Positions 1-64,000 of a DNA stretch of 64,000 nt are shown here, in pieces. The translations under genes and the position numbers were made by a program. Location: the IMG/VR virus record IMGVR_UViG_3300024518_004461, positions 47,009 through 111,008 of that record; one strand, written 5' to 3'. The notes under the pieces are model-generated. The model made no database searches. It was not told the origin of the DNA and saw only the letters and a program-made list of their open reading frames with translations. Numbering within the stretch: position 1 is the stretch's first letter; every line of letters begins with the position of its first letter. The stretch is from a virus.

Positions 1-3000
1 TTGTTTTTCCACACTTAGATTCTTCAAACTCTTTAATAACCGACTTCTTTATCGACTCTAAATCTAATAAGTGGGGGTCAGGGCAGTGGCACTCTTTTTG
101 TTTTAAGGTTAGTTGTGGGGTGAAATCTACAAGAGACAATATATCCCTATTGAAAAAATCTGAAGTTGCTACTTCTTTACCGGCGTCAATGAAAATATCT
201 TTAAAGGTGGAAGCATAATCTAGAGTATTGATGCTTTTCGCAATTCCCGTTCCATCGTAATATGAATCTTCAACAAATTTCTTAAAATCTGTTTTGGGAC
301 TAAAGGTAGTTGTATTCGCGAAGCCCTCTCTTATCCTCCTGACAGAGTCGATAAGAGGTGCGTTGGCATGAGAAGCATAGGTAAAAATAGTTGATGCTTG
401 CGATCCCTCTGATCTAACAGACATATTATATCTCTCAACGCTAATGTCGTCGCTGGGTACTGGATCATATGTAATTATGAAATTTGTATTAGCATTTTGA
501 GAGGCTATATGATCGGTTGATTTCCACTCATTTAGCTTAGCGGCATATTCTGCATTTGAACTATCCAACTGTGTTTTGTTGGGTATGGTAAAAATAAATT
601 TAGTATCTTGATTTTGCAAAAGAGTATTGCCTTCGGCAAAACTTTCATAGAAACCTTTTAACTCGGGGGCAATTACTTTTAGTGATCCTGACTTTGCTTG
701 TTGTAGAACATTTACTGTTCCAGGGGGCGACAATTTAGGGTCCGATTGCTTTGGTGCCTCCGGCGCATCTGGAATTTCTGTGGGAGCTTCGATCTCAACT
801 GTAATTGCATCTGGAAAACTGCGAACTTCTTTATTGAAGCTCATATAGGTTCCATCATAGATCACATCCACTGTCTTCTTTAAAAGATAATCATTTATTG
901 GTGGTTCTTTTGGAGCAAGAGATGGTTTTTTTCTACCCGATGGAGTAAGGGTACAATCATCTTCAGGGATGACACCATCCATCAATTTATCTTGAGCCAA
1001 TAAGTCAGCGAGTTCGGCAAACTTCTTCTTTTTTCTTTTCTTTGTGCGGGCTAATTGTTTTACAATCTCATCTTCAGGGATGCCTTTTTTTCTAAGTTCA
1101 TTTCTTTCATATACTTCTTGAGGCGGATCACAAGCAACTAATAATTCTTTATCGGGATTTGAAGGAAGTGTTTGCTTTGTTAGTTCGGATATCTTTTCAG
1201 TTAGGAGCACTTTATCCACCATAGTTCCAACATTAGAAAATAGGCGATTAATCTGCGCATCGGATTGCAAAGCGGGCGCAATTTGTGTATATCTAGAATC
1301 GGAATTGATTATATTCTGGATCGCTCCCAAAACATTACCGGGAGATTCGCCCAATAATAAGCCACCCGTTTGGCCAGGCTTTAGGATTTCTGATACATTA
1401 TCTATTAAGTTTTCTAATGAGTTTGTGACTTGTGCGAATGGAACGTCAGTGGGTAATACGTCCTTTAGACCTCCTACAACTGAATTTTTTAGTTCTTGCA
1501 TTTTCTCTGGCGAAAATGATGATTTAGCACTTTCACCAATTAGATTTCCTATATCTAAATCTCCAATCTTTCCTTGCTCGCAAGATTCACACACTGCTTT
1601 GATGGTGCTCTTCAAAAGAGACAAGGTAGCTTGAGATATAGCTTCCATGATAGTGTCGGCGATGCCAGTAGAAATACTCGCCAATAAATCAACCGTAGGT
1701 GACAAGTCTAAATCAATAGTTGGTAATTCAGGTAATTCTCCGATAGGAACCATTTGAAAATTATCAAAATTCATAAGATCAAGTGAGAAATCTGGTATGT
1801 CAATGCCTAACCCATCCTTTACAATTTTCAATAACTTTTCATATAAACTTCCTGCAACATCAGATACATTATCGGCTATGTTGCTTACCAAATCAGTAAA
1901 ATCAATATTTCCTAATTTTCGGAAAATCATTTTCACTTCTTCGCAATCAAGATCACTCAAATTGATACCACTCAATTGTTGTATGTCAAAGTTGCGACTG
2001 TCAAAGTTAATTCCCTGAAGTGTTGTGAAGATATCAGCCATTTGCGAAAGTTTATTTTTTGCTGGTAACAAATTAAAATCTATATCCACTCCAAAGTCAA
2101 TAGAGTCTATTTGTGAAGTATCTAGTGTTGATAAAATTTGAAAAGGCGTAATCAACTTCGACCAGTCTATACCACCCATCAAACTCCACTTTATGTCTGG
2201 TATATTTTGTATATCCTGTGAAAAATCTATACTCCACAATTGCCTCCAAGTGATGGGGGCTCCAACGCCAGGATTAAAATTCAGTTCACAAATATTATTA
2301 AAAATATTACTTAATTGACTAAAATCAATATTCTTGAGATTGCTTATTATATCCAGAAAGGAAGTGTCTAAATCTAGTGAGACGGACAAACTACCAATAT
2401 CATCTAAATTTATTTGGTTAAGTATTTCAACTACTTGATCAAGAATATCTCCTTTGTCTTGGTCGCATACAGCATAAAGCAAAATATCAAAAAGATTTTG
2501 TCTCTCAAAAAAGGAAACAAGATCTTGAGGACTCCATTGTTCTATAACATCCACGATGTCTTCGATCTGCTGTGGCATTTTTATACTAGTGCTAGTGATT
2601 GTACTCGATGAAGACTCAACGCCAATATAATTGGTTGCTAAATTTATTTCAGGAGTCTTTAGGATCAAATTTAATTGGCTAGCCGGTAAAGCAGATATAA
2701 CCGTTCGGGCTTGACTCTTTAGTAAATTTGCTATCTTATCAATTTTCCAGAATTCAGTTATATTAGGTCCACGCTCAATGCCTGTCATATCAATTACAGT
2801 ATCTATAAGGCTCAAAAACATATTACAGTCTAACTGTTTTATGAAAGCCATTAACATGACTTCCTTCAAGTCAAGAATTGGCAAATCTATTCCAGCGCAT
2901 TGTGCTGCTTTTTTAATCAAACCCCGCAGACCATATTTATTTAAAATCTCTTGATAGGCTTGAGGTAATGTTTGAATTAGGTCTATGTCGCCACAGGGAC

Positions 3001-3892
3001 CAGGCTCGCCAGATGATCGCGAACTATCAGGGTCATCATCCGATAATTCACCGGGAGGCAAAAGTGGTTCACTTGACGGGTTTTTCTTTGGACCAATAGT
3101 GCTTCCAACAAATTTGGCATCACCTTTATTTTGATTGGAGGCACACTCTCGAATAGTGCAATTCTCATTAAGTTCTTTATCTTCCCAATCTTTATATGTT
3201 TGAGAAACTATCGCATCAACTTTCACATCCGGTAAAGGACACAAAAGAAGTGAGTTTTTCATATCTGGAATACCAGTTGCTTTTGATATTGCAGCGCAAC
3301 CGGAAGGTCCGGTCGCGGTTGGGGGTGGTCCTTGTCTTGGGGGTGACGGCTCGCCTTCTTTTATTTCGTCAATTTCATCTTCAGGTGTATCTTCATCATC
3401 ACACTCACAACAATCATCTTTTGGTTTTTCTGGTATTGGTTTTTCAAGACCTAGTACAATCTTTAAAACCTTCTTTATATCTGTGCTTGCAAAACTCGGT
3501 AACTCCAACAAAGATAAGACTTCATCAAAAGATATGCGGAAAAGAATAGCATTTTTAAAAGCATCCGTAGAAGCAATATTTTTATCTTCTACTGTTATTT
3601 TATCTAGGATGTCTACTACTTGAGAAAACTTTTCTAATGCCTCTGATTCTATATTTTCAACAAATAAATTCTGTAAAATAGAGTTGGCGGCACGAATGGT
3701 GTCGATGCCTAAAGTTTCGCTCTGAACTAATTCTTTTCCTGTCTTTCCTTGTAAGTTGGTTACAACAGAATCAGAAGTCAATACAGATGAATAAAAAAAT
3801 CCACCACCACCTTGATTAGTGTTAGTTTGCGAACCCCATACCGTTTCTTCGCTTTCCCATTTTGGGGTTATTTTTTGGATTATCTCTGACAT
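1..3892 (-). CDS. Very large (>1290 aa) putative virion/baseplate-region protein, truncated by the window start
   Basis: ATG at 3892 lies just after the upstream stop (MSEIIQKITPKW...). The frame is open where I translated it by hand. It is missing from the ORF track, consistent with no stop inside the window. Confidence 0.7.
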   Translation of the reverse strand, partial: MSEIIQKITPKWESEETVWGSQTNTNQGGGGFFYSSVLTSDSVVTNLQGKTGKELVQSETLGIDTIRAANSILQNLFVENIESEALEKFSQVVDILDKITVEDKNIASTDAFKNAILFRISFDEVLSLLELPSFASTDIKKVLKIVLGLEKPIPEKPKDDCCECDDEDTPEDEIDEIKEGEPSPPRQGPPPTATGPSGCAAISKATGIPDMKNSLLLCPLPDVKVDAIVSQTYKDWEDKELNENCTIRECASNQNKGDAKFVGSTIGPKKNPSSEPLLPPGELSDDDPDSSRSSGEPGPCGDIDLIQTLPQAYQEILNKYGLRGLIKKAAQCAGIDLPILDLKEVMLMAFIKQLDCNMFLSLIDTVIDMTGIERGPNITEFWKIDKIANLLKSQARTVISALPASQLNLILKTPEINLATNYIGVESSSSTITSTSIKMPQQIEDIVDVIEQWSPQDLVSFFERQNLFDILLYAVCDQDKGDILDQVVEILNQINLDDIGSLSVSLDLDTSFLDIISNLKNIDFSQLSNIFNNICELNFNPGVGAPITWRQLWSIDFSQDIQNIPDIKWSLMGGIDWSKLITPFQILSTLDTSQIDSIDFGVDIDFNLLPAKNKLSQMADIFTTLQGINFDSRNFDIQQLSGINLSDLDCEEVKMIFRKLGNIDFTDLVSNIADNVSDVAGSLYEKLLKIVKDGLGIDIPDFSLDLMNFDNFQMVPIGELPELPTIDLDLSPTVDLLASISTGIADTIMEAISQATLSLLKSTIKAVCESCEQGKIGDLDIGNLIGESAKSSFSPEKMQELKNSVVGGLKDVLPTDVPFAQVTNSLENLIDNVSEILKPGQTGGLLLGESPGNVLGAIQNIINSDSRYTQIAPALQSDAQINRLFSNVGTMVDKVLLTEKISELTKQTLPSNPDKELLVACDPPQEVYERNELRKKGIPEDEIVKQLARTKKRKKKKFAELADLLAQDKLMDGVIPEDDCTLTPSGRKKPSLAPKEPPINDYLLKKTVDVIYDGTYMSFNKEVRSFPDAITVEIEAPTEIPDAPEAPKQSDPKLSPPGTVNVLQQAKSGSLKVIAPELKGFYESFAEGNTLLQNQDTKFIFTIPNKTQLDSSNAEYAAKLNEWKSTDHIASQNANTNFIITYDPVPSDDISVERYNMSVRSEGSQASTIFTYASHANAPLIDSVRRIREGFANTTTFSPKTDFKKFVEDSYYDGTGIAKSINTLDYASTFKDIFIDAGKEVATSDFFNRDILSLVDFTPQLTLKQKECHCPDPHLLDLESIKKSVIKEFEESKCGKT

Positions 3893-3893
3893 C

Positions 3894-4841
3894 TTAATTC
3901 AAATAATGATAACGACTGAAAATTGCTCGCGCTCCTGTAACACATAAGTAATTGGTTTTTATTTTTTCTATATTTTGCTTTTGTGTAACTAGACCTGCTT
4001 TGGCATTTTGTAAATGATCGACTGCTGTTTTTGCTCCTCTGGCTTGTACCGGAGGAGAGGGCGTCGTGGCTAAACCATGAAATGGGGAAAAGTGAAAATG
4101 ATGAGAAACTTCTGCATTCATTAGCATTTGTGCGGATAATAAAGAATCCACAATTCCATTCAACGCACTTACCTGATCTGCCAAGGCTCTGCCCATATCG
4201 GCGACTTGATTTCCTAAGACCATAGGGTGCATATTGCTGTCATCATCTCCAGCGATCATACTTACTCCCTCAACACCATCTATTGTTCCTCCTTGAGAAT
4301 TACGAACATCAGTACGAGTCACCAACTTAATTCCCTCACGCGCTATAATTCTAACACCATCAGCCTTTAGTGCAATTGCAGATTTACCGTCCGAATCTGT
4401 AGACTGATTTCCCCCGGCAAGTCTAAAATTTCGATCTATATCGGTTTTTTGGCTTATGTATATTCGGGCAGCATCGTGTTCAAATGAAGGATTCACATAG
4501 GCTCTTTCATTCCCAATGAAAGAACGAGCTTGAAATCCCCACCGACCAACAACAATATCAATAGATCCGGCTTGAGTATGACCAGCGCCGCCATACCCAC
4601 TAAGACGGGTTGAGGGTCGATCCCTACCTAAAACAATACTGGTGTTGTTTGATCCCTCAATTACTTTTTCAGAATTTGTAGGAATTAGGGTAGGAACGCC
4701 CTCGGTTAATGGATCACCAGCAATACCTTGAGCGCGAATTGTAGAGTCTTTTCCTAACGATTCTAATCGTTCTTTTACACTTGGCTGAATTTCATTTCGC
4801 CCTGATTTTGAAACTGATTTATTCCAATTACTTTCGGTCAT
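3894..4841 (-). CDS. Putative baseplate spike/hub protein (gp5 C-terminal-like)
   Basis: Beta-rich repeats (RIIAREGIKLVT), an HxH motif (HFH) near the C-terminus as in phage spike tips, and position next to a gp5-like lysin. Confidence 0.55.
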   Translation of the reverse strand: MTESNWNKSVSKSGRNEIQPSVKERLESLGKDSTIRAQGIAGDPLTEGVPTLIPTNSEKVIEGSNNTSIVLGRDRPSTRLSGYGGAGHTQAGSIDIVVGRWGFQARSFIGNERAYVNPSFEHDAARIYISQKTDIDRNFRLAGGNQSTDSDGKSAIALKADGVRIIAREGIKLVTRTDVRNSQGGTIDGVEGVSMIAGDDDSNMHPMVLGNQVADMGRALADQVSALNGIVDSLLSAQMLMNAEVSHHFHFSPFHGLATTPSPPVQARGAKTAVDHLQNAKAGLVTQKQNIEKIKTNYLCVTGARAIFSRYHYLN

Positions 4842-4846
4842 TTCTT

Positions 4847-6904
4847 TTATACTCCTCCACTTCTTATTTGTGCTAAATTAGCTCTCTTTGTTGGTTCGTG
4901 TTGCCAATGCCAATGTTCTATTTTAATTTGACGAAATCCATATTTTCCGCCATTCTTGTTTAGCCATTCCCACACATCCCCCTGGCCTGTACTTACTTTT
5001 GTTCTGCGGCGAATTGCTTTATCGTTTGGAATACCTTTTGTATTTAAATCAAGAGCCACACCACTTTGATGGTTTGAGAAACCTGGCTTTGCCGCCTTGT
5101 TTCCTGTCCCATTTAAGTATTTACAATAAAAATATTCCTGTTCTTCTGGAAGGCGGAAGGCACTATTGATTTTAATATTCACTCCCACCCGTTTTGCATC
5201 AGACTGCATTCGTAAAAATGCTTGCGCTACTCGCGCATCCAAAATATGCTTTCCAATATATTGTGCTTCGAAGTTGTATTCCTTTCCTCTTATTATTCCT
5301 TTTTGAGTCCAGGTGCCACTCGATGTTGGAGTTGGTCGCGAAGGTCTTACACACAAGCCATCTGATTGACCCGGAACATTCGAAGGAATAGAACTGTCCG
5401 AACAAATCGTATCGCCGGTAGTAGAAGACGCATTTGTAATAGTATCTGGAGACGATGTGGGACCAGCAGATGTGTTTGAAAACCTTTCATATGCCTTTTT
5501 TAATTTGGGAGAATAAGAGCTAACTTGAGCACTGCCATTATAAATTCTAACAACCGCATCGAAATTTGGTGGAGAATAAGTAAATGCTTTGCGCTTCCTC
5601 GACGACCTGAAAGCATCTTTGAACCACTGAACAATCATAAGATCACCAGAAGTAATAGGATCGGCATCATATCCCGCAAGAGCTTCTGAAGGATTGTCTC
5701 CGTAAGCTCGAAGGAGTGCCCATCCCATTACCTGATAACTTCCCCATGAAGTTGATTTTATCGCTTGAACTGGATCTAGGTTGTATGCCCGATCAAACGC
5801 GGCACGATTCGTATGAGATTTTTTCTTATCAATAAAAAAATCCCTCCCACTTGATCCTTTTTTTTTATTCTTTGGGTGCGATGCCCATTCTTCTTTAGAA
5901 CGAGTATTGTATTTAGAGCTATAGGGCACTTTTTTGCTTCCGGTATAGTTAGGTCCGCCATATAAACTAGGCTTAGACCCCTTATCACCCGTTACAATGG
6001 CGGGGCCACGCATACCCAAAAAAACATGAGGTTCAAATCTAACCGTATTTTTTGTGGGAGTTCTACCTGAACTTTCAACTTCCATAAATGCGTATAATAG
6101 TGAAACTGGAACCCCAATGCCGGTTTCTGATTTTATCAAAGAAGCTACATTTTGTGCGCGGGCTAATTTAGAATCACCAGCGGAAGATGGTGATAATCGT
6201 CCGCCTGGTGAAGCGGCAGAGAGGTAGCCACCGGATGAAGCTTCACATCCTCTTATAAACGGTGCGTTAGTTGGTGGCGTAGTAGAGCTTCCGTTGCCGC
6301 GAAGTCCATTAGAGGCACCAAACGCACTTGAACCGTCATTACTCTGGTCTGGATCATAAATGCCATTTTTAGTTGGATTAGTTGTTCCCGCAGTTCCAGC
6401 ACCATCGGCAAACTTCTTGATGTATACAGGTTGTGTTAAGTTGTTTTTATCCGCAAAATCTACAATCACAATATCTCCTACAGAAATATTTTCCTTACTT
6501 GCGGCTTCATCGTTGGCAGTAAAAGTCGGATACAGATCAATGATGCCTTGGTGTGGACCCTTCGGCACATCCCCATATAAAGCAGGTTCGGGGAGGGCTG
6601 AATGAATTTCTGGTATCCTGACTTTAAGTTGCTTGAGTGGCTTCGTAATCATCCCCTTCAGGGAAGACCAAATACTGTTGGCAGAATTATCATGCCCTGG
6701 TTCAACTCTCAAAACAATTCCCTTAAGTTGTCCAACATTTTCAAATACTTTATTATTATACTGATCTTTGAGAACGTTGCGTAATGCGCCCATGACTGTG
6801 GTGTCAGTAGGATCGTATGTTATTGCCGTATTTGGTTTTTCTATTTGATTTAGATCACCGAATCCCGGTCGAAGGCGTGTGTTCTTTGGTTTAGGGTCCG
6901 CCAC
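4847..6904 (-). CDS. Virion-associated peptidoglycan hydrolase: gp5-like OB domain + N-acetylmuramidase (DUF3380-like) + M15B/VanY peptidase
   Basis: N-terminal KVRIPEIH..VGDIVIVDF. Muramidase motifs EVESSG..RFEPHVF..TSWGSYQVMG..YNG. M15 motifs SAFR..SNHQSGVALD..EHWHW. Confidence 0.8.
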   Translation of the reverse strand: MADPKPKNTRLRPGFGDLNQIEKPNTAITYDPTDTTVMGALRNVLKDQYNNKVFENVGQLKGIVLRVEPGHDNSANSIWSSLKGMITKPLKQLKVRIPEIHSALPEPALYGDVPKGPHQGIIDLYPTFTANDEAASKENISVGDIVIVDFADKNNLTQPVYIKKFADGAGTAGTTNPTKNGIYDPDQSNDGSSAFGASNGLRGNGSSTTPPTNAPFIRGCEASSGGYLSAASPGGRLSPSSAGDSKLARAQNVASLIKSETGIGVPVSLLYAFMEVESSGRTPTKNTVRFEPHVFLGMRGPAIVTGDKGSKPSLYGGPNYTGSKKVPYSSKYNTRSKEEWASHPKNKKKGSSGRDFFIDKKKSHTNRAAFDRAYNLDPVQAIKSTSWGSYQVMGWALLRAYGDNPSEALAGYDADPITSGDLMIVQWFKDAFRSSRKRKAFTYSPPNFDAVVRIYNGSAQVSSYSPKLKKAYERFSNTSAGPTSSPDTITNASSTTGDTICSDSSIPSNVPGQSDGLCVRPSRPTPTSSGTWTQKGIIRGKEYNFEAQYIGKHILDARVAQAFLRMQSDAKRVGVNIKINSAFRLPEEQEYFYCKYLNGTGNKAAKPGFSNHQSGVALDLNTKGIPNDKAIRRRTKVSTGQGDVWEWLNKNGGKYGFRQIKIEHWHWQHEPTKRANLAQIRSGGV

Positions 6905-6906
6905 AT

Positions 6907-7212
6907 TTATTCACCTAGATTGTTGAGTTCGTTAAAAATTTCATCGCGTTCTTCAGAAGACAAGCCCGTATCGTCCTTTTCACTTTTTTGTTTTAGTCCA
7001 GCAATTTTAACCAATTGCTCGTTTGAGCGTTGTAAAGTTTCAACATACTTCGCTGCGGTTACACCAACATCACGATGACGATCTTCGGAAGCAGCAATAT
7101 ATTTTACCAAGTCTTTTAAGAGTTCTTTTGTTTGTTCTCTGTCTTCTCTGATATTGTCAATCGCTTCGCTAGTAAGTGTATCAAAATCTGTTTTTGTCTT
7201 TACTCGTTCCAT
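6907..7212 (-). CDS. Hypothetical coiled-coil protein
   Basis: 101-aa helical ORF coupled to both neighbours. Confidence 0.7.
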   Translation of the reverse strand: MERVKTKTDFDTLTSEAIDNIREDREQTKELLKDLVKYIAASEDRHRDVGVTAAKYVETLQRSNEQLVKIAGLKQKSEKDDTGLSSEERDEIFNELNNLGE

Positions 7213-7883
7213 CTTTTTTTAAAATTAGAATAATCACTTCTAAAGCGCTGAAGGCTATTGAGAACCTGCTTCGTGTTTAGATTTGTGATTTCTCTAATGT
7301 ATAAATAAATAGCCTTCTTATTGAAAATTTCAATCACATCTGGTTCAGCGAGCAAGATCTTAATTGCTTTCAAAACCTTGACTTCGTTTTCTTTCAGATT
7401 TTGTTTTTCCCACCTATAGATCTCTTTCCATAGATGTTCCATATATTCTCTCCATTCCCTGACCTCATCGTAATCATTATATACAGCTAGGTGCCTGGAC
7501 TCTGCATTTTTGGATATATCTTCATATGCTGATTCTCTACGAAGTTGGATCGCTGTTTTTTTGACTTTGGCAATAAACCAGTTCTTTGTTATAACACTGA
7601 AATAGGAAAACGCTTTAGATCCTTTAGTGGCATCAAAATTACTCAATATGGTTATAAGATGGATTTCACACTCATCTTTCAGCATGGATACATTAGGTAG
7701 GTTGGTAAACTTATATGTAAAAACAATTTTGTTTATCATTTCTAGAAAAACAGGTCGAATCACATCACGATAAACAGTATTCCGATATTTCATATTATCT
7801 GAAGCGATATAGTCCAAAATTGCCTTCTCATGAACAATGGTAAAATATTTTTTACTTTTACGCTTCGAGTTCTTCTTCGTCAC
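7200..7883 (-). CDS. Phage sigma-factor-like protein (T4 gp55 late sigma-like)
   Basis: NFDATKGSKAFSYFSVITKNWF resembles the region-2 motif of gp55-type sigmas (NFDPEKSKNPFAYFTQI). Confidence 0.6.
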   Translation of the reverse strand: MTKKNSKRKSKKYFTIVHEKAILDYIASDNMKYRNTVYRDVIRPVFLEMINKIVFTYKFTNLPNVSMLKDECEIHLITILSNFDATKGSKAFSYFSVITKNWFIAKVKKTAIQLRRESAYEDISKNAESRHLAVYNDYDEVREWREYMEHLWKEIYRWEKQNLKENEVKVLKAIKILLAEPDVIEIFNKKAIYLYIREITNLNTKQVLNSLQRFRSDYSNFKKRWNE

Positions 7884-8220
7884 TTTCCATATCCTCCGAT
7901 GCCTGAAGTAATTGTTGCTCTAGTTCTGGCTGTGTAAAGGAATAAATTTCTTCATACCCTTTGAGATATTCTATCATCTCGTTTGTGTGGTCGAGGAGGG
8001 ACTTTAGTGTTTCATCACCATAAAAGGTCGGCATTTCATAAACAGAATTTAAGTGTTCTCTGAACGCATCCATCAAGCTAAAAATTTCAGTGCTTGCTTC
8101 GGCGGCATTATAAACCGTCTCGATCTTCACCAAGGTATTTTTAGCATAGCCAAACATAAAAATATTAATGAGAACAGAAATTCCCGCAAATACCGAAAGA
8201 GAAATTATCACATAACTCAT
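7858..8220 (-). CDS. Hypothetical membrane-anchored protein
   Basis: N-terminal hydrophobic helix and acidic tail. Confidence 0.65.
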   Translation of the reverse strand: MSYVIISLSVFAGISVLINIFMFGYAKNTLVKIETVYNAAEASTEIFSLMDAFREHLNSVYEMPTFYGDETLKSLLDHTNEMIEYLKGYEEIYSFTQPELEQQLLQASEDMESDEEELEA

Positions 8221-8483
8221 TTTTTATACCTCCTGGTTTTCAAGTCAGATTGATCCTGCTTCAGTTCTTCTTTCGCTTCAGCGATGGCACTCTCAACAAC
8301 GCTTCCAGCTTTAGAATCTCCACGAATTTTAGAATCTTTTTGGGCTATAAAGATCTCGCTTGGTATGCGGGCGATATAACCATCTTCTCCACAATTTTTA
8401 CAAATTGTATAAGTTTCATGCAAGGAGTGGAAAATCTCAAAATGTGAATCGCACTCGCTACAATTATAAGAATACCTAGGCAA
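8217..8483 (-). CDS. FmdB-family zinc ribbon protein
   Basis: MPRYSYNCSEC...CKNCG matches the MPxYxYxCxxC..CxxCG pattern. Confidence 0.8.
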   Translation of the reverse strand: MPRYSYNCSECDSHFEIFHSLHETYTICKNCGEDGYIARIPSEIFIAQKDSKIRGDSKAGSVVESAIAEAKEELKQDQSDLKTRRYKK

Positions 8484-8667
8484 CTGTTTCCTGTTCTGGT
8501 TCTTTCACTTCTAGTATGGGTGGATTCTCTACAATCAGTCCATCGGCTGTACTTACCAAAACAAATTCTTTTAACATACCTGTTATGTCCGTCTGTTCCA
8601 TTAAGCCTTTTTGCAAAGCCATCATTAGGGCCCCGATTGCTTGATTAGATAATTTATAGTTTGTCAT
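8476..8667 (-). CDS. Hypothetical protein
   Basis: 63-aa ORF with GGAG SD. Confidence 0.65.
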   Translation of the reverse strand: MTNYKLSNQAIGALMMALQKGLMEQTDITGMLKEFVLVSTADGLIVENPPILEVKEPEQETVA

Positions 8668-8676
8668 GTATTCTCC

Positions 8677-9711
8677 TTATGTTTCATTAACATATAATAG
8701 ATTCTTGATTCTTTCTGGTTCCCAAAAACCTTTATACCATAGTTTATCACTTAACTGATCTTTTTTTAAATCTTCTTTCATTGTGTTAAGAATGAGATTT
8801 TCATAATGGTATAAATATAATTCTTTGCCGTAGTACATCACACGTCGATCTTGTTCGTTTGCTCTTAGGCACAAATCAACATCCTGATATGAGGCTTTAA
8901 GAGATGGGCAAAAGCCCCCGGTTTTTATATACCATTCTGCATCTATAATCAAGAAGGCACCCGTTATAAACAACTCGCCTTTGTTGCAATTTACTTTTGG
9001 ATCATCCTTGGGATAGCCGCGAAACATGTGTAAGGCAAATAACCCAACCTCGTTTGGTCTTGGTCCAAACATAGAACCGGCATATTGAACCTTGTCTGCT
9101 CTATCGGGCTTGTGATATAAAAAATCTTTGGTAGGATAAAGGAGCTTGGTTCCTGTGATTGTATTTTTGTTTTCAGTGTGCTTCTTATAAAGTATTGGCA
9201 ACATCTCTGGATTATTTGTCCATAGATCTGAACTCCACAAAATAATATCTTTTAGGTTTGGTGATTTCGTTTTCAGGGCGTGAGTTGCGAGATTGTGCAG
9301 CATTGAAAAATTAAATTGATTTGCGGTGTTATCTACCCGCATATATGAACAGTCGCTTTCAAGAGCAATCGCCTTAATGTGTTCTGTCTCTGAACGATCA
9401 TCAATTATTAATACGTTTGCAAAATCAAAAATCTTGTTCTGCTTCATATTATTCAAAGTAAATTGCAAAAGTTCTGCATTGTCCTTTATGCAAAGAAGTA
9501 TATGTGGTTTTTTATAATCGGTAGTTTCGGCTTCAATAAATTGGCACTTATATTCATTAGAAGTCGTCTTTAGATTATACGAATTAGAATAGAAGCTTTT
9601 TACCACGTCATCTTCTGATTGTGTTACGGTGAATTTGGATGGATTAATTTTCTTTTTAAAATTGTATACGTGTGTGTGATTATTCATTTTTATAACACCA
9701 TATATTTCCAC
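8677..9711 (-). CDS. Glycosyltransferase family 2
   Basis: IIDDRS, FNFS..HN, ITGAFLII and YQDVDLCLR motifs. Confidence 0.85.
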   Translation of the reverse strand: MEIYGVIKMNNHTHVYNFKKKINPSKFTVTQSEDDVVKSFYSNSYNLKTTSNEYKCQFIEAETTDYKKPHILLCIKDNAELLQFTLNNMKQNKIFDFANVLIIDDRSETEHIKAIALESDCSYMRVDNTANQFNFSMLHNLATHALKTKSPNLKDIILWSSDLWTNNPEMLPILYKKHTENKNTITGTKLLYPTKDFLYHKPDRADKVQYAGSMFGPRPNEVGLFALHMFRGYPKDDPKVNCNKGELFITGAFLIIDAEWYIKTGGFCPSLKASYQDVDLCLRANEQDRRVMYYGKELYLYHYENLILNTMKEDLKKDQLSDKLWYKGFWEPERIKNLLYVNET

Positions 9712-10460
9712 TTATTTTTAGGATTAGGGATGGAGTCTTGACCAATATTATCCCATTCTCCACGAAGGAGTTTGTTCTTTATTAAAGGATATCCATCATT
9801 GATTAATTCCTCCCAGTATGTTACATGCATATTTAGAAATTTATTTTTCATGGGTTTCCAGTTTTTTATAGAATAACGAGCGCCAACTTTGAGATTATAC
9901 TGTTGCATAAAATATGTAAGACCATATTCGCAATTTACAATTATTTTACTTCTCAATTCCACATTTGATTCTTTCATAAATTTTTTTTCAAATTCTATCT
10001 TATTGAAGAACGCAGGTAAAAGAGATAGTGCGCGTTTCTCAAAAACCAAGAAATGACTTTGAACATGATAGGAATGTATATCTTTGACCTGTGGATGTCT
10101 TTGTTGCGAATCGGTCAATCCCCATATATCTAATTTTGATTTATTTCCCCAGTTAAATATTTTATCAAATTTTCCAACAAGTGAGTTGCTATCGTTCACA
10201 AGGGCAATTCTATTATATTGATTTAGATCAATACTTTTCAAAACCTTATAAAATTGCCCGAAATCATATCCCTCATTTTTATATGATCTAAATGTATAGG
10301 GGAGGTCTATATATCCCCGATAGTTCGTGGTTACTATTGTCTCAGAGAAATATTGACTTATTTCTTTAAGATATGATTCAGTGGACAAAGGTATGAACCC
10401 TTGGGCATAAAGAGGAAATATTAATAGGGTCTTGTTTTTCATCACGGCTCTATCATCCAC
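9690..10460 (-). CDS. RgpF-like (rhamnan synthesis) protein
   Basis: NEGYDFG, NDS, WGLTDS and HVQSHFLVF motifs. Confidence 0.7.
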   Translation of the reverse strand: MDDRAVMKNKTLLIFPLYAQGFIPLSTESYLKEISQYFSETIVTTNYRGYIDLPYTFRSYKNEGYDFGQFYKVLKSIDLNQYNRIALVNDSNSLVGKFDKIFNWGNKSKLDIWGLTDSQQRHPQVKDIHSYHVQSHFLVFEKRALSLLPAFFNKIEFEKKFMKESNVELRSKIIVNCEYGLTYFMQQYNLKVGARYSIKNWKPMKNKFLNMHVTYWEELINDGYPLIKNKLLRGEWDNIGQDSIPNPKNKWKYMVL

Positions 10461-11239
10461 GGAGTATATCCGAGGCTCTTTACCACCGAATCAAACATTC
10501 TCTCAAAGGCGTGAGATCTCAATCCGTCATTGTTCGCCCCTACTTCAAAATCATGTATAGTAATGTCCTGTTCCATTAAGAAATCCCAAACATCCCCTTT
10601 CATCCAAAACATAGTACCTGCTAAAAAATATTTGTTATGTGGATAACATACCACGTCGGGGAGATTCATTTTTTTTTTAAAGAATAGGTAATTTCTCATA
10701 TTCTTGTTTTCATTAAAATCATGCCGACCATAAAACGTCTTGCATGATATCATCCCCACTGAAGGATATGTTTGGAAGGTCTTCAATATATTGGTGACTT
10801 TTCTTTTTGAGCCAAGTAAACTTGAAAAAAGCTTCATTCTCCACTCTGTTTTTGTAAGATTACGAGAACGTATGGTTCGTCCACGAACACTAACTATACT
10901 TGTCTTAAAAGAGGATAACTCCTCTGAGTCAGCCTTAGTGTGAATTTTACAAATTAAATCATAAGATAACTTCTTTTCCCGTGCGACTGCTGTCGAAGCA
11001 AAAAACCCTCCTAAATCTTGACCCCGATTATTGGACGTTGTAAAATAACACTCTCCTGGTATTGCTTTTTTGAGATCTTTTTTTATCTTATCGATCATTT
11101 TTTTTTGTGAATGAGAGATATGACTGAAATTTAAAAACAGATCAAAATTTCCAGGCACATTTTGAACATAATCAAAAATCTCCCCCAACACGTTCAAGTG
11201 ATGGGCATGTATAATTATTGCAATTTTAGGACTTCGCAT
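10442..11239 (-). CDS. RgpF-like rhamnan synthesis protein
   Basis: NRGQDLGGF, KIHTK, AGTMFW and HAFER motifs. The probable start is MRSPKIAI. Confidence 0.75.
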   Translation of the reverse strand: MRSPKIAIIIHAHHLNVLGEIFDYVQNVPGNFDLFLNFSHISHSQKKMIDKIKKDLKKAIPGECYFTTSNNRGQDLGGFFASTAVAREKKLSYDLICKIHTKADSEELSSFKTSIVSVRGRTIRSRNLTKTEWRMKLFSSLLGSKRKVTNILKTFQTYPSVGMISCKTFYGRHDFNENKNMRNYLFFKKKMNLPDVVCYPHNKYFLAGTMFWMKGDVWDFLMEQDITIHDFEVGANNDGLRSHAFERMFDSVVKSLGYTPWMIEP

Positions 11240-11636
11240 CCTGAAGAAATTGTACCACCTTTTGATGAATTTTTGAATCAACATTTTCTTTCCACGAGTT
11301 ATCCTCGTTATTTATTTGATTACGGATTTGCGTGGCTGAAATAAAACCAATATCTTTAGGTGGTACGTGCTCAACAATTCCATATCCAACTCCACGGCCA
11401 TAATTAACAGATTCAATATCTGGTATTGATAATACCACAACATCATCATCAACATACGCAGTCTCTAACATGTCGATAGTTTGCTCAGTTGTGAATGGAT
11501 TTTTTTCATCAGGAGGAATATCTCTTACACAAATAAGAACTGGCACTCCTTGATTTAGTTTTTGACCAATAAGCCATTTGTGACCATTGTGTAAAGGTTG
11601 CCATCGACCTACAAACATCGCTCTTTTATTATTCAT
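11226..11636 (-). CDS. Cytidylyltransferase-like (HxGH) nucleotidyltransferase
   Basis: GRWQPLHNGH and ISATQIR motifs. Confidence 0.85.
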   Translation of the reverse strand: MNNKRAMFVGRWQPLHNGHKWLIGQKLNQGVPVLICVRDIPPDEKNPFTTEQTIDMLETAYVDDDVVVLSIPDIESVNYGRGVGYGIVEHVPPKDIGFISATQIRNQINNEDNSWKENVDSKIHQKVVQFLQDAKS

Positions 11637-12001
11637 TTGTTTTCTCCTTGTTCAATGAATTCAATTGTTTTGTGCCATGCGTTCGGATCTGTTTTGTCAA
11701 ATCTAATAGCATGATCATCAATATAATATTTGGCCGGGTGTTTTATATTTGTAACATCATCAAAGAAATGAGATAAATTATATTTCTCTAGCCAATTCCT
11801 AATAGGTTCAACTGGTCGGCTTGATACAATAATTAAGCGATAGCCATAACCCTTAAGTTTTTGTAAAGATGGAATAGCTCCTGGCATTGGCGGATCATAG
11901 GCATTATCTAATCCCTGGAAACCTTTGGAGTATCGATGAATAACTCCGTCAAAATCAATAGCAATTGTGGCTTCTTTAAATTCTGTTTTAATTTCTTTCA
12001 T
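11633..12001 (-). CDS. HAD-superfamily phosphatase
   Basis: DFDGVI, SSR, K and YIDD motifs. Confidence 0.8.
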   Translation of the reverse strand: MKEIKTEFKEATIAIDFDGVIHRYSKGFQGLDNAYDPPMPGAIPSLQKLKGYGYRLIIVSSRPVEPIRNWLEKYNLSHFFDDVTNIKHPAKYYIDDHAIRFDKTDPNAWHKTIEFIEQGENK

Positions 12002-12711
12002 TATGTATTAGACGTAATAAAGGCTTCTAATTTTACAGCACTTTTTTCAAGGTCATCAGTAGAAGTGTCAACAACTAATGCCGCATCGGTTGGTTCTTCG
12101 AATGGATCTGAGATGCCTGTAAAGTTTTTGATTTCACCCGACAAAGCTTTGGCATACAATCCTTTAACATCACGATCAATACATTTTTCTACGGGACACT
12201 TTATAAAAACTGTTTTAGCAGCACAAGTGTCTTCAAGTTCTTTTCTTACACTATCATAAGGATTGATAGCTGACATAATTGTGATGACATTGTTCCGAGA
12301 AAGAACTTTCCCAACAAACCCTAATCGTCGAATATTAGTATTGCGATCTTCTTTTGAGAAGCCTAGGTCATTACACAATCCTTCTCGATATTCATCACCA
12401 TCAATAATTTCAACCTTATAGCCCTTTGCAGCTAGTCTTTTTTCCACCGCACGAGCCAGTGTTGTTTTACCGGCACCTGAAAGTCCAGTCATTTGTATAA
12501 ACATACCTTTTGTTTTACCCCACTTAATAAAATTCCATAATCGCTCATGTATAAAGAACACAAGCACTTGAACACTATGATAACATAAAGTGATTAAAGT
12601 TGTAAATTTTATATTTCCTGTAGCGAGATATGTAACAGTTGTTAACAGGACTATAGCAAATGTACGCCAAGTAATCGCCTTCCATAAGCTTCGTTGTTTG
12701 GAATCAATCAT
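12001..12711 (-). CDS. cysC: Adenylyl-sulfate kinase with N-terminal DUF2061 membrane domain
   Basis: TGLSGAGKTT, DGDEYR, DLGFSKEDR, RDVKGLY and FTGISDPFEEP motifs. N-terminal RSLWKAITWR..HERLW. Confidence 0.92.
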   Translation of the reverse strand: MIDSKQRSLWKAITWRTFAIVLLTTVTYLATGNIKFTTLITLCYHSVQVLVFFIHERLWNFIKWGKTKGMFIQMTGLSGAGKTTLARAVEKRLAAKGYKVEIIDGDEYREGLCNDLGFSKEDRNTNIRRLGFVGKVLSRNNVITIMSAINPYDSVRKELEDTCAAKTVFIKCPVEKCIDRDVKGLYAKALSGEIKNFTGISDPFEEPTDAALVVDTSTDDLEKSAVKLEAFITSNT

Positions 12712-12717
12712 TCTTTT

Positions 12718-13512
12718 CTAATCCGAATCACCCATCTGATCTTGAATCTTTATCAGGTATTTATAAACTTTAGGATAATTTCTTATATCTTCACAATCTT
12801 CCGTGTTCCACACCCAGTCGTTTTGGGTAAAAATTTTATAATGTATTCCAAGCCCCTTCGGTAGTCCCTGATCCCATGCTTTTTGCCGCCGTTCAAAAAC
12901 CGCAACTCGATTTTCTTTTCCCTTAGAAGGCCCATAATTAAACTTAGCGCCGTTAACCTTAAATGATTTTTCTCTGCTCCTTCTTATTCTTTCAGGGCGG
13001 AAATTCATATCACGGCAATATTTCGAAATCATAATTTGAGTTTTTGTGGTGCCTCCTCTAAGATAAAAGTAACTATTAAAAGGATCGAAGGGATCGGATA
13101 GCTCAAAAGAAGATTCACCAGTATTATAAAAGGTGATGAGTGGGCACGAAATACAATTATATCCGTTTCTGTCAGCTTGTTTTATGGTTTCCCCAATGCC
13201 TTCGTCAAAAGATATAAAATCGTCCGCATCGATGTATATTGCCCAATCTGGCTTTATTTTATGCAGAGTTTTCGTCATTTCTTTCACATTTTTACTAAGA
13301 TGAAACGCGCCATCGGTATCAAACCTGTGAGAAGGAATATTGTTATCTTGAAGCCACTCCCAACTACCATCATCGGAAAAATTATCAATAATATAGGGTT
13401 CAATCCCATTTAATTTACACCATTTTATTTTCAGTGGTAAAAATCTTATTTCATTCCATATACACATAATCGCACTAACTTTCATTTTTGTCTCTCCTAG
13501 AAATATTGCCAA
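12718..13512 (-). CDS. Glycosyltransferase family 2-like
   Basis: NE..LP, IDNFSDDGS and YIDADDF motifs. Confidence 0.8.
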   Translation of the reverse strand: MAIFLGETKMKVSAIMCIWNEIRFLPLKIKWCKLNGIEPYIIDNFSDDGSWEWLQDNNIPSHRFDTDGAFHLSKNVKEMTKTLHKIKPDWAIYIDADDFISFDEGIGETIKQADRNGYNCISCPLITFYNTGESSFELSDPFDPFNSYFYLRGGTTKTQIMISKYCRDMNFRPERIRRSREKSFKVNGAKFNYGPSKGKENRVAVFERRQKAWDQGLPKGLGIHYKIFTQNDWVWNTEDCEDIRNYPKVYKYLIKIQDQMGDSD

Positions 13513-13541
13513 TCATTATAGCACACTCTTCCGCAAAAACT

Positions 13542-13593
13542 AAAAGCATTATATACTCAATCCCTTAAAAAGCATTATATACTCAATCCCTTA
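13542..13593. repeat. Tandem 26-bp duplication
   Basis: aaaagcattatatactcaatccctta occurs twice in tandem. Confidence 0.9.
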
Positions 13594-14525
13594 AGATGTG
13601 ATATAACTAAACAATGTTCACCGCCTCCACAATATAACATATACACATTACCACTTTCAGTATAAATACAGGGATCGCGAAGTTCATGGACTTTTTTGAG
13701 TATGCCCCCCCGAATTGATTGTCGTCTTGGCTCAAAGCCTCCTTCATAATCCATTTCAGGATAAACCAAAGAAAATGTTTCGACTATCTTCCACTCTTTC
13801 CCTTCAGAATTAAGCACAACCTTGCTACAAATAATGTGTTCAGGATTATCTCCCGCATTTGTGTAAAAAACATATAATAAATCATCAACCACCAACACAT
13901 CACAATGTCTAAACCGATTGTTAAATAATTTAACCACAAACTCATATACGTCAGACGTGGGATTATATTTTGCCACAATTCCAGGCATTGTAATAATATA
14001 GTCTTCATCTTTCCATGCGAAGGTCCGCACATACCACGGTGCCACGATTTTGCCGCTTGATATAAAATTTATCCCATCCGTAGACGTTGCCATAAAACTT
14101 TTTTGGTCTTGCATTCCCTTCGGGAGAGCCTTGTTTATCCATTCCGGTTCAGGAATATTTATTCGAGACTTTTGAGGAAATCCATGATAATACATGCGTA
14201 ACTGCTTATTTTTTTCATCCACATAAATATGTGGAGATGCTATATGATGATGACAAAATGAATTTTTCAAATACAAAGTGCCACGATTATAAATTCTCCA
14301 AGGGCCATGTAATGAATCGGAATAGGCTAATCTAATAAATTTTCCGTAATGATCAGCAAAATAAATATAATATTTTCCTAATGGGTTGGAGATCCAAGAA
14401 GGAACCTTGATCAAAGAAGGATGAGTGATGCTTCCAGACAAGCCCGCTTCTTTCAAATCTTGTTGAGAAATAATAGGATTGGAATCAAACCTATGAACAC
14501 TAAAATCATTGACATTTCTTATCAT
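13575..14525 (-). CDS. Beta-propeller glycosidase-like protein (GH43/GH130-like)
   Basis: NPII, HPS, YFADH, SDSLHGPW, STDGINF and LRDP motifs. Start uncertain (the frame is open to 14612). Confidence 0.65.
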   Translation of the reverse strand: MIRNVNDFSVHRFDSNPIISQQDLKEAGLSGSITHPSLIKVPSWISNPLGKYYIYFADHYGKFIRLAYSDSLHGPWRIYNRGTLYLKNSFCHHHIASPHIYVDEKNKQLRMYYHGFPQKSRINIPEPEWINKALPKGMQDQKSFMATSTDGINFISSGKIVAPWYVRTFAWKDEDYIITMPGIVAKYNPTSDVYEFVVKLFNNRFRHCDVLVVDDLLYVFYTNAGDNPEHIICSKVVLNSEGKEWKIVETFSLVYPEMDYEGGFEPRRQSIRGGILKKVHELRDPCIYTESGNVYMLYCGGGEHCLVISHLKGLSI

Positions 14526-14550
14526 CGAATTGGCTCCAACGTCGTTGCTG

Positions 14551-15240
14551 TTAAATAATATATCCCATTTTCTCAACAATCTTACTTTTTTTAATTTCAT
14601 TAAGTTGTTCATCGGTAAGTTCTATTTTAGAAGGATCATTCATATTTTTAAATGGATGGCTAATTTGCCATGTGCGTAAAGAATCATGTTGAATACTGGG
14701 AGGCGCAGGTAATGAACTTGTTTGTTGCCCCGAAGTGAACATATCGTAAGAATATTTAATCCCCAAATCATTAAAAATCTGAATCAATTTTTCATAATTA
14801 TTATCAAACATATCTTCATATCTAATGTGATAAAAATCTGGTATTTTATTATTCTTACTTTCTACAAACCAGTTCGCAACTTGCTCGTATATAGAAAATT
14901 GGTGATAACGTGGAATATTTCTTCTTCCAAATCTGCGATTTATGGAAGAATATACATATAGGGGGTTTCTCATTATAAACACTGTTTTATATTGATTACC
15001 AAAATCCGGTAAAAAAGAACCTGTCTGATACGTCGCAGCAGTATGTTGAGTTCCTTTGATGAGTGTATAGTTTTTGCCCTCATTGTGGGCTCGTGTGATT
15101 AATTTCTCATCAGGAGTCATGTGTTCAGAAAGACCGGGTGATGCAACTACTGAAGGGCTCTTTGCCATTATTTTTTTTAGAATACTGGTGCCACTGTGGG
15201 AAAAGCCGAATATAAGAATATTTTCCACCTCTTTCTTCAT
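14551..15240 (-). CDS. Sulfotransferase family protein
   Basis: 5'-PSB-like GFSHSGTS, 3'-PB RNP..VYSS and IRYED motifs. Confidence 0.8.
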   Translation of the reverse strand: MKKEVENILIFGFSHSGTSILKKIMAKSPSVVASPGLSEHMTPDEKLITRAHNEGKNYTLIKGTQHTAATYQTGSFLPDFGNQYKTVFIMRNPLYVYSSINRRFGRRNIPRYHQFSIYEQVANWFVESKNNKIPDFYHIRYEDMFDNNYEKLIQIFNDLGIKYSYDMFTSGQQTSSLPAPPSIQHDSLRTWQISHPFKNMNDPSKIELTDEQLNEIKKSKIVEKMGYII

Positions 15241-16004
15241 TCTGCTTTCCTCAAAACAACATTAAAATCAAATTTATTTTTCATGGTATTGTAAACATTA
15301 ATTAGTTCAAATTTAGCATACCCTAAGTGAAAAAGATTAGAATATAATTTTTCGAAATGGTTGGGGTGAAACTGCCACTTATGCACATCCAAATCTTTAC
15401 TCTGATACACTTTGATCGCTTTTTTTACGCTCTCTAAATTGTTTTCATAGATCGGTCGCCCATGTTTTCCACTCCAATGATTTTGTGCGTTATTGTGTGT
15501 GACCATTGATCGATGTTCGATGACTGACTTTAAACTATGTTTCTGGATGGGGTTGTAATAAGCTTCTAAAACATCAGCGATAGTTGATTCTGACAGAAAG
15601 TGATCAAAGCAATATCTTTTATCCGGTATGGTAAGGAGATAATGCCCACCAAAGTTTAAAATATTATATATATCTTCAAGGTGACGAATGAGACAGAGTT
15701 GATGTTCTATACAATGACCGCTATACACGATATCAAATTTTTCTATAATTTCAGGGAGTCTTGCTTCGTGGCACACATAATCTACAAAAGGTTTTTCTGG
15801 TAATGTCTCTCCGGGGAATTTATTTTGAAAGCGTTTCTTTAGGGTTTCTTGATCGCAAATATCAGCATATTTAACATTTTTGCCTCTGATTCTCGGAAAT
15901 ATACTTGGACCTATTTCTAAAACCCTAGAGCTTGATTTAACGTAATGATTTTTAAACTTTTCAAAATCTTGATAAAGATGTTCTTGTTTAATAAAAACAC
16001 TCAT
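15237..16004 (-). CDS. SAM-dependent methyltransferase
   Basis: VLEIGP, FDIVYSGHCIEH and PDKRYCFDH motifs. Confidence 0.8.
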   Translation of the reverse strand: MSVFIKQEHLYQDFEKFKNHYVKSSSRVLEIGPSIFPRIRGKNVKYADICDQETLKKRFQNKFPGETLPEKPFVDYVCHEARLPEIIEKFDIVYSGHCIEHQLCLIRHLEDIYNILNFGGHYLLTIPDKRYCFDHFLSESTIADVLEAYYNPIQKHSLKSVIEHRSMVTHNNAQNHWSGKHGRPIYENNLESVKKAIKVYQSKDLDVHKWQFHPNHFEKLYSNLFHLGYAKFELINVYNTMKNKFDFNVVLRKAE

Positions 16005-16702
16005 TTTTTATCTCCCAAACTTGTGTCTCGGGGTATAAAAGAGCCAACATCATTTCTATTTATTTTTTTAACACTTTCGTTCCTGTCGGTGGCTATATTA
16101 TAAATACTTCGCCGTTCATTTCCCACATGCACCACACCTCTTTTATCACTCAATATCTCTCTTAAGACTTTCGGCGCAATAATATCCACATAATCTTTTG
16201 AACTCCATTGATCCACAAACGCAGCTTCATAAGGAAACTCATAGCCAAAAAAGCTTGTCCTAATGACTAAACTATTTTCATAAGTTCTTACCAGCAATTC
16301 GGCGGCGGCTTTTGTCTTTGCATATTTTGACAATGGATTAATGGGATCATTGATCGTATAGTTTCCTTTCTCTCCGTCGAACACATAATCAGTTGATATA
16401 AAGACAAGCTTTTTTCCTAAATCTTTACAACTTTTCAAGACATTTATGGTCCCAAATACATTCACATCCCAAGCAAGTGAAGGATCGTTTTCTGTGTTTT
16501 TTACATCGGTTATTGCAGCGGAATGAACCACGGTATCACAACCTGAATCCTTGATGTGATTGTGGATTTGATAAGGATTGGTTATGTCACAATATTTAGA
16601 GGCTGGTGCTATAAAATCTACATCATGGGCTTTGGAGATTTTTATTAGCTCGCTGCCCAGTGTTCCCGAACCTCCTGTAAGGAATATTTTTTTTAAAACC
16701 AC
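16001..16702 (-). CDS. rmlD: dTDP-4-dehydrorhamnose reductase
   Basis: TGGSGTLG, ISTDYVFDG and YAKTK motifs. Confidence 0.88.
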   Translation of the reverse strand: MVLKKIFLTGGSGTLGSELIKISKAHDVDFIAPASKYCDITNPYQIHNHIKDSGCDTVVHSAAITDVKNTENDPSLAWDVNVFGTINVLKSCKDLGKKLVFISTDYVFDGEKGNYTINDPINPLSKYAKTKAAAELLVRTYENSLVIRTSFFGYEFPYEAAFVDQWSSKDYVDIIAPKVLREILSDKRGVVHVGNERRSIYNIATDRNESVKKINRNDVGSFIPRDTSLGDKK

Positions 16703-17583
16703 TTATATATCCCTTTAGAATGCTTTGGTTCCCACCCAATCTTTCTTATTTTTTTAGAACTCACAGAATAGCGCAAATCTTGACCCCAACGATTATCCAC
16801 AAACTTAACCGACCGTCGATCTTTCTCTTTCCATTTTAGCATTGTATCCACAACTTCAAGATTGGTCATAGGATTTTCGGCTGCAATATTATATGTTTCG
16901 TTTTTGATGCCACTCTCAATAATATGAAATATTGCTTCCACATTATCTCTAACATATGTCCAGTCGCGAACATAAGAGCCGTCACCGTGAACTGGAATTT
17001 GCTTTCCACTTTGTAGAGAATTGAGGCACTTGGGAATTAATTTTTCTTCGTATTGGCGAGGCCCATAGTTATTCGCGCTCCTCGTTATGATATATTCCAA
17101 ACCGAAAGTTCTATAATATGATAAGACTAACATTTCTGCTGCGGCTTTGGTCGCTGAATATGGGTTTGATGGAGTTAGTTTATCTTCTTCAGTAAAAGAA
17201 CCTTCCAAGCGATCACCGTATACTTCATCTGTGCTGATCTGGAAAAATAATGGTCGATCATATTCTGGCTTTCCGCGAACAAGTTCTAAAAGATTATGGA
17301 CTCCTAAAATATTACTTTTAACAAAAGGGCTTGTATCGCGGATTGAGTTATCAACATGGCTTTCAGCCGCAAAATTAATAATTACGTCGCAGGAAGGAAG
17401 ATGTTTTAGTTCGGATATATCTTCTTGAATTAGGGTGTAGTTTTTGTCTGAATCCCAAGGTAAAATTTTGTGCGAAGCATAGCCCATTTTATCAATATCA
17501 ATAATGGCGATATTTCGTTCTAACGCGGCTTCAACAAAATGCGAGCCAATAAAGCCCCGTCCGCCTGTTACAATAAATTTCAT
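16693..17583 (-). CDS. rmlB: dTDP-glucose 4,6-dehydratase
   Basis: TGGRGFIGS, AAESHVDNSI, STDEVYG, PYSATK and NNYGPRQ motifs. Confidence 0.93.
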   Translation of the reverse strand: MKFIVTGGRGFIGSHFVEAALERNIAIIDIDKMGYASHKILPWDSDKNYTLIQEDISELKHLPSCDVIINFAAESHVDNSIRDTSPFVKSNILGVHNLLELVRGKPEYDRPLFFQISTDEVYGDRLEGSFTEEDKLTPSNPYSATKAAAEMLVLSYYRTFGLEYIITRSANNYGPRQYEEKLIPKCLNSLQSGKQIPVHGDGSYVRDWTYVRDNVEAIFHIIESGIKNETYNIAAENPMTNLEVVDTMLKWKEKDRRSVKFVDNRWGQDLRYSVSSKKIRKIGWEPKHSKGIYKWF

Positions 17584-18116
17584 TCTTCCTCATAAAAGAA
17601 CTTAGGGTCGCTTGAATATTTTCTAAATGACTGTGCGCCTAAGTCTTTCTCACTCAGTATAACATTTCTCTCGTCAGTTTTTAATTTAATTCTAAGGTCG
17701 GGATCTTTTATGCTGATTGCTGATTCACCATCTTTGCTGTAATAAGAAGAACACTTATACATTACGTGTGAATCTTCAAGTGCCTCAAAACCGTGAGCAT
17801 AGCCAGGAGGAACCCATAGGACGTTTTTATTTTCCTCTGATAATTCAAACTTCCAGCACTCACTATAAGAGGGCGAGTTGTATCGAATGTCCACAATATA
17901 ATCTATTATCTTTCCTGATATTGTTTGCACAAGTTTTCCCATTGGTTTGTCCCACTGGTAATGTAAGCCACGCACAACACCTTGGCGCGAATAGGAAATA
18001 TTGTCTTGGAAAAAATCTTCTTCTAGTTCTTCACTGATAGCGCGGGGGAAAGATTCAAAAAAGTATCCCCGATTATCGAGATAAGATTTATTTGTGAATA
18101 GTTTGTGATTTTTCAT
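17580..18116 (-). CDS. rmlC: dTDP-4-dehydrorhamnose 3,5-epimerase
   Basis: DNRGYFFE, QDNISYS, RGLHYQ and VPPGYAHGF motifs. Confidence 0.93.
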   Translation of the reverse strand: MKNHKLFTNKSYLDNRGYFFESFPRAISEELEEDFFQDNISYSRQGVVRGLHYQWDKPMGKLVQTISGKIIDYIVDIRYNSPSYSECWKFELSEENKNVLWVPPGYAHGFEALEDSHVMYKCSSYYSKDGESAISIKDPDLRIKLKTDERNVILSEKDLGAQSFRKYSSDPKFFYEEE

Positions 18117-18655
18117 AAAAGATGACTCTTTCCTTCGACACCATTGTTTCTATACCAGTGATATAAATATAACCCCTTGATCAAATAAAACTTTTGTCCG
18201 GTTTCGTTTAATTTTTGATGAAACCAATTGTCTACCCCTAACATACCTTTCTCAACAAATCCACCGCATTTTTCCCAAGCTGATTTTTTAACAGCCAAAA
18301 ACATACCACTCATCAGTTGTGAATTAGTACCAATTTGGATACAGTCGGAACCATATTTATTTTTCATTTCTAATCCAAAATCGCGGTGATAAGACATATC
18401 ATTTGTTCTCTTATCGATACCAGGAGCAATTTGCCACCTACAATCGACACGGTTTGTATAACAAGTAAATGCCGAGGCATCTTTATAGCGTTCGACAGCC
18501 CCCTCTACCAATAAGCCAAAATCTGAAGTGGTAAACATTGTATCAGAATCAAAAAAGACGCCCCAATCATCATCATGTGGTAATATCTCCATAAATTGAT
18601 TATAATATACACCAATGTTTTTATCTGAATTGAATGGAACACTGTAATAAATCAT
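18113..18655 (-). CDS. Glycosyltransferase (GT-A fold)
   Basis: DSD motif, SGMFLAV, GVDN and YHWYR. The probable start is MIYYSVPF. Confidence 0.7.
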   Translation of the reverse strand: MIYYSVPFNSDKNIGVYYNQFMEILPHDDDWGVFFDSDTMFTTSDFGLLVEGAVERYKDASAFTCYTNRVDCRWQIAPGIDKRTNDMSYHRDFGLEMKNKYGSDCIQIGTNSQLMSGMFLAVKKSAWEKCGGFVEKGMLGVDNWFHQKLNETGQKFYLIKGLYLYHWYRNNGVEGKSHLL

Positions 18656-18665
18656 TGATATTATC

Positions 18666-19334
18666 CTACTTTGAATAAATATGGCCGCATAAACCAAGAT
18701 TAATAAAAGGGTTGAGAGAATGAATGTTGCAGCCATAAATTTCTTTTATTTTTTTACAAACGACAATCGAATGACTCTCCGTCCCGCCTACCCATTTAAG
18801 ATATCCTGCTTCATTAGCCTGGTGGGGTTGTATGTCTTTATAATAACCATCAATTGTAAGTTTACCATCAATAGAACCCCCGTCGTGACCACAAATAATA
18901 ATATTTTTTGCCCCCATATATGCAGCACAATGAAGCGCACTGGTTGTTGTGGAGTGACTAACAATTAATCGATCATGGCTCTTAGAAATTTCATCATCTA
19001 ATTGAGCTTGTGTAGGGGTGTGTGGATTCTCTTTATGTTCAAAAATATAATGTTCCATATCAAGCTTGTTCAAACAACTACGAGGATTTCCACATGAATG
19101 TTTCGACATAATAATCTGGCTCTTATAAGGACTTTTTTTAAGAAGTTCAAGTCCACCAAAATCTTTTGTGACCGTATAGGTACAATCAAAATAGTTTCCC
19201 GTTCTATTGATTGCAATTGTAATTTTATTTTCAAAAAATGAATTATCTATAAAATTCATGCTTGCACCAGAAGCCAACACCCATATGTCACAGCCCGCAT
19301 GTTTATTTTTTAATTCTGTTATACTTTTTTGCAT
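18666..19334 (-). CDS. DUF115/MptE-like (Maf-type) protein, putative nonulosonate transferase
   Basis: LKNKH..ASGAS..TIAIN..AAYMGAKNIIICGHD motifs. Confidence 0.65.
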   Translation of the reverse strand: MQKSITELKNKHAGCDIWVLASGASMNFIDNSFFENKITIAINRTGNYFDCTYTVTKDFGGLELLKKSPYKSQIIMSKHSCGNPRSCLNKLDMEHYIFEHKENPHTPTQAQLDDEISKSHDRLIVSHSTTTSALHCAAYMGAKNIIICGHDGGSIDGKLTIDGYYKDIQPHQANEAGYLKWVGGTESHSIVVCKKIKEIYGCNIHSLNPFINLGLCGHIYSK

Positions 19335-19628
19335 TTAAAAAAAATCCTTCGAATTTACATTCTTATCGTCGATAAACAAATCATAAATTGGCTTACCTAA
19401 TTTGAGTTCATGGTATTGTGCTCCCCATCGGTCCAATTGTTTTTCTGTAATCTCTCTCCAATCAATACCACTTCCGCTACCTCTCGCAGTCCAATAAACA
19501 ATAGTATCACCATTATAGTACAATTCGTTGATTTTTTCAATATTATTTTTTATTGGAACCGCTTTAGAATAATCTCGGTCTTCTGGAGAGTTACAAATTG
19601 TCTCGTCTATATCAACGTAAATAATCAT
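19335..19628 (-). CDS. HAD-superfamily (capsule-biosynthesis-type) phosphatase
   Basis: VDIDETIC, WTARG and GKP.YDLFIDDK motifs. Confidence 0.85.
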   Translation of the reverse strand: MIIYVDIDETICNSPEDRDYSKAVPIKNNIEKINELYYNGDTIVYWTARGSGSGIDWREITEKQLDRWGAQYHELKLGKPIYDLFIDDKNVNSKDFF

Positions 19629-20466
19629 TTATCTCATTTCCAAAGTATTTTTGAGCGAGCTGATAACCACCCGCACCACAATAGTGTAATAGTTCTATAT
19701 TATTTTTCCCAAATTTTTCTATTTCGTAGGACTTCAACAAATAATTAAAGCCTGGTGTAAAGGGGCTCCAATTGTCAGAAATCTTCATTAGAGAAAAAGA
19801 TGCGGCGTATTGGACTCCAAGATGTTTTACGCGATGGGGTAAGTTATTGTTATGAGACATCTGGTAAGAAGGAATAACGTATTTTTTAAATTTTTTACAA
19901 AGGCTTTCTCGGATTAAAAAAGCTCCACCATTAAAATGTGGAAAAAAGTTTGAATGTTCTTCGGACTCAATGTATTTTTCAAACAAACGTCCACAAAATT
20001 TATTTTCTAAATCCAGATTGTATCCAAAATGTTTGTTTATATAATTATACCACGTTGCTTCGAACACAGAACCAGCATACATAGCTTGCCAATCCTGTGA
20101 TAAATCAAAGGTAGGTTCCTTTAAAGCAATCATGTCACAGTCTAATAATAGTTTATGTGTTCCTGTTTTATCAAGATTGTGAGCTAAAGAATTACACCGA
20201 ATCATATATGGTGTTTTTTCATAATCTGATTCTATGGGGAACATTTTTATGTCTAAACATGATAATCTTTCTTCATCTTTGTTATTAAATGGTATGTTTT
20301 TATTGTAAAACAAGTTTATGTTATAATCAAATTTCCAATTTTGTTTAATAGAATTATAAAGGATGAAAAACTGTGAAACTATATCAATGTCTTTTTTCAC
20401 AGTATTGATAATGTTTGTGTCATTATAGTTGGGGGTACATGGAATAATTATGTTTATCATCGTCAC
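19612..20466 (-). CDS. Putative glycosyltransferase (GT8-like)
   Basis: LDCD, FNGG and LHY motifs. Confidence 0.55.
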   Translation of the reverse strand: MTMINIIIPCTPNYNDTNIINTVKKDIDIVSQFFILYNSIKQNWKFDYNINLFYNKNIPFNNKDEERLSCLDIKMFPIESDYEKTPYMIRCNSLAHNLDKTGTHKLLLDCDMIALKEPTFDLSQDWQAMYAGSVFEATWYNYINKHFGYNLDLENKFCGRLFEKYIESEEHSNFFPHFNGGAFLIRESLCKKFKKYVIPSYQMSHNNNLPHRVKHLGVQYAASFSLMKISDNWSPFTPGFNYLLKSYEIEKFGKNNIELLHYCGAGGYQLAQKYFGNEINDYLR

Positions 20467-21116
20467 TAATTTTTATAAAAATAAGCAGGCCCTGCTCCGT
20501 CTTTGTGAATACACATTTCGGGATTTATTCCTCGCTCTTCAAAAAATTCATTCACCGCGCACCGGACACCTTTTGGATTAAAGTGCCAATCATCTAGGAT
20601 TATCAATCCTCCAGATTTCACCTTATCGTATAAATTTCTTAATGTGAAAATTATAGACGAATAAAAATCTGTGTCAATTCTCAATATGTCTAATTCCTCA
20701 AAAAGCTCTTTGTTTTGTGGAATAGTTTCTTCTAACCAACCTTTAATCAATGTAAGATTTTGGGTCGATGCTCCCAATTTTTGGTATGTTTTATATACAT
20801 CTTCCATCTTACCGGAGGACGGCGTGTTTACCCACGGCTTACATTTTTTCTCATCATCTTTTTCTGTTATATCTGGCATCGGTTCCCAAGAATCAAGTCC
20901 AAGTATTTTCATGTTAGGGTTTGCTAAGTGACATAACGCTATACATCCACCTCTAGCCACCCCACATTCTATCATTTTTCCAGTATCAAGTTTTGACACG
21001 TAGTCCATCAACCACTTCAAGTGAACATCATAAACCAATGTTAGTCTAGTATAATAACCTCCGGCTTTGGCTGTCTTAATTGCTTGTGTAAAATTTCGTT
21101 GTTTAGTCATCTTCAA
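20466..21116 (-). CDS. TylF/MycF-family O-methyltransferase
   Basis: ECGVARGG, DSWE, KGWLEET, LRIDTDFY and GGLIILDDW motifs. Confidence 0.88.
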   Translation of the reverse strand: MKMTKQRNFTQAIKTAKAGGYYTRLTLVYDVHLKWLMDYVSKLDTGKMIECGVARGGCIALCHLANPNMKILGLDSWEPMPDITEKDDEKKCKPWVNTPSSGKMEDVYKTYQKLGASTQNLTLIKGWLEETIPQNKELFEELDILRIDTDFYSSIIFTLRNLYDKVKSGGLIILDDWHFNPKGVRCAVNEFFEERGINPEMCIHKDGAGPAYFYKN

Positions 21117-21829
21117 TTTTTCCTTACTATAAAATCGCAGTTTTTAGTTTCAGTAGAATTTTTTAATTTATTGCAGCCGACCAGATCATCCAATAAACCA
21201 ATAATTTCAAGTTGATCATTATATTTTTTAACCAAATCATTTATTGCTATGGGACAATCTCTCTTTTTATTATTCCATATGTATGGCAAATAATCATCAA
21301 AAATTATAAACCCACCAGAATTAACTAATGGAAAATATCTTTCGAAATCTGATATTACGGCGTTTCTTCTATGATCGCCGTCGATAAATAGCAAATCTAT
21401 GCCTTCTGGAAATTCTTTTTTTACCCCACCAAACATTTCTTCAGACCATGAGTTTCCCCTGAGAATTTTGCAGTCGTATCCATTGGTGTTGAATTTTTTA
21501 ATATTATTGTTAGCCAGCGTTTCTACATTTTTCACTTTGCAGTCATTAGCTATAGTAGAACCTTTTAGAAATAAATCACAACTAACTATTTTACTTTCAT
21601 ATTTACTTTGAAGAATATTACATAAACTATGGCCAAAATGAGTGCCTATTTCAAAATAATTCTTACACCGTTCTTTCATAATATGATCTTTCACATATAA
21701 AACTATGTGGTGATTATGGTGATGAATTCTTTTAAAATTTGGATCATCACTCCCAAGCATTTCCCTTGATGTCTTTAGACTAATTTCTAGAGTCTCCTCT
21801 AAATATTTTAATTTTAAATCAATACTCAT
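21113..21829 (-). CDS. Methyltransferase (Methyltransf_24-like)
   Basis: EIGTHFGHS, FIDGDH and GGFIIFDDY motifs. Confidence 0.85.
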   Translation of the reverse strand: MSIDLKLKYLEETLEISLKTSREMLGSDDPNFKRIHHHNHHIVLYVKDHIMKERCKNYFEIGTHFGHSLCNILQSKYESKIVSCDLFLKGSTIANDCKVKNVETLANNNIKKFNTNGYDCKILRGNSWSEEMFGGVKKEFPEGIDLLFIDGDHRRNAVISDFERYFPLVNSGGFIIFDDYLPYIWNNKKRDCPIAINDLVKKYNDQLEIIGLLDDLVGCNKLKNSTETKNCDFIVRKN

Positions 21830-22604
21830 TGTTTTTTACCTCTTTTATTTTTTCAAAAAACGCATGATCTTTTAGCCATCGATCTCCGAGAAATGCGTCC
21901 CGACCATGCAGGGTAAGTTTATCATTAAATATTATACAGTCTTTAGACTTCCAAGTTTTAGAAAAATCATACATAGAGCCCCCAACAATAACGTCTTCAA
22001 GAAACCTAAAAAATTCTTCTCTAATGTTCATAACTTCTTCGGAATTATGTTCTTCCTTTATTTGCCAGTAATTCCAATTAATGTGTTCCCCATTATAAAT
22101 TGATTTTTTGTGTAGTTTATCACCATCTTCGCCATAATATTTCCAAGTTACATCAATCTTTATTTTTTCTAATAATTCTGGATTGTATTTGGCTAAGATT
22201 GCAACCATTTTTTTAGTAGATAAAATATTAGTATTACCACCGTATTCAGAAGGCTTAATACAAAATAGTATCAGCCAGTCTGGACTTTCATCGGATCTAT
22301 AATATGCATAATCGGTATGTAGAGGCTGTCTAGCATTAGACGCAAAATAATGATATATATCAGGATTGTATTTAATGTCCCTTGACTTTGAAAATTTAGT
22401 AGACTTATCATTAACCGGGTGGCATAATCTTATTTCACCTAAAGATTCGGCGAGTTCTTCGTACACCTGTATGTAGTCACAATCCGGCACATTAAAAATG
22501 TGATAAGCCATATACTGACCCCACACTTCTTTTATTCTTTTTTTTATGTCTTTAGGTGAATTTGCCATATCAAGATGGTAAATAACATTATTTGCTTTTT
22601 TCAT
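21819..22604 (-). CDS. TauD/TfdA-family 2OG-Fe(II) dioxygenase
   Basis: PLHTD, GG.T and W...D.IIFND...HGR motifs. Confidence 0.85.
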   Translation of the reverse strand: MKKANNVIYHLDMANSPKDIKKRIKEVWGQYMAYHIFNVPDCDYIQVYEELAESLGEIRLCHPVNDKSTKFSKSRDIKYNPDIYHYFASNARQPLHTDYAYYRSDESPDWLILFCIKPSEYGGNTNILSTKKMVAILAKYNPELLEKIKIDVTWKYYGEDGDKLHKKSIYNGEHINWNYWQIKEEHNSEEVMNIREEFFRFLEDVIVGGSMYDFSKTWKSKDCIIFNDKLTLHGRDAFLGDRWLKDHAFFEKIKEVKNNEY

Positions 22605-23266
22605 ATTAATATAAAATCAGTTAGTTGATTTTTAATTTCTTCTTTAGAAGTATTCATACACATATCTATAATAGAAAGACTTGAAGCTCCTTTGATAAAA
22701 TTTAACTTAATTCCGTGCGATTCAAAACATTTTTTGTCGTATAATTCAATGCCGCCGATTGCATTTATGTAGTGGTTCATATTCTGTGAGTTACAAATAT
22801 TGATAAGATTTTTTGCCTTATCATCTGTTTTTTCTCGATCAATGATCGATGAAGTTTTTATTTTAGTGTGTATGTCTAAATATTTACAAAAATGCTCAAT
22901 AGAAAAATAAGCAAGATCCGCTATTGATTTGGGTTGTTCAAAAAAAATGTCATCTATAATCTTAAGTACATCATCTCTGTATTCGGAATTACTATAGCTG
23001 GCTCGTATTGTTTTAAAGAACTTTGTTATTTGTTTATTACCCCAATCTACCGCTGTTTCATTTATTTTTTTAAATGAACTCTGTTTTTTTAAAGGTATAG
23101 TAAACATTTTTTTATTACCATTTACTACTATTTTATTTCGGTTTATCCATCCATTTTTTATAAAATTAACATCATCATACAAAACAAAAAGATCAACAGC
23201 ATTTATCAGTTGAAAGTAGCCTATATGTGGTGCAAAATAAGGTTGATGTATAGCTATCTTATTCAT
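22601..23266 (-). CDS. WbqC-family protein
   Basis: HQPYFAPHIGYF, DDVNF...WINRN and YINAIGG..LY motifs. Confidence 0.88.
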   Translation of the reverse strand: MNKIAIHQPYFAPHIGYFQLINAVDLFVLYDDVNFIKNGWINRNKIVVNGNKKMFTIPLKKQSSFKKINETAVDWGNKQITKFFKTIRASYSNSEYRDDVLKIIDDIFFEQPKSIADLAYFSIEHFCKYLDIHTKIKTSSIIDREKTDDKAKNLINICNSQNMNHYINAIGGIELYDKKCFESHGIKLNFIKGASSLSIIDMCMNTSKEEIKNQLTDFILI

Positions 23267-24293
23267 TTACCGAGAGTCTTACTATTCTTGCTATTTTATC
23301 AATTTCAAATCTGCTCATTTTTGCATGTAAGGGCAAGTTTATTATTCTTTCATATAGATACATTGAATTTTTATGTCTTTTGAGTGGGTAGTAATATTTT
23401 TTAGCTTCAAGATGATTATTAATAAAAAAATCTATACTCATAGGATTTTTATTTATAATAGGCATATTACCATACACAACCCCTTCGCTGAAGTTAAAAA
23501 TCTTTACGTTATTTATATCATTTATAATACTTATGAAATAGTCTTGATTATTTTTGTGTGCTTCTAAATCATAGTCCATGATGTGTTGTAAAATCGCGGC
23601 ACTACTCACATCAGAAATTTTAAAATTTGAACTATCAACATTACTAATTCTTTTTTTTGATGTTGCGTCAAACCCAAAGCCTAAGATTTGGTTTATTTCT
23701 TCTTTGTGCTCTGCATCTATTACAAGAAACCCACCTTCTCCAAATCCCAAATATTTAGTGTGATGGAGTGATCCAAAGCTGGCATCTCCGAAACAATTAA
23801 TATTTATCCCCTCTACAGTTGTCATAGGGGATGATGCGTTATCTAAAATAACCTTGGTGTCATTTTCTTTACACCTGTTCAATATTTCATTTAAATTTTT
23901 TGGATAGGTTCCAAATAAGTTAGTTATTATTAGACAATCATTACTTTCAATAGCCCGATCCAGATCAATAAAACAATAATTTTCTAAAGAGATATCCATG
24001 ACTTTTGTTTTGAGCCCCCCCACAACACAAGAAGGAAAAGTATAAGAAGGTGTTGTAAATTTTTTAACGCCCCTCTTTTTAAAAAATAAAACAAGAGCGT
24101 GGAGTGCCGAGGTTCCACTTGCAGAACATACTACTGCTTTATGATTCGGCAGTTTTAACATACTTTTTAAATGATTTTCCAATGCAGATTTTGCAGGGCC
24201 TTCATTTGTAAAATGATTTAGATTTGTGGAAGTAGTAAGAAGTTCTTGCATAAGCTCATAATTTATTTTTTTGTTTTGGATATATTTTATCAT
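23259..24293 (-). CDS. DegT/DnrJ/EryC1/StrS sugar aminotransferase
   Basis: SGTSAL, PSYTF, SLHHTKYLGFGEGG (PLP lysine) and NLPLH motifs. Confidence 0.9.
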   Translation of the reverse strand: MIKYIQNKKINYELMQELLTTSTNLNHFTNEGPAKSALENHLKSMLKLPNHKAVVCSASGTSALHALVLFFKKRGVKKFTTPSYTFPSCVVGGLKTKVMDISLENYCFIDLDRAIESNDCLIITNLFGTYPKNLNEILNRCKENDTKVILDNASSPMTTVEGININCFGDASFGSLHHTKYLGFGEGGFLVIDAEHKEEINQILGFGFDATSKKRISNVDSSNFKISDVSSAAILQHIMDYDLEAHKNNQDYFISIINDINNVKIFNFSEGVVYGNMPIINKNPMSIDFFINNHLEAKKYYYPLKRHKNSMYLYERIINLPLHAKMSRFEIDKIARIVRLSVNE

Positions 24294-24296
24294 TTT

Positions 24297-25292
24297 TTAC
24301 AACCTAAATCCTTTATCGCTATTCACAAAATAGTATTTATCTGGTGTGAAAAATCCTATATCTTTTAAGAAATATTCCAACTTGTCATGGGTTATCAAAC
24401 TATAAAAATCAACTCCCAAAGCATACGCAATCATTTGGCTGTGACCAGCAGTGCAATATAATTTTTTGACTTGTGAATAATTCTCCATTATCTTTTGTTC
24501 ATTGGCAACTGAATTATTTAATAATTTGTAATTAATATTATTCTTTTTTAAATAAGAAGCAAAACTGTTGCTTCCATCATGTGACATTACCGCGATTTTT
24601 TCACCTTTAGAAATCAATACTTTAATATATTCAAGCAATTCATCATAGAATTGTTTTTGAGTTTTATTATAGTATCTCCTGTTGGGTCTATCATCTTTCA
24701 ATTCAAAGGTATGATAAATTTTGGAATTTTTAAAAGAGGGGAGATACTTTTCTTTTACATAATAGATCACAGGACACAATTCAAACTGTATATTTTGCCC
24801 ACATTCCTTATCCACTATTTCTCTTAATTTTTGGCAATCGCCCGTATGCCTCATTGAAAAATGCTCACTTTTTTTTATTAGAGTTTCAAGGTTTTCTTTG
24901 AGGATGTTTTTTCGTTTAGGTACACTAAGATTATTGTGTCTGTTGGGCATTGAGCAAGTTTGTCCATGAAACAAATTATAACCTATACTCATAACATAAA
25001 TTTTTGCCGTTATTGCCTCAATAAGATCGCTAGAGATTGCCCACTGCCAACATGAAACCATATTCGGATTAGTATCAGGTAATAATAAACCACCCCCGCC
25101 TATCACTACATAATCAAACGAATTTAAAAATTGAACGTCTGACGGAGTTACTTTTTTTCGAACATCGAAATTAGACCAGTTCATTTTACAACCAATAGCT
25201 TCTTCAAATTTCCATTTAGTCGCCGGGCCAAGGAAATAATCACCCGAATTGGATTTTCCATGAACAGCAAAAATATGAATTGCTTTTTTAAT
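24297..25292 (-). CDS. Polysaccharide pyruvyl transferase family protein (probable ATT start)
   Basis: IGGGGL, SMR and H motifs. The family N-terminal NSGD motif lies upstream of the first ATG (25184), in the same frame. Confidence 0.7.
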   Translation of the reverse strand: MKKAIHIFAVHGKSNSGDYFLGPATKWKFEEAIGCKMNWSNFDVRKKVTPSDVQFLNSFDYVVIGGGGLLLPDTNPNMVSCWQWAISSDLIEAITAKIYVMSIGYNLFHGQTCSMPNRHNNLSVPKRKNILKENLETLIKKSEHFSMRHTGDCQKLREIVDKECGQNIQFELCPVIYYVKEKYLPSFKNSKIYHTFELKDDRPNRRYYNKTQKQFYDELLEYIKVLISKGEKIAVMSHDGSNSFASYLKKNNINYKLLNNSVANEQKIMENYSQVKKLYCTAGHSQMIAYALGVDFYSLITHDKLEYFLKDIGFFTPDKYYFVNSDKGFRL

Positions 25293-25954
25293 TAGATTCC
25301 TACTCCATTCTGTTTGTTTTGTCTATATTCGGTGCCTTTCTTAAATTCTTCAAAAAAAACATTTTTAACGCCATACCCCATACAAATCAAGAGCCTATCA
25401 TATCCACCAGAATAAAAACCCCTATGAAAGATTCTTTGATCAAAAATTACAATATCTCCTTTTAGTGGATGAGTTGTATGAATATTGTCGATAGTATTTT
25501 TTTCTTTCGTGTGGCTCCCAACACTAACGGTTAAAGCATCATTATCATTTAAGTGATCTTGAAGATATAAATTGACTTTATAAATCTTCATGGATTCTCC
25601 ATTTATCACAGACCAGGGATTATTTTTTTCAAAAATTCTAGCATCGTTATTTAATCTATCTTTATGCCAGCCGACTGATCTGTTTAGGTGCAAATCATTA
25701 TGAGAAATAAATTCCACCGGCTCATCAATTAATTCAGAAATTATTTTCGAAAAATCCTTTTCCTCTGTCTTTTTTCTTAATTGCTGTAAAGAATCCTCCT
25801 TGACCCAATCTGGTTTTGCTTTACCTGTGGAATTAGAAAATCCACCCCCAGAATTAAAATATCTCATAGACTCCATTCTCATGAGATCTATATCCTCAGA
25901 ACTAAAAACACCCCTAATGATTATAAAACCATTATCTTTAAGTTCTTCATTCAT
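25292..25954 (-). CDS. PhyH-like 2OG-Fe(II) dioxygenase
   Basis: NGFIIIRGVF, WHKD, GSH and GDIVIFD...HRG motifs. The probable start MNEELK overlaps the neuB stop as ATGA. Confidence 0.75.
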   Translation of the reverse strand: MNEELKDNGFIIIRGVFSSEDIDLMRMESMRYFNSGGGFSNSTGKAKPDWVKEDSLQQLRKKTEEKDFSKIISELIDEPVEFISHNDLHLNRSVGWHKDRLNNDARIFEKNNPWSVINGESMKIYKVNLYLQDHLNDNDALTVSVGSHTKEKNTIDNIHTTHPLKGDIVIFDQRIFHRGFYSGGYDRLLICMGYGVKNVFFEEFKKGTEYRQNKQNGVGI

Positions 25955-26766
25955 TTTCTCAAGCTTTTTTTCTTTTCCAGTTCGCTTCCCAAGCATTTCC
26001 TTGGTCCAGGCGTACCTAGACTCCGTTCAATATCTCTAATCCCTTTTACTAATTTATATAACCCATGTGGTTCAACCGACAAAGCTTGATCACTTCCCCA
26101 CATAGTCCGATCAAGAGTTATATGACGTTCAACCCACGACGCACCCAATGTTACAGCCGCAAAAGTTGTGATCAAACCAAATTCATGACCACTATAACCT
26201 ACATCAACATTCCATTTGTCCACTAGCCATTTGATATAATATAAATTTAACTCCTCGATGGGAGACGGGTAAGATGAATTTGTATGCATAATAACATCAG
26301 GATTACAGGCGTTTACACATTTTTCGATTTCTTCTTCCGTACTCATACCAGTTGAAATTATCAACAAATCACTATTCTCTCGGGCATAACGACAAAGTTC
26401 TAGATCGTTTATCATGGCTGATCCAATCTTAGTTGTTCCTGTGTATTGTTTCATAAAGTCCACCGAGGGCTTGTCCCACACCGAAGCAAAAATTTCTATA
26501 GGCTTATCTTCTATGTAGCTATAAAGTTCGTCGTATTCTTGTTTTTCAAACTCTATTTGTTTTTTATAATCGATATATTTCATTTCGCCCCATGGTGTCT
26601 TCCTAGGTTTGTTTTTTTGATGATCGGGTACACAAATATCTGGTGTACGTTTTTGAAACTTAGCATAGTCACAACCCGCAGCAACCGAAGCATCAATAAG
26701 TTTTTTGGCTACCTCAATATCTCCATTATGATTAATCCCTATTTCAGAAATTATTTTAGTTTTCAC
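25951..26766 (-). CDS. neuB: N-acetylneuraminate/nonulosonate synthase (NeuB family)
   Basis: EIGINHNGD, KFQKR, ISTGMS, GYSGHE and ERHITLDR..GSD motifs. Confidence 0.9.
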   Translation of the reverse strand: MKTKIISEIGINHNGDIEVAKKLIDASVAAGCDYAKFQKRTPDICVPDHQKNKPRKTPWGEMKYIDYKKQIEFEKQEYDELYSYIEDKPIEIFASVWDKPSVDFMKQYTGTTKIGSAMINDLELCRYARENSDLLIISTGMSTEEEIEKCVNACNPDVIMHTNSSYPSPIEELNLYYIKWLVDKWNVDVGYSGHEFGLITTFAAVTLGASWVERHITLDRTMWGSDQALSVEPHGLYKLVKGIRDIERSLGTPGPRKCLGSELEKKKSLRK

Positions 26767-27427
26767 TTATTTTCTCCCAATCTGTTTTGTAATCCACATC
26801 AAGGACATCCTCAATCATGTAAAAAGTAGTATCTTCATTATACATATTATTATTTAATTTATCCACTTCATCTGCCACATATATGGAAATAAAATGTGAA
26901 ATTTCAAAACACTTTGGATAATCCTGTCGTCGATATAAATCGTGACTAATGATTTGTTGTCCTTTACCATTTGATTTCTCATACATACATAAATAGGGAT
27001 GCGAGTTTACTTCCTTCTTGCACAAGACAGAACGGGAATTTGTTTCGAGGTAAAATTTAAGTGCTCTTTCGATCTGGACCCAAGTGCGAGTGGGATATGT
27101 TAAGTAAAGCATTAGGATCACTTCATCCTCTCGAATTTCACAATCCACCAGGCATTCTAAAATAGCAGACCTAGTAGAAGCATCATCACTAGCAGTAGAA
27201 GAACTTCTAAGATGATAACCAATCTCTCTATCCTTACAAAATTTAATAATTTGTTTATCATCAGAAGATATTATCAAATCTTTAATTTTAATATCGGGAA
27301 TGATATCCAATGTGTTGGATAAAAGCTTTCTATTCTTAAATGGAAAACCTTTAGAATTCCGGCGAGCAGGAATTATTATTTTATAAGGAAAATCCATATT
27401 ACCTAAGTGCTGTTGGTGAGTTTTCAC
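26756..27427 (-). CDS. neuA: CMP-nonulosonate synthetase (NeuA family)
   Basis: IIPARRNSKGFPFKN, RRQD and DVD motifs. Confidence 0.85.
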   Translation of the reverse strand: MKTHQQHLGNMDFPYKIIIPARRNSKGFPFKNRKLLSNTLDIIPDIKIKDLIISSDDKQIIKFCKDREIGYHLRSSSTASDDASTRSAILECLVDCEIREDEVILMLYLTYPTRTWVQIERALKFYLETNSRSVLCKKEVNSHPYLCMYEKSNGKGQQIISHDLYRRQDYPKCFEISHFISIYVADEVDKLNNNMYNEDTTFYMIEDVLDVDYKTDWEKISEN

Positions 27428-28092
27428 TTTTTCCTATTATCCCCTCTATCCCCAATATGATATGCTCTTGCTTTGGGATTAAATCCAATTGGAAATCCAC
27501 ATTTGCGAATCGCAAAACTCCACATTACATCGGGCGCATTTCCAAACAAACCAAAAGGTTCTATTTGCTCCATAACATCACGATGAACAATTGAGTTTGC
27601 TACATATGCTGTGGGCGAATCTTCGACTACACCTGTTTCGACATTATAATCAAGTGGTCGATGCGGCAACTGTAGAGACATACTAGGAAACTGCATCCAA
27701 TCTTCTCCATGTTCATGACGCTCCCCTAAATCGTTTGTTAGTCGGAATCCATATTGACCGGGTTTTTTATCTTTTAAAAACTCGCTCATGTTTTCGTACC
27801 ATTTTTCATCTGGTATAATATCATCATCAAATATACCAACCCATTCAGTAGTAATATTTTGCATCCCTAATCGAAACTTTCTCATCTTATCAACATCCCA
27901 GCCTGGATAAATAATACTTTTTCCGCCCAAGTCATTTACTAATTGGGTAAGCAAAGATTCTCTAGGCGCGACCAACACATAGTTTTGATTGCTTGCTTTA
28001 ATACAACTAGGAATAACACGCTCCAGCATAAGCCCGTGTCTAGGATGGCCATCCTCTAGATTTGATGTAACTTGAATAATTCCTAAATCCAT
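27424..28092 (-). CDS. Glycosyltransferase family 2-like
   Basis: FDDDI, PDV.WS and YHIG motifs. Confidence 0.65.
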   Translation of the reverse strand: MDLGIIQVTSNLEDGHPRHGLMLERVIPSCIKASNQNYVLVAPRESLLTQLVNDLGGKSIIYPGWDVDKMRKFRLGMQNITTEWVGIFDDDIIPDEKWYENMSEFLKDKKPGQYGFRLTNDLGERHEHGEDWMQFPSMSLQLPHRPLDYNVETGVVEDSPTAYVANSIVHRDVMEQIEPFGLFGNAPDVMWSFAIRKCGFPIGFNPKARAYHIGDRGDNRKK

Positions 28093-28104
28093 ATTTCTTG
28101 CTTT

Positions 28105-29373
28105 CTATTGTAAAGACATTTGAGAGGCTATAGATAGTGCTTCATCAATCACTTGTTCTGTAGAAATAACAGGAGGAATACAAGCTTCCACAAATTTGTT
28201 ATACATCACCGGAGCAGAAAATTCTTTAGTTACATACTTCTGAAGTTTCTTTGCTTTCGACTTTGGTTCACCATAGCTTTTACGAACAGAGCGCAAAACT
28301 TTTTTATAATCCCATTCTTTTGCAAAAGACCATTGTGAATCTGCTTGAATTACTCCTTCCCATTTTGCTTCTGGTTGAATCATTTTGATATCATAAGAAA
28401 CAGGTGAGAACATCGCTGTCTTTTTTGTTTTTCCTTTCTTATCCTTGACATCCATATAAAGATAGTCGCATTGACCACCCCACCCAACTGTAACAATCGG
28501 TAATCCATTATATGCGGCTTCAAATAGTGGTAGTCCAAAACCTTCACCGTGACCAATGTTAATTAATGCCTTAACTTTTTCATCCTGATAAAGACTATTC
28601 ATTTCTTCTTCGGCTAAGTCTCCATGCAAAAGATAAACACTGCATTTGCGATTTTTATATTCAGCCAACAAATCCTTAAGACGAATTTCAGTTATTTGCC
28701 TATCTCTTTTGGAGTTTTTTGCCAACGAAGTTTTTACAACAAGGCCGACCTCTTGATCATAAAATTCTTCAACAAACCATTTGATGGTATTTTCTAAATT
28801 TTTCCTAGGTATCCAGGTGCCAACTGTAAGGAAATTAAAATCATCCTTAAGTTCTAGCTTTATAGGGCTTGTCTGAGTATCTTTTACAGGATAACCAACC
28901 ACATCAACTGGTGTATTTACTTTTGCTATAAACTCTTGACCCGTGGTTGGATCTTGTGTTTTGATTTCCGTAGTATCAAAGCCAAATTTTGAATGTTCTG
29001 AAACTACAATGATTTTATCCATTAGGAAGGATTTTTCTACCCATTGAGGAGCAATTTTAGTAGTCTCGATTCCAGCCGTAACGCCAATATTGTAAGGAGC
29101 TATTTTCTCCCATTCATTAGGAATTGTTACCTGAAGTGACATATCAAATGTACCACCACTTTGAGTATATTGAATTGTTTTTTGTAGCAGAAAATCAATC
29201 CATTGTCTTTCCTCATTGTCTTCCCATAGCCATCCAGTAGCGCCCCAATTGGTGCTCAAGAGATATACATCAAATAGTTCCGGCTTTGATCGGAGCGAAC
29301 GTAAAACAAATCGTGTATGTTCTCCATATCCGCTTTGACTTAGTGCTGGACCTCTTACTAAAATTGTTTTCAT
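28105..29373 (-). CDS. Glycosyltransferase family 4 (GT-B)
   Basis: SGYG, RKN and GEGFGLPLFEA motifs. The probable start is MKTILV. Confidence 0.88.
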   Translation of the reverse strand: MKTILVRGPALSQSGYGEHTRFVLRSLRSKPELFDVYLLSTNWGATGWLWEDNEERQWIDFLLQKTIQYTQSGGTFDMSLQVTIPNEWEKIAPYNIGVTAGIETTKIAPQWVEKSFLMDKIIVVSEHSKFGFDTTEIKTQDPTTGQEFIAKVNTPVDVVGYPVKDTQTSPIKLELKDDFNFLTVGTWIPRKNLENTIKWFVEEFYDQEVGLVVKTSLAKNSKRDRQITEIRLKDLLAEYKNRKCSVYLLHGDLAEEEMNSLYQDEKVKALINIGHGEGFGLPLFEAAYNGLPIVTVGWGGQCDYLYMDVKDKKGKTKKTAMFSPVSYDIKMIQPEAKWEGVIQADSQWSFAKEWDYKKVLRSVRKSYGEPKSKAKKLQKYVTKEFSAPVMYNKFVEACIPPVISTEQVIDEALSIASQMSLQ

Positions 29374-30713
29374 ACTGCTATTAGCTCCCATGTTTTATAA
29401 TTTTTTCGTGTTTCCCAAGAACCATGCTTTTCGTGAGTATCGTTTATAATCTTTTCCCATTGAGAAGAAAAATTATCAAAATTATAATTCTCAAGAACAT
29501 GTTGCCTTGCGCACTCGCCCATTTCTTTACGTTTACTAGCGCCGAACTCATACATCATCATTAGTCCATCAACAACTCTTTCTTCTGAAACTCTATCTTC
29601 GTAAATAAAGGGAACTTCCTGCGAACCAATAATTGCTTTAGATGTTGGCTCAAGTCCAATACCATGTTTATATTCAGTCACACCTTTGTTCCTTTTGTTT
29701 CGCGATAGCATCTTTTTTTGTGTTATGTCTTTCAATGAAGTAACTTGCTCTTGAAGTCCGCCAGTCATTGTTGTCATGATAGGTGTACCACAAGCCATTG
29801 ATTCAAACGTAGCCAATCCGAAGCCTTCGGCATCCGAAATGTTTATCGTGCAATCCGCCGCATTATATATATTTACCAAAGCATCAGGAGGAATTTTTTC
29901 ACCTGATATCAAGACCTCTCTATTTTGTAGATCTAGGTCATTGATAATAGCATATAGATCTTGTCCGTTTGGATCATTGGCAGCAGTATGCATAAGTAAT
30001 GTAGCATTTGCTTCAGGATGCTTTTTTATTAGCTTCTTGCGGAAAGCATCAAACCAATAAATCAATGAACCACTTTGTTTACGGCGAGCATTTCTATTAT
30101 TCCAAAATACTAACATATGATTCTCATCTTCGATCCCAAAATGTTGTTTTCTGAATTGCTTGATATTCGTGTCGCTGAGTGGCTTAAATAGCTCTCCTGG
30201 TGTTGCATGAGGAAGATAATGTTCTTCTACATTTGGAGCAACTGTTTTTACAATATCTGAAGTTAATTTAGAAATGGTAGCAACCACATCAGTTGATTCA
30301 TACCAAATCTTATTAAAAGTTGGATAAGGATAATTGTCCCACACATGATAATAAACCATAGGAACCAAAGACCTTATTTCGTTTTCTATTTCCCATAGCC
30401 AGCCATAAAAACGTGGATCAGTCATGAACCATAGAATATCCGGTTTAGTAGAACGCAGAATTGAACGAATTGTTTCGGCGTTTCCATAACCATCGATGGG
30501 ATAGATGATCCAGTCATCACCAAATTCTTCAGTCTTCTGAGGTTCATAGTTTTTGTGCTTCATGGCACCACCAAGACTAATAAATTCGAATTTTCCTGTC
30601 TTGAGGAGTTCAACAATAAAATATTTTGTTTGGGTGCCTACACCAGAGGGTGAAAGTGGGTGGTCGGATATAGTTAGAATTTTAATCTTTTTTTCGGGTT
30701 TCGGTTGTGCCAT
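29370..30713 (-). CDS. Glycosyltransferase family 4 (GT-B)
   Basis: SGVG, NRNARRK and EGFGLATFESMACGTP motifs. Confidence 0.88.
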   Translation of the reverse strand: MAQPKPEKKIKILTISDHPLSPSGVGTQTKYFIVELLKTGKFEFISLGGAMKHKNYEPQKTEEFGDDWIIYPIDGYGNAETIRSILRSTKPDILWFMTDPRFYGWLWEIENEIRSLVPMVYYHVWDNYPYPTFNKIWYESTDVVATISKLTSDIVKTVAPNVEEHYLPHATPGELFKPLSDTNIKQFRKQHFGIEDENHMLVFWNNRNARRKQSGSLIYWFDAFRKKLIKKHPEANATLLMHTAANDPNGQDLYAIINDLDLQNREVLISGEKIPPDALVNIYNAADCTINISDAEGFGLATFESMACGTPIMTTMTGGLQEQVTSLKDITQKKMLSRNKRNKGVTEYKHGIGLEPTSKAIIGSQEVPFIYEDRVSEERVVDGLMMMYEFGASKRKEMGECARQHVLENYNFDNFSSQWEKIINDTHEKHGSWETRKNYKTWELIAV

Positions 30714-30721
30714 TAGTCTCC

Positions 30722-31489
30722 TTAAGGGCACCACTCCGTTCTGTGAAATTCACACTTCGCACAACTAAGACGATTTTTGGGGTGGTTCTTATTATGGATA
30801 TTATACACCGCCTTGTTTAAAACATTAAGCGAATTATTTATTTTTTTTTGTCCGCTGGAAACTCTAAAGATTTCTATCCTGTTTTTCTTGGCCGTTCGCT
30901 TCAATAATCCAAAGTATGTTTCTACCATAATCGGATCAATATTGTGCTTCTTACAAAAGAAATGCTTATAATAAGTGAGCTGGTATGTAACCATTTTATC
31001 TGTCTTTCGTCTTATGTCCCAACCCCAAGAACACGACTTCCAATCTATAATGTGATATTTTCCATCAGGTGTTTTAATAACAAGATCTAGAAAGCCCTTA
31101 TAGTCATAGTTACCTGGGCTGTCTATAATAGGTTCGAAGATTTGTTCTTCTGCTGAGATGACTGTATATTGTGGAAACTTTAGTTTCAGTGCTTTTAGAA
31201 CTAGCGCAGCCAGTTCAACACCATGCACTTTCATGTCACCAATCATTTTTTGTTCTTTGATTGTTATTTCTTCTAACTTTCCTAGTTCTTCATCAAATGA
31301 GTTACTGAAAATCTTATCATAATCTTCTGTGTTATCTAAAACTAATTTTTCACAGGCTTCATGAAGCGCAGATCCAAAAGCAGTATAAACATTTCCTGTG
31401 AATCCCTTTAATTTATCTATGTAAGTTAGTTTATGATAAAAGGGGCAAAAGTCCCAGTTTTTGAGTGCGCTAAAAGATACATGAGGCAT
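30722..31489 (-). CDS. PD-(D/E)XK nuclease (RecB/Cas4-like exonuclease)
   Basis: SFS..CP, GSALH, GFLDL..IIDWKS, QL..Y and a C-terminal CxxC..CP. Confidence 0.85.
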   Translation of the reverse strand: MPHVSFSALKNWDFCPFYHKLTYIDKLKGFTGNVYTAFGSALHEACEKLVLDNTEDYDKIFSNSFDEELGKLEEITIKEQKMIGDMKVHGVELAALVLKALKLKFPQYTVISAEEQIFEPIIDSPGNYDYKGFLDLVIKTPDGKYHIIDWKSCSWGWDIRRKTDKMVTYQLTYYKHFFCKKHNIDPIMVETYFGLLKRTAKKNRIEIFRVSSGQKKINNSLNVLNKAVYNIHNKNHPKNRLSCAKCEFHRTEWCP

Positions 31490-31526
31490 ATTAACTCCTT
31501 GTGGCATAAGCCAACGTTATAGTAAT

Positions 31527-31555
31527 ATTCTATCATGTAAAAGAGAAGAAGTCAA
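31527..31555 (-). promoter_or_regulatory. sigma70-type promoter
   Basis: TTGACT-17-TAGAAT with an extended TG. Confidence 0.65.
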
Positions 31556-31562
31556 AGAGTAT

Positions 31563-32255
31563 TTAACTAATTTCATTATATATTTTATTAATCTTGGAGT
31601 AAAGTACAGGATTTACATTCTTTAATAAATCAGGATCTCCAAATAAATATTCTTCAACACCATTTGCAAAATATTCACGAATTGATGTAACCGAATAAGG
31701 AGAAATAAATAAATTTGGAATTATTAATGAAAGACGGTCATAACCTATCTCATTATATAATAAATCATCTAATTCATCAGTGAGATCAGGATCAAAAAAG
31801 ATATTTCTAGAAAAGTAAAAGCCTTCATGATTTAGTAAAGAAATTAGCTTATCTTTTTTGGCTTTAAATTCATTTTGAATTAATTTATCACCATAAATTT
31901 CATAGCCCATCTTTTCTTCTAAGGCATGTGCTAATTCATGACAGATGTTTCTAGCAATCAATTCTTCAGAAGCATAATCTATATTTTTAAAAGAAGATAA
32001 ATAAATAACACCATCTTTAAACATGGCTTCAATATTTCTTTCTTCTAATTCTTTAAAATCCCCTATATAGATTCCATCTATAAGATTTAAGATTTGTGAA
32101 GGAATGTTTTTCTCTAAATTCTTAATAATGTTATTGAAGTCAATATCATTTGGAAGTTTATTTACAACAACGACAGGCACAAGGCCTTTTAAAAGAGAGA
32201 ATTCATTTCTGTTTTTTAATGCGTGAGAAGAACTGCTTTTTATATAATCTTTCAT
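31563..32255 (-). CDS. Zincin-like metallopeptidase
   Basis: CHELAH (HEXXH) and REYFANG motifs. Confidence 0.7.
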   Translation of the reverse strand: MKDYIKSSSSHALKNRNEFSLLKGLVPVVVVNKLPNDIDFNNIIKNLEKNIPSQILNLIDGIYIGDFKELEERNIEAMFKDGVIYLSSFKNIDYASEELIARNICHELAHALEEKMGYEIYGDKLIQNEFKAKKDKLISLLNHEGFYFSRNIFFDPDLTDELDDLLYNEIGYDRLSLIIPNLFISPYSVTSIREYFANGVEEYLFGDPDLLKNVNPVLYSKINKIYNEIS

Positions 32256-32314
32256 ATATTTAAATAATGTATCTTAATTAATATCATGCTTCGCAAAGTC
32301 TGTCAAGTTAAAAG

Positions 32315-33640
32315 TTAAAGATTTTTTGCACATAAGGTTGCGACCTTGCTTCTTTCACCTTTAATAAATGTGATATGTCCTGTGATATCAAAATATTTTA
32401 ATTTTTCAATCACGTAGGTTAAACCGTTTGTAGTCTCATCAATATTCACATTATCTATTTGTTCAATGTCACCAGTCAAAACAATTTTAGTTCCTTCACC
32501 TACTCTAGTAAGTATAGTCTTTATTTCATGCCGTGTCAAGTTCTGGCACTCATCAATAATAATATAAGCATTTTGAATTGAGCGACCACGAATATAAGTT
32601 AGAGCCTCGACCTCAATTATTCTTTTATCCATATATGACTCTAGCATTAAATTATCATCACCAAATAAGAATCTTAAATTATCTTGAATTGGCGCTAGCC
32701 ATGGCACCATTTTATCCTCTAGAGATCCAGGTAAATAGCCAATGTCTTTTCCCATGGGTTGAACTGGTCTAGAAACAATTAATCTATTATATACTGAAGA
32801 TTCTCCCATTATCTGTTGCAATCCCGCTGCAATAGCACACAAAGTCTTTCCGCTTCCTGCTTTACCAATAAGAGAAACCACAGGAACATTTGGATCTAAA
32901 AGTAAATCCAACGCACAATTTTGTTCTTTGTTTTTTGGTGCTATGCCCCATCCATCTGATTCTTTATGTTGAGGAATTTTTTTAAATTCTGTATTCTCAT
33001 CAATGAATCTAGTAATTGCTGTTTTCTTTTCATTCGACGAAGATACCAGCATTACATATTGATTGGGATATAATTCTGCTTTGTCATCTATCGCATTATA
33101 CAGATAAACGCTTTCACCTGTATAGAAACGGTCAATTATTTGATCATCCACAAGTAGCTTTGTAAAGCCACCATACAATTCAGAACTTTCCTTTATAACA
33201 TTTTCGCTACTATAGTTTTCTGCATTTACTCCAATAGCATCACACTTAATTCTTAGGTTAATATCGTTGGATACTAATATCACCTTACGGCTTGGAAACT
33301 CTTTTATAAGTGTAAGTGCGGCGGCAATAATCTGATGATCAGCCGTATTAGGATCATAGCCAGAAGGTAATTCAGATAAATCTGGTGTTTTAGTAAAAAC
33401 TAAGCCACGCCCTTTTCGAATTCGAATCCCTTTTTGAAAACTTCCTCTATTTCGTAATTCATCTAGGGTTCTAATAATTCCTCTAGCATTTGCGCCGACG
33501 CCGTTTGGTCTTTTTTTGTTGTTATCTAATTCTTCTAATACTACTAGCGGAACATATATATCTCCGTTCCCATAAGAAAAAATTGAATTACAATCTGTGA
33601 GGTATACGCTCGTATCAAGAACATAAATCTTTTTTGCCAT
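32315..33640 (-). CDS. phoH: PhoH-family protein (PIN + ATPase, PhoH2-type)
   Basis: PIN motifs VLDTS..EELD..D. ATPase motifs GKAGSGKT, GYLPG, RGRS, IIDECQN and GDIEQID. Confidence 0.92.
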   Translation of the reverse strand: MAKKIYVLDTSVYLTDCNSIFSYGNGDIYVPLVVLEELDNNKKRPNGVGANARGIIRTLDELRNRGSFQKGIRIRKGRGLVFTKTPDLSELPSGYDPNTADHQIIAAALTLIKEFPSRKVILVSNDINLRIKCDAIGVNAENYSSENVIKESSELYGGFTKLLVDDQIIDRFYTGESVYLYNAIDDKAELYPNQYVMLVSSSNEKKTAITRFIDENTEFKKIPQHKESDGWGIAPKNKEQNCALDLLLDPNVPVVSLIGKAGSGKTLCAIAAGLQQIMGESSVYNRLIVSRPVQPMGKDIGYLPGSLEDKMVPWLAPIQDNLRFLFGDDNLMLESYMDKRIIEVEALTYIRGRSIQNAYIIIDECQNLTRHEIKTILTRVGEGTKIVLTGDIEQIDNVNIDETTNGLTYVIEKLKYFDITGHITFIKGERSKVATLCAKNL

Positions 33641-33752
33641 ATTTTACTTCCGTTATTCGTTTTTGGTGCTGACAATCCAGCCCCTAATAATAAATAGCCA
33701 AGCCGTTTGAGAATTTTCTTTATAGTTACTTTGTAGGGAAAAAAAAATAATC

Positions 33753-34613
33753 TTGAAAAATGCGGTTGCAAAATTAGTTATAGTATTTATGATGTTCATT
33801 ACTTTTATGGGATGTGCATCATGTGCGTCAAGCACAGCCCTATTTGGGCCAGGAGATTTATTCAGAGATAAAAGACGTTCCTTCATCAAGATTGATATTT
33901 ATAAAAACATCTACCTAACAAAAACCTCCTCTGCGGTAGCCGAAGCAAATTTAGAAGAATATGAAATTGATTTGCGCTCATCAGCTTCGGGCTTTATTGT
34001 TGGACACGATAGAGAAATTACACTCGTAGGAACTTCAGCGCACGTTTGCAGTATTCTTTACGGCAATCAAATAAATTATTTTGTGCAGGACTACTCACCT
34101 AAGAACCCTGAATGGAAGATGACCGAAAGGGCTTCATATATCCTAAACGATTACAAAGGTGAAACATATGCGGCAATTCCAATTGCTTTTGATTTTGAAG
34201 CCGATATATGTATACTGGGTTCAGCCAAGATATCGCGTCCAGCATTGAAAATTTCTAATTCTAAGCCAATAATTGGAGAGAAGTATTATAACATAGCCGC
34301 CCCTATGGGATTGTGGTCTTCTAAAATGATCCCGTTATTTGAAGGATTTTATTTGGGTAGTAAGAAGGTTCGTAGCAACCGAAAAACTTCGTATGTTTTT
34401 TCTATTCCTGCCAAGGGTGGATCTTCGGGCTCCCCAATACTGAATAGTTATGGTGAAGTTGTTGGAGCATTACACTCTGCTTATAGAGGGTTTGAAAATT
34501 TGTGTATGGCTACCACAAATAAAGAGATTTACTTAATCTATCGTAAATCTATGAGAAAATTATTGAAAGATTATGATAAATATAAACTTATCATTGACAT
34601 TATAAATATTTAA
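33753..34613 (+). CDS. Trypsin-like serine protease with signal/lipoprotein peptide
   Basis: Catalytic triad motifs SAHVC, DIC and GGSSGSP, plus a hydrophobic N-terminus with Cys. Confidence 0.85.
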   Translation: MKNAVAKLVIVFMMFITFMGCASCASSTALFGPGDLFRDKRRSFIKIDIYKNIYLTKTSSAVAEANLEEYEIDLRSSASGFIVGHDREITLVGTSAHVCSILYGNQINYFVQDYSPKNPEWKMTERASYILNDYKGETYAAIPIAFDFEADICILGSAKISRPALKISNSKPIIGEKYYNIAAPMGLWSSKMIPLFEGFYLGSKKVRSNRKTSYVFSIPAKGGSSGSPILNSYGEVVGALHSAYRGFENLCMATTNKEIYLIYRKSMRKLLKDYDKYKLIIDIINI

Positions 34614-34819
34614 TAGACTACGTGAATATCCACTTCATGGCTGGATGTACCTTCTAGATCGATTGGTCTAGATTTCCCATTTAAATCTTTTATGATTATC
34701 ACACCCTCATCGTTATGTGGGTCTACTTGATAACATGTTATTTCTGCTGGCCCTTCACAAAAAGTTTCCTTTGTGTTGCGATGCGTATATAGTAAAAAGA
34801 CTTTATCTCCGATGTTCAT
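34610..34819 (-). CDS. Small SH3/KOW-like hypothetical protein
   Basis: Starts MNIGDKV. A promoter TTGATC-17-TAAGGT ends 6 nt before the ATG. Confidence 0.6.
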   Translation of the reverse strand: MNIGDKVFLLYTHRNTKETFCEGPAEITCYQVDPHNDEGVIIIKDLNGKSRPIDLEGTSSHEVDIHVVY

Positions 34820-34873
34820 AATAATACCTTACCATAAATAGGATCTAAGATCAAGAAAAAGAAAAAAAAATAA

Positions 34874-34890
34874 TGGAGGTGGCGGGAATC
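34874..34890 (-). repeat. Orphan duplicate of a tmRNA/tRNA 3' end (att-like scar)
   Basis: GATTCCCGCCACCTCCA, compared with GATTCCGCACACCTCCA at the functional tmRNA end. It is followed by a T-run. Confidence 0.6.
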
Positions 34891-34954
34891 ACAAATTTAC
34901 CCCTACTTGGGTCCAAGTGATTACCTTTTGTATCTTTATTCATTCTCATTCTCC

Positions 34955-35257
34955 TTAAATCGCCTTCATTTCTGAAAGAAGGTCTTCATAGTTCTCAATG
35001 TATCCGCCACTGGTTTTGCCGTCCAGTCGGTTTAGAAGATTGATAGATGAGAATCCTGCGAAGTATGTTGCATCCTCTCCTGGATATTCTATTACTTTAT
35101 TATCCTCGATGCTTTTGATAATCATATAGTCAAGATCTCTAATCTCTTCTGCCGCTCTTCGATTGAGGGATTTGAGTTTAATGATCTCTTTTTTTAGATC
35201 CCGTAACAAACTATCCTCACTTGGGGCTGGGTAGTTACCTTTTGTATCTTTGCTCAT
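34955..35257 (-). CDS. Hypothetical protein
   Basis: 100-aa ORF. Its first codons are duplicated at 34921-34943. Confidence 0.7.
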   Translation of the reverse strand: MSKDTKGNYPAPSEDSLLRDLKKEIIKLKSLNRRAAEEIRDLDYMIIKSIEDNKVIEYPGEDATYFAGFSSINLLNRLDGKTSGGYIENYEDLLSEMKAI

Positions 35258-35425
35258 TTATTATACTTCATTGCTCTATCACTATTCAACGAAAATCCCT
35301 TAGCACCTTTTTCTTTCTTGACCCATTCAAAGAAATCTTCTGCCATTTAAATGGAATTGGAGGTGTGCGGAATCGAACCGCAGTCCACAATGCTTAAATA
35401 AATTTGCGATATACAAGGTTATATC

Positions 35426-35635
35426 TTAATCTTTCTTCTGAACAAATGCGTAAAGCTTTTCAGCTTCAGCAATTATTTCTTCAGTTGTATAAGAAGGAAC
35501 AGCATTTCGCGCTCCATCGGGTTTGATCATTTCATTCTCAAAGTCGCGATTGCATTTATCACCTAGAATACCTTGCGCCATCCCAAGCAATCCTTCTCGA
35601 ATTTCATAACCATTTTTATTTTTATTTTCTGACAT
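35426..35635 (-). CDS. 69-aa hypothetical phage protein nested inside the tmRNA
   Basis: AGGAGGA SD 8 nt before the ATG. Sequence MSENKNKNGYEIREGLL...YTTEEIIAEAEKLYAFVQKKD resembles a small helical protein family of T4-like phages. Confidence 0.8.
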   Translation of the reverse strand: MSENKNKNGYEIREGLLGMAQGILGDKCNRDFENEMIKPDGARNAVPSYTTEEIIAEAEKLYAFVQKKD

Positions 35636-35684
35636 AATAAATGTCCTCCTTTGTGTGTGTGTGTTTCTTACCATCCATATTCGT

Positions 35685-35714
35685 ATTATACGCTCGAAAT
35701 TGGATGGTTGTCAA
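35685..35714 (-). promoter_or_regulatory. Consensus sigma70 promoter internal to the tmRNA gene
   Basis: TTGACA-18-TATAAT, overlapped by the inverted repeat ACCATCCA/TGGATGGT. Confidence 0.8.
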
Positions 35715-35763
35715 CACGGCTTATTGGGTAACAAGGAAAACCGTAAAAACCCCGCTTTGATGC

Positions 35764-35799
35764 TTACGCAGCCAAAGTTAATGCAACATTATCGTTAGC
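35764..35799 (-). other. tmRNA tag reading frame (A)ANDNVALTLAA*
   Basis: GCT AAC GAT AAT GTT GCA TTA ACT TTG GCT GCG TAA. The C-terminal LAA is the ClpX-type degron. Confidence 0.92.
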
Positions 35800-35927
35800 A
35801 ATTATTTGTTTTAAGCCTTTTAGTGTTTGCTCATACACCCTTGCACAAATCTATCTCGACACCGTGTCGAACCCAGTTCACCCCCGTAGTAATAAGTATA
35901 TCATAATAATATAATGTCCTAAAGTTT

Positions 35928-36536
35928 TTATTTCCCACCGTGGGGTTCATCTTGTAGAGAGGCAAGAATATCGTCAATCCATACTGTGTTTGATATAAAA
36001 TTGTATAAGCGATTAACCACCCGAAAATCGCCACACTTCTTATTATCCCAGTGAGCTTTTTTGAGGTGAGATGAGTGAAAAGAAAATCCGCACGAGGCAA
36101 TATCTCCCATGACAATTTTATTACCAAAGGAATGTGTTGGAATAGCCTTCCCCCGGTTAGGGAATTTTACTTTCCAAATATATAGAGTGTCTTTGTTATT
36201 GTTTTTTTCTATGTTTGTCGCTAGCGTTTCTAAGGAACCAGTTGTAGGCAAGTGATCATCGTCATCTAAGAACATTATCCATCCATTCTCTATTTCTTTA
36301 TACATCTCATTAAAATATAAATTATATGGAAAATGTTTAAAATTTTTCTTTTTTTCTCTCTTTACCTGTATGTAATCGGTGGAATTTATATATCCTAGTG
36401 ATGACTCATTATCTATACATAAAATATGACGATAATTTTTATAACTCTGTGAGGAAACACTTTCTTCACACTTTATAAAATACTCTTTACGGTGTGTCCT
36501 TGTAAGTATGTTTATTAAAGGACGCTTCATATTCAT
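35928..36536 (-). CDS. Glycosyltransferase family 2-like
   Basis: INILTR, FLDDDD and CGDF motifs. The start was moved downstream to avoid overlapping the tRNA. Confidence 0.75.
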   Translation of the reverse strand: MNMKRPLINILTRTHRKEYFIKCEESVSSQSYKNYRHILCIDNESSLGYINSTDYIQVKREKKKNFKHFPYNLYFNEMYKEIENGWIMFLDDDDHLPTTGSLETLATNIEKNNNKDTLYIWKVKFPNRGKAIPTHSFGNKIVMGDIASCGFSFHSSHLKKAHWDNKKCGDFRVVNRLYNFISNTVWIDDILASLQDEPHGGK

Positions 36537-36539
36537 ATA

Positions 36540-36612
36540 AGCGAATGGCGGGGTTCGAACCCGCAACTTTCAGATTGGAAATCTGACACTCTGCCAGTTG
36601 AGCTACATTCGC
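36540..36612 (-). tRNA. tRNA-Gly (TCC)
   Basis: GCGAATG acceptor, D arm, TCAGA-TTTCCAA-TCTGA anticodon arm and GCGGGTTCGAACCCCGC T arm. CCA is not encoded. Confidence 0.95.
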
Positions 36613-36769
36613 AAAAAAAAAAAAAACAATAAGATTGTTACTTATTCACAGTAACAAAGCTAGGCTCGTTTCAATACTAACATAAGTTAGTTTGGTTAGC
36701 TTCAACAGAGCCATTGAAGCACTCGAATATCACATCAGAAAACTGCTTTATCTTATTGCCCATAAACTA
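36613..36769 (-). ncRNA. Unassigned structured RNA (multi-branch, closed stem, U-tail)
   Basis: A closing stem CAATAAGAT/ATCTTATTG encloses several hairpins and is followed by 14 T. There is an upstream promoter and no ORF. Confidence 0.5.
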
Positions 36770-36775
36770 ATTTCT

Positions 36776-36804
36776 ATTCTAAACGTCTTTGACCCCCTTG
36801 TCAA
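36776..36804 (-). promoter_or_regulatory. sigma70-type promoter for the ncRNA/tRNA unit
   Basis: TTGACA-17-TAGAAT. Confidence 0.75.
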
Positions 36805-37156
36805 GTGTTTGTTCAAAATAGTCGTCAATCTTATATCTATTTATAGTTTTCTTCATAGATAATTCGTTCAGACCAAGAAACCTCGCGGCTTCTCGCTTTG
36901 AACGTGTTGCGGATAAAGCATACTTCAATACCGCATCTTTTACAATGTTTGGGATAGAATACCAAAGTGGTAATCCATATAATTTTTTATTAAAAGAAGA
37001 CTTGGCGGTCAGTTCCAATTTTAGACCAATAACTTCTTCAAGGGAAAGAGCATTGAATAGAATCTCAAACTCCTCACTAGACTTTCCTTGTTTTCTTAAT
37101 CTATTAGAAATAGAGTAGTCTTTATTCCGTCCATCATTTCTTTTCAGATTCGCCAT
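36779..37156 (-). CDS. Fis-like HTH DNA-binding protein
   Basis: VLKYALSATRSKREAARFLGLN matches the Fis/HTH_8 pattern. Confidence 0.7.
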   Translation of the reverse strand: MANLKRNDGRNKDYSISNRLRKQGKSSEEFEILFNALSLEEVIGLKLELTAKSSFNKKLYGLPLWYSIPNIVKDAVLKYALSATRSKREAARFLGLNELSMKKTINRYKIDDYFEQTLDKGVKDV

Positions 37157-37412
37157 TAGCTACACCCAGTATACCATAACCCGCGATGTCTTTAAACGGA
37201 TTTTCTCCAAACGCATCTTTTTTAGTTGCAATTCTAAACAGCTTATCAATGATGCGAGTAATAGCCAGCATATCTTTATATTGTTCTGGCTCAATTCCAT
37301 TTGGATATAGAATCTTTAAAATTTTTTCTGACTTTAGGAAAGAGCTTCCATAAGCAGCATCTTTTTCGTCAACAAGTTTACCAATTTCAGTAGCAATTTT
37401 TTCGAACTTCAT
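37134..37412 (-). CDS. DUF1599/Nmad1-like nucleotide-modification-associated protein
   Basis: KDAAYGSSF, DKLFRI and FKDIAGYGIL motifs. The probable start is MKFEKIA. Confidence 0.65.
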   Translation of the reverse strand: MKFEKIATEIGKLVDEKDAAYGSSFLKSEKILKILYPNGIEPEQYKDMLAITRIIDKLFRIATKKDAFGENPFKDIAGYGILGVANGESEKK

Positions 37413-37431
37413 GAAGTTAAGGATACTATTA

Positions 37432-40062
37432 TTATAGATCGAAGTCAAGTTCTTCTTCATCACCTTCTTCTTCAGTTCCAAGATCTTCTTCTTCACTAGC
37501 TTCTGCATCAATTTCTTCCTCATCAGATTCTACTTTCTCTTCTTCATATTCATCAGTTGTCGGTTCAATAACTTCACCAAGTTCTTTTTCCCACTTATCA
37601 AAATAAAGTTTTAGATTCGTAATCAAATAATCTTGGAAAGTTTTTTGATCCTCGTCATCACTTAGGGTGTTGTATGATTCTAGGATTTGTTTTTCTATGG
37701 AGTCAAACGATTGCGCGGCCAGTTTTGCTCCGGTTGCGTTTGCTTCTTCATCTTGTTTTTCCTTGTCTTCTTCTTCATCATCGCTCTCGATACCTGGGTC
37801 AATATCAATAAATTTATCGTCATCTGTTATATCAATTTCAATTTCTTCATCAATCTCAATAAATTCTTCACTGGATGTTCCATCGGTACTCATTTCAGTG
37901 GCTTGACTATTTATGTTCGCGGTTTCTAAAGCAGTATTGACAGAAGAAACTAATTGAGAACGAAAAGCATCCCGCTGTTCTTGTTTTGTGGTCAATGATT
38001 TATAATCTTGCTCAACCCCAGGAAGGATACTTTTCAATAAGTCTTCCAGAAAATTAATAGCAGTGGATGCGTGTGGCACTCGGTCTGCTTCGTTTTCTAG
38101 AATAAGTTTTTGAATAACTCCTCGCAAAACGTCTTCTTCCACCTTTACTTTTTTATCTGCTTTGGCGATGATTTTGCGGATTGCTTCTCTTAGAATTGTC
38201 TCTTTCATAAAAGTATTCCTATCGATATAGTGTTCTTTAATTTTTTTAGTCATAATGCTCCAAGCCTTTTTCTTATCTTTAAGATTCTTTAAGGGTATAT
38301 ATTTAGCAAAAGATTTAAAATCGTTATTAGCGATAATCTCTCGCATTTCAGTTCCAGATATTCCACCACCAAACATAGGAGTGTTTATCATTTCTATAGA
38401 TAATCCCAAGTCTCTTTTGTCTGCGAAGCTTTGAGCACGATCAAAGCGTGTGTCTTTTTCGTCTTTCTCACCCTTGCCAAGAAAAACTGTCTCCTCATTG
38501 TTGAGAGTTTCTAGATAGTCATATACTGAAGCCACGGGTGTACCTTTATCAGATATCATTACTGACATTCTATCACCAATTCCATTAGCCTTTATATAAA
38601 GTTGCCACAACTTTAAAGATTGATCGGCGTTTACCTCTATTGTCTTCGTTTTATCTGTGGAATATCCCTCACGGGACTTAGGAGATATTATTACGATGAC
38701 TTCATCTGCTCCACTGTCCAATAAATGTTTCGCTCCCAAAAAATGACCAGCATGTGGTGGTTTGAAACCACCAGGATGAATACCTATCGTCCTTCCAGAT
38801 TCTTGTTCTAGCATAACTTCTTTTTGTAGGGCGGGAATCTTACCGCGACCATATTTGAATATTCCTAATATTTGATTTGCTGGCGCAAAGTTTCCTGTAA
38901 ACTTATAAGTCACCCCATCCCAATCAAATACAAATCCTTCGGTTGCTGTACTAATGTTTTCTGCTTTACCAATCTTTTCCAAATGCTTACGAACCACATC
39001 CATTACATCATCACGATTAGAACCATTGATTGCATCTATTGCGATTCCAACTTCACCAGCCAAACGCTTTACTTCGGAATCATTATCCAAAATAAATGCA
39101 CTCTCTAAGCCTCTCAACATTTCTACCGAGAAGTCATGAATTGTTTTCTCTAGTGGACCAATCACTTCTCCCATGATTTTCTTTCCACCTTTCACAAAGG
39201 AATTTATTTCTGCTTTTGCTTCTTTATCAAGTCCTTTGGTAATAGTAGTAACTTTAATTCCTTTTTCACCAGCGATTCTTCGTATCAACATATCTTTACG
39301 AGCATCATCGAGCATGGGAAACTTATTAGCGATTATAGGTGACAATCGTGCATTGACAAAATCACCAATAGTGCTTCCGTCTGACAGGCCAACACTAGAG
39401 ATTATTTTATTGATTCTCTGATCTGCTTTCTTTAAGGCTGCATCGTTCTCAAGGCTCTGTAGGTTCTTGATGGCGTTCATTTGTACCGTAAAGTCTTCAG
39501 CCGCTTCGGATTGCTGAACTCCTTCTAACGCATTTTGCAAAACAGCCACATTGTTGGATACATCAGTATCTTTTATATTTCCAGTTTCGCGATCAAATTC
39601 AGAATGACCTTTCTGATGAATAACTAAAGATCGAGTATCATAGTTGATAACATTTGGATTCGCCGGGTCCATAATTTCAGCATTATAAAAAATATTGGCG
39701 TCTTCTCCAAATATTTCTCTTTGTTCTTCGGGGGATAACTGGCTTATTACCTTTTCAAAGGCATCAAAAGAATCAACAAAGGCTTTTTCTAACGCACCCC
39801 GATCAGCAAACTTACTCGCAAGTTGCATAGCGTCCATTCCACCTGTTTTTATATTACCTTTGTTCCGGGCTGCTTTCGCTTTGCCATCTTTTACGGAATA
39901 AGAAATAAAAAGGTTTTGACCATCGGTCTTTTCTGTTCCTTTGAGTTCTCCGCTTGATGCGGTATCAAATATTTTTTTTATTTCACCAAAGGATAAATCT
40001 GGATTATCATATAGGTGATTGAGATGACCGTATAATCCACCCTCTAGTAATAGCGATGACAT
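37432..40062 (-). CDS. Large multidomain protein: ligase-like (KxDG) domain + HxGH cytidylyltransferase + acidic tail
   Basis: TEKTDGQN..EGFVF..YK, then PGGFKPPHAGH..ISGTEMR, then a Glu/Asp-rich C-terminus. Confidence 0.7.
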   Translation of the reverse strand: MSSLLLEGGLYGHLNHLYDNPDLSFGEIKKIFDTASSGELKGTEKTDGQNLFISYSVKDGKAKAARNKGNIKTGGMDAMQLASKFADRGALEKAFVDSFDAFEKVISQLSPEEQREIFGEDANIFYNAEIMDPANPNVINYDTRSLVIHQKGHSEFDRETGNIKDTDVSNNVAVLQNALEGVQQSEAAEDFTVQMNAIKNLQSLENDAALKKADQRINKIISSVGLSDGSTIGDFVNARLSPIIANKFPMLDDARKDMLIRRIAGEKGIKVTTITKGLDKEAKAEINSFVKGGKKIMGEVIGPLEKTIHDFSVEMLRGLESAFILDNDSEVKRLAGEVGIAIDAINGSNRDDVMDVVRKHLEKIGKAENISTATEGFVFDWDGVTYKFTGNFAPANQILGIFKYGRGKIPALQKEVMLEQESGRTIGIHPGGFKPPHAGHFLGAKHLLDSGADEVIVIISPKSREGYSTDKTKTIEVNADQSLKLWQLYIKANGIGDRMSVMISDKGTPVASVYDYLETLNNEETVFLGKGEKDEKDTRFDRAQSFADKRDLGLSIEMINTPMFGGGISGTEMREIIANNDFKSFAKYIPLKNLKDKKKAWSIMTKKIKEHYIDRNTFMKETILREAIRKIIAKADKKVKVEEDVLRGVIQKLILENEADRVPHASTAINFLEDLLKSILPGVEQDYKSLTTKQEQRDAFRSQLVSSVNTALETANINSQATEMSTDGTSSEEFIEIDEEIEIDITDDDKFIDIDPGIESDDEEEDKEKQDEEANATGAKLAAQSFDSIEKQILESYNTLSDDEDQKTFQDYLITNLKLYFDKWEKELGEVIEPTTDEYEEEKVESDEEEIDAEASEEEDLGTEEEGDEEELDFDL

Positions 40063-40064
40063 TT

Positions 40065-40325
40065 CTATTCCTTGGACGTGTCCTGTTCTTGTAGTAGTTG
40101 ATTTTCTTCTTGAAGAATTTGGTTTTCTCGCTGTAAGCGATTAGACGCTTTTCTAATTTCGTTCAATTGATGTTTCATAAGCTCAATGCGCTTACTCTCT
40201 CTCATAGATCTGGGTTTAATCATTCCCAGGCTTTCTTTAAGAGACTGAACCCATACGCTAATATCCGGCGTGACCCCTTCATTAAGTATAAACTCTTTCC
40301 ACCGATTGTTGAGATTATTAATCAT
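40065..40325 (-). CDS. Hypothetical coiled-coil protein
   Basis: 86-aa ORF with RWKEFILNE at the N-terminus. Confidence 0.65.
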   Translation of the reverse strand: MINNLNNRWKEFILNEGVTPDISVWVQSLKESLGMIKPRSMRESKRIELMKHQLNEIRKASNRLQRENQILQEENQLLQEQDTSKE

Positions 40326-41211
40326 TTTTTTTCGAATATCCCCAACGGTTCATCAAAGCTTCATGGGTTCTATGTCTTGCTTTTTCGCGAATGTCGTGAG
40401 TTTTTGGAAAGTAAGTTTCATATTGTTTATCTTTTTTGCCTTTTTCAAACTCATCGTCTTCTTCTTCTTCTTCACGCTCATCAGCTTTATCGCCACCACC
40501 GGGAGTTTTGGCTTCCCTTTCCTCGCTTTCCGAAACTCCCTGAAAAGGTTCGTCTTTTTCTTCATCAGGCTTATTAGAAGTTACGACGCCGCCCAGCGCA
40601 GAGGCGACAGCCGCTTCATCACCTTCTTCTCCACCTTCAACCCTTTCGCAAGGTGCGGGGTTGTCTTCTGAACAAGCCTCATTATCTTCTTTAACTGTGA
40701 TTAACATTTCTTTCACCAGTCCACGAATAACCTCGCGTAGTTTTGTTTCTTTGTCTTCCATTAGTTTTTCTCCCATAATTGAAGTATCAGTAAATAGTTT
40801 CGAACTATCATTACGTTTATAATTATCTTCCCAGTCACGAAAGATTAAATTGCCTGTTTCATAGGCTTCTCGTTCCATTTCCCGCAAGTGACCATCTTCT
40901 TGCGCGTATCCTTCTACGGTTGCCAAGCCTTCATTGAAGTCTCCGCGACAATTTTGGGAATGATGAACCAATTCATGAGACAATGATCGCATAATATCTT
41001 TAACATGCCTACCCTGTGTATACAACCCAATTTTATGACTTGCCGGATCATAATAAGCTGTTTTGCCAAGAGGATTGTTAGAATTTTCTTCGTTTGTTAG
41101 AATAACAATTTTGGCATCAGGATTAAATCCCAATGTGTCTTTAGAAGCTTCGTATAAACTCTTTATTAAAGGTTGTACTGCCGAAAGCCGGTCGAATTCA
41201 TTCTTCATCAC
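40318..41211 (-). CDS. Zincin-like metallopeptidase domain + acidic C-terminal region
   Basis: GKTAYY, SHELVH and EREAY motifs. Confidence 0.7.
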   Translation of the reverse strand: MMKNEFDRLSAVQPLIKSLYEASKDTLGFNPDAKIVILTNEENSNNPLGKTAYYDPASHKIGLYTQGRHVKDIMRSLSHELVHHSQNCRGDFNEGLATVEGYAQEDGHLREMEREAYETGNLIFRDWEDNYKRNDSSKLFTDTSIMGEKLMEDKETKLREVIRGLVKEMLITVKEDNEACSEDNPAPCERVEGGEEGDEAAVASALGGVVTSNKPDEEKDEPFQGVSESEEREAKTPGGGDKADEREEEEEDDEFEKGKKDKQYETYFPKTHDIREKARHRTHEALMNRWGYSKKND

Positions 41212-41213
41212 TA

Positions 41214-41221
41214 TAAATAGT
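41214..41221 (-). promoter_or_regulatory. Putative late promoter ACTATTTA
   Basis: The same motif occurs at 40791, 43857, 44213 and 45247, each just upstream of a start codon. Confidence 0.6.
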
Positions 41222-41557
41222 TCAGTAAAGAAGGAAAATCATATATCCCCACCACATCATCAACAATCCATAAACAAAAGTAAGAAAATACAGGATAAAA
41301 GGAATTATTTTGGTCTTATTGTTTTTGTAAAGGGCCCAAACACAAAAATTTACAACAACGAGTTTATAAAAAATGAAAAGGTAGTGGTTGCTTTGCAATA
41401 GCGAATCCATTAAGGGGTTGGCTTCGCATAGAGCACCAAATTTTATGTATTTTAGCGTAAAAAATGCGTCAATGGCGTTGAAGACTGTGAGAAGCATCAA
41501 CGCAATTGGCAATCGCATTTTTTTGGAAATTAGCACTATAATTTTATGATGATACAA
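41222..41557 (-). CDS. DUF5658-like membrane protein
   Basis: NAIDAFFT..EANPLM..FYK motif and three hydrophobic segments. Confidence 0.7.
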   Translation of the reverse strand: MYHHKIIVLISKKMRLPIALMLLTVFNAIDAFFTLKYIKFGALCEANPLMDSLLQSNHYLFIFYKLVVVNFCVWALYKNNKTKIIPFILYFLTFVYGLLMMWWGYMIFLLY

Positions 41558-41754
41558 CCATCCACTTCATTTTCAGGGAGGTCATCTTTCTCGATGGGTC
41601 TTAAAGGTGGTTCGGGCAAAGGAGCATACAAACGTTCGCGATGATCTTCAAGACTTTTTTTGCGCTTGCGCTCCTCCTCGATTAAAACTTCGATTGGAAC
41701 GTCTTCCCAAGGTTTTTTTCTATTACCCACATTTGTAACTATATCCCAAAACAT
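41536..41754 (-). CDS. Hypothetical protein
   Basis: 72-aa ORF. Confidence 0.55.
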   Translation of the reverse strand: MFWDIVTNVGNRKKPWEDVPIEVLIEEERKRKKSLEDHRERLYAPLPEPPLRPIEKDDLPENEVDGCIIIKL

Positions 41755-41769
41755 ACAACCACCCTTTTT

Positions 41770-42003
41770 TTATGATTCTTTTTGTATTTCCGATAACATA
41801 AAGTTCTCGGTTGAACCATCTGTTTTACGAATGCGAGCAAATACAAAACAACGATTTGCCCTCATCTTTTCATTATAAATTTTTATTATATAACCATATT
41901 CTTTGGTATTCCCTAGGTGAGCCCACGAAACTAAATCACCAACCTTAAAAATATCTAAATATCGGCTACCAAAGGCATCGCCATCTTCTACTTGTTTGCC
42001 CAT
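41770..42003 (-). CDS. SH3/KOW-like microprotein (dispersed family member)
   Basis: FKVGDLV..GYI motif. Confidence 0.6.
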   Translation of the reverse strand: MGKQVEDGDAFGSRYLDIFKVGDLVSWAHLGNTKEYGYIIKIYNEKMRANRCFVFARIRKTDGSTENFMLSEIQKES

Positions 42004-42449
42004 TGAATATAGGTATAAACACACTTGGCTGTTAAGTCATTATACCTCTCCTCACTATAATATAATGATAAGCGATCTGCTAGTTTCTTTCCTCGTCGCC
42101 ATGCTTCGAGTTCTTCCGATATGCAATCCACTTTATATTTGGGGCTACGCGCTAATTGTTTATTAGTGGTGGCATAAGCATACATCCTTGCTGTGGCTGG
42201 ATATGCTTTCTCGTAGTTTTCCCAGTTTGATTGAATAAGCAAGTGACCACATTCATGTAATAAAGAATAAAATTGTTTTTCTATTCCTTGGCGTGTGCTT
42301 ATGTTTATAAGCTTGCTAGATGGTAACATTTCGTCTTGATTAAGATAATCTAGATCAAGTGTCCACCCTTTTTTAATAAGCCACAACGTAAGCTCGCCCA
42401 TTCCGGCTTCAAATAGTTTCTTTTCTAGTTCCTTGTCTAATATAGTCAT
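41988..42449 (-). CDS. Zincin-like metallopeptidase
   Basis: LHECGH and EELEAW motifs, a GGAGG SD, and promoter TTGACC-17-CATAAT at 42475-42503. Confidence 0.7.
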   Translation of the reverse strand: MTILDKELEKKLFEAGMGELTLWLIKKGWTLDLDYLNQDEMLPSSKLINISTRQGIEKQFYSLLHECGHLLIQSNWENYEKAYPATARMYAYATTNKQLARSPKYKVDCISEELEAWRRGKKLADRLSLYYSEERYNDLTAKCVYTYIQWANK

Positions 42450-42548
42450 CACCCCTCCTAATTTGGGTAATACTATTATGACAGAGAATCCCCTTGAGGT
42501 CAAGGATAATCATTTATTAGGAATTTTTAGTTTATTAAGATTAATAAA

Positions 42549-42833
42549 TTAGGAGCAAATAGTCATAATAATACTATGACCGCTAATGTTTCCTGAATTG
42601 TTGGGAGTTGTATCCATTATCCCTGGCGTGGGATTCAGGACTAAGCCAGAATAATAACACCAGAATTCATTGGTGTCGTCATATACTCGTTGATAATAAG
42701 TGTTCTCGCAGCCACCACCAGATTGTAATTCAGCAGCACCACCGGATGGTGGTTGTCCCGAATAAACCCATTTTACTCCTTCTTCGATTCCTACAAAGCT
42801 TGAATCTATCGTGATTACATCAACTGCGGACAT
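42549..42833 (-). CDS. Hypothetical (putative virion) protein
   Basis: Ser/Gly/Thr-rich ORF in the putative late operon. Confidence 0.6.
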   Translation of the reverse strand: MSAVDVITIDSSFVGIEEGVKWVYSGQPPSGGAAELQSGGGCENTYYQRVYDDTNEFWCYYSGLVLNPTPGIMDTTPNNSGNISGHSIIMTICS

Positions 42834-42849
42834 TTTTATTCACCATATT

Positions 42850-43833
42850 TTATAGGCTCGGTACTACATCAGCAGGTACCCAAAGGCAAGTTATACATGC
42901 AAGTTGAATTGTGCCCGTTGAGGGCTCGACAGTGCCTCCAAGGGTGTTGAGGTTAGAATAGTTTGCCAGGTATATATCTACCAATCTCCCTCGGATTGCC
43001 CTCTTGGATGCTTCATTTCCACAAACCCATATTGGAGCTGCGATGAATTTTCCATTAATATCACTACCATTGGAGTCGCCTCCCGTCGCATTAAACATAA
43101 AATTGTTTTCCATCGAATATGCATTGTTTTGGGTAGTTGTATTCCCATCAATCCAAAATCCCTTAGAATTCGCGTTGGTTTGCATATTACCAATACCAAA
43201 CGCATTATATGTTTGACTAGGTTGCGACCAAGAATTTCCACTTGTACGAAGATATTGAAATAGAGGATAATTATCGGACGCATCGTGATCGGCTAGTTTG
43301 CTTATAATGAGGCCCCAACCGGCGCGGGCGGTGCTGTCATTGCTGTTATAAAAGATCACATCCCCAGTGGTGTTATAAGAAAAATGATATTTAACATTGG
43401 TTAAACCAGGCGGTACAAAGCCATCGGTTGTCGTCATGGTGTTTTTATTTCCACCGGCTGCGCCGATGGTGCTTGTTGTGCCTCCTGTCCAATCTCCCGT
43501 AGACGTGTAAAAGGTACAATTTTCATCGGCGGCGGCATTCCATTCAATCGCAAAATATACTTGATTTCCAGTGGATGGATAATCAGTAGGGCTTTCTAGA
43601 ACAATCCAACTATGAACTACGGCACCAGCACCATAAACCACATCGGTGTATACAGACCAGAGATCGCTTGCTGCTGTAGTTAGTCCATTACTGCTTTGAG
43701 TAACTGTCCATCCTGCGGAAACAAAAGCGTTTTTCATAGCCAACAAAATATTACCCACTTGCTTTTCAGTAGTAGTTTGATCTGCCGGAACATTATTTTG
43801 TGAGTTGGTCCAAGTTCTTTCAAGTGTTGGCAT
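42850..43833 (-). CDS. Putative virion structural/tail-associated protein
   Basis: Thr/Gly/Asn-rich beta-type composition, AGWTV and IRGRL motifs, and an ACTATTTA motif upstream. Confidence 0.6.
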   Translation of the reverse strand: MPTLERTWTNSQNNVPADQTTTEKQVGNILLAMKNAFVSAGWTVTQSSNGLTTAASDLWSVYTDVVYGAGAVVHSWIVLESPTDYPSTGNQVYFAIEWNAAADENCTFYTSTGDWTGGTTSTIGAAGGNKNTMTTTDGFVPPGLTNVKYHFSYNTTGDVIFYNSNDSTARAGWGLIISKLADHDASDNYPLFQYLRTSGNSWSQPSQTYNAFGIGNMQTNANSKGFWIDGNTTTQNNAYSMENNFMFNATGGDSNGSDINGKFIAAPIWVCGNEASKRAIRGRLVDIYLANYSNLNTLGGTVEPSTGTIQLACITCLWVPADVVPSL

Positions 43834-43856
43834 TCTTTATTCTTCTCCTGTGCTGG

Positions 43857-43864
43857 TAAATAGT
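43857..43864 (-). promoter_or_regulatory. Putative late promoter ACTATTTA
   Basis: Intergenic, upstream of a GGAG SD. Confidence 0.6.
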
Positions 43865-43868
43865 TTCA

Positions 43869-44201
43869 TTAACTCAATACCACGCGAATTCCCTTAACTA
43901 AAGATATAGTTCCCGCTGTCGAGCCGGATAAATAAAATTCATACCAATCATTAGCCGGGATCGCTACCGCAGAACCAGAAACATCCTGTAAGCTTCCGGT
44001 AGCTTCCAAAGCAGTAACACTACTCCCACCAGTAAATCTTTTTACCTCTAGGGATGCTGTGGTGAAAGTTGCAGTTCCCATCATCGCACGGAAAGAAAAA
44101 TTAGTATTTGAACCAGATAGAATTCTGGCTGATCCGACCAATGTAGAGGTGGTTCCTGATACTTCAGTATTAGTAATTAAGTCTATTGAACATGCTGCCA
44201 T
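43869..44201 (-). CDS. Putative virion protein
   Basis: Paralogous to the C-terminus of the 44222-44836 protein (VKRFT..DWYEFYLSG vs IRRFT..DWYDIYVSG). Confidence 0.65.
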   Translation of the reverse strand: MAACSIDLITNTEVSGTTSTLVGSARILSGSNTNFSFRAMMGTATFTTASLEVKRFTGGSSVTALEATGSLQDVSGSAVAIPANDWYEFYLSGSTAGTISLVKGIRVVLS

Positions 44202-44212
44202 AATTGTACCTC

Positions 44213-44220
44213 TAAATAGT
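44213..44220 (-). promoter_or_regulatory. Putative late promoter ACTATTTA
   Basis: Intergenic, 11 nt before the ATG. Confidence 0.6.
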
Positions 44221-44221
44221 T

Positions 44222-44836
44222 TTAGATTTTGTATTCCACAAAAATTCCTTCTAGGCTAGATGTGGTGGAGCCATATGCGCCCGAAACATAGATATCATAC
44301 CAATCAGTATCGGTAACGCTTACCAAAGAATTATAAGTGTAGCTACATTTGGCGGCACTAGCATTAAAGGAGGTTAGTAGGGAATTATCAGTAAATCGTC
44401 TAATTTCTGCTATAGTATAAAGTGGAATCTGAGTAGTACATGCCTCAAACCCTATTTCGTTTAAAGTTCCGCTTGTTAGATAAATTGAGCCAACATGAGT
44501 GCTACTCGTTCCTACGACTTCTGCATCCACAATTTCCGTATACCATTCTGTTCCGTAAGTAACCGGCGTATAGACTGGACTGTCTTGAGTTATCAAGAGC
44601 ATTTTGACTGTATCGTCAGGTACGCCGCAATCCCCGCGATCCCAGGCGGGCATTGAACTTCCTGGGAAAGATGAATAGGGCTGGCAGGTTCCTCGTAAGT
44701 TTTGAAGACCTCGATGACCAAACCCGAAAGGCGCGACTACCGCACCACCCGTAAGAGTTCTTTGTTGAATGGAACTCGATAAGTCTGTTATTATATAGCC
44801 GTCTTTAATTCCCATTAAATAAAATCCTATGGACAA
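44222..44836 (-). CDS. Putative virion protein
   Basis: Ser/Thr-rich; shares a domain with the 43869-44201 protein. Confidence 0.65.
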   Translation of the reverse strand: MSIGFYLMGIKDGYIITDLSSSIQQRTLTGGAVVAPFGFGHRGLQNLRGTCQPYSSFPGSSMPAWDRGDCGVPDDTVKMLLITQDSPVYTPVTYGTEWYTEIVDAEVVGTSSTHVGSIYLTSGTLNEIGFEACTTQIPLYTIAEIRRFTDNSLLTSFNASAAKCSYTYNSLVSVTDTDWYDIYVSGAYGSTTSSLEGIFVEYKI

Positions 44837-45231
44837 TTAGCAAAGGCAAATATACCACTAGCATTCCATTCGGTATGAATATCGTTTCCAACACATGGAA
44901 GATCTATCGCACCATTTGAATCGGTATCAAAGTAAGCGATGAGTTGATCCGTAGTGTCGTGATACACTACTATGTATTTAGCGTTTGATCCATGTGTAAC
45001 ATTCGGAAATTCATAATTGTCTGCGTTGAAAACGCCTGATGTGATTGTGTTATTGGACAAAATGCCTGTTTGTATTTGATGCGCGGCACAATATGCGCTA
45101 TAGTGATCTTGAACCGTTAAATTGACTGTATATCCCGAATCAAGGAGCGCAACATTGATTTGATCTGTGTCTAGATCAAGTTGTTTGTTCATCAGTGCTG
45201 ATAAGAATGTTGTATAAAGACCGTTTGCCAT
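44827..45231 (-). CDS. Conserved phage virion (tail-associated) protein
   Basis: MAN.LY..DLDTD.I.VALL..FNAD..LIAYFD..WNASGIF pattern, common in phage tail regions. Confidence 0.7.
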   Translation of the reverse strand: MANGLYTTFLSALMNKQLDLDTDQINVALLDSGYTVNLTVQDHYSAYCAAHQIQTGILSNNTITSGVFNADNYEFPNVTHGSNAKYIVVYHDTTDQLIAYFDTDSNGAIDLPCVGNDIHTEWNASGIFAFANCP

Positions 45232-45246
45232 TTGCTTCCCTCAACC

Positions 45247-45254
45247 TAAATAGT
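45247..45254 (-). promoter_or_regulatory. Putative late promoter ACTATTTA
   Basis: Overlaps the loop of the CCTCAAC/GTTGAGG hairpin upstream of 45231. Confidence 0.55.
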
Positions 45255-45265
45255 TGAGGAAAATG

Positions 45266-45574
45266 TTATTTGACATTTCTAAATGCACAATGTATTCCGC
45301 GAAAAGCTTTGCGATCAATCTTTAATTGAACTCCTTGTGCATCTAAGAAGCTATAATCTAAAATTGCGTCTCCACAACGCTCAATGATCTTTGCTGCGTC
45401 CGCTTTTGTGCTATAAACCCACACAAATCCCTCTTTTTTATCGGCATTTGCATCAATAACGTGCGATTCACCTTCGGGCCCGCCGCCTTTGCCCTTATAG
45501 TAGTTGGCAATCTCTTGTAGTGTTGGTTTCTCATTTATTAAGGTTCCCCACGCTTGCTTTTTATCTTTTGACAT
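45266..45574 (-). CDS. Hypothetical protein
   Basis: 102-aa ORF with GGAG SD. Confidence 0.7.
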   Translation of the reverse strand: MSKDKKQAWGTLINEKPTLQEIANYYKGKGGGPEGESHVIDANADKKEGFVWVYSTKADAAKIIERCGDAILDYSFLDAQGVQLKIDRKAFRGIHCAFRNVK

Positions 45575-45583
45575 AATTTTCTC

Positions 45584-46159
45584 CTAAAATTTCGTAATTA
45601 ATGACTCTAAAGCATAAGCTGTGGCGACAGCATCACCTAAAGCCGTGTGACGGTCTTTTTCTTCGATTTCAACACCCGCTGCTTTGAATAAAACATCACC
45701 GGAGGCCCTATATCCTTCCACTTTGCCCGAAAGCATCAAAAATTCCAAAATAGAGCAAGTATCCATCGCTCTATCACGAAAATCGTTTTTATATTCCTTT
45801 TCTAGACCTGCATGACGATAAAGTCTCTTTGTAAACGCAATATCGAAAGCAACATTGTGACCGACAAGCTGAATTGCTTTCCTGTCTTTACCAAGACGCT
45901 CATTTAACGCATTCTGGATCTTCTTTACAACGATATATGGCTCATCAGCCAAATGCACTTCATTCATATCAATTTTATTGACTTTTAGTGCGGCTTCTTC
46001 AACATTTATAAAGTGTTCTTTGACATATAGGTCAAAAACCGGCTCAACTGTCTTTCCGGGTTCCCATAAAACACCCGCAATACTCAAAATACTATTTTTT
46101 TCTGGATCAAGCCCACCCGTTTCGGTATCTATCACCAAATATTTTTTATTTTTCATCAT
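45584..46159 (-). CDS. DEDDh 3'-5' exonuclease (DnaQ-like)
   Basis: IDTETGG, GHNVAFD and HTALGDA motifs. Confidence 0.9.
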   Translation of the reverse strand: MMKNKKYLVIDTETGGLDPEKNSILSIAGVLWEPGKTVEPVFDLYVKEHFINVEEAALKVNKIDMNEVHLADEPYIVVKKIQNALNERLGKDRKAIQLVGHNVAFDIAFTKRLYRHAGLEKEYKNDFRDRAMDTCSILEFLMLSGKVEGYRASGDVLFKAAGVEIEEKDRHTALGDAVATAYALESLITKF

Positions 46160-46171
46160 ATTACTATAATA

Positions 46172-47428
46172 TCACACTGAACCGGCTTGATCAATGTTTT
46201 TTTCTTCTATCTTTTTATTAATAATTAGGGTTTCTATACTTGAGCACCGCTTTTTGCAAATCTCGTAACTCTCAGCCTCTAATTCAACCCCCACAAAGCC
46301 GAAATTGCCCTCTAATGCCGCTTGTCCGGTCGTACCACTGCCCATAAAAGGGTCCAGCACAACGCCACCAGGAGGCGTTACAAGATTTATTAAGTATTTC
46401 ATTAATTTAAGAGATTTGACAGTAGGATGCTTATTCTCAATTGTTTTATTTAATGTTTTCTCTTTTTTTGAAGCTTTGGCGCAATAAAAGAATCTTGAAG
46501 CCCCACCACTATCGGCATAATAAGGTTGCTCCGTTGCTTCGCCTTTATATGAACCAAATGTATCTTTACCAGCCTTGCCTTTAATCTTTCCCTTCATTTC
46601 TCCGCTTGTTAAAACACCTGTTTGGTTATCTAAAGTTTTAATAGCGCAATCGTCTTCACAATCCCATACCGCAATCGTTTCTGGTCCTTGATCTTCTACT
46701 TTATAAGGATGCCCCGCACCATTACCAAAAGGCTTTGCTCCATCGGTAAATCTATTGATTGTATAACCTTTTCCTTCTTTGGTTCCAACTTGTGTGCAGC
46801 CTGGTTTGTGAGATAAAATAAGATTAGCAGGAAAACGACCTTTGGTATGATCCACGGGGGCTCGTTTGTTTATTCCCCCTCCGTGAATTGCGGAAGTTCC
46901 GGCGCATCCACCTTTGGTCTTATCGTTACCAAGACCGATTCTACTCGCATCAATATTAATTCCACCTGTCCCGTGTTCTAAAACATTAGCAGCAATAGTC
47001 TTTTCTGATAAAGGTTTTCTTGCTAAAATCCAATGTTCGCTGGCAGGTTTTAAAGCAGTGCCCCAACCATCAAACTCTTTTATTTTTTTACCTATGTTAT
47101 GAGACTTGGGAAATCCACTTCCAAAAATGTGTGTAACAACATCCCTGATTTCAAATTCGGCATTTTCAATTGCGGTAGCAGTCCAATGACTTGTTCTGGG
47201 AATTGCCCAAACTAAAATGTGCGCTCCTGGTTTGAGAGTGCGGAAGGCTTCGGTCATAATAGATTCTAGCCAAGCAATCCATAACTTGCGCCCACCCTTA
47301 TCTTTATCCCATTTTTTACCCATAAACGCGATACCTGCGGGCGGGTCAGTTACCATCGAGTCGAAAGAGTTGTCCGGTAATTTCTTTAGAATTTCCAAAG
47401 AATCACCGTTTATAAGTGCGTTTTTCAT
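46172..47428 (-). CDS. DNA amino-methyltransferase (N6A/N4C, beta class)
   Basis: VTDPPA (motif IV variant), HPTVK and VLDPFMGSGTTG motifs. Confidence 0.88.
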   Translation of the reverse strand: MKNALINGDSLEILKKLPDNSFDSMVTDPPAGIAFMGKKWDKDKGGRKLWIAWLESIMTEAFRTLKPGAHILVWAIPRTSHWTATAIENAEFEIRDVVTHIFGSGFPKSHNIGKKIKEFDGWGTALKPASEHWILARKPLSEKTIAANVLEHGTGGINIDASRIGLGNDKTKGGCAGTSAIHGGGINKRAPVDHTKGRFPANLILSHKPGCTQVGTKEGKGYTINRFTDGAKPFGNGAGHPYKVEDQGPETIAVWDCEDDCAIKTLDNQTGVLTSGEMKGKIKGKAGKDTFGSYKGEATEQPYYADSGGASRFFYCAKASKKEKTLNKTIENKHPTVKSLKLMKYLINLVTPPGGVVLDPFMGSGTTGQAALEGNFGFVGVELEAESYEICKKRCSSIETLIINKKIEEKNIDQAGSV

Positions 47429-47465
47429 AAGAGTATATTAACATACTTGGACTTAAAAAGTAAGC

Positions 47466-47496
47466 AAAAAAAAGGGGGCTATTGCCCCCAAAAAAA
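47466..47496. terminator. Intrinsic terminator
   Basis: GGGGGC-AATA-GCCCCC followed by T8 on the minus strand. Confidence 0.8.
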
Positions 47497-47519
47497 TATC
47501 TTTTTTTACCTAATTTTTA

Positions 47520-48140
47520 TTATAGTGATACGCTAAGTCCAAGACCCAAAATATGAGCACTGGTCGTAGTATCTCCGATGGCGGAATTGAGCATATAAAA
47601 TGCGTTAACTCCAACCGAATTGGTAAGCGATTTGCTTACGCCAATTGTAGCACGATTGCCGGTCACACCGGAATCATCAACGAACACTTCGTCTGATACA
47701 AAAGGTGCAACACCCGCAACTGATGCGACTGCCGAAAGCGAAGTTCGCCCACGAATGGTATCTCCATCTCGCAATTCCAACTTTGACAAACTATCTAAAT
47801 TAATAGTTCCCGTCAAAAGTCGCAACCCAAGTGAAACCGAAACGCGCTGCTCACCAGTGCTTACGTTGCGATACCCAACACCAACATTAACAATATCACT
47901 AACTTGACTAGTGACACCAATGTCGGTATGTTGTCTAGACAACGTTGGACCAGCAATATCTCCAAACCGCAATTCTTCCCCAACATTTAGGGTTAGATTT
48001 TTGGTTAGATTACCGGACACACTAAGAGTGGTCCACACTCCGGTTTCTGAAGCCATCGCCACATTACCGATCAACAACATCGTACCCATAACGAGGGCAC
48101 CAAGTCCAATTTTTTGCATTGTTTTTTTGTTAAATTTCAT
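47520..48140 (-). CDS. DUF2490-like outer-membrane beta-barrel protein
   Basis: Signal peptide (..VAMA/SE), W at the mature N-terminus, EELRF and PFVSDEVF motifs, alternating beta strands. Confidence 0.7.
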   Translation of the reverse strand: MKFNKKTMQKIGLGALVMGTMLLIGNVAMASETGVWTTLSVSGNLTKNLTLNVGEELRFGDIAGPTLSRQHTDIGVTSQVSDIVNVGVGYRNVSTGEQRVSVSLGLRLLTGTINLDSLSKLELRDGDTIRGRTSLSAVASVAGVAPFVSDEVFVDDSGVTGNRATIGVSKSLTNSVGVNAFYMLNSAIGDTTTSAHILGLGLSVSL

Positions 48141-48318
48141 TTATTTTTCTCCTTATAACAAAAAGGCTAACATTAGCCCAAAAGTCGCGACCATAGTCGC
48201 TAGGCCGATATAATCGGCTATCTCTAATTGTTTTGGCATTATTGCCCCTTATTTATTGCGCGAACGCAAATAAAAAAATGTTCCTACAAGTCCTACGACT
48301 ATAAGAGCACCAATGACT

Positions 48319-48537
48319 TCAACACTCATTCTTCTTCTCCTTTTGAGCAAATAGCTCAAGCTCGGGCTCATCCATATCCATCCAAAACGAAAGCTTTTCT
48401 TTCGCCCAGTGTGCATAGACACCCATCTTATTTCCGCCATTAACATAAGGATTTGGTCCTGTTTTCAGCACCAACCCATAATCACCGCAAGCGGAAACTA
48501 TCATATCTCCAATTTTGAATCTATTCCTGTTCATCAT
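48319..48537 (-). CDS. SH3/KOW-like microprotein (dispersed family member)
   Basis: FKIGDMI..YGLV..HW..LELF motif. Confidence 0.6.
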   Translation of the reverse strand: MMNRNRFKIGDMIVSACGDYGLVLKTGPNPYVNGGNKMGVYAHWAKEKLSFWMDMDEPELELFAQKEKKNEC

Positions 48538-48540
48538 AAT

Positions 48541-48744
48541 TTATTTTTTACAATACTCTTTTCGACAAGGTTCATTACAAATAGTAAAACATTTTCCAAA
48601 CTCATGAGCAAAATTTATTGACCTCGCACATATATTACTACAGTCTTCAGCACATTTAAAAAAATTGTTATTGCACGTTATTTGCGGACGTTCTTCGCAT
48701 TGGAAGATGTTTATTAAAATAACAAATGCTAATGTTCCCTTCAT
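48541..48744 (-). CDS. Small cysteine-rich exported peptide
   Basis: Hydrophobic N-terminus, 9 Cys in CxxxC spacing, and its own promoter. Confidence 0.6.
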   Translation of the reverse strand: MKGTLAFVILINIFQCEERPQITCNNNFFKCAEDCSNICARSINFAHEFGKCFTICNEPCRKEYCKK

Positions 48745-48780
48745 GGTTTCCTTGAGTCGAGTTGCGACCTTATGAATACC

Positions 48781-48809
48781 ATTCTAAACTATGAGGGTGA
48801 GCATGTCAA
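48781..48809 (-). promoter_or_regulatory. sigma70-type promoter
   Basis: TTGACA-17-TAGAAT. Confidence 0.75.
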
Positions 48810-48823
48810 GGAAAAAAAATTGT

Positions 48824-50080
48824 TTAGAATTGATCTTCTTCAGTAGAGTTTATTAATGCTAAAGTTGAAGATTCTCCACCACTAATAATCTGTGAAACCC
48901 TATCAAAATAGCCTGTACCGACTTCTCGTTGGTGCTTTACAGCAGTAAATCCATTATGAACTTGATCAAATTCTTTTTGTTGCAATTCAGAATAAGCAGT
49001 CATCCCTAAATCTTTATAATCCCTAGCCAAAGAAAACATACTATAATTTAATGAATGGAATCCAGCTAGAGTGACAAACTGGAATTTGTATCCCATCCTT
49101 TCTAGAGAATTTTGGAACATCGCAATTGTATATTTGTCTAAATGCTTTTCCCAATTAAAAGATGGGGAGCAGTTATAAGCCAATAATTTATCTGGAAATT
49201 TCGAATGTATTGCATCGGCAAATTTCTTTGCCTCCTCAAGTGAGGGAGTTGAAGTCTCAAGCCATAGCAAATCGGCGAAAGGAGCATAAGCTAAACCACG
49301 AGCGATCCCCATTTCTAAACCACCTGTGATTTTATAAAATCCCTCCGGTGTTCTTTCGCCAGTCATAAATTTATGATCTCGCTCATCCACATCAGAGGTA
49401 ATAAGCTTCGCGCTATTGGCATCAGTGCGAGCAATCAACACAGTTGGAGTGTCGCACACATCAGCCGCCAATCTTGCCGCAGTCAAGGTACGAATAAATT
49501 GGCTTGTTGGAACAAGAACTTTTCCGCCCATATGCCCGCATTTCTTTTCAGAAGCCAACTGATCTTCGAAGTGTACACCCGCCGCGCCAGCCTCAATCAT
49601 TCCCTTCATCAACTCATAAGCGTTCAGCGGTCCACCAAAGCCCGCTTCAGCGTCCGCAACGATTGGCGCATAATAATCAATTTGATTATTTCCTTCAACA
49701 CTTTCGATTTGGTCGGCTCTCTGAAAAGCTTTATTAATTTTCTTAACAACTTGTGGAACACTGTTCGCTGGATAAAGACTTTGATCAGGATACATGTCAC
49801 CAGCAAGGTTTGCGTCAGCCGCAACTTGCCAGCCACTAAGATAGATTGCTTTCAATCCAGCTTTGACCTGTTGTACCGCTTGGTTTCCCGTAAGGGCTCC
49901 TAGGGCCCGCACAGCGTCTTTTTTATTTAGTAAGTCCCATAACTTTTCGGCTCCATCTTTAGCAAGGGTATATTCAATTTTCTTGCTCCCTCTAAGTTCA
50001 AGCACGTCCTTTTTATTATAGGATTTCTCAATTCCATTCCATCTATTTATCATTGGTAAATGTTCCCCCCAATCATCCAC
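48824..50080 (-). CDS. aceA: Isocitrate lyase
   Basis: [27 protein letters not shown], the catalytic [19 protein letters not shown] and [11 protein letters not shown] motifs. Confidence 0.97.
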
Positions 50081-51569
50081 ATAAATTATCGTAACACTCT
50101 AAAGTCAGAAAGTCAATTATTTCCTCACTAAAGCATAACTTATTTAGAATTATACTTGTTTCTTCAAACTTTTTGTAGTGTTCAAATTTTTTTATTTCAG
50201 AGTTTATCACCAATCCAAGATATTTGTTTGTGACCTGCTTTCCATTAGATAAATATATTTTGTGTTTTCGCCACTGCCAAATTTGGGCTCTAGAGATTTC
50301 TGCCGTGGCAGCATCTTCCATAAGATTATCAATTGGGACACATCCATTACCATTTATCCAAGAATTAATATATTGAAAGGCAATAGATATATTTTTTCTT
50401 AAAGCAAAATCAGTACACGGACCTTTTGGAGCCCGCAAGAGATCAGAAGATTCAATAGAATAATTTAAACAAAGTTGTTTATCAATTTGGTTGTCGGCTG
50501 GCATATGTTCATCAAAAATATCTTTAGCAATATCAACTAAAAAAGGATGAGCAACCCAAGTACCATCATGTCCGTCCTGAACCTCACGTAATTTGTCAGC
50601 CTTTACTTTTCTCATCGCAATATCATTTGCTTCCGGGTCGTCCTTGATTGGTATTTGTGCTGCCATTCCTCCAATCGCGTGAGCGCCACGTTTATGACAA
50701 GTCTGTATCAATAGTTGTGTATAGGATCGCATAAAGTGCTGTGTCATTCCTACTTCATCACGATCAGGTAATACCGCGTCTCGAACATGAGAAAGCGTTT
50801 TTATAAAACTAAAAATATAATCCCATCGCCCGCAGTTTAATCCAGCAGAATGTGCTTGTAACTCATAAAGTATTTTATCCATTTGAAAGGCTGCGGGTAA
50901 TGTCTCAATAAGAACGGTTGCCCTAATTGTTCCTAGTGGGAGATCAAAAGATTTTTCAGAAAAAGAAAAAATATCACTCCAAAGGGCGGCTTCCAAATAG
51001 TCCTCAATCTTGGGTAAATAAAAATATGGTCGTGTTCCGTTTTTTAGAAGTTGTTTATGATTATGAAAAAAGTATAATCCAAAATCAAAAAGACTTGCCG
51101 GAATATTATTATAATTTTTTTCTAACAAGTGTAGTCCGCGAGGTCGAACAAACAGAGTGGCTACTTTTTTATTTAGTTTATATTCCTTCTGTGTTTCGGG
51201 ATCAATAAAGTCTATTTTTTTTCTTACCGCATCATAAAGATTTTGTTGTCCCTCCATACAATTTTCCCAAGTAGGAGAATTAGAATCTTCAAAGTCAGCC
51301 ATGAAAACATTTGCCCCTGAGTTTAGGGCACTGATAATCATTTTCCTAACTGGTGGTCCTGTAATCTCAACTCGTCTATCTAAAATGTCTTCAGGTGGTG
51401 GTAGCACTTTCCAATGTGGATCTTTGCTTTCTACATTCATTATATGTGCTGGTATTTTACCTTTTCGGTTTTGTCGGTTTAGTAATAGTTTTTTAATTTG
51501 TGGCTCAAATCTATCCTGTAAAACATCCAAAAATAATTTGGTGTCATAGGACAAAATATCTTTTGTCAT
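50073..51569 (-). CDS. aceB: Malate synthase A
   Basis: [53 protein letters not shown] and [12 protein letters not shown] motifs. Confidence 0.97.
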
Positions 51570-51572
51570 TTA

Positions 51573-51992
51573 TTATCCTTTTGAAAATTCTGCATCTCTA
51601 TACAGTGCGTAATAATAGTGTTCTATTGCGTGGTCTAAACACAAAGTTTTATAATAACTCCAATTTCTCCACTTCGCAGAACAATATAGTTCCCCTGCGT
51701 CTCCGCAATATTCACAGGTATGATAGCTTAAGATTTCACAGCTTTTTTTTACAATATCAATTATGTTGTCACTGTCGTCTATGCAAATATCTAAGACTCC
51801 AAATTTCTCCTGTATAGAAACAAATTCGGGGAATTTAAGTTCTTCTCCCATTTCTCCATCTATATAAGTTTGTATTGCAAGGCACATGTGGTCAATGATT
51901 GTAAACCATCCATTATTGCATGTGATACAATTTTTAGGAAATAATTGAGGGTACTTTTCATAGAGTGTATCCAGTTCTTGTGATTCACTCAT
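51573..51992 (-). CDS. Conserved phage hypothetical protein (QEKFG.L + zinc finger)
   Basis: GW..II, QEKFGVL and CEYCG..TLC..H motifs. Confidence 0.75.
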   Translation of the reverse strand: MSESQELDTLYEKYPQLFPKNCITCNNGWFTIIDHMCLAIQTYIDGEMGEELKFPEFVSIQEKFGVLDICIDDSDNIIDIVKKSCEILSYHTCEYCGDAGELYCSAKWRNWSYYKTLCLDHAIEHYYYALYRDAEFSKG

Positions 51993-52031
51993 GGTATAAT
52001 AACTATAGCATAAGTTTTATTATTCTTAAAT

Positions 52032-52062
52032 AAAAAAGGCACTCCCCGAAAGAGGAGTGCCC
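52032..52062 (-). terminator. Intrinsic terminator
   Basis: GGCACTCCTC-TTTC-GGGGAGTGCC followed by T6. Confidence 0.85.
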
Positions 52063-52086
52063 AAAAACATTATAGTTTTTTGTGAG

Positions 52087-52326
52087 TCAGATTACAGATT
52101 TAGACGTGGGGAAACGCCCGCGAATCTTGGAGTTAAAAAACTGACCCTTGGAGTCGGCACTCTTAAAGTTATTCAACGTTGCGCGTGATACGCCATCATA
52201 ATTGAAAACAGTAGTGGGTGCAGTGTGAAGAACAACGGACAGTTGTTCGGTTAGTGGATTATAGCCAATTGATTTGACTAAACTTGATTTAACTTCTTGC
52301 ATATTTTTTCCTTGGTGATCACTCAC
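52087..52326 (-). CDS. KTSC domain protein
   Basis: VKSS.VKSIGY...Y.GV...ADSKGQFFN..IRG pattern. Confidence 0.85.
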   Translation of the reverse strand: MSDHQGKNMQEVKSSLVKSIGYNPLTEQLSVVLHTAPTTVFNYDGVSRATLNNFKSADSKGQFFNSKIRGRFPTSKSVI

Positions 52327-52341
52327 CTATTGATTACAAGT

Positions 52342-52370
52342 ATTATACCAGAGGAAAATAGAAAGATCAA
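52342..52370 (-). promoter_or_regulatory. sigma70-type promoter
   Basis: TTGATC-17-TATAAT with an extended TG. Confidence 0.7.
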
Positions 52371-52603
52371 GCTTTTTTTACTTTAGATAAAATAATAATT
52401 TTTTCGTGATTTACTTCATGATAAAGTCTTCCTGCGGAGGAAAGAACATTATATTTTAATCGACGCCCGTTGTTCCAGCCACTACCGGGGGGAATTATTT
52501 CTTTAATCATTCCGTAGATATATGGATCTTCTTTATCAGTCCATCGAACGTTTGGCTTTCGAAACATTACCAAATCACCCTTGCTTGCTTTATCATTTAT
52601 CAT
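52367..52603 (-). CDS. SH3/KOW-like microprotein
   Basis: KGDLV..YGMI. Confidence 0.65.
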   Translation of the reverse strand: MINDKASKGDLVMFRKPNVRWTDKEDPYIYGMIKEIIPPGSGWNNGRRLKYNVLSSAGRLYHEVNHEKIIILSKVKKA

Positions 52604-52805
52604 TTTTTGCTCTTGCTAACAAAACAATATGCTTCCCGAGTTCAGGATAAACTTCGCCGTCATGCCACCTTACCATCATATAACATATATCATCGCCATC
52701 AGTAAAAACATTAATAACAATTCCTGTGTGACCTTTCACACCAAGTAAATCTTCACGGTAAGTTACTAGATCTCCAATATTATATATTATATCTTTATGG
52801 ATCAC
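52593..52805 (-). CDS. SH3/KOW-like microprotein
   Basis: IGDLV..GIVI..VRW. Confidence 0.7.
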   Translation of the reverse strand: MIHKDIIYNIGDLVTYREDLLGVKGHTGIVINVFTDGDDICYMMVRWHDGEVYPELGKHIVLLARAKNDK

Positions 52806-52833
52806 ATTAATAAATAGATAGTAAAAAACTGTT

Positions 52834-53034
52834 TTAGGATTGATGGCCTCTTTGACCTTTTGCTATAAGATAGAGTTGTCTGGATTGTAGCCATCTTATT
52901 TCCTCATCACTCCAAAGACACTTAATGTTATTGGGCATAACTGCAATAATAATTCCATAGCCACCAGTCTTACTAGACAAGATTGATTTCTGTCTTACGA
53001 GATCTCCTACGGAGAATACGGAAAGTCTTTTCAT
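52834..53034 (-). CDS. SH3/KOW-like microprotein
   Basis: FSVGDLV..GIII..CLW. Confidence 0.7.
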   Translation of the reverse strand: MKRLSVFSVGDLVRQKSILSSKTGGYGIIIAVMPNNIKCLWSDEEIRWLQSRQLYLIAKGQRGHQS

Positions 53035-53042
53035 ACATATAA

Positions 53043-53264
53043 CTACTTCTTGCCCCGAGAAACTAAATCAATGGAGTGCCCAAACAGCCACGAGGTTGCA
53101 CCACCGCACCATCTTATCTTATACTTGTTCGCGAGAACAGGATGTTTGTGAGGAGCATCTTTACAAACATCAAGAATAATTCCGTACCAATCTTTTTCAT
53201 CAAAGACGGTACTGCTTAGATTAGATTTTATCAAATCGCCTTTATCAAATTCCATCATGCACAC
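53043..53264 (-). CDS. SH3/KOW-like microprotein
   Basis: FDKGDLI..GIIL..IRW. Confidence 0.7.
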   Translation of the reverse strand: MCMMEFDKGDLIKSNLSSTVFDEKDWYGIILDVCKDAPHKHPVLANKYKIRWCGGATSWLFGHSIDLVSRGKK

Positions 53265-53470
53265 TTCGCCCTGGCTTCTATTTTTAATTGTTCTTCCACT
53301 TCATACATCCACTCGCCATACTCCCAAGCAACTTTATACATCGGTGCTCTCTTGTACGATAAGTGTTCTTGGTATATTATTTCGACAATAACTCCGGTAT
53401 AGGGTCGGAGTGTGTGGCTAACCAGATCGCCGATTTCAAATTTATTTCTCATTTTTATTTCCTTTCGCAA
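53255..53470 (-). CDS. SH3/KOW-like microprotein
   Basis: FEIGDLV..GVIV..VAW. Confidence 0.7.
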   Translation of the reverse strand: MRKEIKMRNKFEIGDLVSHTLRPYTGVIVEIIYQEHLSYKRAPMYKVAWEYGEWMYEVEEQLKIEARAKCA

Positions 53471-53651
53471 GTATAATCATGTGTTTGGGAAACTCAAGAG
53501 TCCGCGTATGTGGATTGCCCCACGGAAAGTTTAGCCACCGTACTTCAAGATAGTCACGATCACTGTTTTTACCCGTTAAGACTTCGCAAATATACCCTCG
53601 TCTATTAGGGTGTTTGGTTTCACAAACAAGATCACCCTTTTCAAAAAACAT
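53442..53651 (-). CDS. SH3/KOW-like microprotein
   Basis: FEKGDLV..GYI..VRW. Confidence 0.7.
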   Translation of the reverse strand: MFFEKGDLVCETKHPNRRGYICEVLTGKNSDRDYLEVRWLNFPWGNPHTRTLEFPKHMIILAKGNKNEK

Positions 53652-53803
53652 CAGTATTCCTCCAAGATTTTTTTAATCTTTCTAATCTTTTGTCGCGTCT
53701 TGTTGCGCTTCGTTAATTTATGATCGTGTGCGCCCGCTTTCCGTTTATAAAAAGCATTTGCGTCCCGGCCGCTGTCCCATATTTTTCTTCTATGTTTTCG
53801 CAC
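53651..53803 (-). CDS. 50-aa highly basic protein (not in ORF track)
   Basis: GTG start with GAGGTG SD; MRKHRRKIWDSGRDANAFYKRKAGAHDHKLTKRNKTRQKIRKIKKILEEY. It fills the gap exactly. Confidence 0.6.
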   Translation of the reverse strand: MRKHRRKIWDSGRDANAFYKRKAGAHDHKLTKRNKTRQKIRKIKKILEEY

Positions 53804-54011
53804 GAACCACCACCTCTACTACGTCCCAGTTTCCATAACATTTATAAATCCTACAAGGTTTTTCGATATCATGCCATTTAATATCTGCGAACTGCGAACG
53901 ATATTTACCGTTGTCGGGATACTCTCTGCCAAGCTTCACGATGACGCCCAATTCGCGTGTCGTTCTTACCGTCACCAAATCTCCAATATTAAAATCTGTT
54001 GCGTCCATCAC
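53790..54011 (-). CDS. SH3/KOW-like microprotein
   Basis: FNIGDLV..GVIV..IKW. Confidence 0.7.
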   Translation of the reverse strand: MMDATDFNIGDLVTVRTTRELGVIVKLGREYPDNGKYRSQFADIKWHDIEKPCRIYKCYGNWDVVEVVVRAKT

Positions 54012-54181
54012 GCCACCTTTATTAATCCAATCCCACTATGAATATCGGACGTGCCGTTGGACCACCGAACTTTTAAAGCACCTTGATCTGTAAATCCGAA
54101 GACAATACCCCTTCGCATTTTAAAGTATTCATTCTGAGTTTTTATTCGCACCAGATTTCCAACTTTAAATTCTTTATGCAC
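54008..54181 (-). CDS. SH3/KOW-like microprotein
   Basis: FKVGNLV..GIV..VRW; probable GTG start. Confidence 0.65.
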   Translation of the reverse strand: MHKEFKVGNLVRIKTQNEYFKMRRGIVFGFTDQGALKVRWSNGTSDIHSGIGLIKVA

Positions 54182-54383
54182 GTCTTTCACTTTTCCTTCG
54201 TCGTCGCAAATTTTTCTCGTTCCCTTCAAGGATAGGAAGCAATTTATTAACATCCACAATAGAAATGGTTCCATTATTTTGTTCAACCATCGCATCGTCA
54301 CCAACCACATCCACAATTCTAACACGGCAGGGGCGATTGTGCAAGCCCATACGAACTTTTGCTATTTCATTTTTCTTAAACAT
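54174..54383 (-). CDS. Small SH3-like hypothetical protein
   Basis: 69-aa beta-rich ORF, a divergent array member. Confidence 0.6.
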   Translation of the reverse strand: MFKKNEIAKVRMGLHNRPCRVRIVDVVGDDAMVEQNNGTISIVDVNKLLPILEGNEKNLRRRRKSERRA

Positions 54384-54618
54384 TTTTCTTTGCCTTTGCT
54401 ATTAATTTAAGTTTACTAGGTTGAGCCCAGAAGGTTCCATAATTATCTGCCCAACACACTTTTATCATAAGCCCACCAGGACCGGGGCTTGGTACGTCTT
54501 CACCAATCCCCACCACGACACCGAGTTTTTTAGCGAACGAATCCCATGTAATGCGCTCCACAAGATCACCAATTTCTAATTTATAAACATCATTGTTGTA
54601 ACTCATTTTTTGCCTCAC
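54376..54618 (-). CDS. SH3/KOW-like microprotein
   Basis: LEIGDLV..GVVV..VCW. Confidence 0.7.
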   Translation of the reverse strand: MRQKMSYNNDVYKLEIGDLVERITWDSFAKKLGVVVGIGEDVPSPGPGGLMIKVCWADNYGTFWAQPSKLKLIAKAKKNV

Positions 54619-54796
54619 TAACTAATTCCAGATTTTGTTCCAATAGCCATCGTTTTTTTTCGTTGGCAAAATAAATTTGATATGCATACACTTTGGGGTT
54701 ATCCGGGTGCGCAGTTCGATCTGAAATTTTCATGACAACACCAAAACCAAAATCGCAGAACCTATTCGACGAAACTAAATCTCCAACATTAAACAT
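54590..54796 (-). CDS. SH3/KOW-like microprotein
   Basis: FNVGDLV..GVVM..LELVS. Confidence 0.7.
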   Translation of the reverse strand: MFNVGDLVSSNRFCDFGFGVVMKISDRTAHPDNPKVYAYQIYFANEKKRWLLEQNLELVSEAKNELQQ

Positions 54797-54977
54797 TTTC
54801 TATCTCATTCGCCCAAAGCCAAACCCTTCGACCGTCCGGTAAATGCACAAGCCATTCTGCCGTGGTAATAGCCATTTGTTCGCCTTCACAGGGATTCTTG
54901 CCTTGTTTAATAATAATGCCTAAATCGCTTTCCATATAAACATTAAGTATCTTTACTAAATCGCCAGATTTAAACAT
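54789..54977 (-). CDS. SH3/KOW-like microprotein
   Basis: FKSGDLV..GIII. Confidence 0.7.
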   Translation of the reverse strand: MFKSGDLVKILNVYMESDLGIIIKQGKNPCEGEQMAITTAEWLVHLPDGRRVWLWANEIENV

Positions 54978-55188
54978 TTACAAATTCCTCCAATTCCCAC
55001 CCTAGATACCACGAATCGACTCCGACCAAGCAACGAAGAAAGTAGGACCATTGACCACCAGTTTGAGAAGTGCTTGTAACAACGCCATAATCATCCTCTC
55101 CATTAGTGCGCGTTTTTACTTTAACCATGTCGCCCACATCAAAAACTTTAATACCTAACCAATCATGCATTTGATTTTCCTTTCGCAA
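54970..55188 (-). CDS. SH3/KOW-like microprotein
   Basis: FDVGDMV..GVV. Confidence 0.7.
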   Translation of the reverse strand: MRKENQMHDWLGIKVFDVGDMVKVKTRTNGEDDYGVVTSTSQTGGQWSYFLRCLVGVDSWYLGWELEEFVNV

Positions 55189-55402
55189 GCAAATTTAATT
55201 CATTCGTCCAGATGCGCCAGCTTGAGCCAGGATGCCCCTCACATTCTTCATGCTTGAGCCACGTAACGATTGCGATCTTAGTCTCAACGCCTCCACAGAC
55301 TTGCTCAAAGCCATTATAGCCCCATCCAGTGAAGACACCTTGTGAACCAGGAGCTTGAATGTCTTCCACAAGATCACCAATACAAAATTCTTCAGGATTC
55401 AC
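55163..55402 (-). CDS. SH3/KOW-like microprotein
   Basis: FCIGDLV..GVF..VTW. Confidence 0.7.
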   Translation of the reverse strand: MNPEEFCIGDLVEDIQAPGSQGVFTGWGYNGFEQVCGGVETKIAIVTWLKHEECEGHPGSSWRIWTNELNLLAKGKSNA

Positions 55403-55610
55403 GAGACACCTTCCTTATCCATTTATAGGACATAATTTGATTTTCTCCACAAGGCAAGTGAACCACATAATAATCTTTTGACATACCAACTTGTTCAACA
55501 ACAATCCCCAAAGTTCCCGCAAGTATATCCCGACCCTCAATAGGGCCATCCAGAGAATCGATAACCTCAACCAATTCACCGATAATAAAGCTTGACGGAA
55601 ATTTTTTCAC
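55392..55610 (-). CDS. SH3/KOW-like microprotein
   Basis: FIIGELV..GIVV. Confidence 0.7.
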   Translation of the reverse strand: MKKFPSSFIIGELVEVIDSLDGPIEGRDILAGTLGIVVEQVGMSKDYYVVHLPCGENQIMSYKWIRKVSRES

Positions 55611-55834
55611 TTGGACACACTCGCAACTAATTCAAGACTCTTGGCATAATAATGCTTCCGCAAGTTTTTAGTTAATTCGGGCGAGTTTGACTTAATCCAC
55701 TTTATTCGAACAAGTTGCCGACCACTAAACATACCCACGTCTTCTATAATAATGCCAAGCGCATCTTGATTACGCCAAGTTATAGACTTTTTGTTTTTGA
55801 CTAAATCTCCTCTTCGGAATTTATAATTTTTCAT
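55607..55834 (-). CDS. SH3/KOW-like microprotein
   Basis: FRRGDLV..GIII..IKW..SLELVA. Confidence 0.7.
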   Translation of the reverse strand: MKNYKFRRGDLVKNKKSITWRNQDALGIIIEDVGMFSGRQLVRIKWIKSNSPELTKNLRKHYYAKSLELVASVSK

Positions 55835-56052
55835 CGTTCTTTCCCCGCAACTAATTCAAGACTTGTATCATAATAGCTTTGACCAAGGTCAACGTAATTC
55901 CCACTTATCCATTTTACTTTTAGGACTTGCGACTTTGCAAATTTCGGCAAACCAATGTCCGTCACCCTAGTCACAACGCCTAGCGTACTTGAATCACGTC
56001 GGTGTAAAACCGCGTGTGTGACAAGATCCCCATATTTAAACATTGTCTTCAT
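55831..56052 (-). CDS. SH3/KOW-like microprotein
   Basis: FKYGDLV..GVV..VKW..SLELVA. Confidence 0.7.
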   Translation of the reverse strand: MKTMFKYGDLVTHAVLHRRDSSTLGVVTRVTDIGLPKFAKSQVLKVKWISGNYVDLGQSYYDTSLELVAGKER

Positions 56053-56287
56053 TTCTTACCACCAATTCAACTTTCCGCGATATACACCGCACTGGATGAG
56101 GCCGACCACACCATAAGATCACAGGCAATACCAACCCCGTGCCAAGTTTATGTTTTCCCGTAACAATTCCATAACAATAATCTTTAGGCAAGTCCTTGTT
56201 GCAGAAATGACGAACAACTAAATCGCCTTTTTTTGGATGCGTCCCACATTTATAAGTGCGGATTCTTTCAGCGTCCCAATCATGCAC
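56036..56287 (-). CDS. SH3/KOW-like microprotein
   Basis: KKGDLV..GIV..ILW..VELV. Confidence 0.7.
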   Translation of the reverse strand: MHDWDAERIRTYKCGTHPKKGDLVVRHFCNKDLPKDYCYGIVTGKHKLGTGLVLPVILWCGRPHPVRCISRKVELVVRNEDNV

Positions 56288-56510
56288 TTGCTATCAACTC
56301 CATATCACAAGCCCACGTACCACCAATGTTTCCATTAGGAAATCGTACAGAATAAATTATTTCGCCAGTTATACAAGCCTTTCTTGCCTTCACGACAATA
56401 CACGTATGATGCTCCCAGTCGTCGCCCGCAACATTTAAAGTTCTATTTCTAACCAAGTCACCAGGTTTGTACATTGTTGGTTTATTTTTTTCTTTCACCG
56501 ACATTCGCAT
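56280..56510 (-). CDS. SH3/KOW-like microprotein
   Basis: YKPGDLV..MELIA. Confidence 0.7.
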   Translation of the reverse strand: MRMSVKEKNKPTMYKPGDLVRNRTLNVAGDDWEHHTCIVVKARKACITGEIIYSVRFPNGNIGGTWACDMELIASA

Positions 56511-56764
56511 TACCCCGCGATCAACTCAACTTCATCAGGTTTCACGATTGGCTTTTTTCCATTTGGCAAAAGTATCCGCCAATATTTGGACGCACCATTA
56601 TCATCGCGCTTAAGCACAATTCCCAGATAAGGACCATCACCAAAACCAAGTTCACTTGTAGTAAACTCACCAGGACGTTTAATTCGAACCAACCAACCGG
56701 GCTCAAGCGTTTCGCCAATTGTATGCTTTACAAAACTTCCATCTTTAACATTTGATTTAATCAT
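56510..56764 (-). CDS. SH3/KOW-like microprotein
   Basis: LEPGWLV..GIVL..VELIA; probable start MIKSN. Confidence 0.65.
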   Translation of the reverse strand: MIKSNVKDGSFVKHTIGETLEPGWLVRIKRPGEFTTSELGFGDGPYLGIVLKRDDNGASKYWRILLPNGKKPIVKPDEVELIAG

Positions 56765-57026
56765 TATTTTTTTCCTCACGGTATCGCGTGTCTTCTGCCA
56801 GCCAATCGGAATGGATTGCCCAAGGATCTCCCCATAATCGTTTTCGAATTGAACTAATCCGATAAGGATTGCTGACAAAGACAGCCGAACGACCGCGATA
56901 GGCGCGGAAGTCGGCTTTGACTTTGTATTTTTTCAACAATTCTAAAAGTTTTGGATCGTCCGCACTTAGATCGTGTCCAAGGAAGAACCAAACGCAACTT
57001 TTGTTTTTTGTTGAAAATTGAGACAT
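56757..57026 (-). CDS. Hypothetical protein
   Basis: 89-aa ORF coupled to its neighbours. Confidence 0.6.
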   Translation of the reverse strand: MSQFSTKNKSCVWFFLGHDLSADDPKLLELLKKYKVKADFRAYRGRSAVFVSNPYRISSIRKRLWGDPWAIHSDWLAEDTRYREEKNND

Positions 57027-57244
57027 TATTTTACAGTCTCGCTTTTAACAGGATTGACCATGTTTTCCATAAAGGCATAATGGCATTGACCATCACTCAA
57101 ATATTGAGAAGCTTGAGCGATATACTTTTGGTGCATATCCCAAACCATTCCATTATTAATGATCTCTTGCATAAACGAGATTTTTTCCTCGCTTGTCATT
57201 GTCTCACTTGAGAACTTGTCCATTTTTTCGATGATTCCAAACAT
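57026..57244 (-). CDS. Conserved phage hypothetical protein
   Basis: Q.IINNG.VW..Q..Y...A pattern. Confidence 0.65.
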   Translation of the reverse strand: MFGIIEKMDKFSSETMTSEEKISFMQEIINNGMVWDMHQKYIAQASQYLSDGQCHYAFMENMVNPVKSETVK

Positions 57245-57286
57245 TGTTTAATTCCTTGGCTTGTTCAGCCGGTTAAAGGGTTAAGA

Positions 57287-57514
57287 TTAAGAGTCCAAAA
57301 ATTCTTTGGTTTCCAAGCAAGTAATATCGCCTGTATGCATACCAAAAGTATGTCCAGTATAAATGTTTAATTGACCTTGATTGTCCGGCAAAACTTCAGC
57401 CCTACCCTTGAATAATTCTTTGACGACAAAATCCAGATCTTCTAGGCTGCTGATCTCTAAACGCAAGTATTTTGCGAGAACTCGAATTTCGTTTTGTTTT
57501 TTTTCGTTTAGCAT
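57287..57514 (-). CDS. Hypothetical protein
   Basis: DNQGQLNIYTG motif and AAGGA SD. Confidence 0.65.
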   Translation of the reverse strand: MLNEKKQNEIRVLAKYLRLEISSLEDLDFVVKELFKGRAEVLPDNQGQLNIYTGHTFGMHTGDITCLETKEFLDS

Positions 57515-57515
57515 G

Positions 57516-57677
57516 TTATTTTTTCCTTGGCTTATTCAGCCACTTTGTTAAGTTAATCTCGCGAGTAATGCTCGCACTGAGGTTGCTTGGTTTGGGGTTA
57601 TCGACTAACGCGATTGCCGACCCGATTGTCAAGACCGTCAAGACCGCGATTAGAATTGCTTTTATTTTTTCTTTCAT
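57516..57677 (-). CDS. 53-aa membrane-anchored protein (not in ORF track)
   Basis: MKEKIKAILIAVLTVLTIGSAIALV...; promoter TTGACC-18-TATATT at 57695-57724. Confidence 0.5.
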   Translation of the reverse strand: MKEKIKAILIAVLTVLTIGSAIALVDNPKPSNLSASITREINLTKWLNKPRKK

Positions 57678-57775
57678 CCCTTACCTTCACCTATAATATA
57701 GCATTAATTTATTATGTCGGTCAAGCAGGTAAACCCTACATTATGTCGATTTATTGATCTTTTCTGTGGATACCC

Positions 57776-58045
57776 TTACGAATTTCGACGGGCTTTGGCT
57801 AAAATCACAATTTTTTTGATCCACCAATTTTTTTCGTCCAACAAATACCACATTTCACGGATTTCCCCGGTGTGTTTGAGCCACTTGATTTTAACTCCGG
57901 TATTGTGCAAGCCGGATATTGGATAATTATGTTTTTTAAGTTTTATCACGATCCCGTGAATTGGTTTAATTCTGATTCCGCTGCTAACAAGATCACCAAT
58001 ATCGAATCTGTCAAGGAGTGATTTATTATCTGTTTTTCTTAGCAT
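57776..58045 (-). CDS. SH3/KOW-like microprotein
   Basis: DRFDIGDLV..GIVI..IKW. Confidence 0.7.
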   Translation of the reverse strand: MLRKTDNKSLLDRFDIGDLVSSGIRIKPIHGIVIKLKKHNYPISGLHNTGVKIKWLKHTGEIREMWYLLDEKNWWIKKIVILAKARRNS

Positions 58046-58310
58046 TGGTTTTGCCTTTTGCTACAATTTCTAATTTTGTTAAGGCACCTGTATTGCGATT
58101 ATTGTAATGGACCCTTGACTGATAATCGTTAATGTATTGAATTGTAACTTCTACTTTTCGTTCTGGGAGGATTGGTGTTTCGTGTGTTCTTATTGCAGAC
58201 ACCACGCCATAGGTTATGAGAGCGTTACGCTTACCGTCTTTTATGCCGCCCCAATTCGTATGCTTTACCAAATCGCCAAGGTCAAATCTGTCAAATATAT
58301 TTTGGCTCAT
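58026..58310 (-). CDS. SH3/KOW-like microprotein
   Basis: DRFDLGDLV..GVV..LEIVA. Confidence 0.7.
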   Translation of the reverse strand: MSQNIFDRFDLGDLVKHTNWGGIKDGKRNALITYGVVSAIRTHETPILPERKVEVTIQYINDYQSRVHYNNRNTGALTKLEIVAKGKTNAKKNR

Positions 58311-58570
58311 TTTTTTGCCTCCGCGATTAGTTCGATTAGTTCGATTGAGCTGTCGTCGTTTTCTGTATAGACACTGGTGTATTCATAATCGTTCCATTTG
58401 ATTCTAACTTGATAATAACTGCTATCTTGTGTTGTGCCGTTTCCGCACATTGTTGTTTTAAATTCGGTGGCTCCGACAACGATGCCTAGTTTGTTTGTGT
58501 CGGTTGTGACTGTGTTGCGCCATTCGACAAGATCACCGACTTGGAGTTTGTTGAATTGTTGTTTAGTCAT
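58307..58570 (-). CDS. SH3/KOW-like microprotein
   Basis: LQVGDLV..GIVV..IKW..IELIA. Confidence 0.7.
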   Translation of the reverse strand: MTKQQFNKLQVGDLVEWRNTVTTDTNKLGIVVGATEFKTTMCGNGTTQDSSYYQVRIKWNDYEYTSVYTENDDSSIELIELIAEAKK

Positions 58571-58815
58571 TATATTTTCTTTGCCGCCGAAACTAATTCT
58601 ATGCGCCCGATTGTTAGATTTCCGTCGCTATATTGACTAACATATGTATCCCCTTTATAGCTCCATAATATCTTCGCGATGTTAATAGTGCGCGAAGCGT
58701 TATTGAACATGCGAGTTACAACGCCAAGCCTGACTGGTTCTATGTATTGTGGTTCGGTTTCTATGCGCTTAACTAAGTCGCCTATTTGTAGATTTTTGAA
58801 TTCTTCTTTTGTCAT
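58570..58815 (-). CDS. SH3/KOW-like microprotein
   Basis: LQIGDLV..GVV..ILW..IELVS. Confidence 0.7.
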   Translation of the reverse strand: MTKEEFKNLQIGDLVKRIETEPQYIEPVRLGVVTRMFNNASRTINIAKILWSYKGDTYVSQYSDGNLTIGRIELVSAAKKI

Positions 58816-58962
58816 GCTCTCATATCTCCAAAATTTCCAGCCGCATAGTGAATGTACTTAGCGCACTTTTTGGCGGGCCCGATATCCCCCCGGACATACA
58901 TTCCGGGGAGGGGGCTGGGGTCGGTGCCCCATAGCCACGCAACCCCGGTTGCACACTGCAAT

Positions 58963-59277
58963 CTAACTTGCTTTGCAAGCTGTCTTGCGCTTTGCTCCTC
59001 GCTTATACATTTTTAAATTGCGTCCAGTCTTCCGCAGGTTGGAAGCCTTCACGCTTGCGCTCAACGCTGGCACACCCAACAGTTCAGACACTTCTTTCAG
59101 GCTGTTGCAATTGTTCCACGCTTCAGTAAACATCTCCTTGCTTATCTTCTCTGGTCGTCCACGTTTCTTTGGCTGCGCTGGTTGCGCTGTCAACATAGGT
59201 TGCGCAACTTCTCTTGCGAGAACTTCTAGGTCCACAATGATTGTTGGTTCTGTATTCATGTTATTGGTTTCATTCAT
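58963..59277 (-). CDS. Putative HTH DNA-binding protein
   Basis: AT-hook-like KKRGRP and HTH-like SLKEVSELLG...KASNLRK. Confidence 0.6.
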   Translation of the reverse strand: MNETNNMNTEPTIIVDLEVLAREVAQPMLTAQPAQPKKRGRPEKISKEMFTEAWNNCNSLKEVSELLGVPALSASVKASNLRKTGRNLKMYKRGAKRKTACKAS

Positions 59278-59282
59278 CTTTT

Positions 59283-59570
59283 TTAATTCCTGGTCTTCAT
59301 CCATGTTAGGGGCAAAGGCTTAATCATATTAAGCATCGCACGTTGTTGTAATATATCTTCTGGTAATGTTTTTAAATCTGTAGCATAACCCGATGATATT
59401 AGTTCGTTCATTAAAGTTTCTATCAGTGGTGTGCCATATTTTTCCTTTGCGGTGGCAATTATCTCGGCACTCAAGGTTAAGTCATAGATCTGTAGAATCA
59501 CAGCCATTGATGCTGTAACCATACCTAAAGCTTTTTCTCTTTTTATTTTTATAGCCGCGACATCTTCCAT
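59283..59570 (-). CDS. Hypothetical protein
   Basis: 95-aa ORF coupled to the upstream gene. Confidence 0.65.
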   Translation of the reverse strand: MEDVAAIKIKREKALGMVTASMAVILQIYDLTLSAEIIATAKEKYGTPLIETLMNELISSGYATDLKTLPEDILQQRAMLNMIKPLPLTWMKTRN

Positions 59571-60838
59571 TATAGCACCAACACCCTTTCACTCTTTGGC
59601 TTGTGTCCGCCATAAGAGCGATTAGCGCCATATTTATCAGTGATCCACATTCGTTGGCACTTTGAACGAACAGGAGCAGGAGCCATCATGTCAGTAATGA
59701 TAATGTGACCGTCAAACTTTCCCTTATTGACAAACTTTGTAGGAGCATCAAAGCATGTCCCGCCATGTAAGACGCGCTCTCTTGCACGTTTCTCGCCTTT
59801 CTTCCAGACATAAACCTTTTCCTCGAAGACCTCATGGTCAAATGGTATTACTGTGAAGCTTGAAAACTTTGCTAGTTCCCCAAGCCAATCAAATACTTTT
59901 CCTAATAGTTCATCGCTAACCGATCCTGATTGGTCAATGCTGATTGCGATGCTTGCTCGGTGCATTGTACGACGACCAAATTTCTTTCCTGGTAGTCTGC
60001 GATTTCTTTTTGTTACCGATGTCTTATGTTCTGCCGCAACACTCGCTTTGATGAATGATGCAAGAACTTTTTTTGGGTCAAGCTTTGATTTTCTTGAGTT
60101 CCCGAATTTCTTAATTGACGAGCGCATCTTGTTTGACACACTGCCCCAACCTTTGGGCTGTCCGCCATCACCGTCACCATAGTCGCATTCTTGCGCAGCT
60201 TGGGCAACCGCATCGGCCAATCGTTTTTCTGCGATCATCTTTTCGGCTGACTCGCCTTCATCACCATCACCACCACCGTCGCTTGGTTCAAAATCCTCAT
60301 GGTCGTCGAATTGCCCTTGTGGTGAATCGCCTTTATTTTCTGGATTGTTTTCTTGATCCGCCTCAAGTTGTTTGGCGTACCAGTCCGAAGACATTTCGTA
60401 CATGCCTTCTAAAAATTTATGGCTCAAACGACCCGGCATTAAAACCCATTCAGGCGCGGTCGGTCGCATATTGTTTAAAGAATTGATTGCAAGATCCATC
60501 GCGCAATTGGCTAACTTCTTGTCGTACTCTGGCAAGGTTCGCCCGGTGCAATGCCCGAGACTTGCGTGATAAAGTTCGTGCATTAGCACCCACTTTTCGT
60601 CAGCCGCGCCATTTATGGGGAGTTGTGGGTTTTCGCCCGCAAGAAACGAAGGATTGTAAACCAATTCGAATCGTGCTTGATCTTTATTAAACCGGATACC
60701 CGCTGTCGCAACCGTAGTTGTCGCAACCTTGTTTAAATGTCGCGATAGGATCGCAAAAAACGGTTCGTCCTGTAGCATTTTGTAGATCCGCATATCCAAA
60801 TCGTATTGTGTTTCTGTTTTCGTTTCACTCTCAACCAT
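59570..60838 (-). CDS. DUF2201-like metallopeptidase + VWA domain protein
   Basis: EPFF, MHELYH, N.AMDLAIN, MIDAS motif IDQSGS, GGT.F and ITD. Confidence 0.85.
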   Translation of the reverse strand: MVESETKTETQYDLDMRIYKMLQDEPFFAILSRHLNKVATTTVATAGIRFNKDQARFELVYNPSFLAGENPQLPINGAADEKWVLMHELYHASLGHCTGRTLPEYDKKLANCAMDLAINSLNNMRPTAPEWVLMPGRLSHKFLEGMYEMSSDWYAKQLEADQENNPENKGDSPQGQFDDHEDFEPSDGGGDGDEGESAEKMIAEKRLADAVAQAAQECDYGDGDGGQPKGWGSVSNKMRSSIKKFGNSRKSKLDPKKVLASFIKASVAAEHKTSVTKRNRRLPGKKFGRRTMHRASIAISIDQSGSVSDELLGKVFDWLGELAKFSSFTVIPFDHEVFEEKVYVWKKGEKRARERVLHGGTCFDAPTKFVNKGKFDGHIIITDMMAPAPVRSKCQRMWITDKYGANRSYGGHKPKSERVLVL

Positions 60839-60844
60839 GCTTTA

Positions 60845-60874
60845 AGTATCCCATGTTTAGGTTAATGCTGTCAA
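60845..60874 (-). promoter_or_regulatory. sigma70-type promoter (leaderless arrangement)
   Basis: TTGACA-18-GATACT, ending 6 nt before the ATG at 60838. Confidence 0.6.
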
Positions 60875-61365
60875 CCATTTATTTAATGGCGCTGTCGATT
60901 TACAGGCTTACCCTGATGACGATTTAACTTGACAAATAATTATCTTTATGATCCGTTATTTTTAACTTGACAAACAAGTATTTTTCTGTATGCCGCATAA
61001 TTACCTTGACAAAGTGTGAATGAGCTAAATACAGCCCCCACATTCCCCCATTCTTCACCACGATCCCTCATTTTACTCATTTTAAACACCTCCACAACTT
61101 GACGATCCATTACTTGCCAACGTCTTACCACTGTATATCTCTTTAGTTATATAAACCATATCCTTATATGCTCTTGTCTTCTTTCTTTCTTATGACATGT
61201 TCTTTAACCCAATTGCTTGTGTTTGCTGTGTCTCTTATCTTACTCCATTTATTATTTTTATCTCCCCAAAAGTAATCACCTTTGCTTTATGGGCTCTCCT
61301 TCTTTAAGATATCTATATCCTTCTGGAAGGGACTTTTGTTCTATGTTTTTATTTTTCATGCCCGC

Positions 61366-61575
61366 TTACATTTCCATTGTATCAACCGCATACATATAAT
61401 CTTCATAGCACTTGCCACAAAGTTTTGAACCGCGTTTGGTTTGATGTTTATGATCGGACAAGCACCAGTCACATATCTTTGAGGGGTTAAGTTTCTTGCG
61501 AATCTTTATCTCTATCTCTCTGGATATGGGCTTTGTTATTATCCCGGTTAGTTGTTTTATTTTATTCATCATCAT
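61366..61575 (-). CDS. Small zinc-finger protein
   Basis: CDWC...CGKC. Confidence 0.6.
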   Translation of the reverse strand: MMMNKIKQLTGIITKPISREIEIKIRKKLNPSKICDWCLSDHKHQTKRGSKLCGKCYEDYMYAVDTMEM

Positions 61576-61867
61576 CTTTCTTGTCCCATCCGAAAACCTT
61601 AATTACTATTATCATTCCAAAGCCGATTAAGATTCCCTTGATTGCTGTCCATATTACTGCCATTATTTTATAACGTAGGTTCCAATCATCACAACAAACA
61701 AAATTGCATAAACCGCAATCACGCTTAAGGTAAATCCATCCACCTCTATCGCTTGTCCTTAAAATTGCGAACGAAGTCCTCAAGGATGAAGATGAGCGCG
61801 AACGCCATGGACGCTACGAACCCGCCAAGGCCTGTTAGCAAAAGTAAAGCAAAAAAGTCTTGTGTTA

Positions 61868-62221
61868 TTATTTCCATTTTATCCACCTCCAACGTGGTCG
61901 AGTTTGTAAATAGTTTTTTGTTTCCTGATGTTGATATGCTTCTTTCTCTGCTCGGATGTTGTAGTAAGCTAGCGCACCATCGCGAAAGCGAATGTAATTC
62001 TTAATATAGTCGTAGGCATACAGCAGAAAAAATCCCGCGAAGCCCGTTTCGAGGAATTGTTGAAAATGGATAGTCTCGTGCTGCCTGGTCTTGTCGTTTA
62101 TCTCACCCCGGCTGAATACGATAAAACCTAGTGTGATTGCTTCGATGTTGATCGGTGCCACATAAGATAATATCTTTGGTATTCTGGAGTTTTCTATAAA
62201 TATTGGTTTCCAGTTTCTCAT
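61868..62221 (-). CDS. Small zincin-like protein
   Basis: AITL, QHETIH..Q and EKEAY motifs. Confidence 0.7.
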   Translation of the reverse strand: MRNWKPIFIENSRIPKILSYVAPINIEAITLGFIVFSRGEINDKTRQHETIHFQQFLETGFAGFFLLYAYDYIKNYIRFRDGALAYYNIRAEKEAYQHQETKNYLQTRPRWRWIKWK

Positions 62222-62252
62222 TCTTTAAGTCCTCTTTCTTTCTTTATTACAT

Positions 62253-62346
62253 AATAAAGAAAGCCCCCTCCAAAAGACTTCGGGCTGGACAGGGAAATGA
62301 AACAAACCCATAACACCCGTCGTCCTTTGCAGAGGCTTTCTTTATT
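62253..62346 (-). ncRNA. Long irregular intergenic hairpin (candidate sRNA)
   Basis: A perfect 13-bp outer stem AATAAAGAAAGCC/GGCTTTCTTTATT is continued by further G-U-containing stems. Confidence 0.45.
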
Positions 62347-62361
62347 TTGCGCCAAGCGTAA

Positions 62362-63678
62362 CTAATCCACTAAACGGCTTTCTTCTTGAGAAGAAATTGC
62401 TTCCGGCACCATCCTCACCGATGACGGCTTACCTACCGTAGCGGGTGTTGATAGCCGAATCGATAAGAAGTGAGGATCTCTCTTCAATTCACTATACATG
62501 CGTTTAAGAAACATCCCTAACATTTTTAGGCGCACGGATCTTGTCTCTTGATCGTTTTTGCAGTGATGATAATAATCACTAGGATTGATCACTGTCCCAT
62601 GATAAATATCTTTGCCCTCTTGCATTTTGGATTCATCTGACAACTTCTTGTCTAAGCGAGCAATTTCATCGAAAAGACTGCCATGCGACCCCGGCTTAAC
62701 CACGTAACCCTTCATAAAAAGATCACCAATCACACCAACCACAAGGTGACTCATAAATTTCGATATCATTTGTGATGGGGCTCTTGCCGTTTGCTGCTCT
62801 GCCCCCAACATTGTAGCCGTTAAAACGTCTTGTGCAAACTTAAGGGCCTTTTGATCGTAGGGACAACCAGGATCACTCATTTCCAAATAACCCAAACCTT
62901 CATTATAAAACTTTTCTAAGTCTGTCTTCTTGAGCCCTTTATACCGCCTCAATTTGCTGCTTCCTGGCTGTGAAATTTCCTCCTGATAGGTTTGTAGCAA
63001 TAATTTTGCTACCAGCTCATCGTCCCCCATGCGTGAGAGCGGCTCTGCTTTTAGGAGACGCAATAAGCCAGGTCTTAAATTTTTAGACGTATCCCTCACT
63101 ACTTGGGCAATAGGGGTATCTCGGCAGTTCCGCAATTCTTGAGGAACAAGCGCAACACCGGCATTTATACGTTCAAACGTCAAAGCCAGTTCAGGACGAG
63201 TCAAGCCCACAAGCTCTACCCATGGAAGCGTACAGTCTGTCAAACGATCCTTAAGGCGTTGCGGTATTTCTTTATAAAAGTTATTGATCAGTTCCACCGA
63301 CTTTCCATCTGCGTCTGTAAACTCACCCGTAACACTAACTTTATTGTTCATAAAATCCGCGATTGCAGCCAGTCGATTGCGCCCATCAAGACCTGTAAAT
63401 TTAAACCCCTGACCATTGAAAGACTTATAATAGTTTGCTGAGTCAGTTTCTCCTCGGGCTTCGCAAGAAGCCAAAGACTCTTCAATACTCACCGCAATTA
63501 TAGGTTGCAAGGCAAAACCTGCCGTTGCACTTGATAAAAACTGTGAACTTTGTGCTCGGGTCCAAACTGGTCTACGTTGTAGCCCCTCTGGAAAGACTAT
63601 CTGTCCTGAATTCATCAGGTCAGCTACTTCGGGGAGAGATACTTCTCTCACCTTTTTTTTGTTACTAAAAAACGCCAT
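62362..63678 (-). CDS. DUF262 (ParB/GmrS-like) domain protein
   Basis: QRRPVW, LDGRNRL and FERINAG motifs. Confidence 0.75.
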   Translation of the reverse strand: MAFFSNKKKVREVSLPEVADLMNSGQIVFPEGLQRRPVWTRAQSSQFLSSATAGFALQPIIAVSIEESLASCEARGETDSANYYKSFNGQGFKFTGLDGRNRLAAIADFMNNKVSVTGEFTDADGKSVELINNFYKEIPQRLKDRLTDCTLPWVELVGLTRPELALTFERINAGVALVPQELRNCRDTPIAQVVRDTSKNLRPGLLRLLKAEPLSRMGDDELVAKLLLQTYQEEISQPGSSKLRRYKGLKKTDLEKFYNEGLGYLEMSDPGCPYDQKALKFAQDVLTATMLGAEQQTARAPSQMISKFMSHLVVGVIGDLFMKGYVVKPGSHGSLFDEIARLDKKLSDESKMQEGKDIYHGTVINPSDYYHHCKNDQETRSVRLKMLGMFLKRMYSELKRDPHFLSIRLSTPATVGKPSSVRMVPEAISSQEESRLVD

Positions 63679-63821
63679 ATTTATTGGCTCCTTAAAAGCA
63701 TTCTCGTTTTAATTTTCTTTCCTTTTTTATTTTCAGAAAAGATTCGAGATTGCTGGTTATTCAGGTTGTCAATTGCAGATACCTTTGATCTACTTATTGC
63801 TTCCCCTACTGTCTAAAAAAG

Positions 63822-63851
63822 ATTATCCCACAACTTGCTATAAACTGTCAA
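63822..63851 (-). promoter_or_regulatory. sigma70-type promoter
   Basis: TTGACA-18-GATAAT upstream of the DUF262 gene. Confidence 0.6.
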
Positions 63852-64000
63852 GTATTATTTTTGACCCTGGTGTTTTTTTTTGTGTAAACAAAGTTAGTTC
63901 ACTCAAGTCCGCGTGATAATGCATGTTATCTAAAAGCCTTACCAATGCGATGCTTTTTCTTATCTCCACCACTTGACCGATCCACGGTTGATCTCTAATG

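Follow-up and report, generated by a model that had tools for sequence, protein, structure and literature searches.

A tightly packed array of old paralogs of one KOW/SH3-like barrel family in a marine myovirus lineage

Genes and signals of the array

Between positions 58815 and 52367 on the minus strand of the window, the 64,000-nucleotide stretch analysed here, 29 co-directional genes are present in the open reading frame listing. Twenty-four of these, each of 60-94 amino acids, are candidates for a small barrel. An earlier note had proposed an array of about 23 small proteins with the pattern GDLV..G(I/V)(I/V)..V.W..LELV, and 23 genes of 60-94 amino acids do belong to one sequence family, both by alignment, where the pattern reads F-x-x-GDLV ... 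G[IV][IV] ... W ... ELVA-K tail, and by a leave-one-out (LOO) HMM built for each gene, with 100 shuffled versions of every sequence as the reference. In 20 array genes the LOO E-values lay between 1e-12 and 4e-4, and 56280-56510 gave 0.0016; values were marginal for 56510-56764 (0.036) and 56036-56287 (0.038). The remaining candidate, 54174-54383, gave no signal with the LOO HMM (E 80) and has only its predicted fold in common with the family. Five small genes in the region are unrelated (57516-57677, 57287-57514, 57026-57244, 56757-57026 and 53651-53803); the first four show a single weak DUF7417 match and are kept by relatives at ~96% nucleotide identity. Three further members had been suggested outside the array, of which those at 41770 and 48319 were recovered. 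The one at 34610 was not supported, with a LOO E of 74 and an hhalign alignment of 6 residues only. A family search of the remaining 47 kb of the contig found no copies. The genes are as follows.

58570-58815, minus: family member, 81 aa, MTKEEFKNLQIGDLV...; LOO E 4e-9
58307-58570, minus: family member, 87 aa, MTKQQFNKLQVGDLV...; LOO E 5e-11; reciprocal best paralog 58570-58815
58026-58310, minus: family member, 94 aa, DRFDLGDLV; LOO E 5e-9; ortholog in related locus L094 89% identical
57776-58045, minus: family member, 89 aa, DRFDIGDLV; LOO E 8e-8; L094 ortholog 100% identical
56757-57677, minus: four unrelated small genes (53, 75, 72 and 89 aa) interrupting the array; no family signal
56510-56764, minus: marginal family member, 84 aa, GWLV replacing GDLV; L094 ortholog 98% identical
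56280-56510, minus: family member, 76 aa
56036-56287, minus: marginal family member, 83 aa; L094 ortholog 75% identical
55831-56052, minus: family member, 73 aa; LOO E 9e-11; presence/absence cassette
55607-55834, minus: family member, 75 aa; LOO E 2e-9; reciprocal best paralog 55831-56052, sharing the 18-nt identity
55392-55610, minus: family member, 72 aa, GELV; LOO E 4e-4
55163-55402, minus: family member, 79 aa; LOO E 4e-5
54970-55170, minus: family member, 66 aa, GDMV; LOO E 4e-5; presence/absence cassette
54789-54977, minus: family member, 62 aa; LOO E 1e-10
54590-54796, minus: family member, 68 aa; LOO E 1e-10; chimera relative to L094
54376-54606, minus: family member, 76 aa; LOO E 1e-12; reference for the structure model and ortholog analysis
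54174-54383, minus: 69-aa gene of the same fold class, basic C-terminal tail; hhalign probability 0.2
54008-54190, minus: family member, 60 aa, GNLV, GTG start chosen; LOO E 2e-7; presence/absence cassette
53790-54011, minus: family member, 73 aa; LOO E 1e-9
53651-53803, minus: unrelated 50-aa Arg/Lys-rich gene within the array; no family or Pfam signal
53442-53651, minus: family member, 69 aa; LOO E 9e-5
53255-53452, minus: family member, 65 aa; LOO E 4e-8; copy nearest YccV/HspQ
53043-53255, minus: family member, 70 aa; LOO E 4e-11
52834-53034, minus: family member, 66 aa; LOO E 3e-11; replaced allele in L094
52593-52805, minus: family member, 70 aa; LOO E 5e-10
52367-52603, minus: last array member, 78 aa; LOO E 7e-5 (19.1 bits; best shuffle 13.0)
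48319-48537, minus: dispersed family member, 72 aa; LOO E 3e-6; directly 5' of the isocitrate lyase gene (minus strand)
41770-42024, minus: dispersed family member, 84 aa; LOO E 9e-6; syntenic ortholog in G002, 51% identity

As had been described, neighbouring genes are linked through overlapping starts and stops, with 23 of the 28 junctions overlapping by 1, 4, 8, 11, 14, 17 or 20 nt. A Shine-Dalgarno-like word precedes 15 of 24 starts, against a background of 21%, and that of the next gene often lies inside the Lys/Gly/Glu-rich C-terminal tail codons of the preceding one. Scans for sigma70-like consensus sequences and terminators found neither promoters nor terminators between array genes, so that coupled translation of long transcripts most likely yields the copies together. 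The following signals were noted around the genes; the promoters are called solely from matches to the consensus.

60845-60874, minus: TTGACA-18-GATACT, matching a sigma70-like promoter, 5' of the DUF2201 gene; candidate promoter of the unit holding the first four array genes
57695-57724, minus: sigma70-like promoter match TTGACC-18-TATATT in a 98-nt gap; candidate start of a second transcription unit
52037-52062, minus: strong hairpin resembling an intrinsic terminator, following the KTSC gene and downstream of the array (11-bp stem containing 7 GC pairs, followed by a T run)

The host of the array is an uncultured marine myovirus lineage. Metabolic and DNA-modification genes surround the array, the head and tail modules are far away in the contig, and recognisable defence-related genes do not adjoin it.

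Predicted fold and database relatives

The AF2 model of 54376-54606 is a five-stranded SH3-like barrel (pLDDT 83), in keeping with the single small SH3/KOW-like fold that had been predicted. It is structurally closest to the Spt5 KOW domain (4zn3_A; Z 9.4, rmsd 2.2 Å over 64 residues), against Z ~7.7 for a Tudor/PWWP/CAP-Gly background, and NusG and ribosomal KOW proteins are also among the structural matches. The model of 54174-54383 (pLDDT 79) is likewise a five-strand barrel, with Z 8.6 to Tudor/SH3 barrels. No member reached a family at threshold in Pfam, PHROG, NCBIfam or PADLOC, with no match to Pfam KOW and none of the members matching the PADLOC defence-system models. The region is thus a tightly packed multigene array of 23 old paralogs of one uncatalogued single-domain KOW/SH3-like barrel family together with one fold-only relative.

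The structural matches, and the best sub-threshold matches of a profile search against PDB sequences (NusG KOW at the top, E 0.06, with uL24 and eL21), would suit nucleic-acid-binding regulators of KOW, LSm or Tudor-like type, acting on RNA, RNA polymerase or ribosomes to tune transcription elongation, mRNA stability or translation in infection. Basic copies, often with Lys-rich tails, make up 15 of 26, and early small barrels of T4 such as GoF act on mRNA stability (PMC12152347). However, the pI spans 4.4 to 10.6 and seven of the 26 copies are acidic (pI 4.4-5.7), so that the family is without a uniform nucleic-acid-binding surface. Also against this role, Pfam KOW is not matched, T4 GoF and MotB.1 show no relation in sequence (hhalign probability 0.1; a profile search of the T4 genome gave no match), and a need for more than 20 distinct RNA-binding barrels is hard to account for. 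We consider a regulatory role of this kind unlikely.

Modulation of host AAA+ proteases (e.g. Lon) or of replication initiation by HspQ/YccV-like barrels, by which host proteolysis would be redirected in the infected cell, has a sequence match to suggest it: 53255-53452 scored 22.3 bits with PF08755, where the cut-off is 22.8, and E 5e-6 with TIGR02097. The family profile aligned to E. coli HspQ with an hhalign probability of 65% over 28 columns, and HspQ 5ycq is among the Foldseek rows (E 0.09). Such a role nevertheless seems hardly probable, as the PF08755 match is limited to the first hairpin (residues 4-25; 22 of 101 profile positions) and to one of 25 copies, and HspQ is missing from the matches of the family profile to PDB sequences at E<=10.

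Divergence, selection and cassette turnover

Neighbours in the array resemble each other more closely than randomly chosen pairs do (mean normalised score 0.117, compared with 0.092), a value reached by 0 of 10,000 permutations, which argues that local duplication took place, as the earlier note had claimed. The N-terminal pairs it quoted, such as DRFDIGDLV/DRFDLGDLV, are present, and the 18 nt that it gave as shared between 55622 and 55846 match exactly, where 0 such matches are expected by chance. Reciprocal best paralog pairs are 58815/58570, 56052/55834 and 53255/53034. Paralogs are ~20-30% identical and the longest DNA identity is no more than ~18-30 nt, which indicates that the duplications are old.

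Across 21 orthogroups dN/dS was 0.10-0.50 per orthogroup. For 54376-54606, 36 orthologs with 50-97% identity (cut-off at least 50%) share invariant copy-specific residues including W52, Y56, G57, T58 and W60. Judged from these comparisons, the array genes are real and retained by purifying selection, each paralog being an orthogroup with its own conserved surface. A conserved scaffold with hypervariable loops had been proposed; the strand core is indeed kept and the loops differ in length, with insertions in the beta1-2, beta2-3 and beta3-4 loops, but among orthologs the beta2-beta3 loop alone is hypervariable and the others are conserved within each orthogroup. The dN/dS of this loop among orthologs, 0.67 against 0.19, points to relaxation and, not exceeding 1, does not show positive selection.

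Syntenic arrays with 19-23 copies occur on related contigs from marine metagenomes. From 30 loci 54 orthogroups were obtained, with single-gene gains, losses, replacements, reordering and presence/absence, and a backbone of ~15 copies keeps a constant order across many contigs. L094 (~96% nucleotide identity) has whole genes swapped, inserted or deleted: 58570-58815 and the next gene are replaced there by a single gene (33-44% identity), 52834-53034 is 61% identical against a background of 94-100%, and 54590-54796 matches L094 4733-4963 in its body and L094 5152-5370 in its C-terminal tail, two extra genes lying between these parts in L094. The cassette 55831-56052, flanked by ~21 nt of homology (56068-56048 and 55857-55837), is absent from L094, L106, L109 and L111 and present in L103 and L105; 54970-55170 is absent from L106 and L111, missing from its own start codon to the next start codon; 54008-54190 is absent from L106, L109 and L111. 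In L115, L119 and L123, 53442-53651 has a different array position. Breakpoints fall in the only DNA common to the copies, which comprises the codons for GDLV, the C-terminal ELVA-K tail and the start region. These comparisons indicate population-level cassette turnover at common gene junctions, which the earlier note did not contain.

The polymorphism and reshuffling are also what would be seen if the cassettes were selfish or near-neutral passengers, spread by recombination at common junctions with no benefit to the phage, and T4-type hyperplastic regions are rich in non-essential small genes (PMC2839356). The purifying selection in all orthogroups tested, the constant backbone and the conserved copy-specific surface residues argue against this, and we regard it as very improbable.

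A search of 1.84 billion representatives placed 395 clusters in the family at E<=1e-3, most of them 58-94 aa long, and other large viral contigs hold clusters of 5-15 copies. Natural fusions occur, comprising the two-domain proteins P0003, P0005 and P0022 and the 727-aa P0002 with at least six repeats, and could mean that the barrels cooperate rather than bind independently. The copies would then be subunits, assembled into hetero-oligomers or strung together like beads, and might serve for instance as a multivalent scaffold or as an accessory of the virion or another structure. Coupled translation would be expected to give similar amounts of each copy, and in 27 loci 54174-54383 is found downstream of the ortholog of 54606, the pair staying linked even in reshuffled arrays. 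Yet single copies are gained or lost between close relatives while others are retained, which is unexpected for an obligate complex, and the head and tail modules are distant; cooperation of this kind appears distinctly unlikely.

Interpretation and comparison with known systems

Our preferred explanation, put forward tentatively, is that the array encodes a repertoire of intracellular modules that each bind on their own, with cassette turnover; the wide pI range, pointing to varied surfaces, fits this. The earlier note had likewise suggested a diversified binder repertoire, with anti-defence, RNA-binding or ribosome/RNAP-binding factors as candidate roles. The barrels would be made from host-type (sigma70-like) promoters, and so probably early, each recognising a different host or phage macromolecule, and phage strains would carry different sets drawn from a population-wide cassette pool. 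If this is true, strain-specific sets are what would be expected of host take-over or counter-defence factors. Weighing against this explanation are the lack of PADLOC matches, the metabolic and DNA-modification surroundings of the array, the dN/dS of the variable loop and the natural fusions.

The family resembles the KOW domains of Spt5/NusG, uL24 and eL21 in its small five-stranded SH3-like barrel and in an N-terminal F-x-x-GD-x-V ... G-x-[IV] hairpin like the KOW motif. It differs in that its proteins stand alone, outside an NGN or ribosomal context, in its conserved strand-3 Trp and ELVA-K C-terminus, and in having more than 20 paralogs per genome. YccV/HspQ, also an SH3-like barrel, is closest by sequence profile, although the first beta-hairpin alone aligns (~22-28 residues of a Pfam profile of ~100 positions) and 24 of 25 copies have no match.

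Bacterial polymorphic toxin systems contain tandem immunity-gene arrays that turn over from strain to strain. As far as the portion of the source considered here goes, these likewise comprise diverged paralogous small binders (Zhang et al. 2012, PMC3482391), whereas the phage array lies in a lytic-type genome with no adjacent toxin gene, and no relation of its family to known immunity families was found. T4-type phages have several diverged paralogs per genome of small five-stranded barrels with function unassigned (GoF, MotB.1), but these carry an added C-terminal domain and are scattered rather than arrayed (PMC12152347). Among the phage-only fold clusters of the Viral AlphaFold Database, the largest consist of small barrels of SH3/Tudor-like type, a class that the array family fits; the part of that source used here describes fold clusters, and arrays of more than 20 genes or cassette turnover do not figure in it (PMC12487901). 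Similar in its turnover is the PeSL cassette of T4-type hyperplastic regions, where whole small genes are inserted, deleted or replaced at repeated junction sequences between close relatives (Arbiol et al. 2010, PMC2839356). The PeSL junction is a promoter and stem-loop, whereas that of the array is coding sequence (tail, RBS, start and GDLV codons). The array gave neither promoters nor terminators between its genes, and all of its cassettes are paralogs of one fold.

Layout of the array and its surroundings

The window makes up the final 64 kb of a viral contig of 111,008 bp, on which all sizeable genes lie on the minus strand. The contig carries genes for a portal protein, a large terminase and a baseplate wedge protein; its terminase is at most 45% identical to those of isolates, with Flavobacterium phage immuto the nearest and T4-like cyanophages at about 35%, and has some 300 relatives in IMG/VR, many at 64-98%. 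CheckV values for related fragments (156.6 kb as 71% and 87.9 kb as 48%) suggest genomes of roughly 180-220 kb, and taken together these features identify the contig as part of a large marine myovirus that has not been cultured.

Between 58815 and 52367 run 29 co-directional genes, 24 of which encode proteins of 60-94 residues with the pattern F-x-x-G-D-L-V, G-[IV]-[IV], [VI]-x-W and E-L-V-A, followed by a Lys-rich tail. As the earlier note had described, the genes are joined by overlapping start and stop codons, 23 of the 28 junctions overlapping by 1-20 nt. The array is flanked by a DUF2201/VWA gene, two genes without a Pfam match, a KTSC gene and a Cys-rich gene. The promoters and terminator listed below are candidates from consensus scans only.

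Features of the array and its surroundings, in window coordinates
62362-63678, minus strand: gene weakly similar to GmrSD_N (25.4 bits, not reaching the cut-off of 33.2), upstream of the array
60874, coding (minus) strand: sigma70-like match before the DUF2201/VWA gene
59570-60838, minus strand: DUF2201 metallopeptidase/VWA-like gene, upstream of the array
57724, coding (minus) strand: sigma70-like match in a 98-nt gap
52370-52342, coding (minus) strand: sigma70-like match before the KTSC gene
52087-52326, minus strand: KTSC-domain gene (PF13619, E 3e-15), directly downstream of the array and kept at the same place in the related contig G002
52062-52037, coding (minus) strand: strong terminator-like hairpin after the KTSC gene

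Between the array genes the scans returned no promoter or terminator pairs, and the T4-type late-promoter word TATAAATA is absent in and near the array. Shine-Dalgarno-like words precede 15 of the 24 starts (background 21%), often within the A-K-G-K or E-A-K tail of the preceding gene, so that this tail would have two jobs.

The first array gene is immediately preceded by a GC-rich spacer of 147 nt (58816-58962, minus strand) that contains a CCCCGGA...TCCGGGG hairpin, whereas the genome as a whole is about 38% GC. The fold of 58816-58975 is no better than that of shuffles (z -0.76), and an Rfam search of 51500-60000 gave only a chance-level CrcZ row, with no match to the spacer. Inside the array, a very Arg/Lys-rich gene of 50 residues (53651-53803, minus strand) without a family match overlaps both its neighbours. 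Genes for isocitrate lyase (PF00463, E 7e-107) and malate synthase (PF01274, E 4e-102) adjoin and overlap at 48824-51569 on the minus strand, giving this phage a pair for the glyoxylate shunt; from the syntenic part of G002 both are missing, as is the family copy at 48319.

Family membership and fold

Membership was assessed with a leave-one-out HMM, each sequence being scored beside 100 of its own shuffles. Twenty array genes gave E values from 1e-12 to 4e-4, 56280-56510 gave 0.0016, and 56510-56764 and 56036-56287 both gave about 0.04; the array of about 23 divergent microproteins put forward in the earlier note is thus one sequence family, 21 members having E values of 0.0016 or below. The gene at 54174-54383 has no family sequence signal by this measure (E 80). 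Three further members had been named outside the array, of which those at 48319 and 41770 stand (E 3e-6 and 9e-6) and 34610-34819 is dropped, with an E value of 74 and an hhalign alignment of six residues; the remaining 47 kb of the contig holds no family copy. A cut ORF at the contig end (63838-63999, minus strand) resembles strands 2-5 of a small barrel (WIGQVVEIRK...LTLF); as a family member it was rejected, with an hhalign probability of 5% against the family profile.

All copies in the phage array are single-domain proteins that stop a few residues past strand 5. Neighbours are more alike than random pairs, with none of 10,000 permutations reaching the observed mean and three reciprocal best neighbour pairs, and an 18-nt identity reported previously is exact and not expected by chance. 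This agrees with the local duplication proposed from it, though the duplications are old, since paralogs are on average about 20-30% identical to the reference copy and recurring DNA is limited to 10-30 nt that specify I-G-D-L-V or the A-K-G-K tail. The paralog alignment has no conserved stretch of 7-10 residues.

An AlphaFold2 model of 54376-54606, with 25 paralogs as the alignment, is a five-stranded barrel (pLDDT 83). Foldseek matched it to SH3-like barrels only (CAP-Gly, PWWP, Spt5 KOW, Tudor, PetP and HspQ, E 0.015-0.2), and a structure search independent of Foldseek gave as its best match the Spt5 KOW domain of Methanocaldococcus (4zn3_A, Z 9.4, rmsd 2.2 Å over 64 residues), with Tudor, PWWP, BAH and CAP-Gly matches on a plateau below it, near Z 7.7. 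A model of 54174-54383, built from that gene's 20 orthologs, is again a barrel of five strands (pLDDT 79), and its basic tail is disordered; it is matched by Tudor and designed SH3 barrels, with Z of 8.0-8.6. Both models are consistent with the small SH3/KOW-like fold predicted earlier, and all 24 small genes plausibly share a fold class, sequence homology holding for 23. In BFVD the neighbours of the 54376-54606 model are uncharacterised phage proteins. The accession numbers of many of them nearly run on from one another, a hint that other uncultured viruses have multi-copy sets too; in the ESM Atlas the neighbours are viral clusters without names.

Turnover, selection and distribution

A syntenic array of 23 copies, together with both dispersed copies, is present in L094, an IMG/VR contig of about 96% nucleotide identity, and the syntenic arrays of the metagenome contigs L106, L109 and L111 hold 21, 21 and 19 copies. 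At least 10 copies occupy the corresponding position in G002, whose terminase is 84% identical; orthologs of the KTSC and Cys-rich genes identify the position. These copies are at most 37% identical to any window copy, the flanking genes being 41-52% identical.

All copies from 30 loci, clustered at 55% identity or more, fall into 54 orthogroups. The backbone order is kept with single genes present or absent (for instance 56052, 55170, 54190 and the cassettes x1, x2, x3, x10 and x12), 53651 occupies a different position in three loci, and in loci further removed the gene order has changed. Compared with close relatives, the window has its breakpoints in the GDLV codons (58777), in an ELIAEAKK tail (58331), in a 21-nt homology on both sides of the 56052 unit and at the start codons of 55170 and 54190. 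The body of 54590-54796 matches one L094 gene and its tail another, two positions downstream, a chimera that bears the mark of unequal recombination between paralogs. Two N-termini occur among the orthologs of 54606 (the copy at 54376-54606; alignment A3), a long form, MSYNNDVYKLEIGDLV, and a short one, MKFNVGDLI or MNNKFHIGDLI, which fits recombination at the start/GDLV junction.

In all 21 orthogroups with at least four distinct sequences pairwise dN/dS is 0.10-0.50, values that supersede a pooled estimate of about 0.2 for the window against L094 from which the misaligned pair 52593-52805 had been left out by hand. That the copies are selfish passengers would seem highly improbable. The best-sampled orthogroup is that of 54606 (24 distinct CDS, 37 proteins). 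Its strands and most of its loops hardly change, copy-specific aromatic residues (WADNYGTFW) included, and only the beta2-beta3 loop differs between members in both length and sequence, with a dN/dS of 0.67 against 0.19 elsewhere. This loop is under relaxed or mixed selection, positive selection not being demonstrated. The conserved scaffold of the earlier note is therefore upheld, whereas its hypervariable loops reduce, within this orthogroup, to beta2-beta3. Among paralogs insertions are found in the beta1-2, beta2-3 and beta3-4 loops.

A profile search of 1.84 billion representatives matched 395 clusters (50% identity) at E≤1e-3, nearly all of 58-94 residues and including proteins that start MK[VI]GDLV. 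Matches in a collection of 5.8 billion proteins are unnamed proteins without a Pfam domain from JGI, ENA and Tara samples, with many orthologs of single copies at 57-97%, and on other viral contigs of large size (52-186 kb) sets of 5-15 copies are packed into 10-16 kb. Some family barrels are naturally fused: there are three two-domain proteins of 125-143 residues (P0003, P0005 and P0022) and a protein of 727 residues (P0002) in which two barrel types alternate at least six times. The fusions would favour the copies being co-assembling subunits, as would the conserved pairing of 54606 with 54174-54383, though we regard co-assembly as improbable. These two genes are linked in 27 metagenome loci, reshuffled arrays included, and may be a functional pair.

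GenBank phages gave no match to the array DNA by blastn or to two single copies by tblastn, and the profile found nothing, at the thresholds used, in T4, Flavobacterium phage immuto, Microcystis phage Mel-JY01 or Synechococcus phage S-WAM2. The complete 210-kb contig G006, with a DUF2201 gene 44% identical, has no copy; the terminase relatives G001, G003 and G004 do not cover the array region, with neither copies nor flanking genes present. A related-locus search with P0002, P0005 and P0030 returned nothing. The ortholog alignment found no relative in bacterial and archaeal genomes and so gives no clue to the host.

Possible roles and comparison with known systems

These data show a real, old and selectively maintained multigene family of KOW/SH3-like mini-barrels, and an array whose genes are arranged to be expressed in a coupled way and, in the course of evolution, are exchanged as cassettes at coding junctions that they share. 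The pI of the copies ranges from 4.4 to 10.6, and this spread and the copy-specific conserved surfaces speak for a variety of ligands over a single nucleic-acid target common to all. Binding of nucleic acid, RNA polymerase or ribosome by the copies is an unlikely alternative. The turnover between strains and the candidate host-type promoters are in keeping with accessory factors, probably early ones, that act on the host, and we infer, tentatively and at somewhat short of even confidence, that the copies are such factors with many different ligands.

It is possible, if rather doubtful, that the whole constitutes an integrase-free gene-cassette system. The junction, consisting of the C-terminal tail (also the ribosome-binding site of the next gene) followed by the start codon and GDLV codons, would act as a portable recombination site. 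Through it co-infecting phages would tap a population-wide library of binder modules, at least 54 orthogroups in 30 loci, with one scaffold and one hypervariable loop, and every phage strain would put together a set of its own, directed at how local hosts defend themselves or at their physiology.

An uncatalogued sequence family here forms arrays of more than 20 genes packed for coupled translation, each copy under purifying selection, with measurable cassette turnover between strains. The tiny, soluble-looking proteins, the dozens of natural variants on one scaffold and the natural presence/absence contrasts between strains make this a tractable system with easy bench tests, which could show what the very common phage SH3/Tudor-like fold does. 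Should the copies prove to bind host factors specifically, the arrays would offer small natural inhibitors in abundance and a new instance of repertoire diversification by phages. Large marine phages of several lineages have such arrays, so whatever is learnt would hold broadly.

No copy reaches any family in Pfam, PHROG, NCBIfam or PADLOC, and our literature search found no description of such arrays. Like the KOW domains of Spt5, NusG and uL24 the copies form a five-stranded SH3-like barrel, but they fall below the gathering score of PF00467 (no match in 27 copies; KOWx_SPT5 at E 0.063 in one) and have neither an NGN domain nor a ribosomal-protein context. The best sequence matches in a PDB profile search, all sub-threshold, were NusG KOW (E 0.06), uL24 and eL21.

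The nearest sequence signal is to YccV/HspQ, although no copy reaches the PF08755 gathering score across the domain: 53255-53452 scores 22.3 bits (cut-off 22.8) over the first hairpin only (profile positions 2-23 of 101), and the other 24 of 25 copies have no match. The family profile aligns with Escherichia coli HspQ at an hhalign probability of 65% over 28 columns, HspQ being absent from the PDB profile matches. HspQ-like protease modulation is a very improbable role. Members of the T4 GoF/MotB.1/Frd.2 LSm-like fold family have an N-terminal barrel and a C-terminal domain (PMC12152347); the array copies, ending just past strand 5, do not have the latter. GoF and MotB.1, compared individually, showed no sequence kinship with the copies (hhalign probability 0.1 for both), and the family profile found nothing in the T4 genome at E≤1. 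Unlike polymorphic-toxin immunity arrays, this one has no toxin domain found in its flanking genes.

As in the PeSL regions of T4-type phages, whole genes are inserted, deleted or replaced between close relatives at repeated junctions. The likeness to PeSL-mediated shuffling in T4-type hyperplastic regions (PMC2839356) is one of outcome, not of mechanism, because the repeated junction here is coding sequence: instead of an early promoter and stem-loop terminator between genes, the genes overlap. Two independent models, with Tudor, PWWP, KOW and SH3 matches, place the family in the SH3/Tudor small-barrel class of functionally unassigned phage proteins in the Viral AlphaFold Database, and SH3/Tudor-like small barrels are already reported as the largest phage-only fold clusters (PMC12487901).
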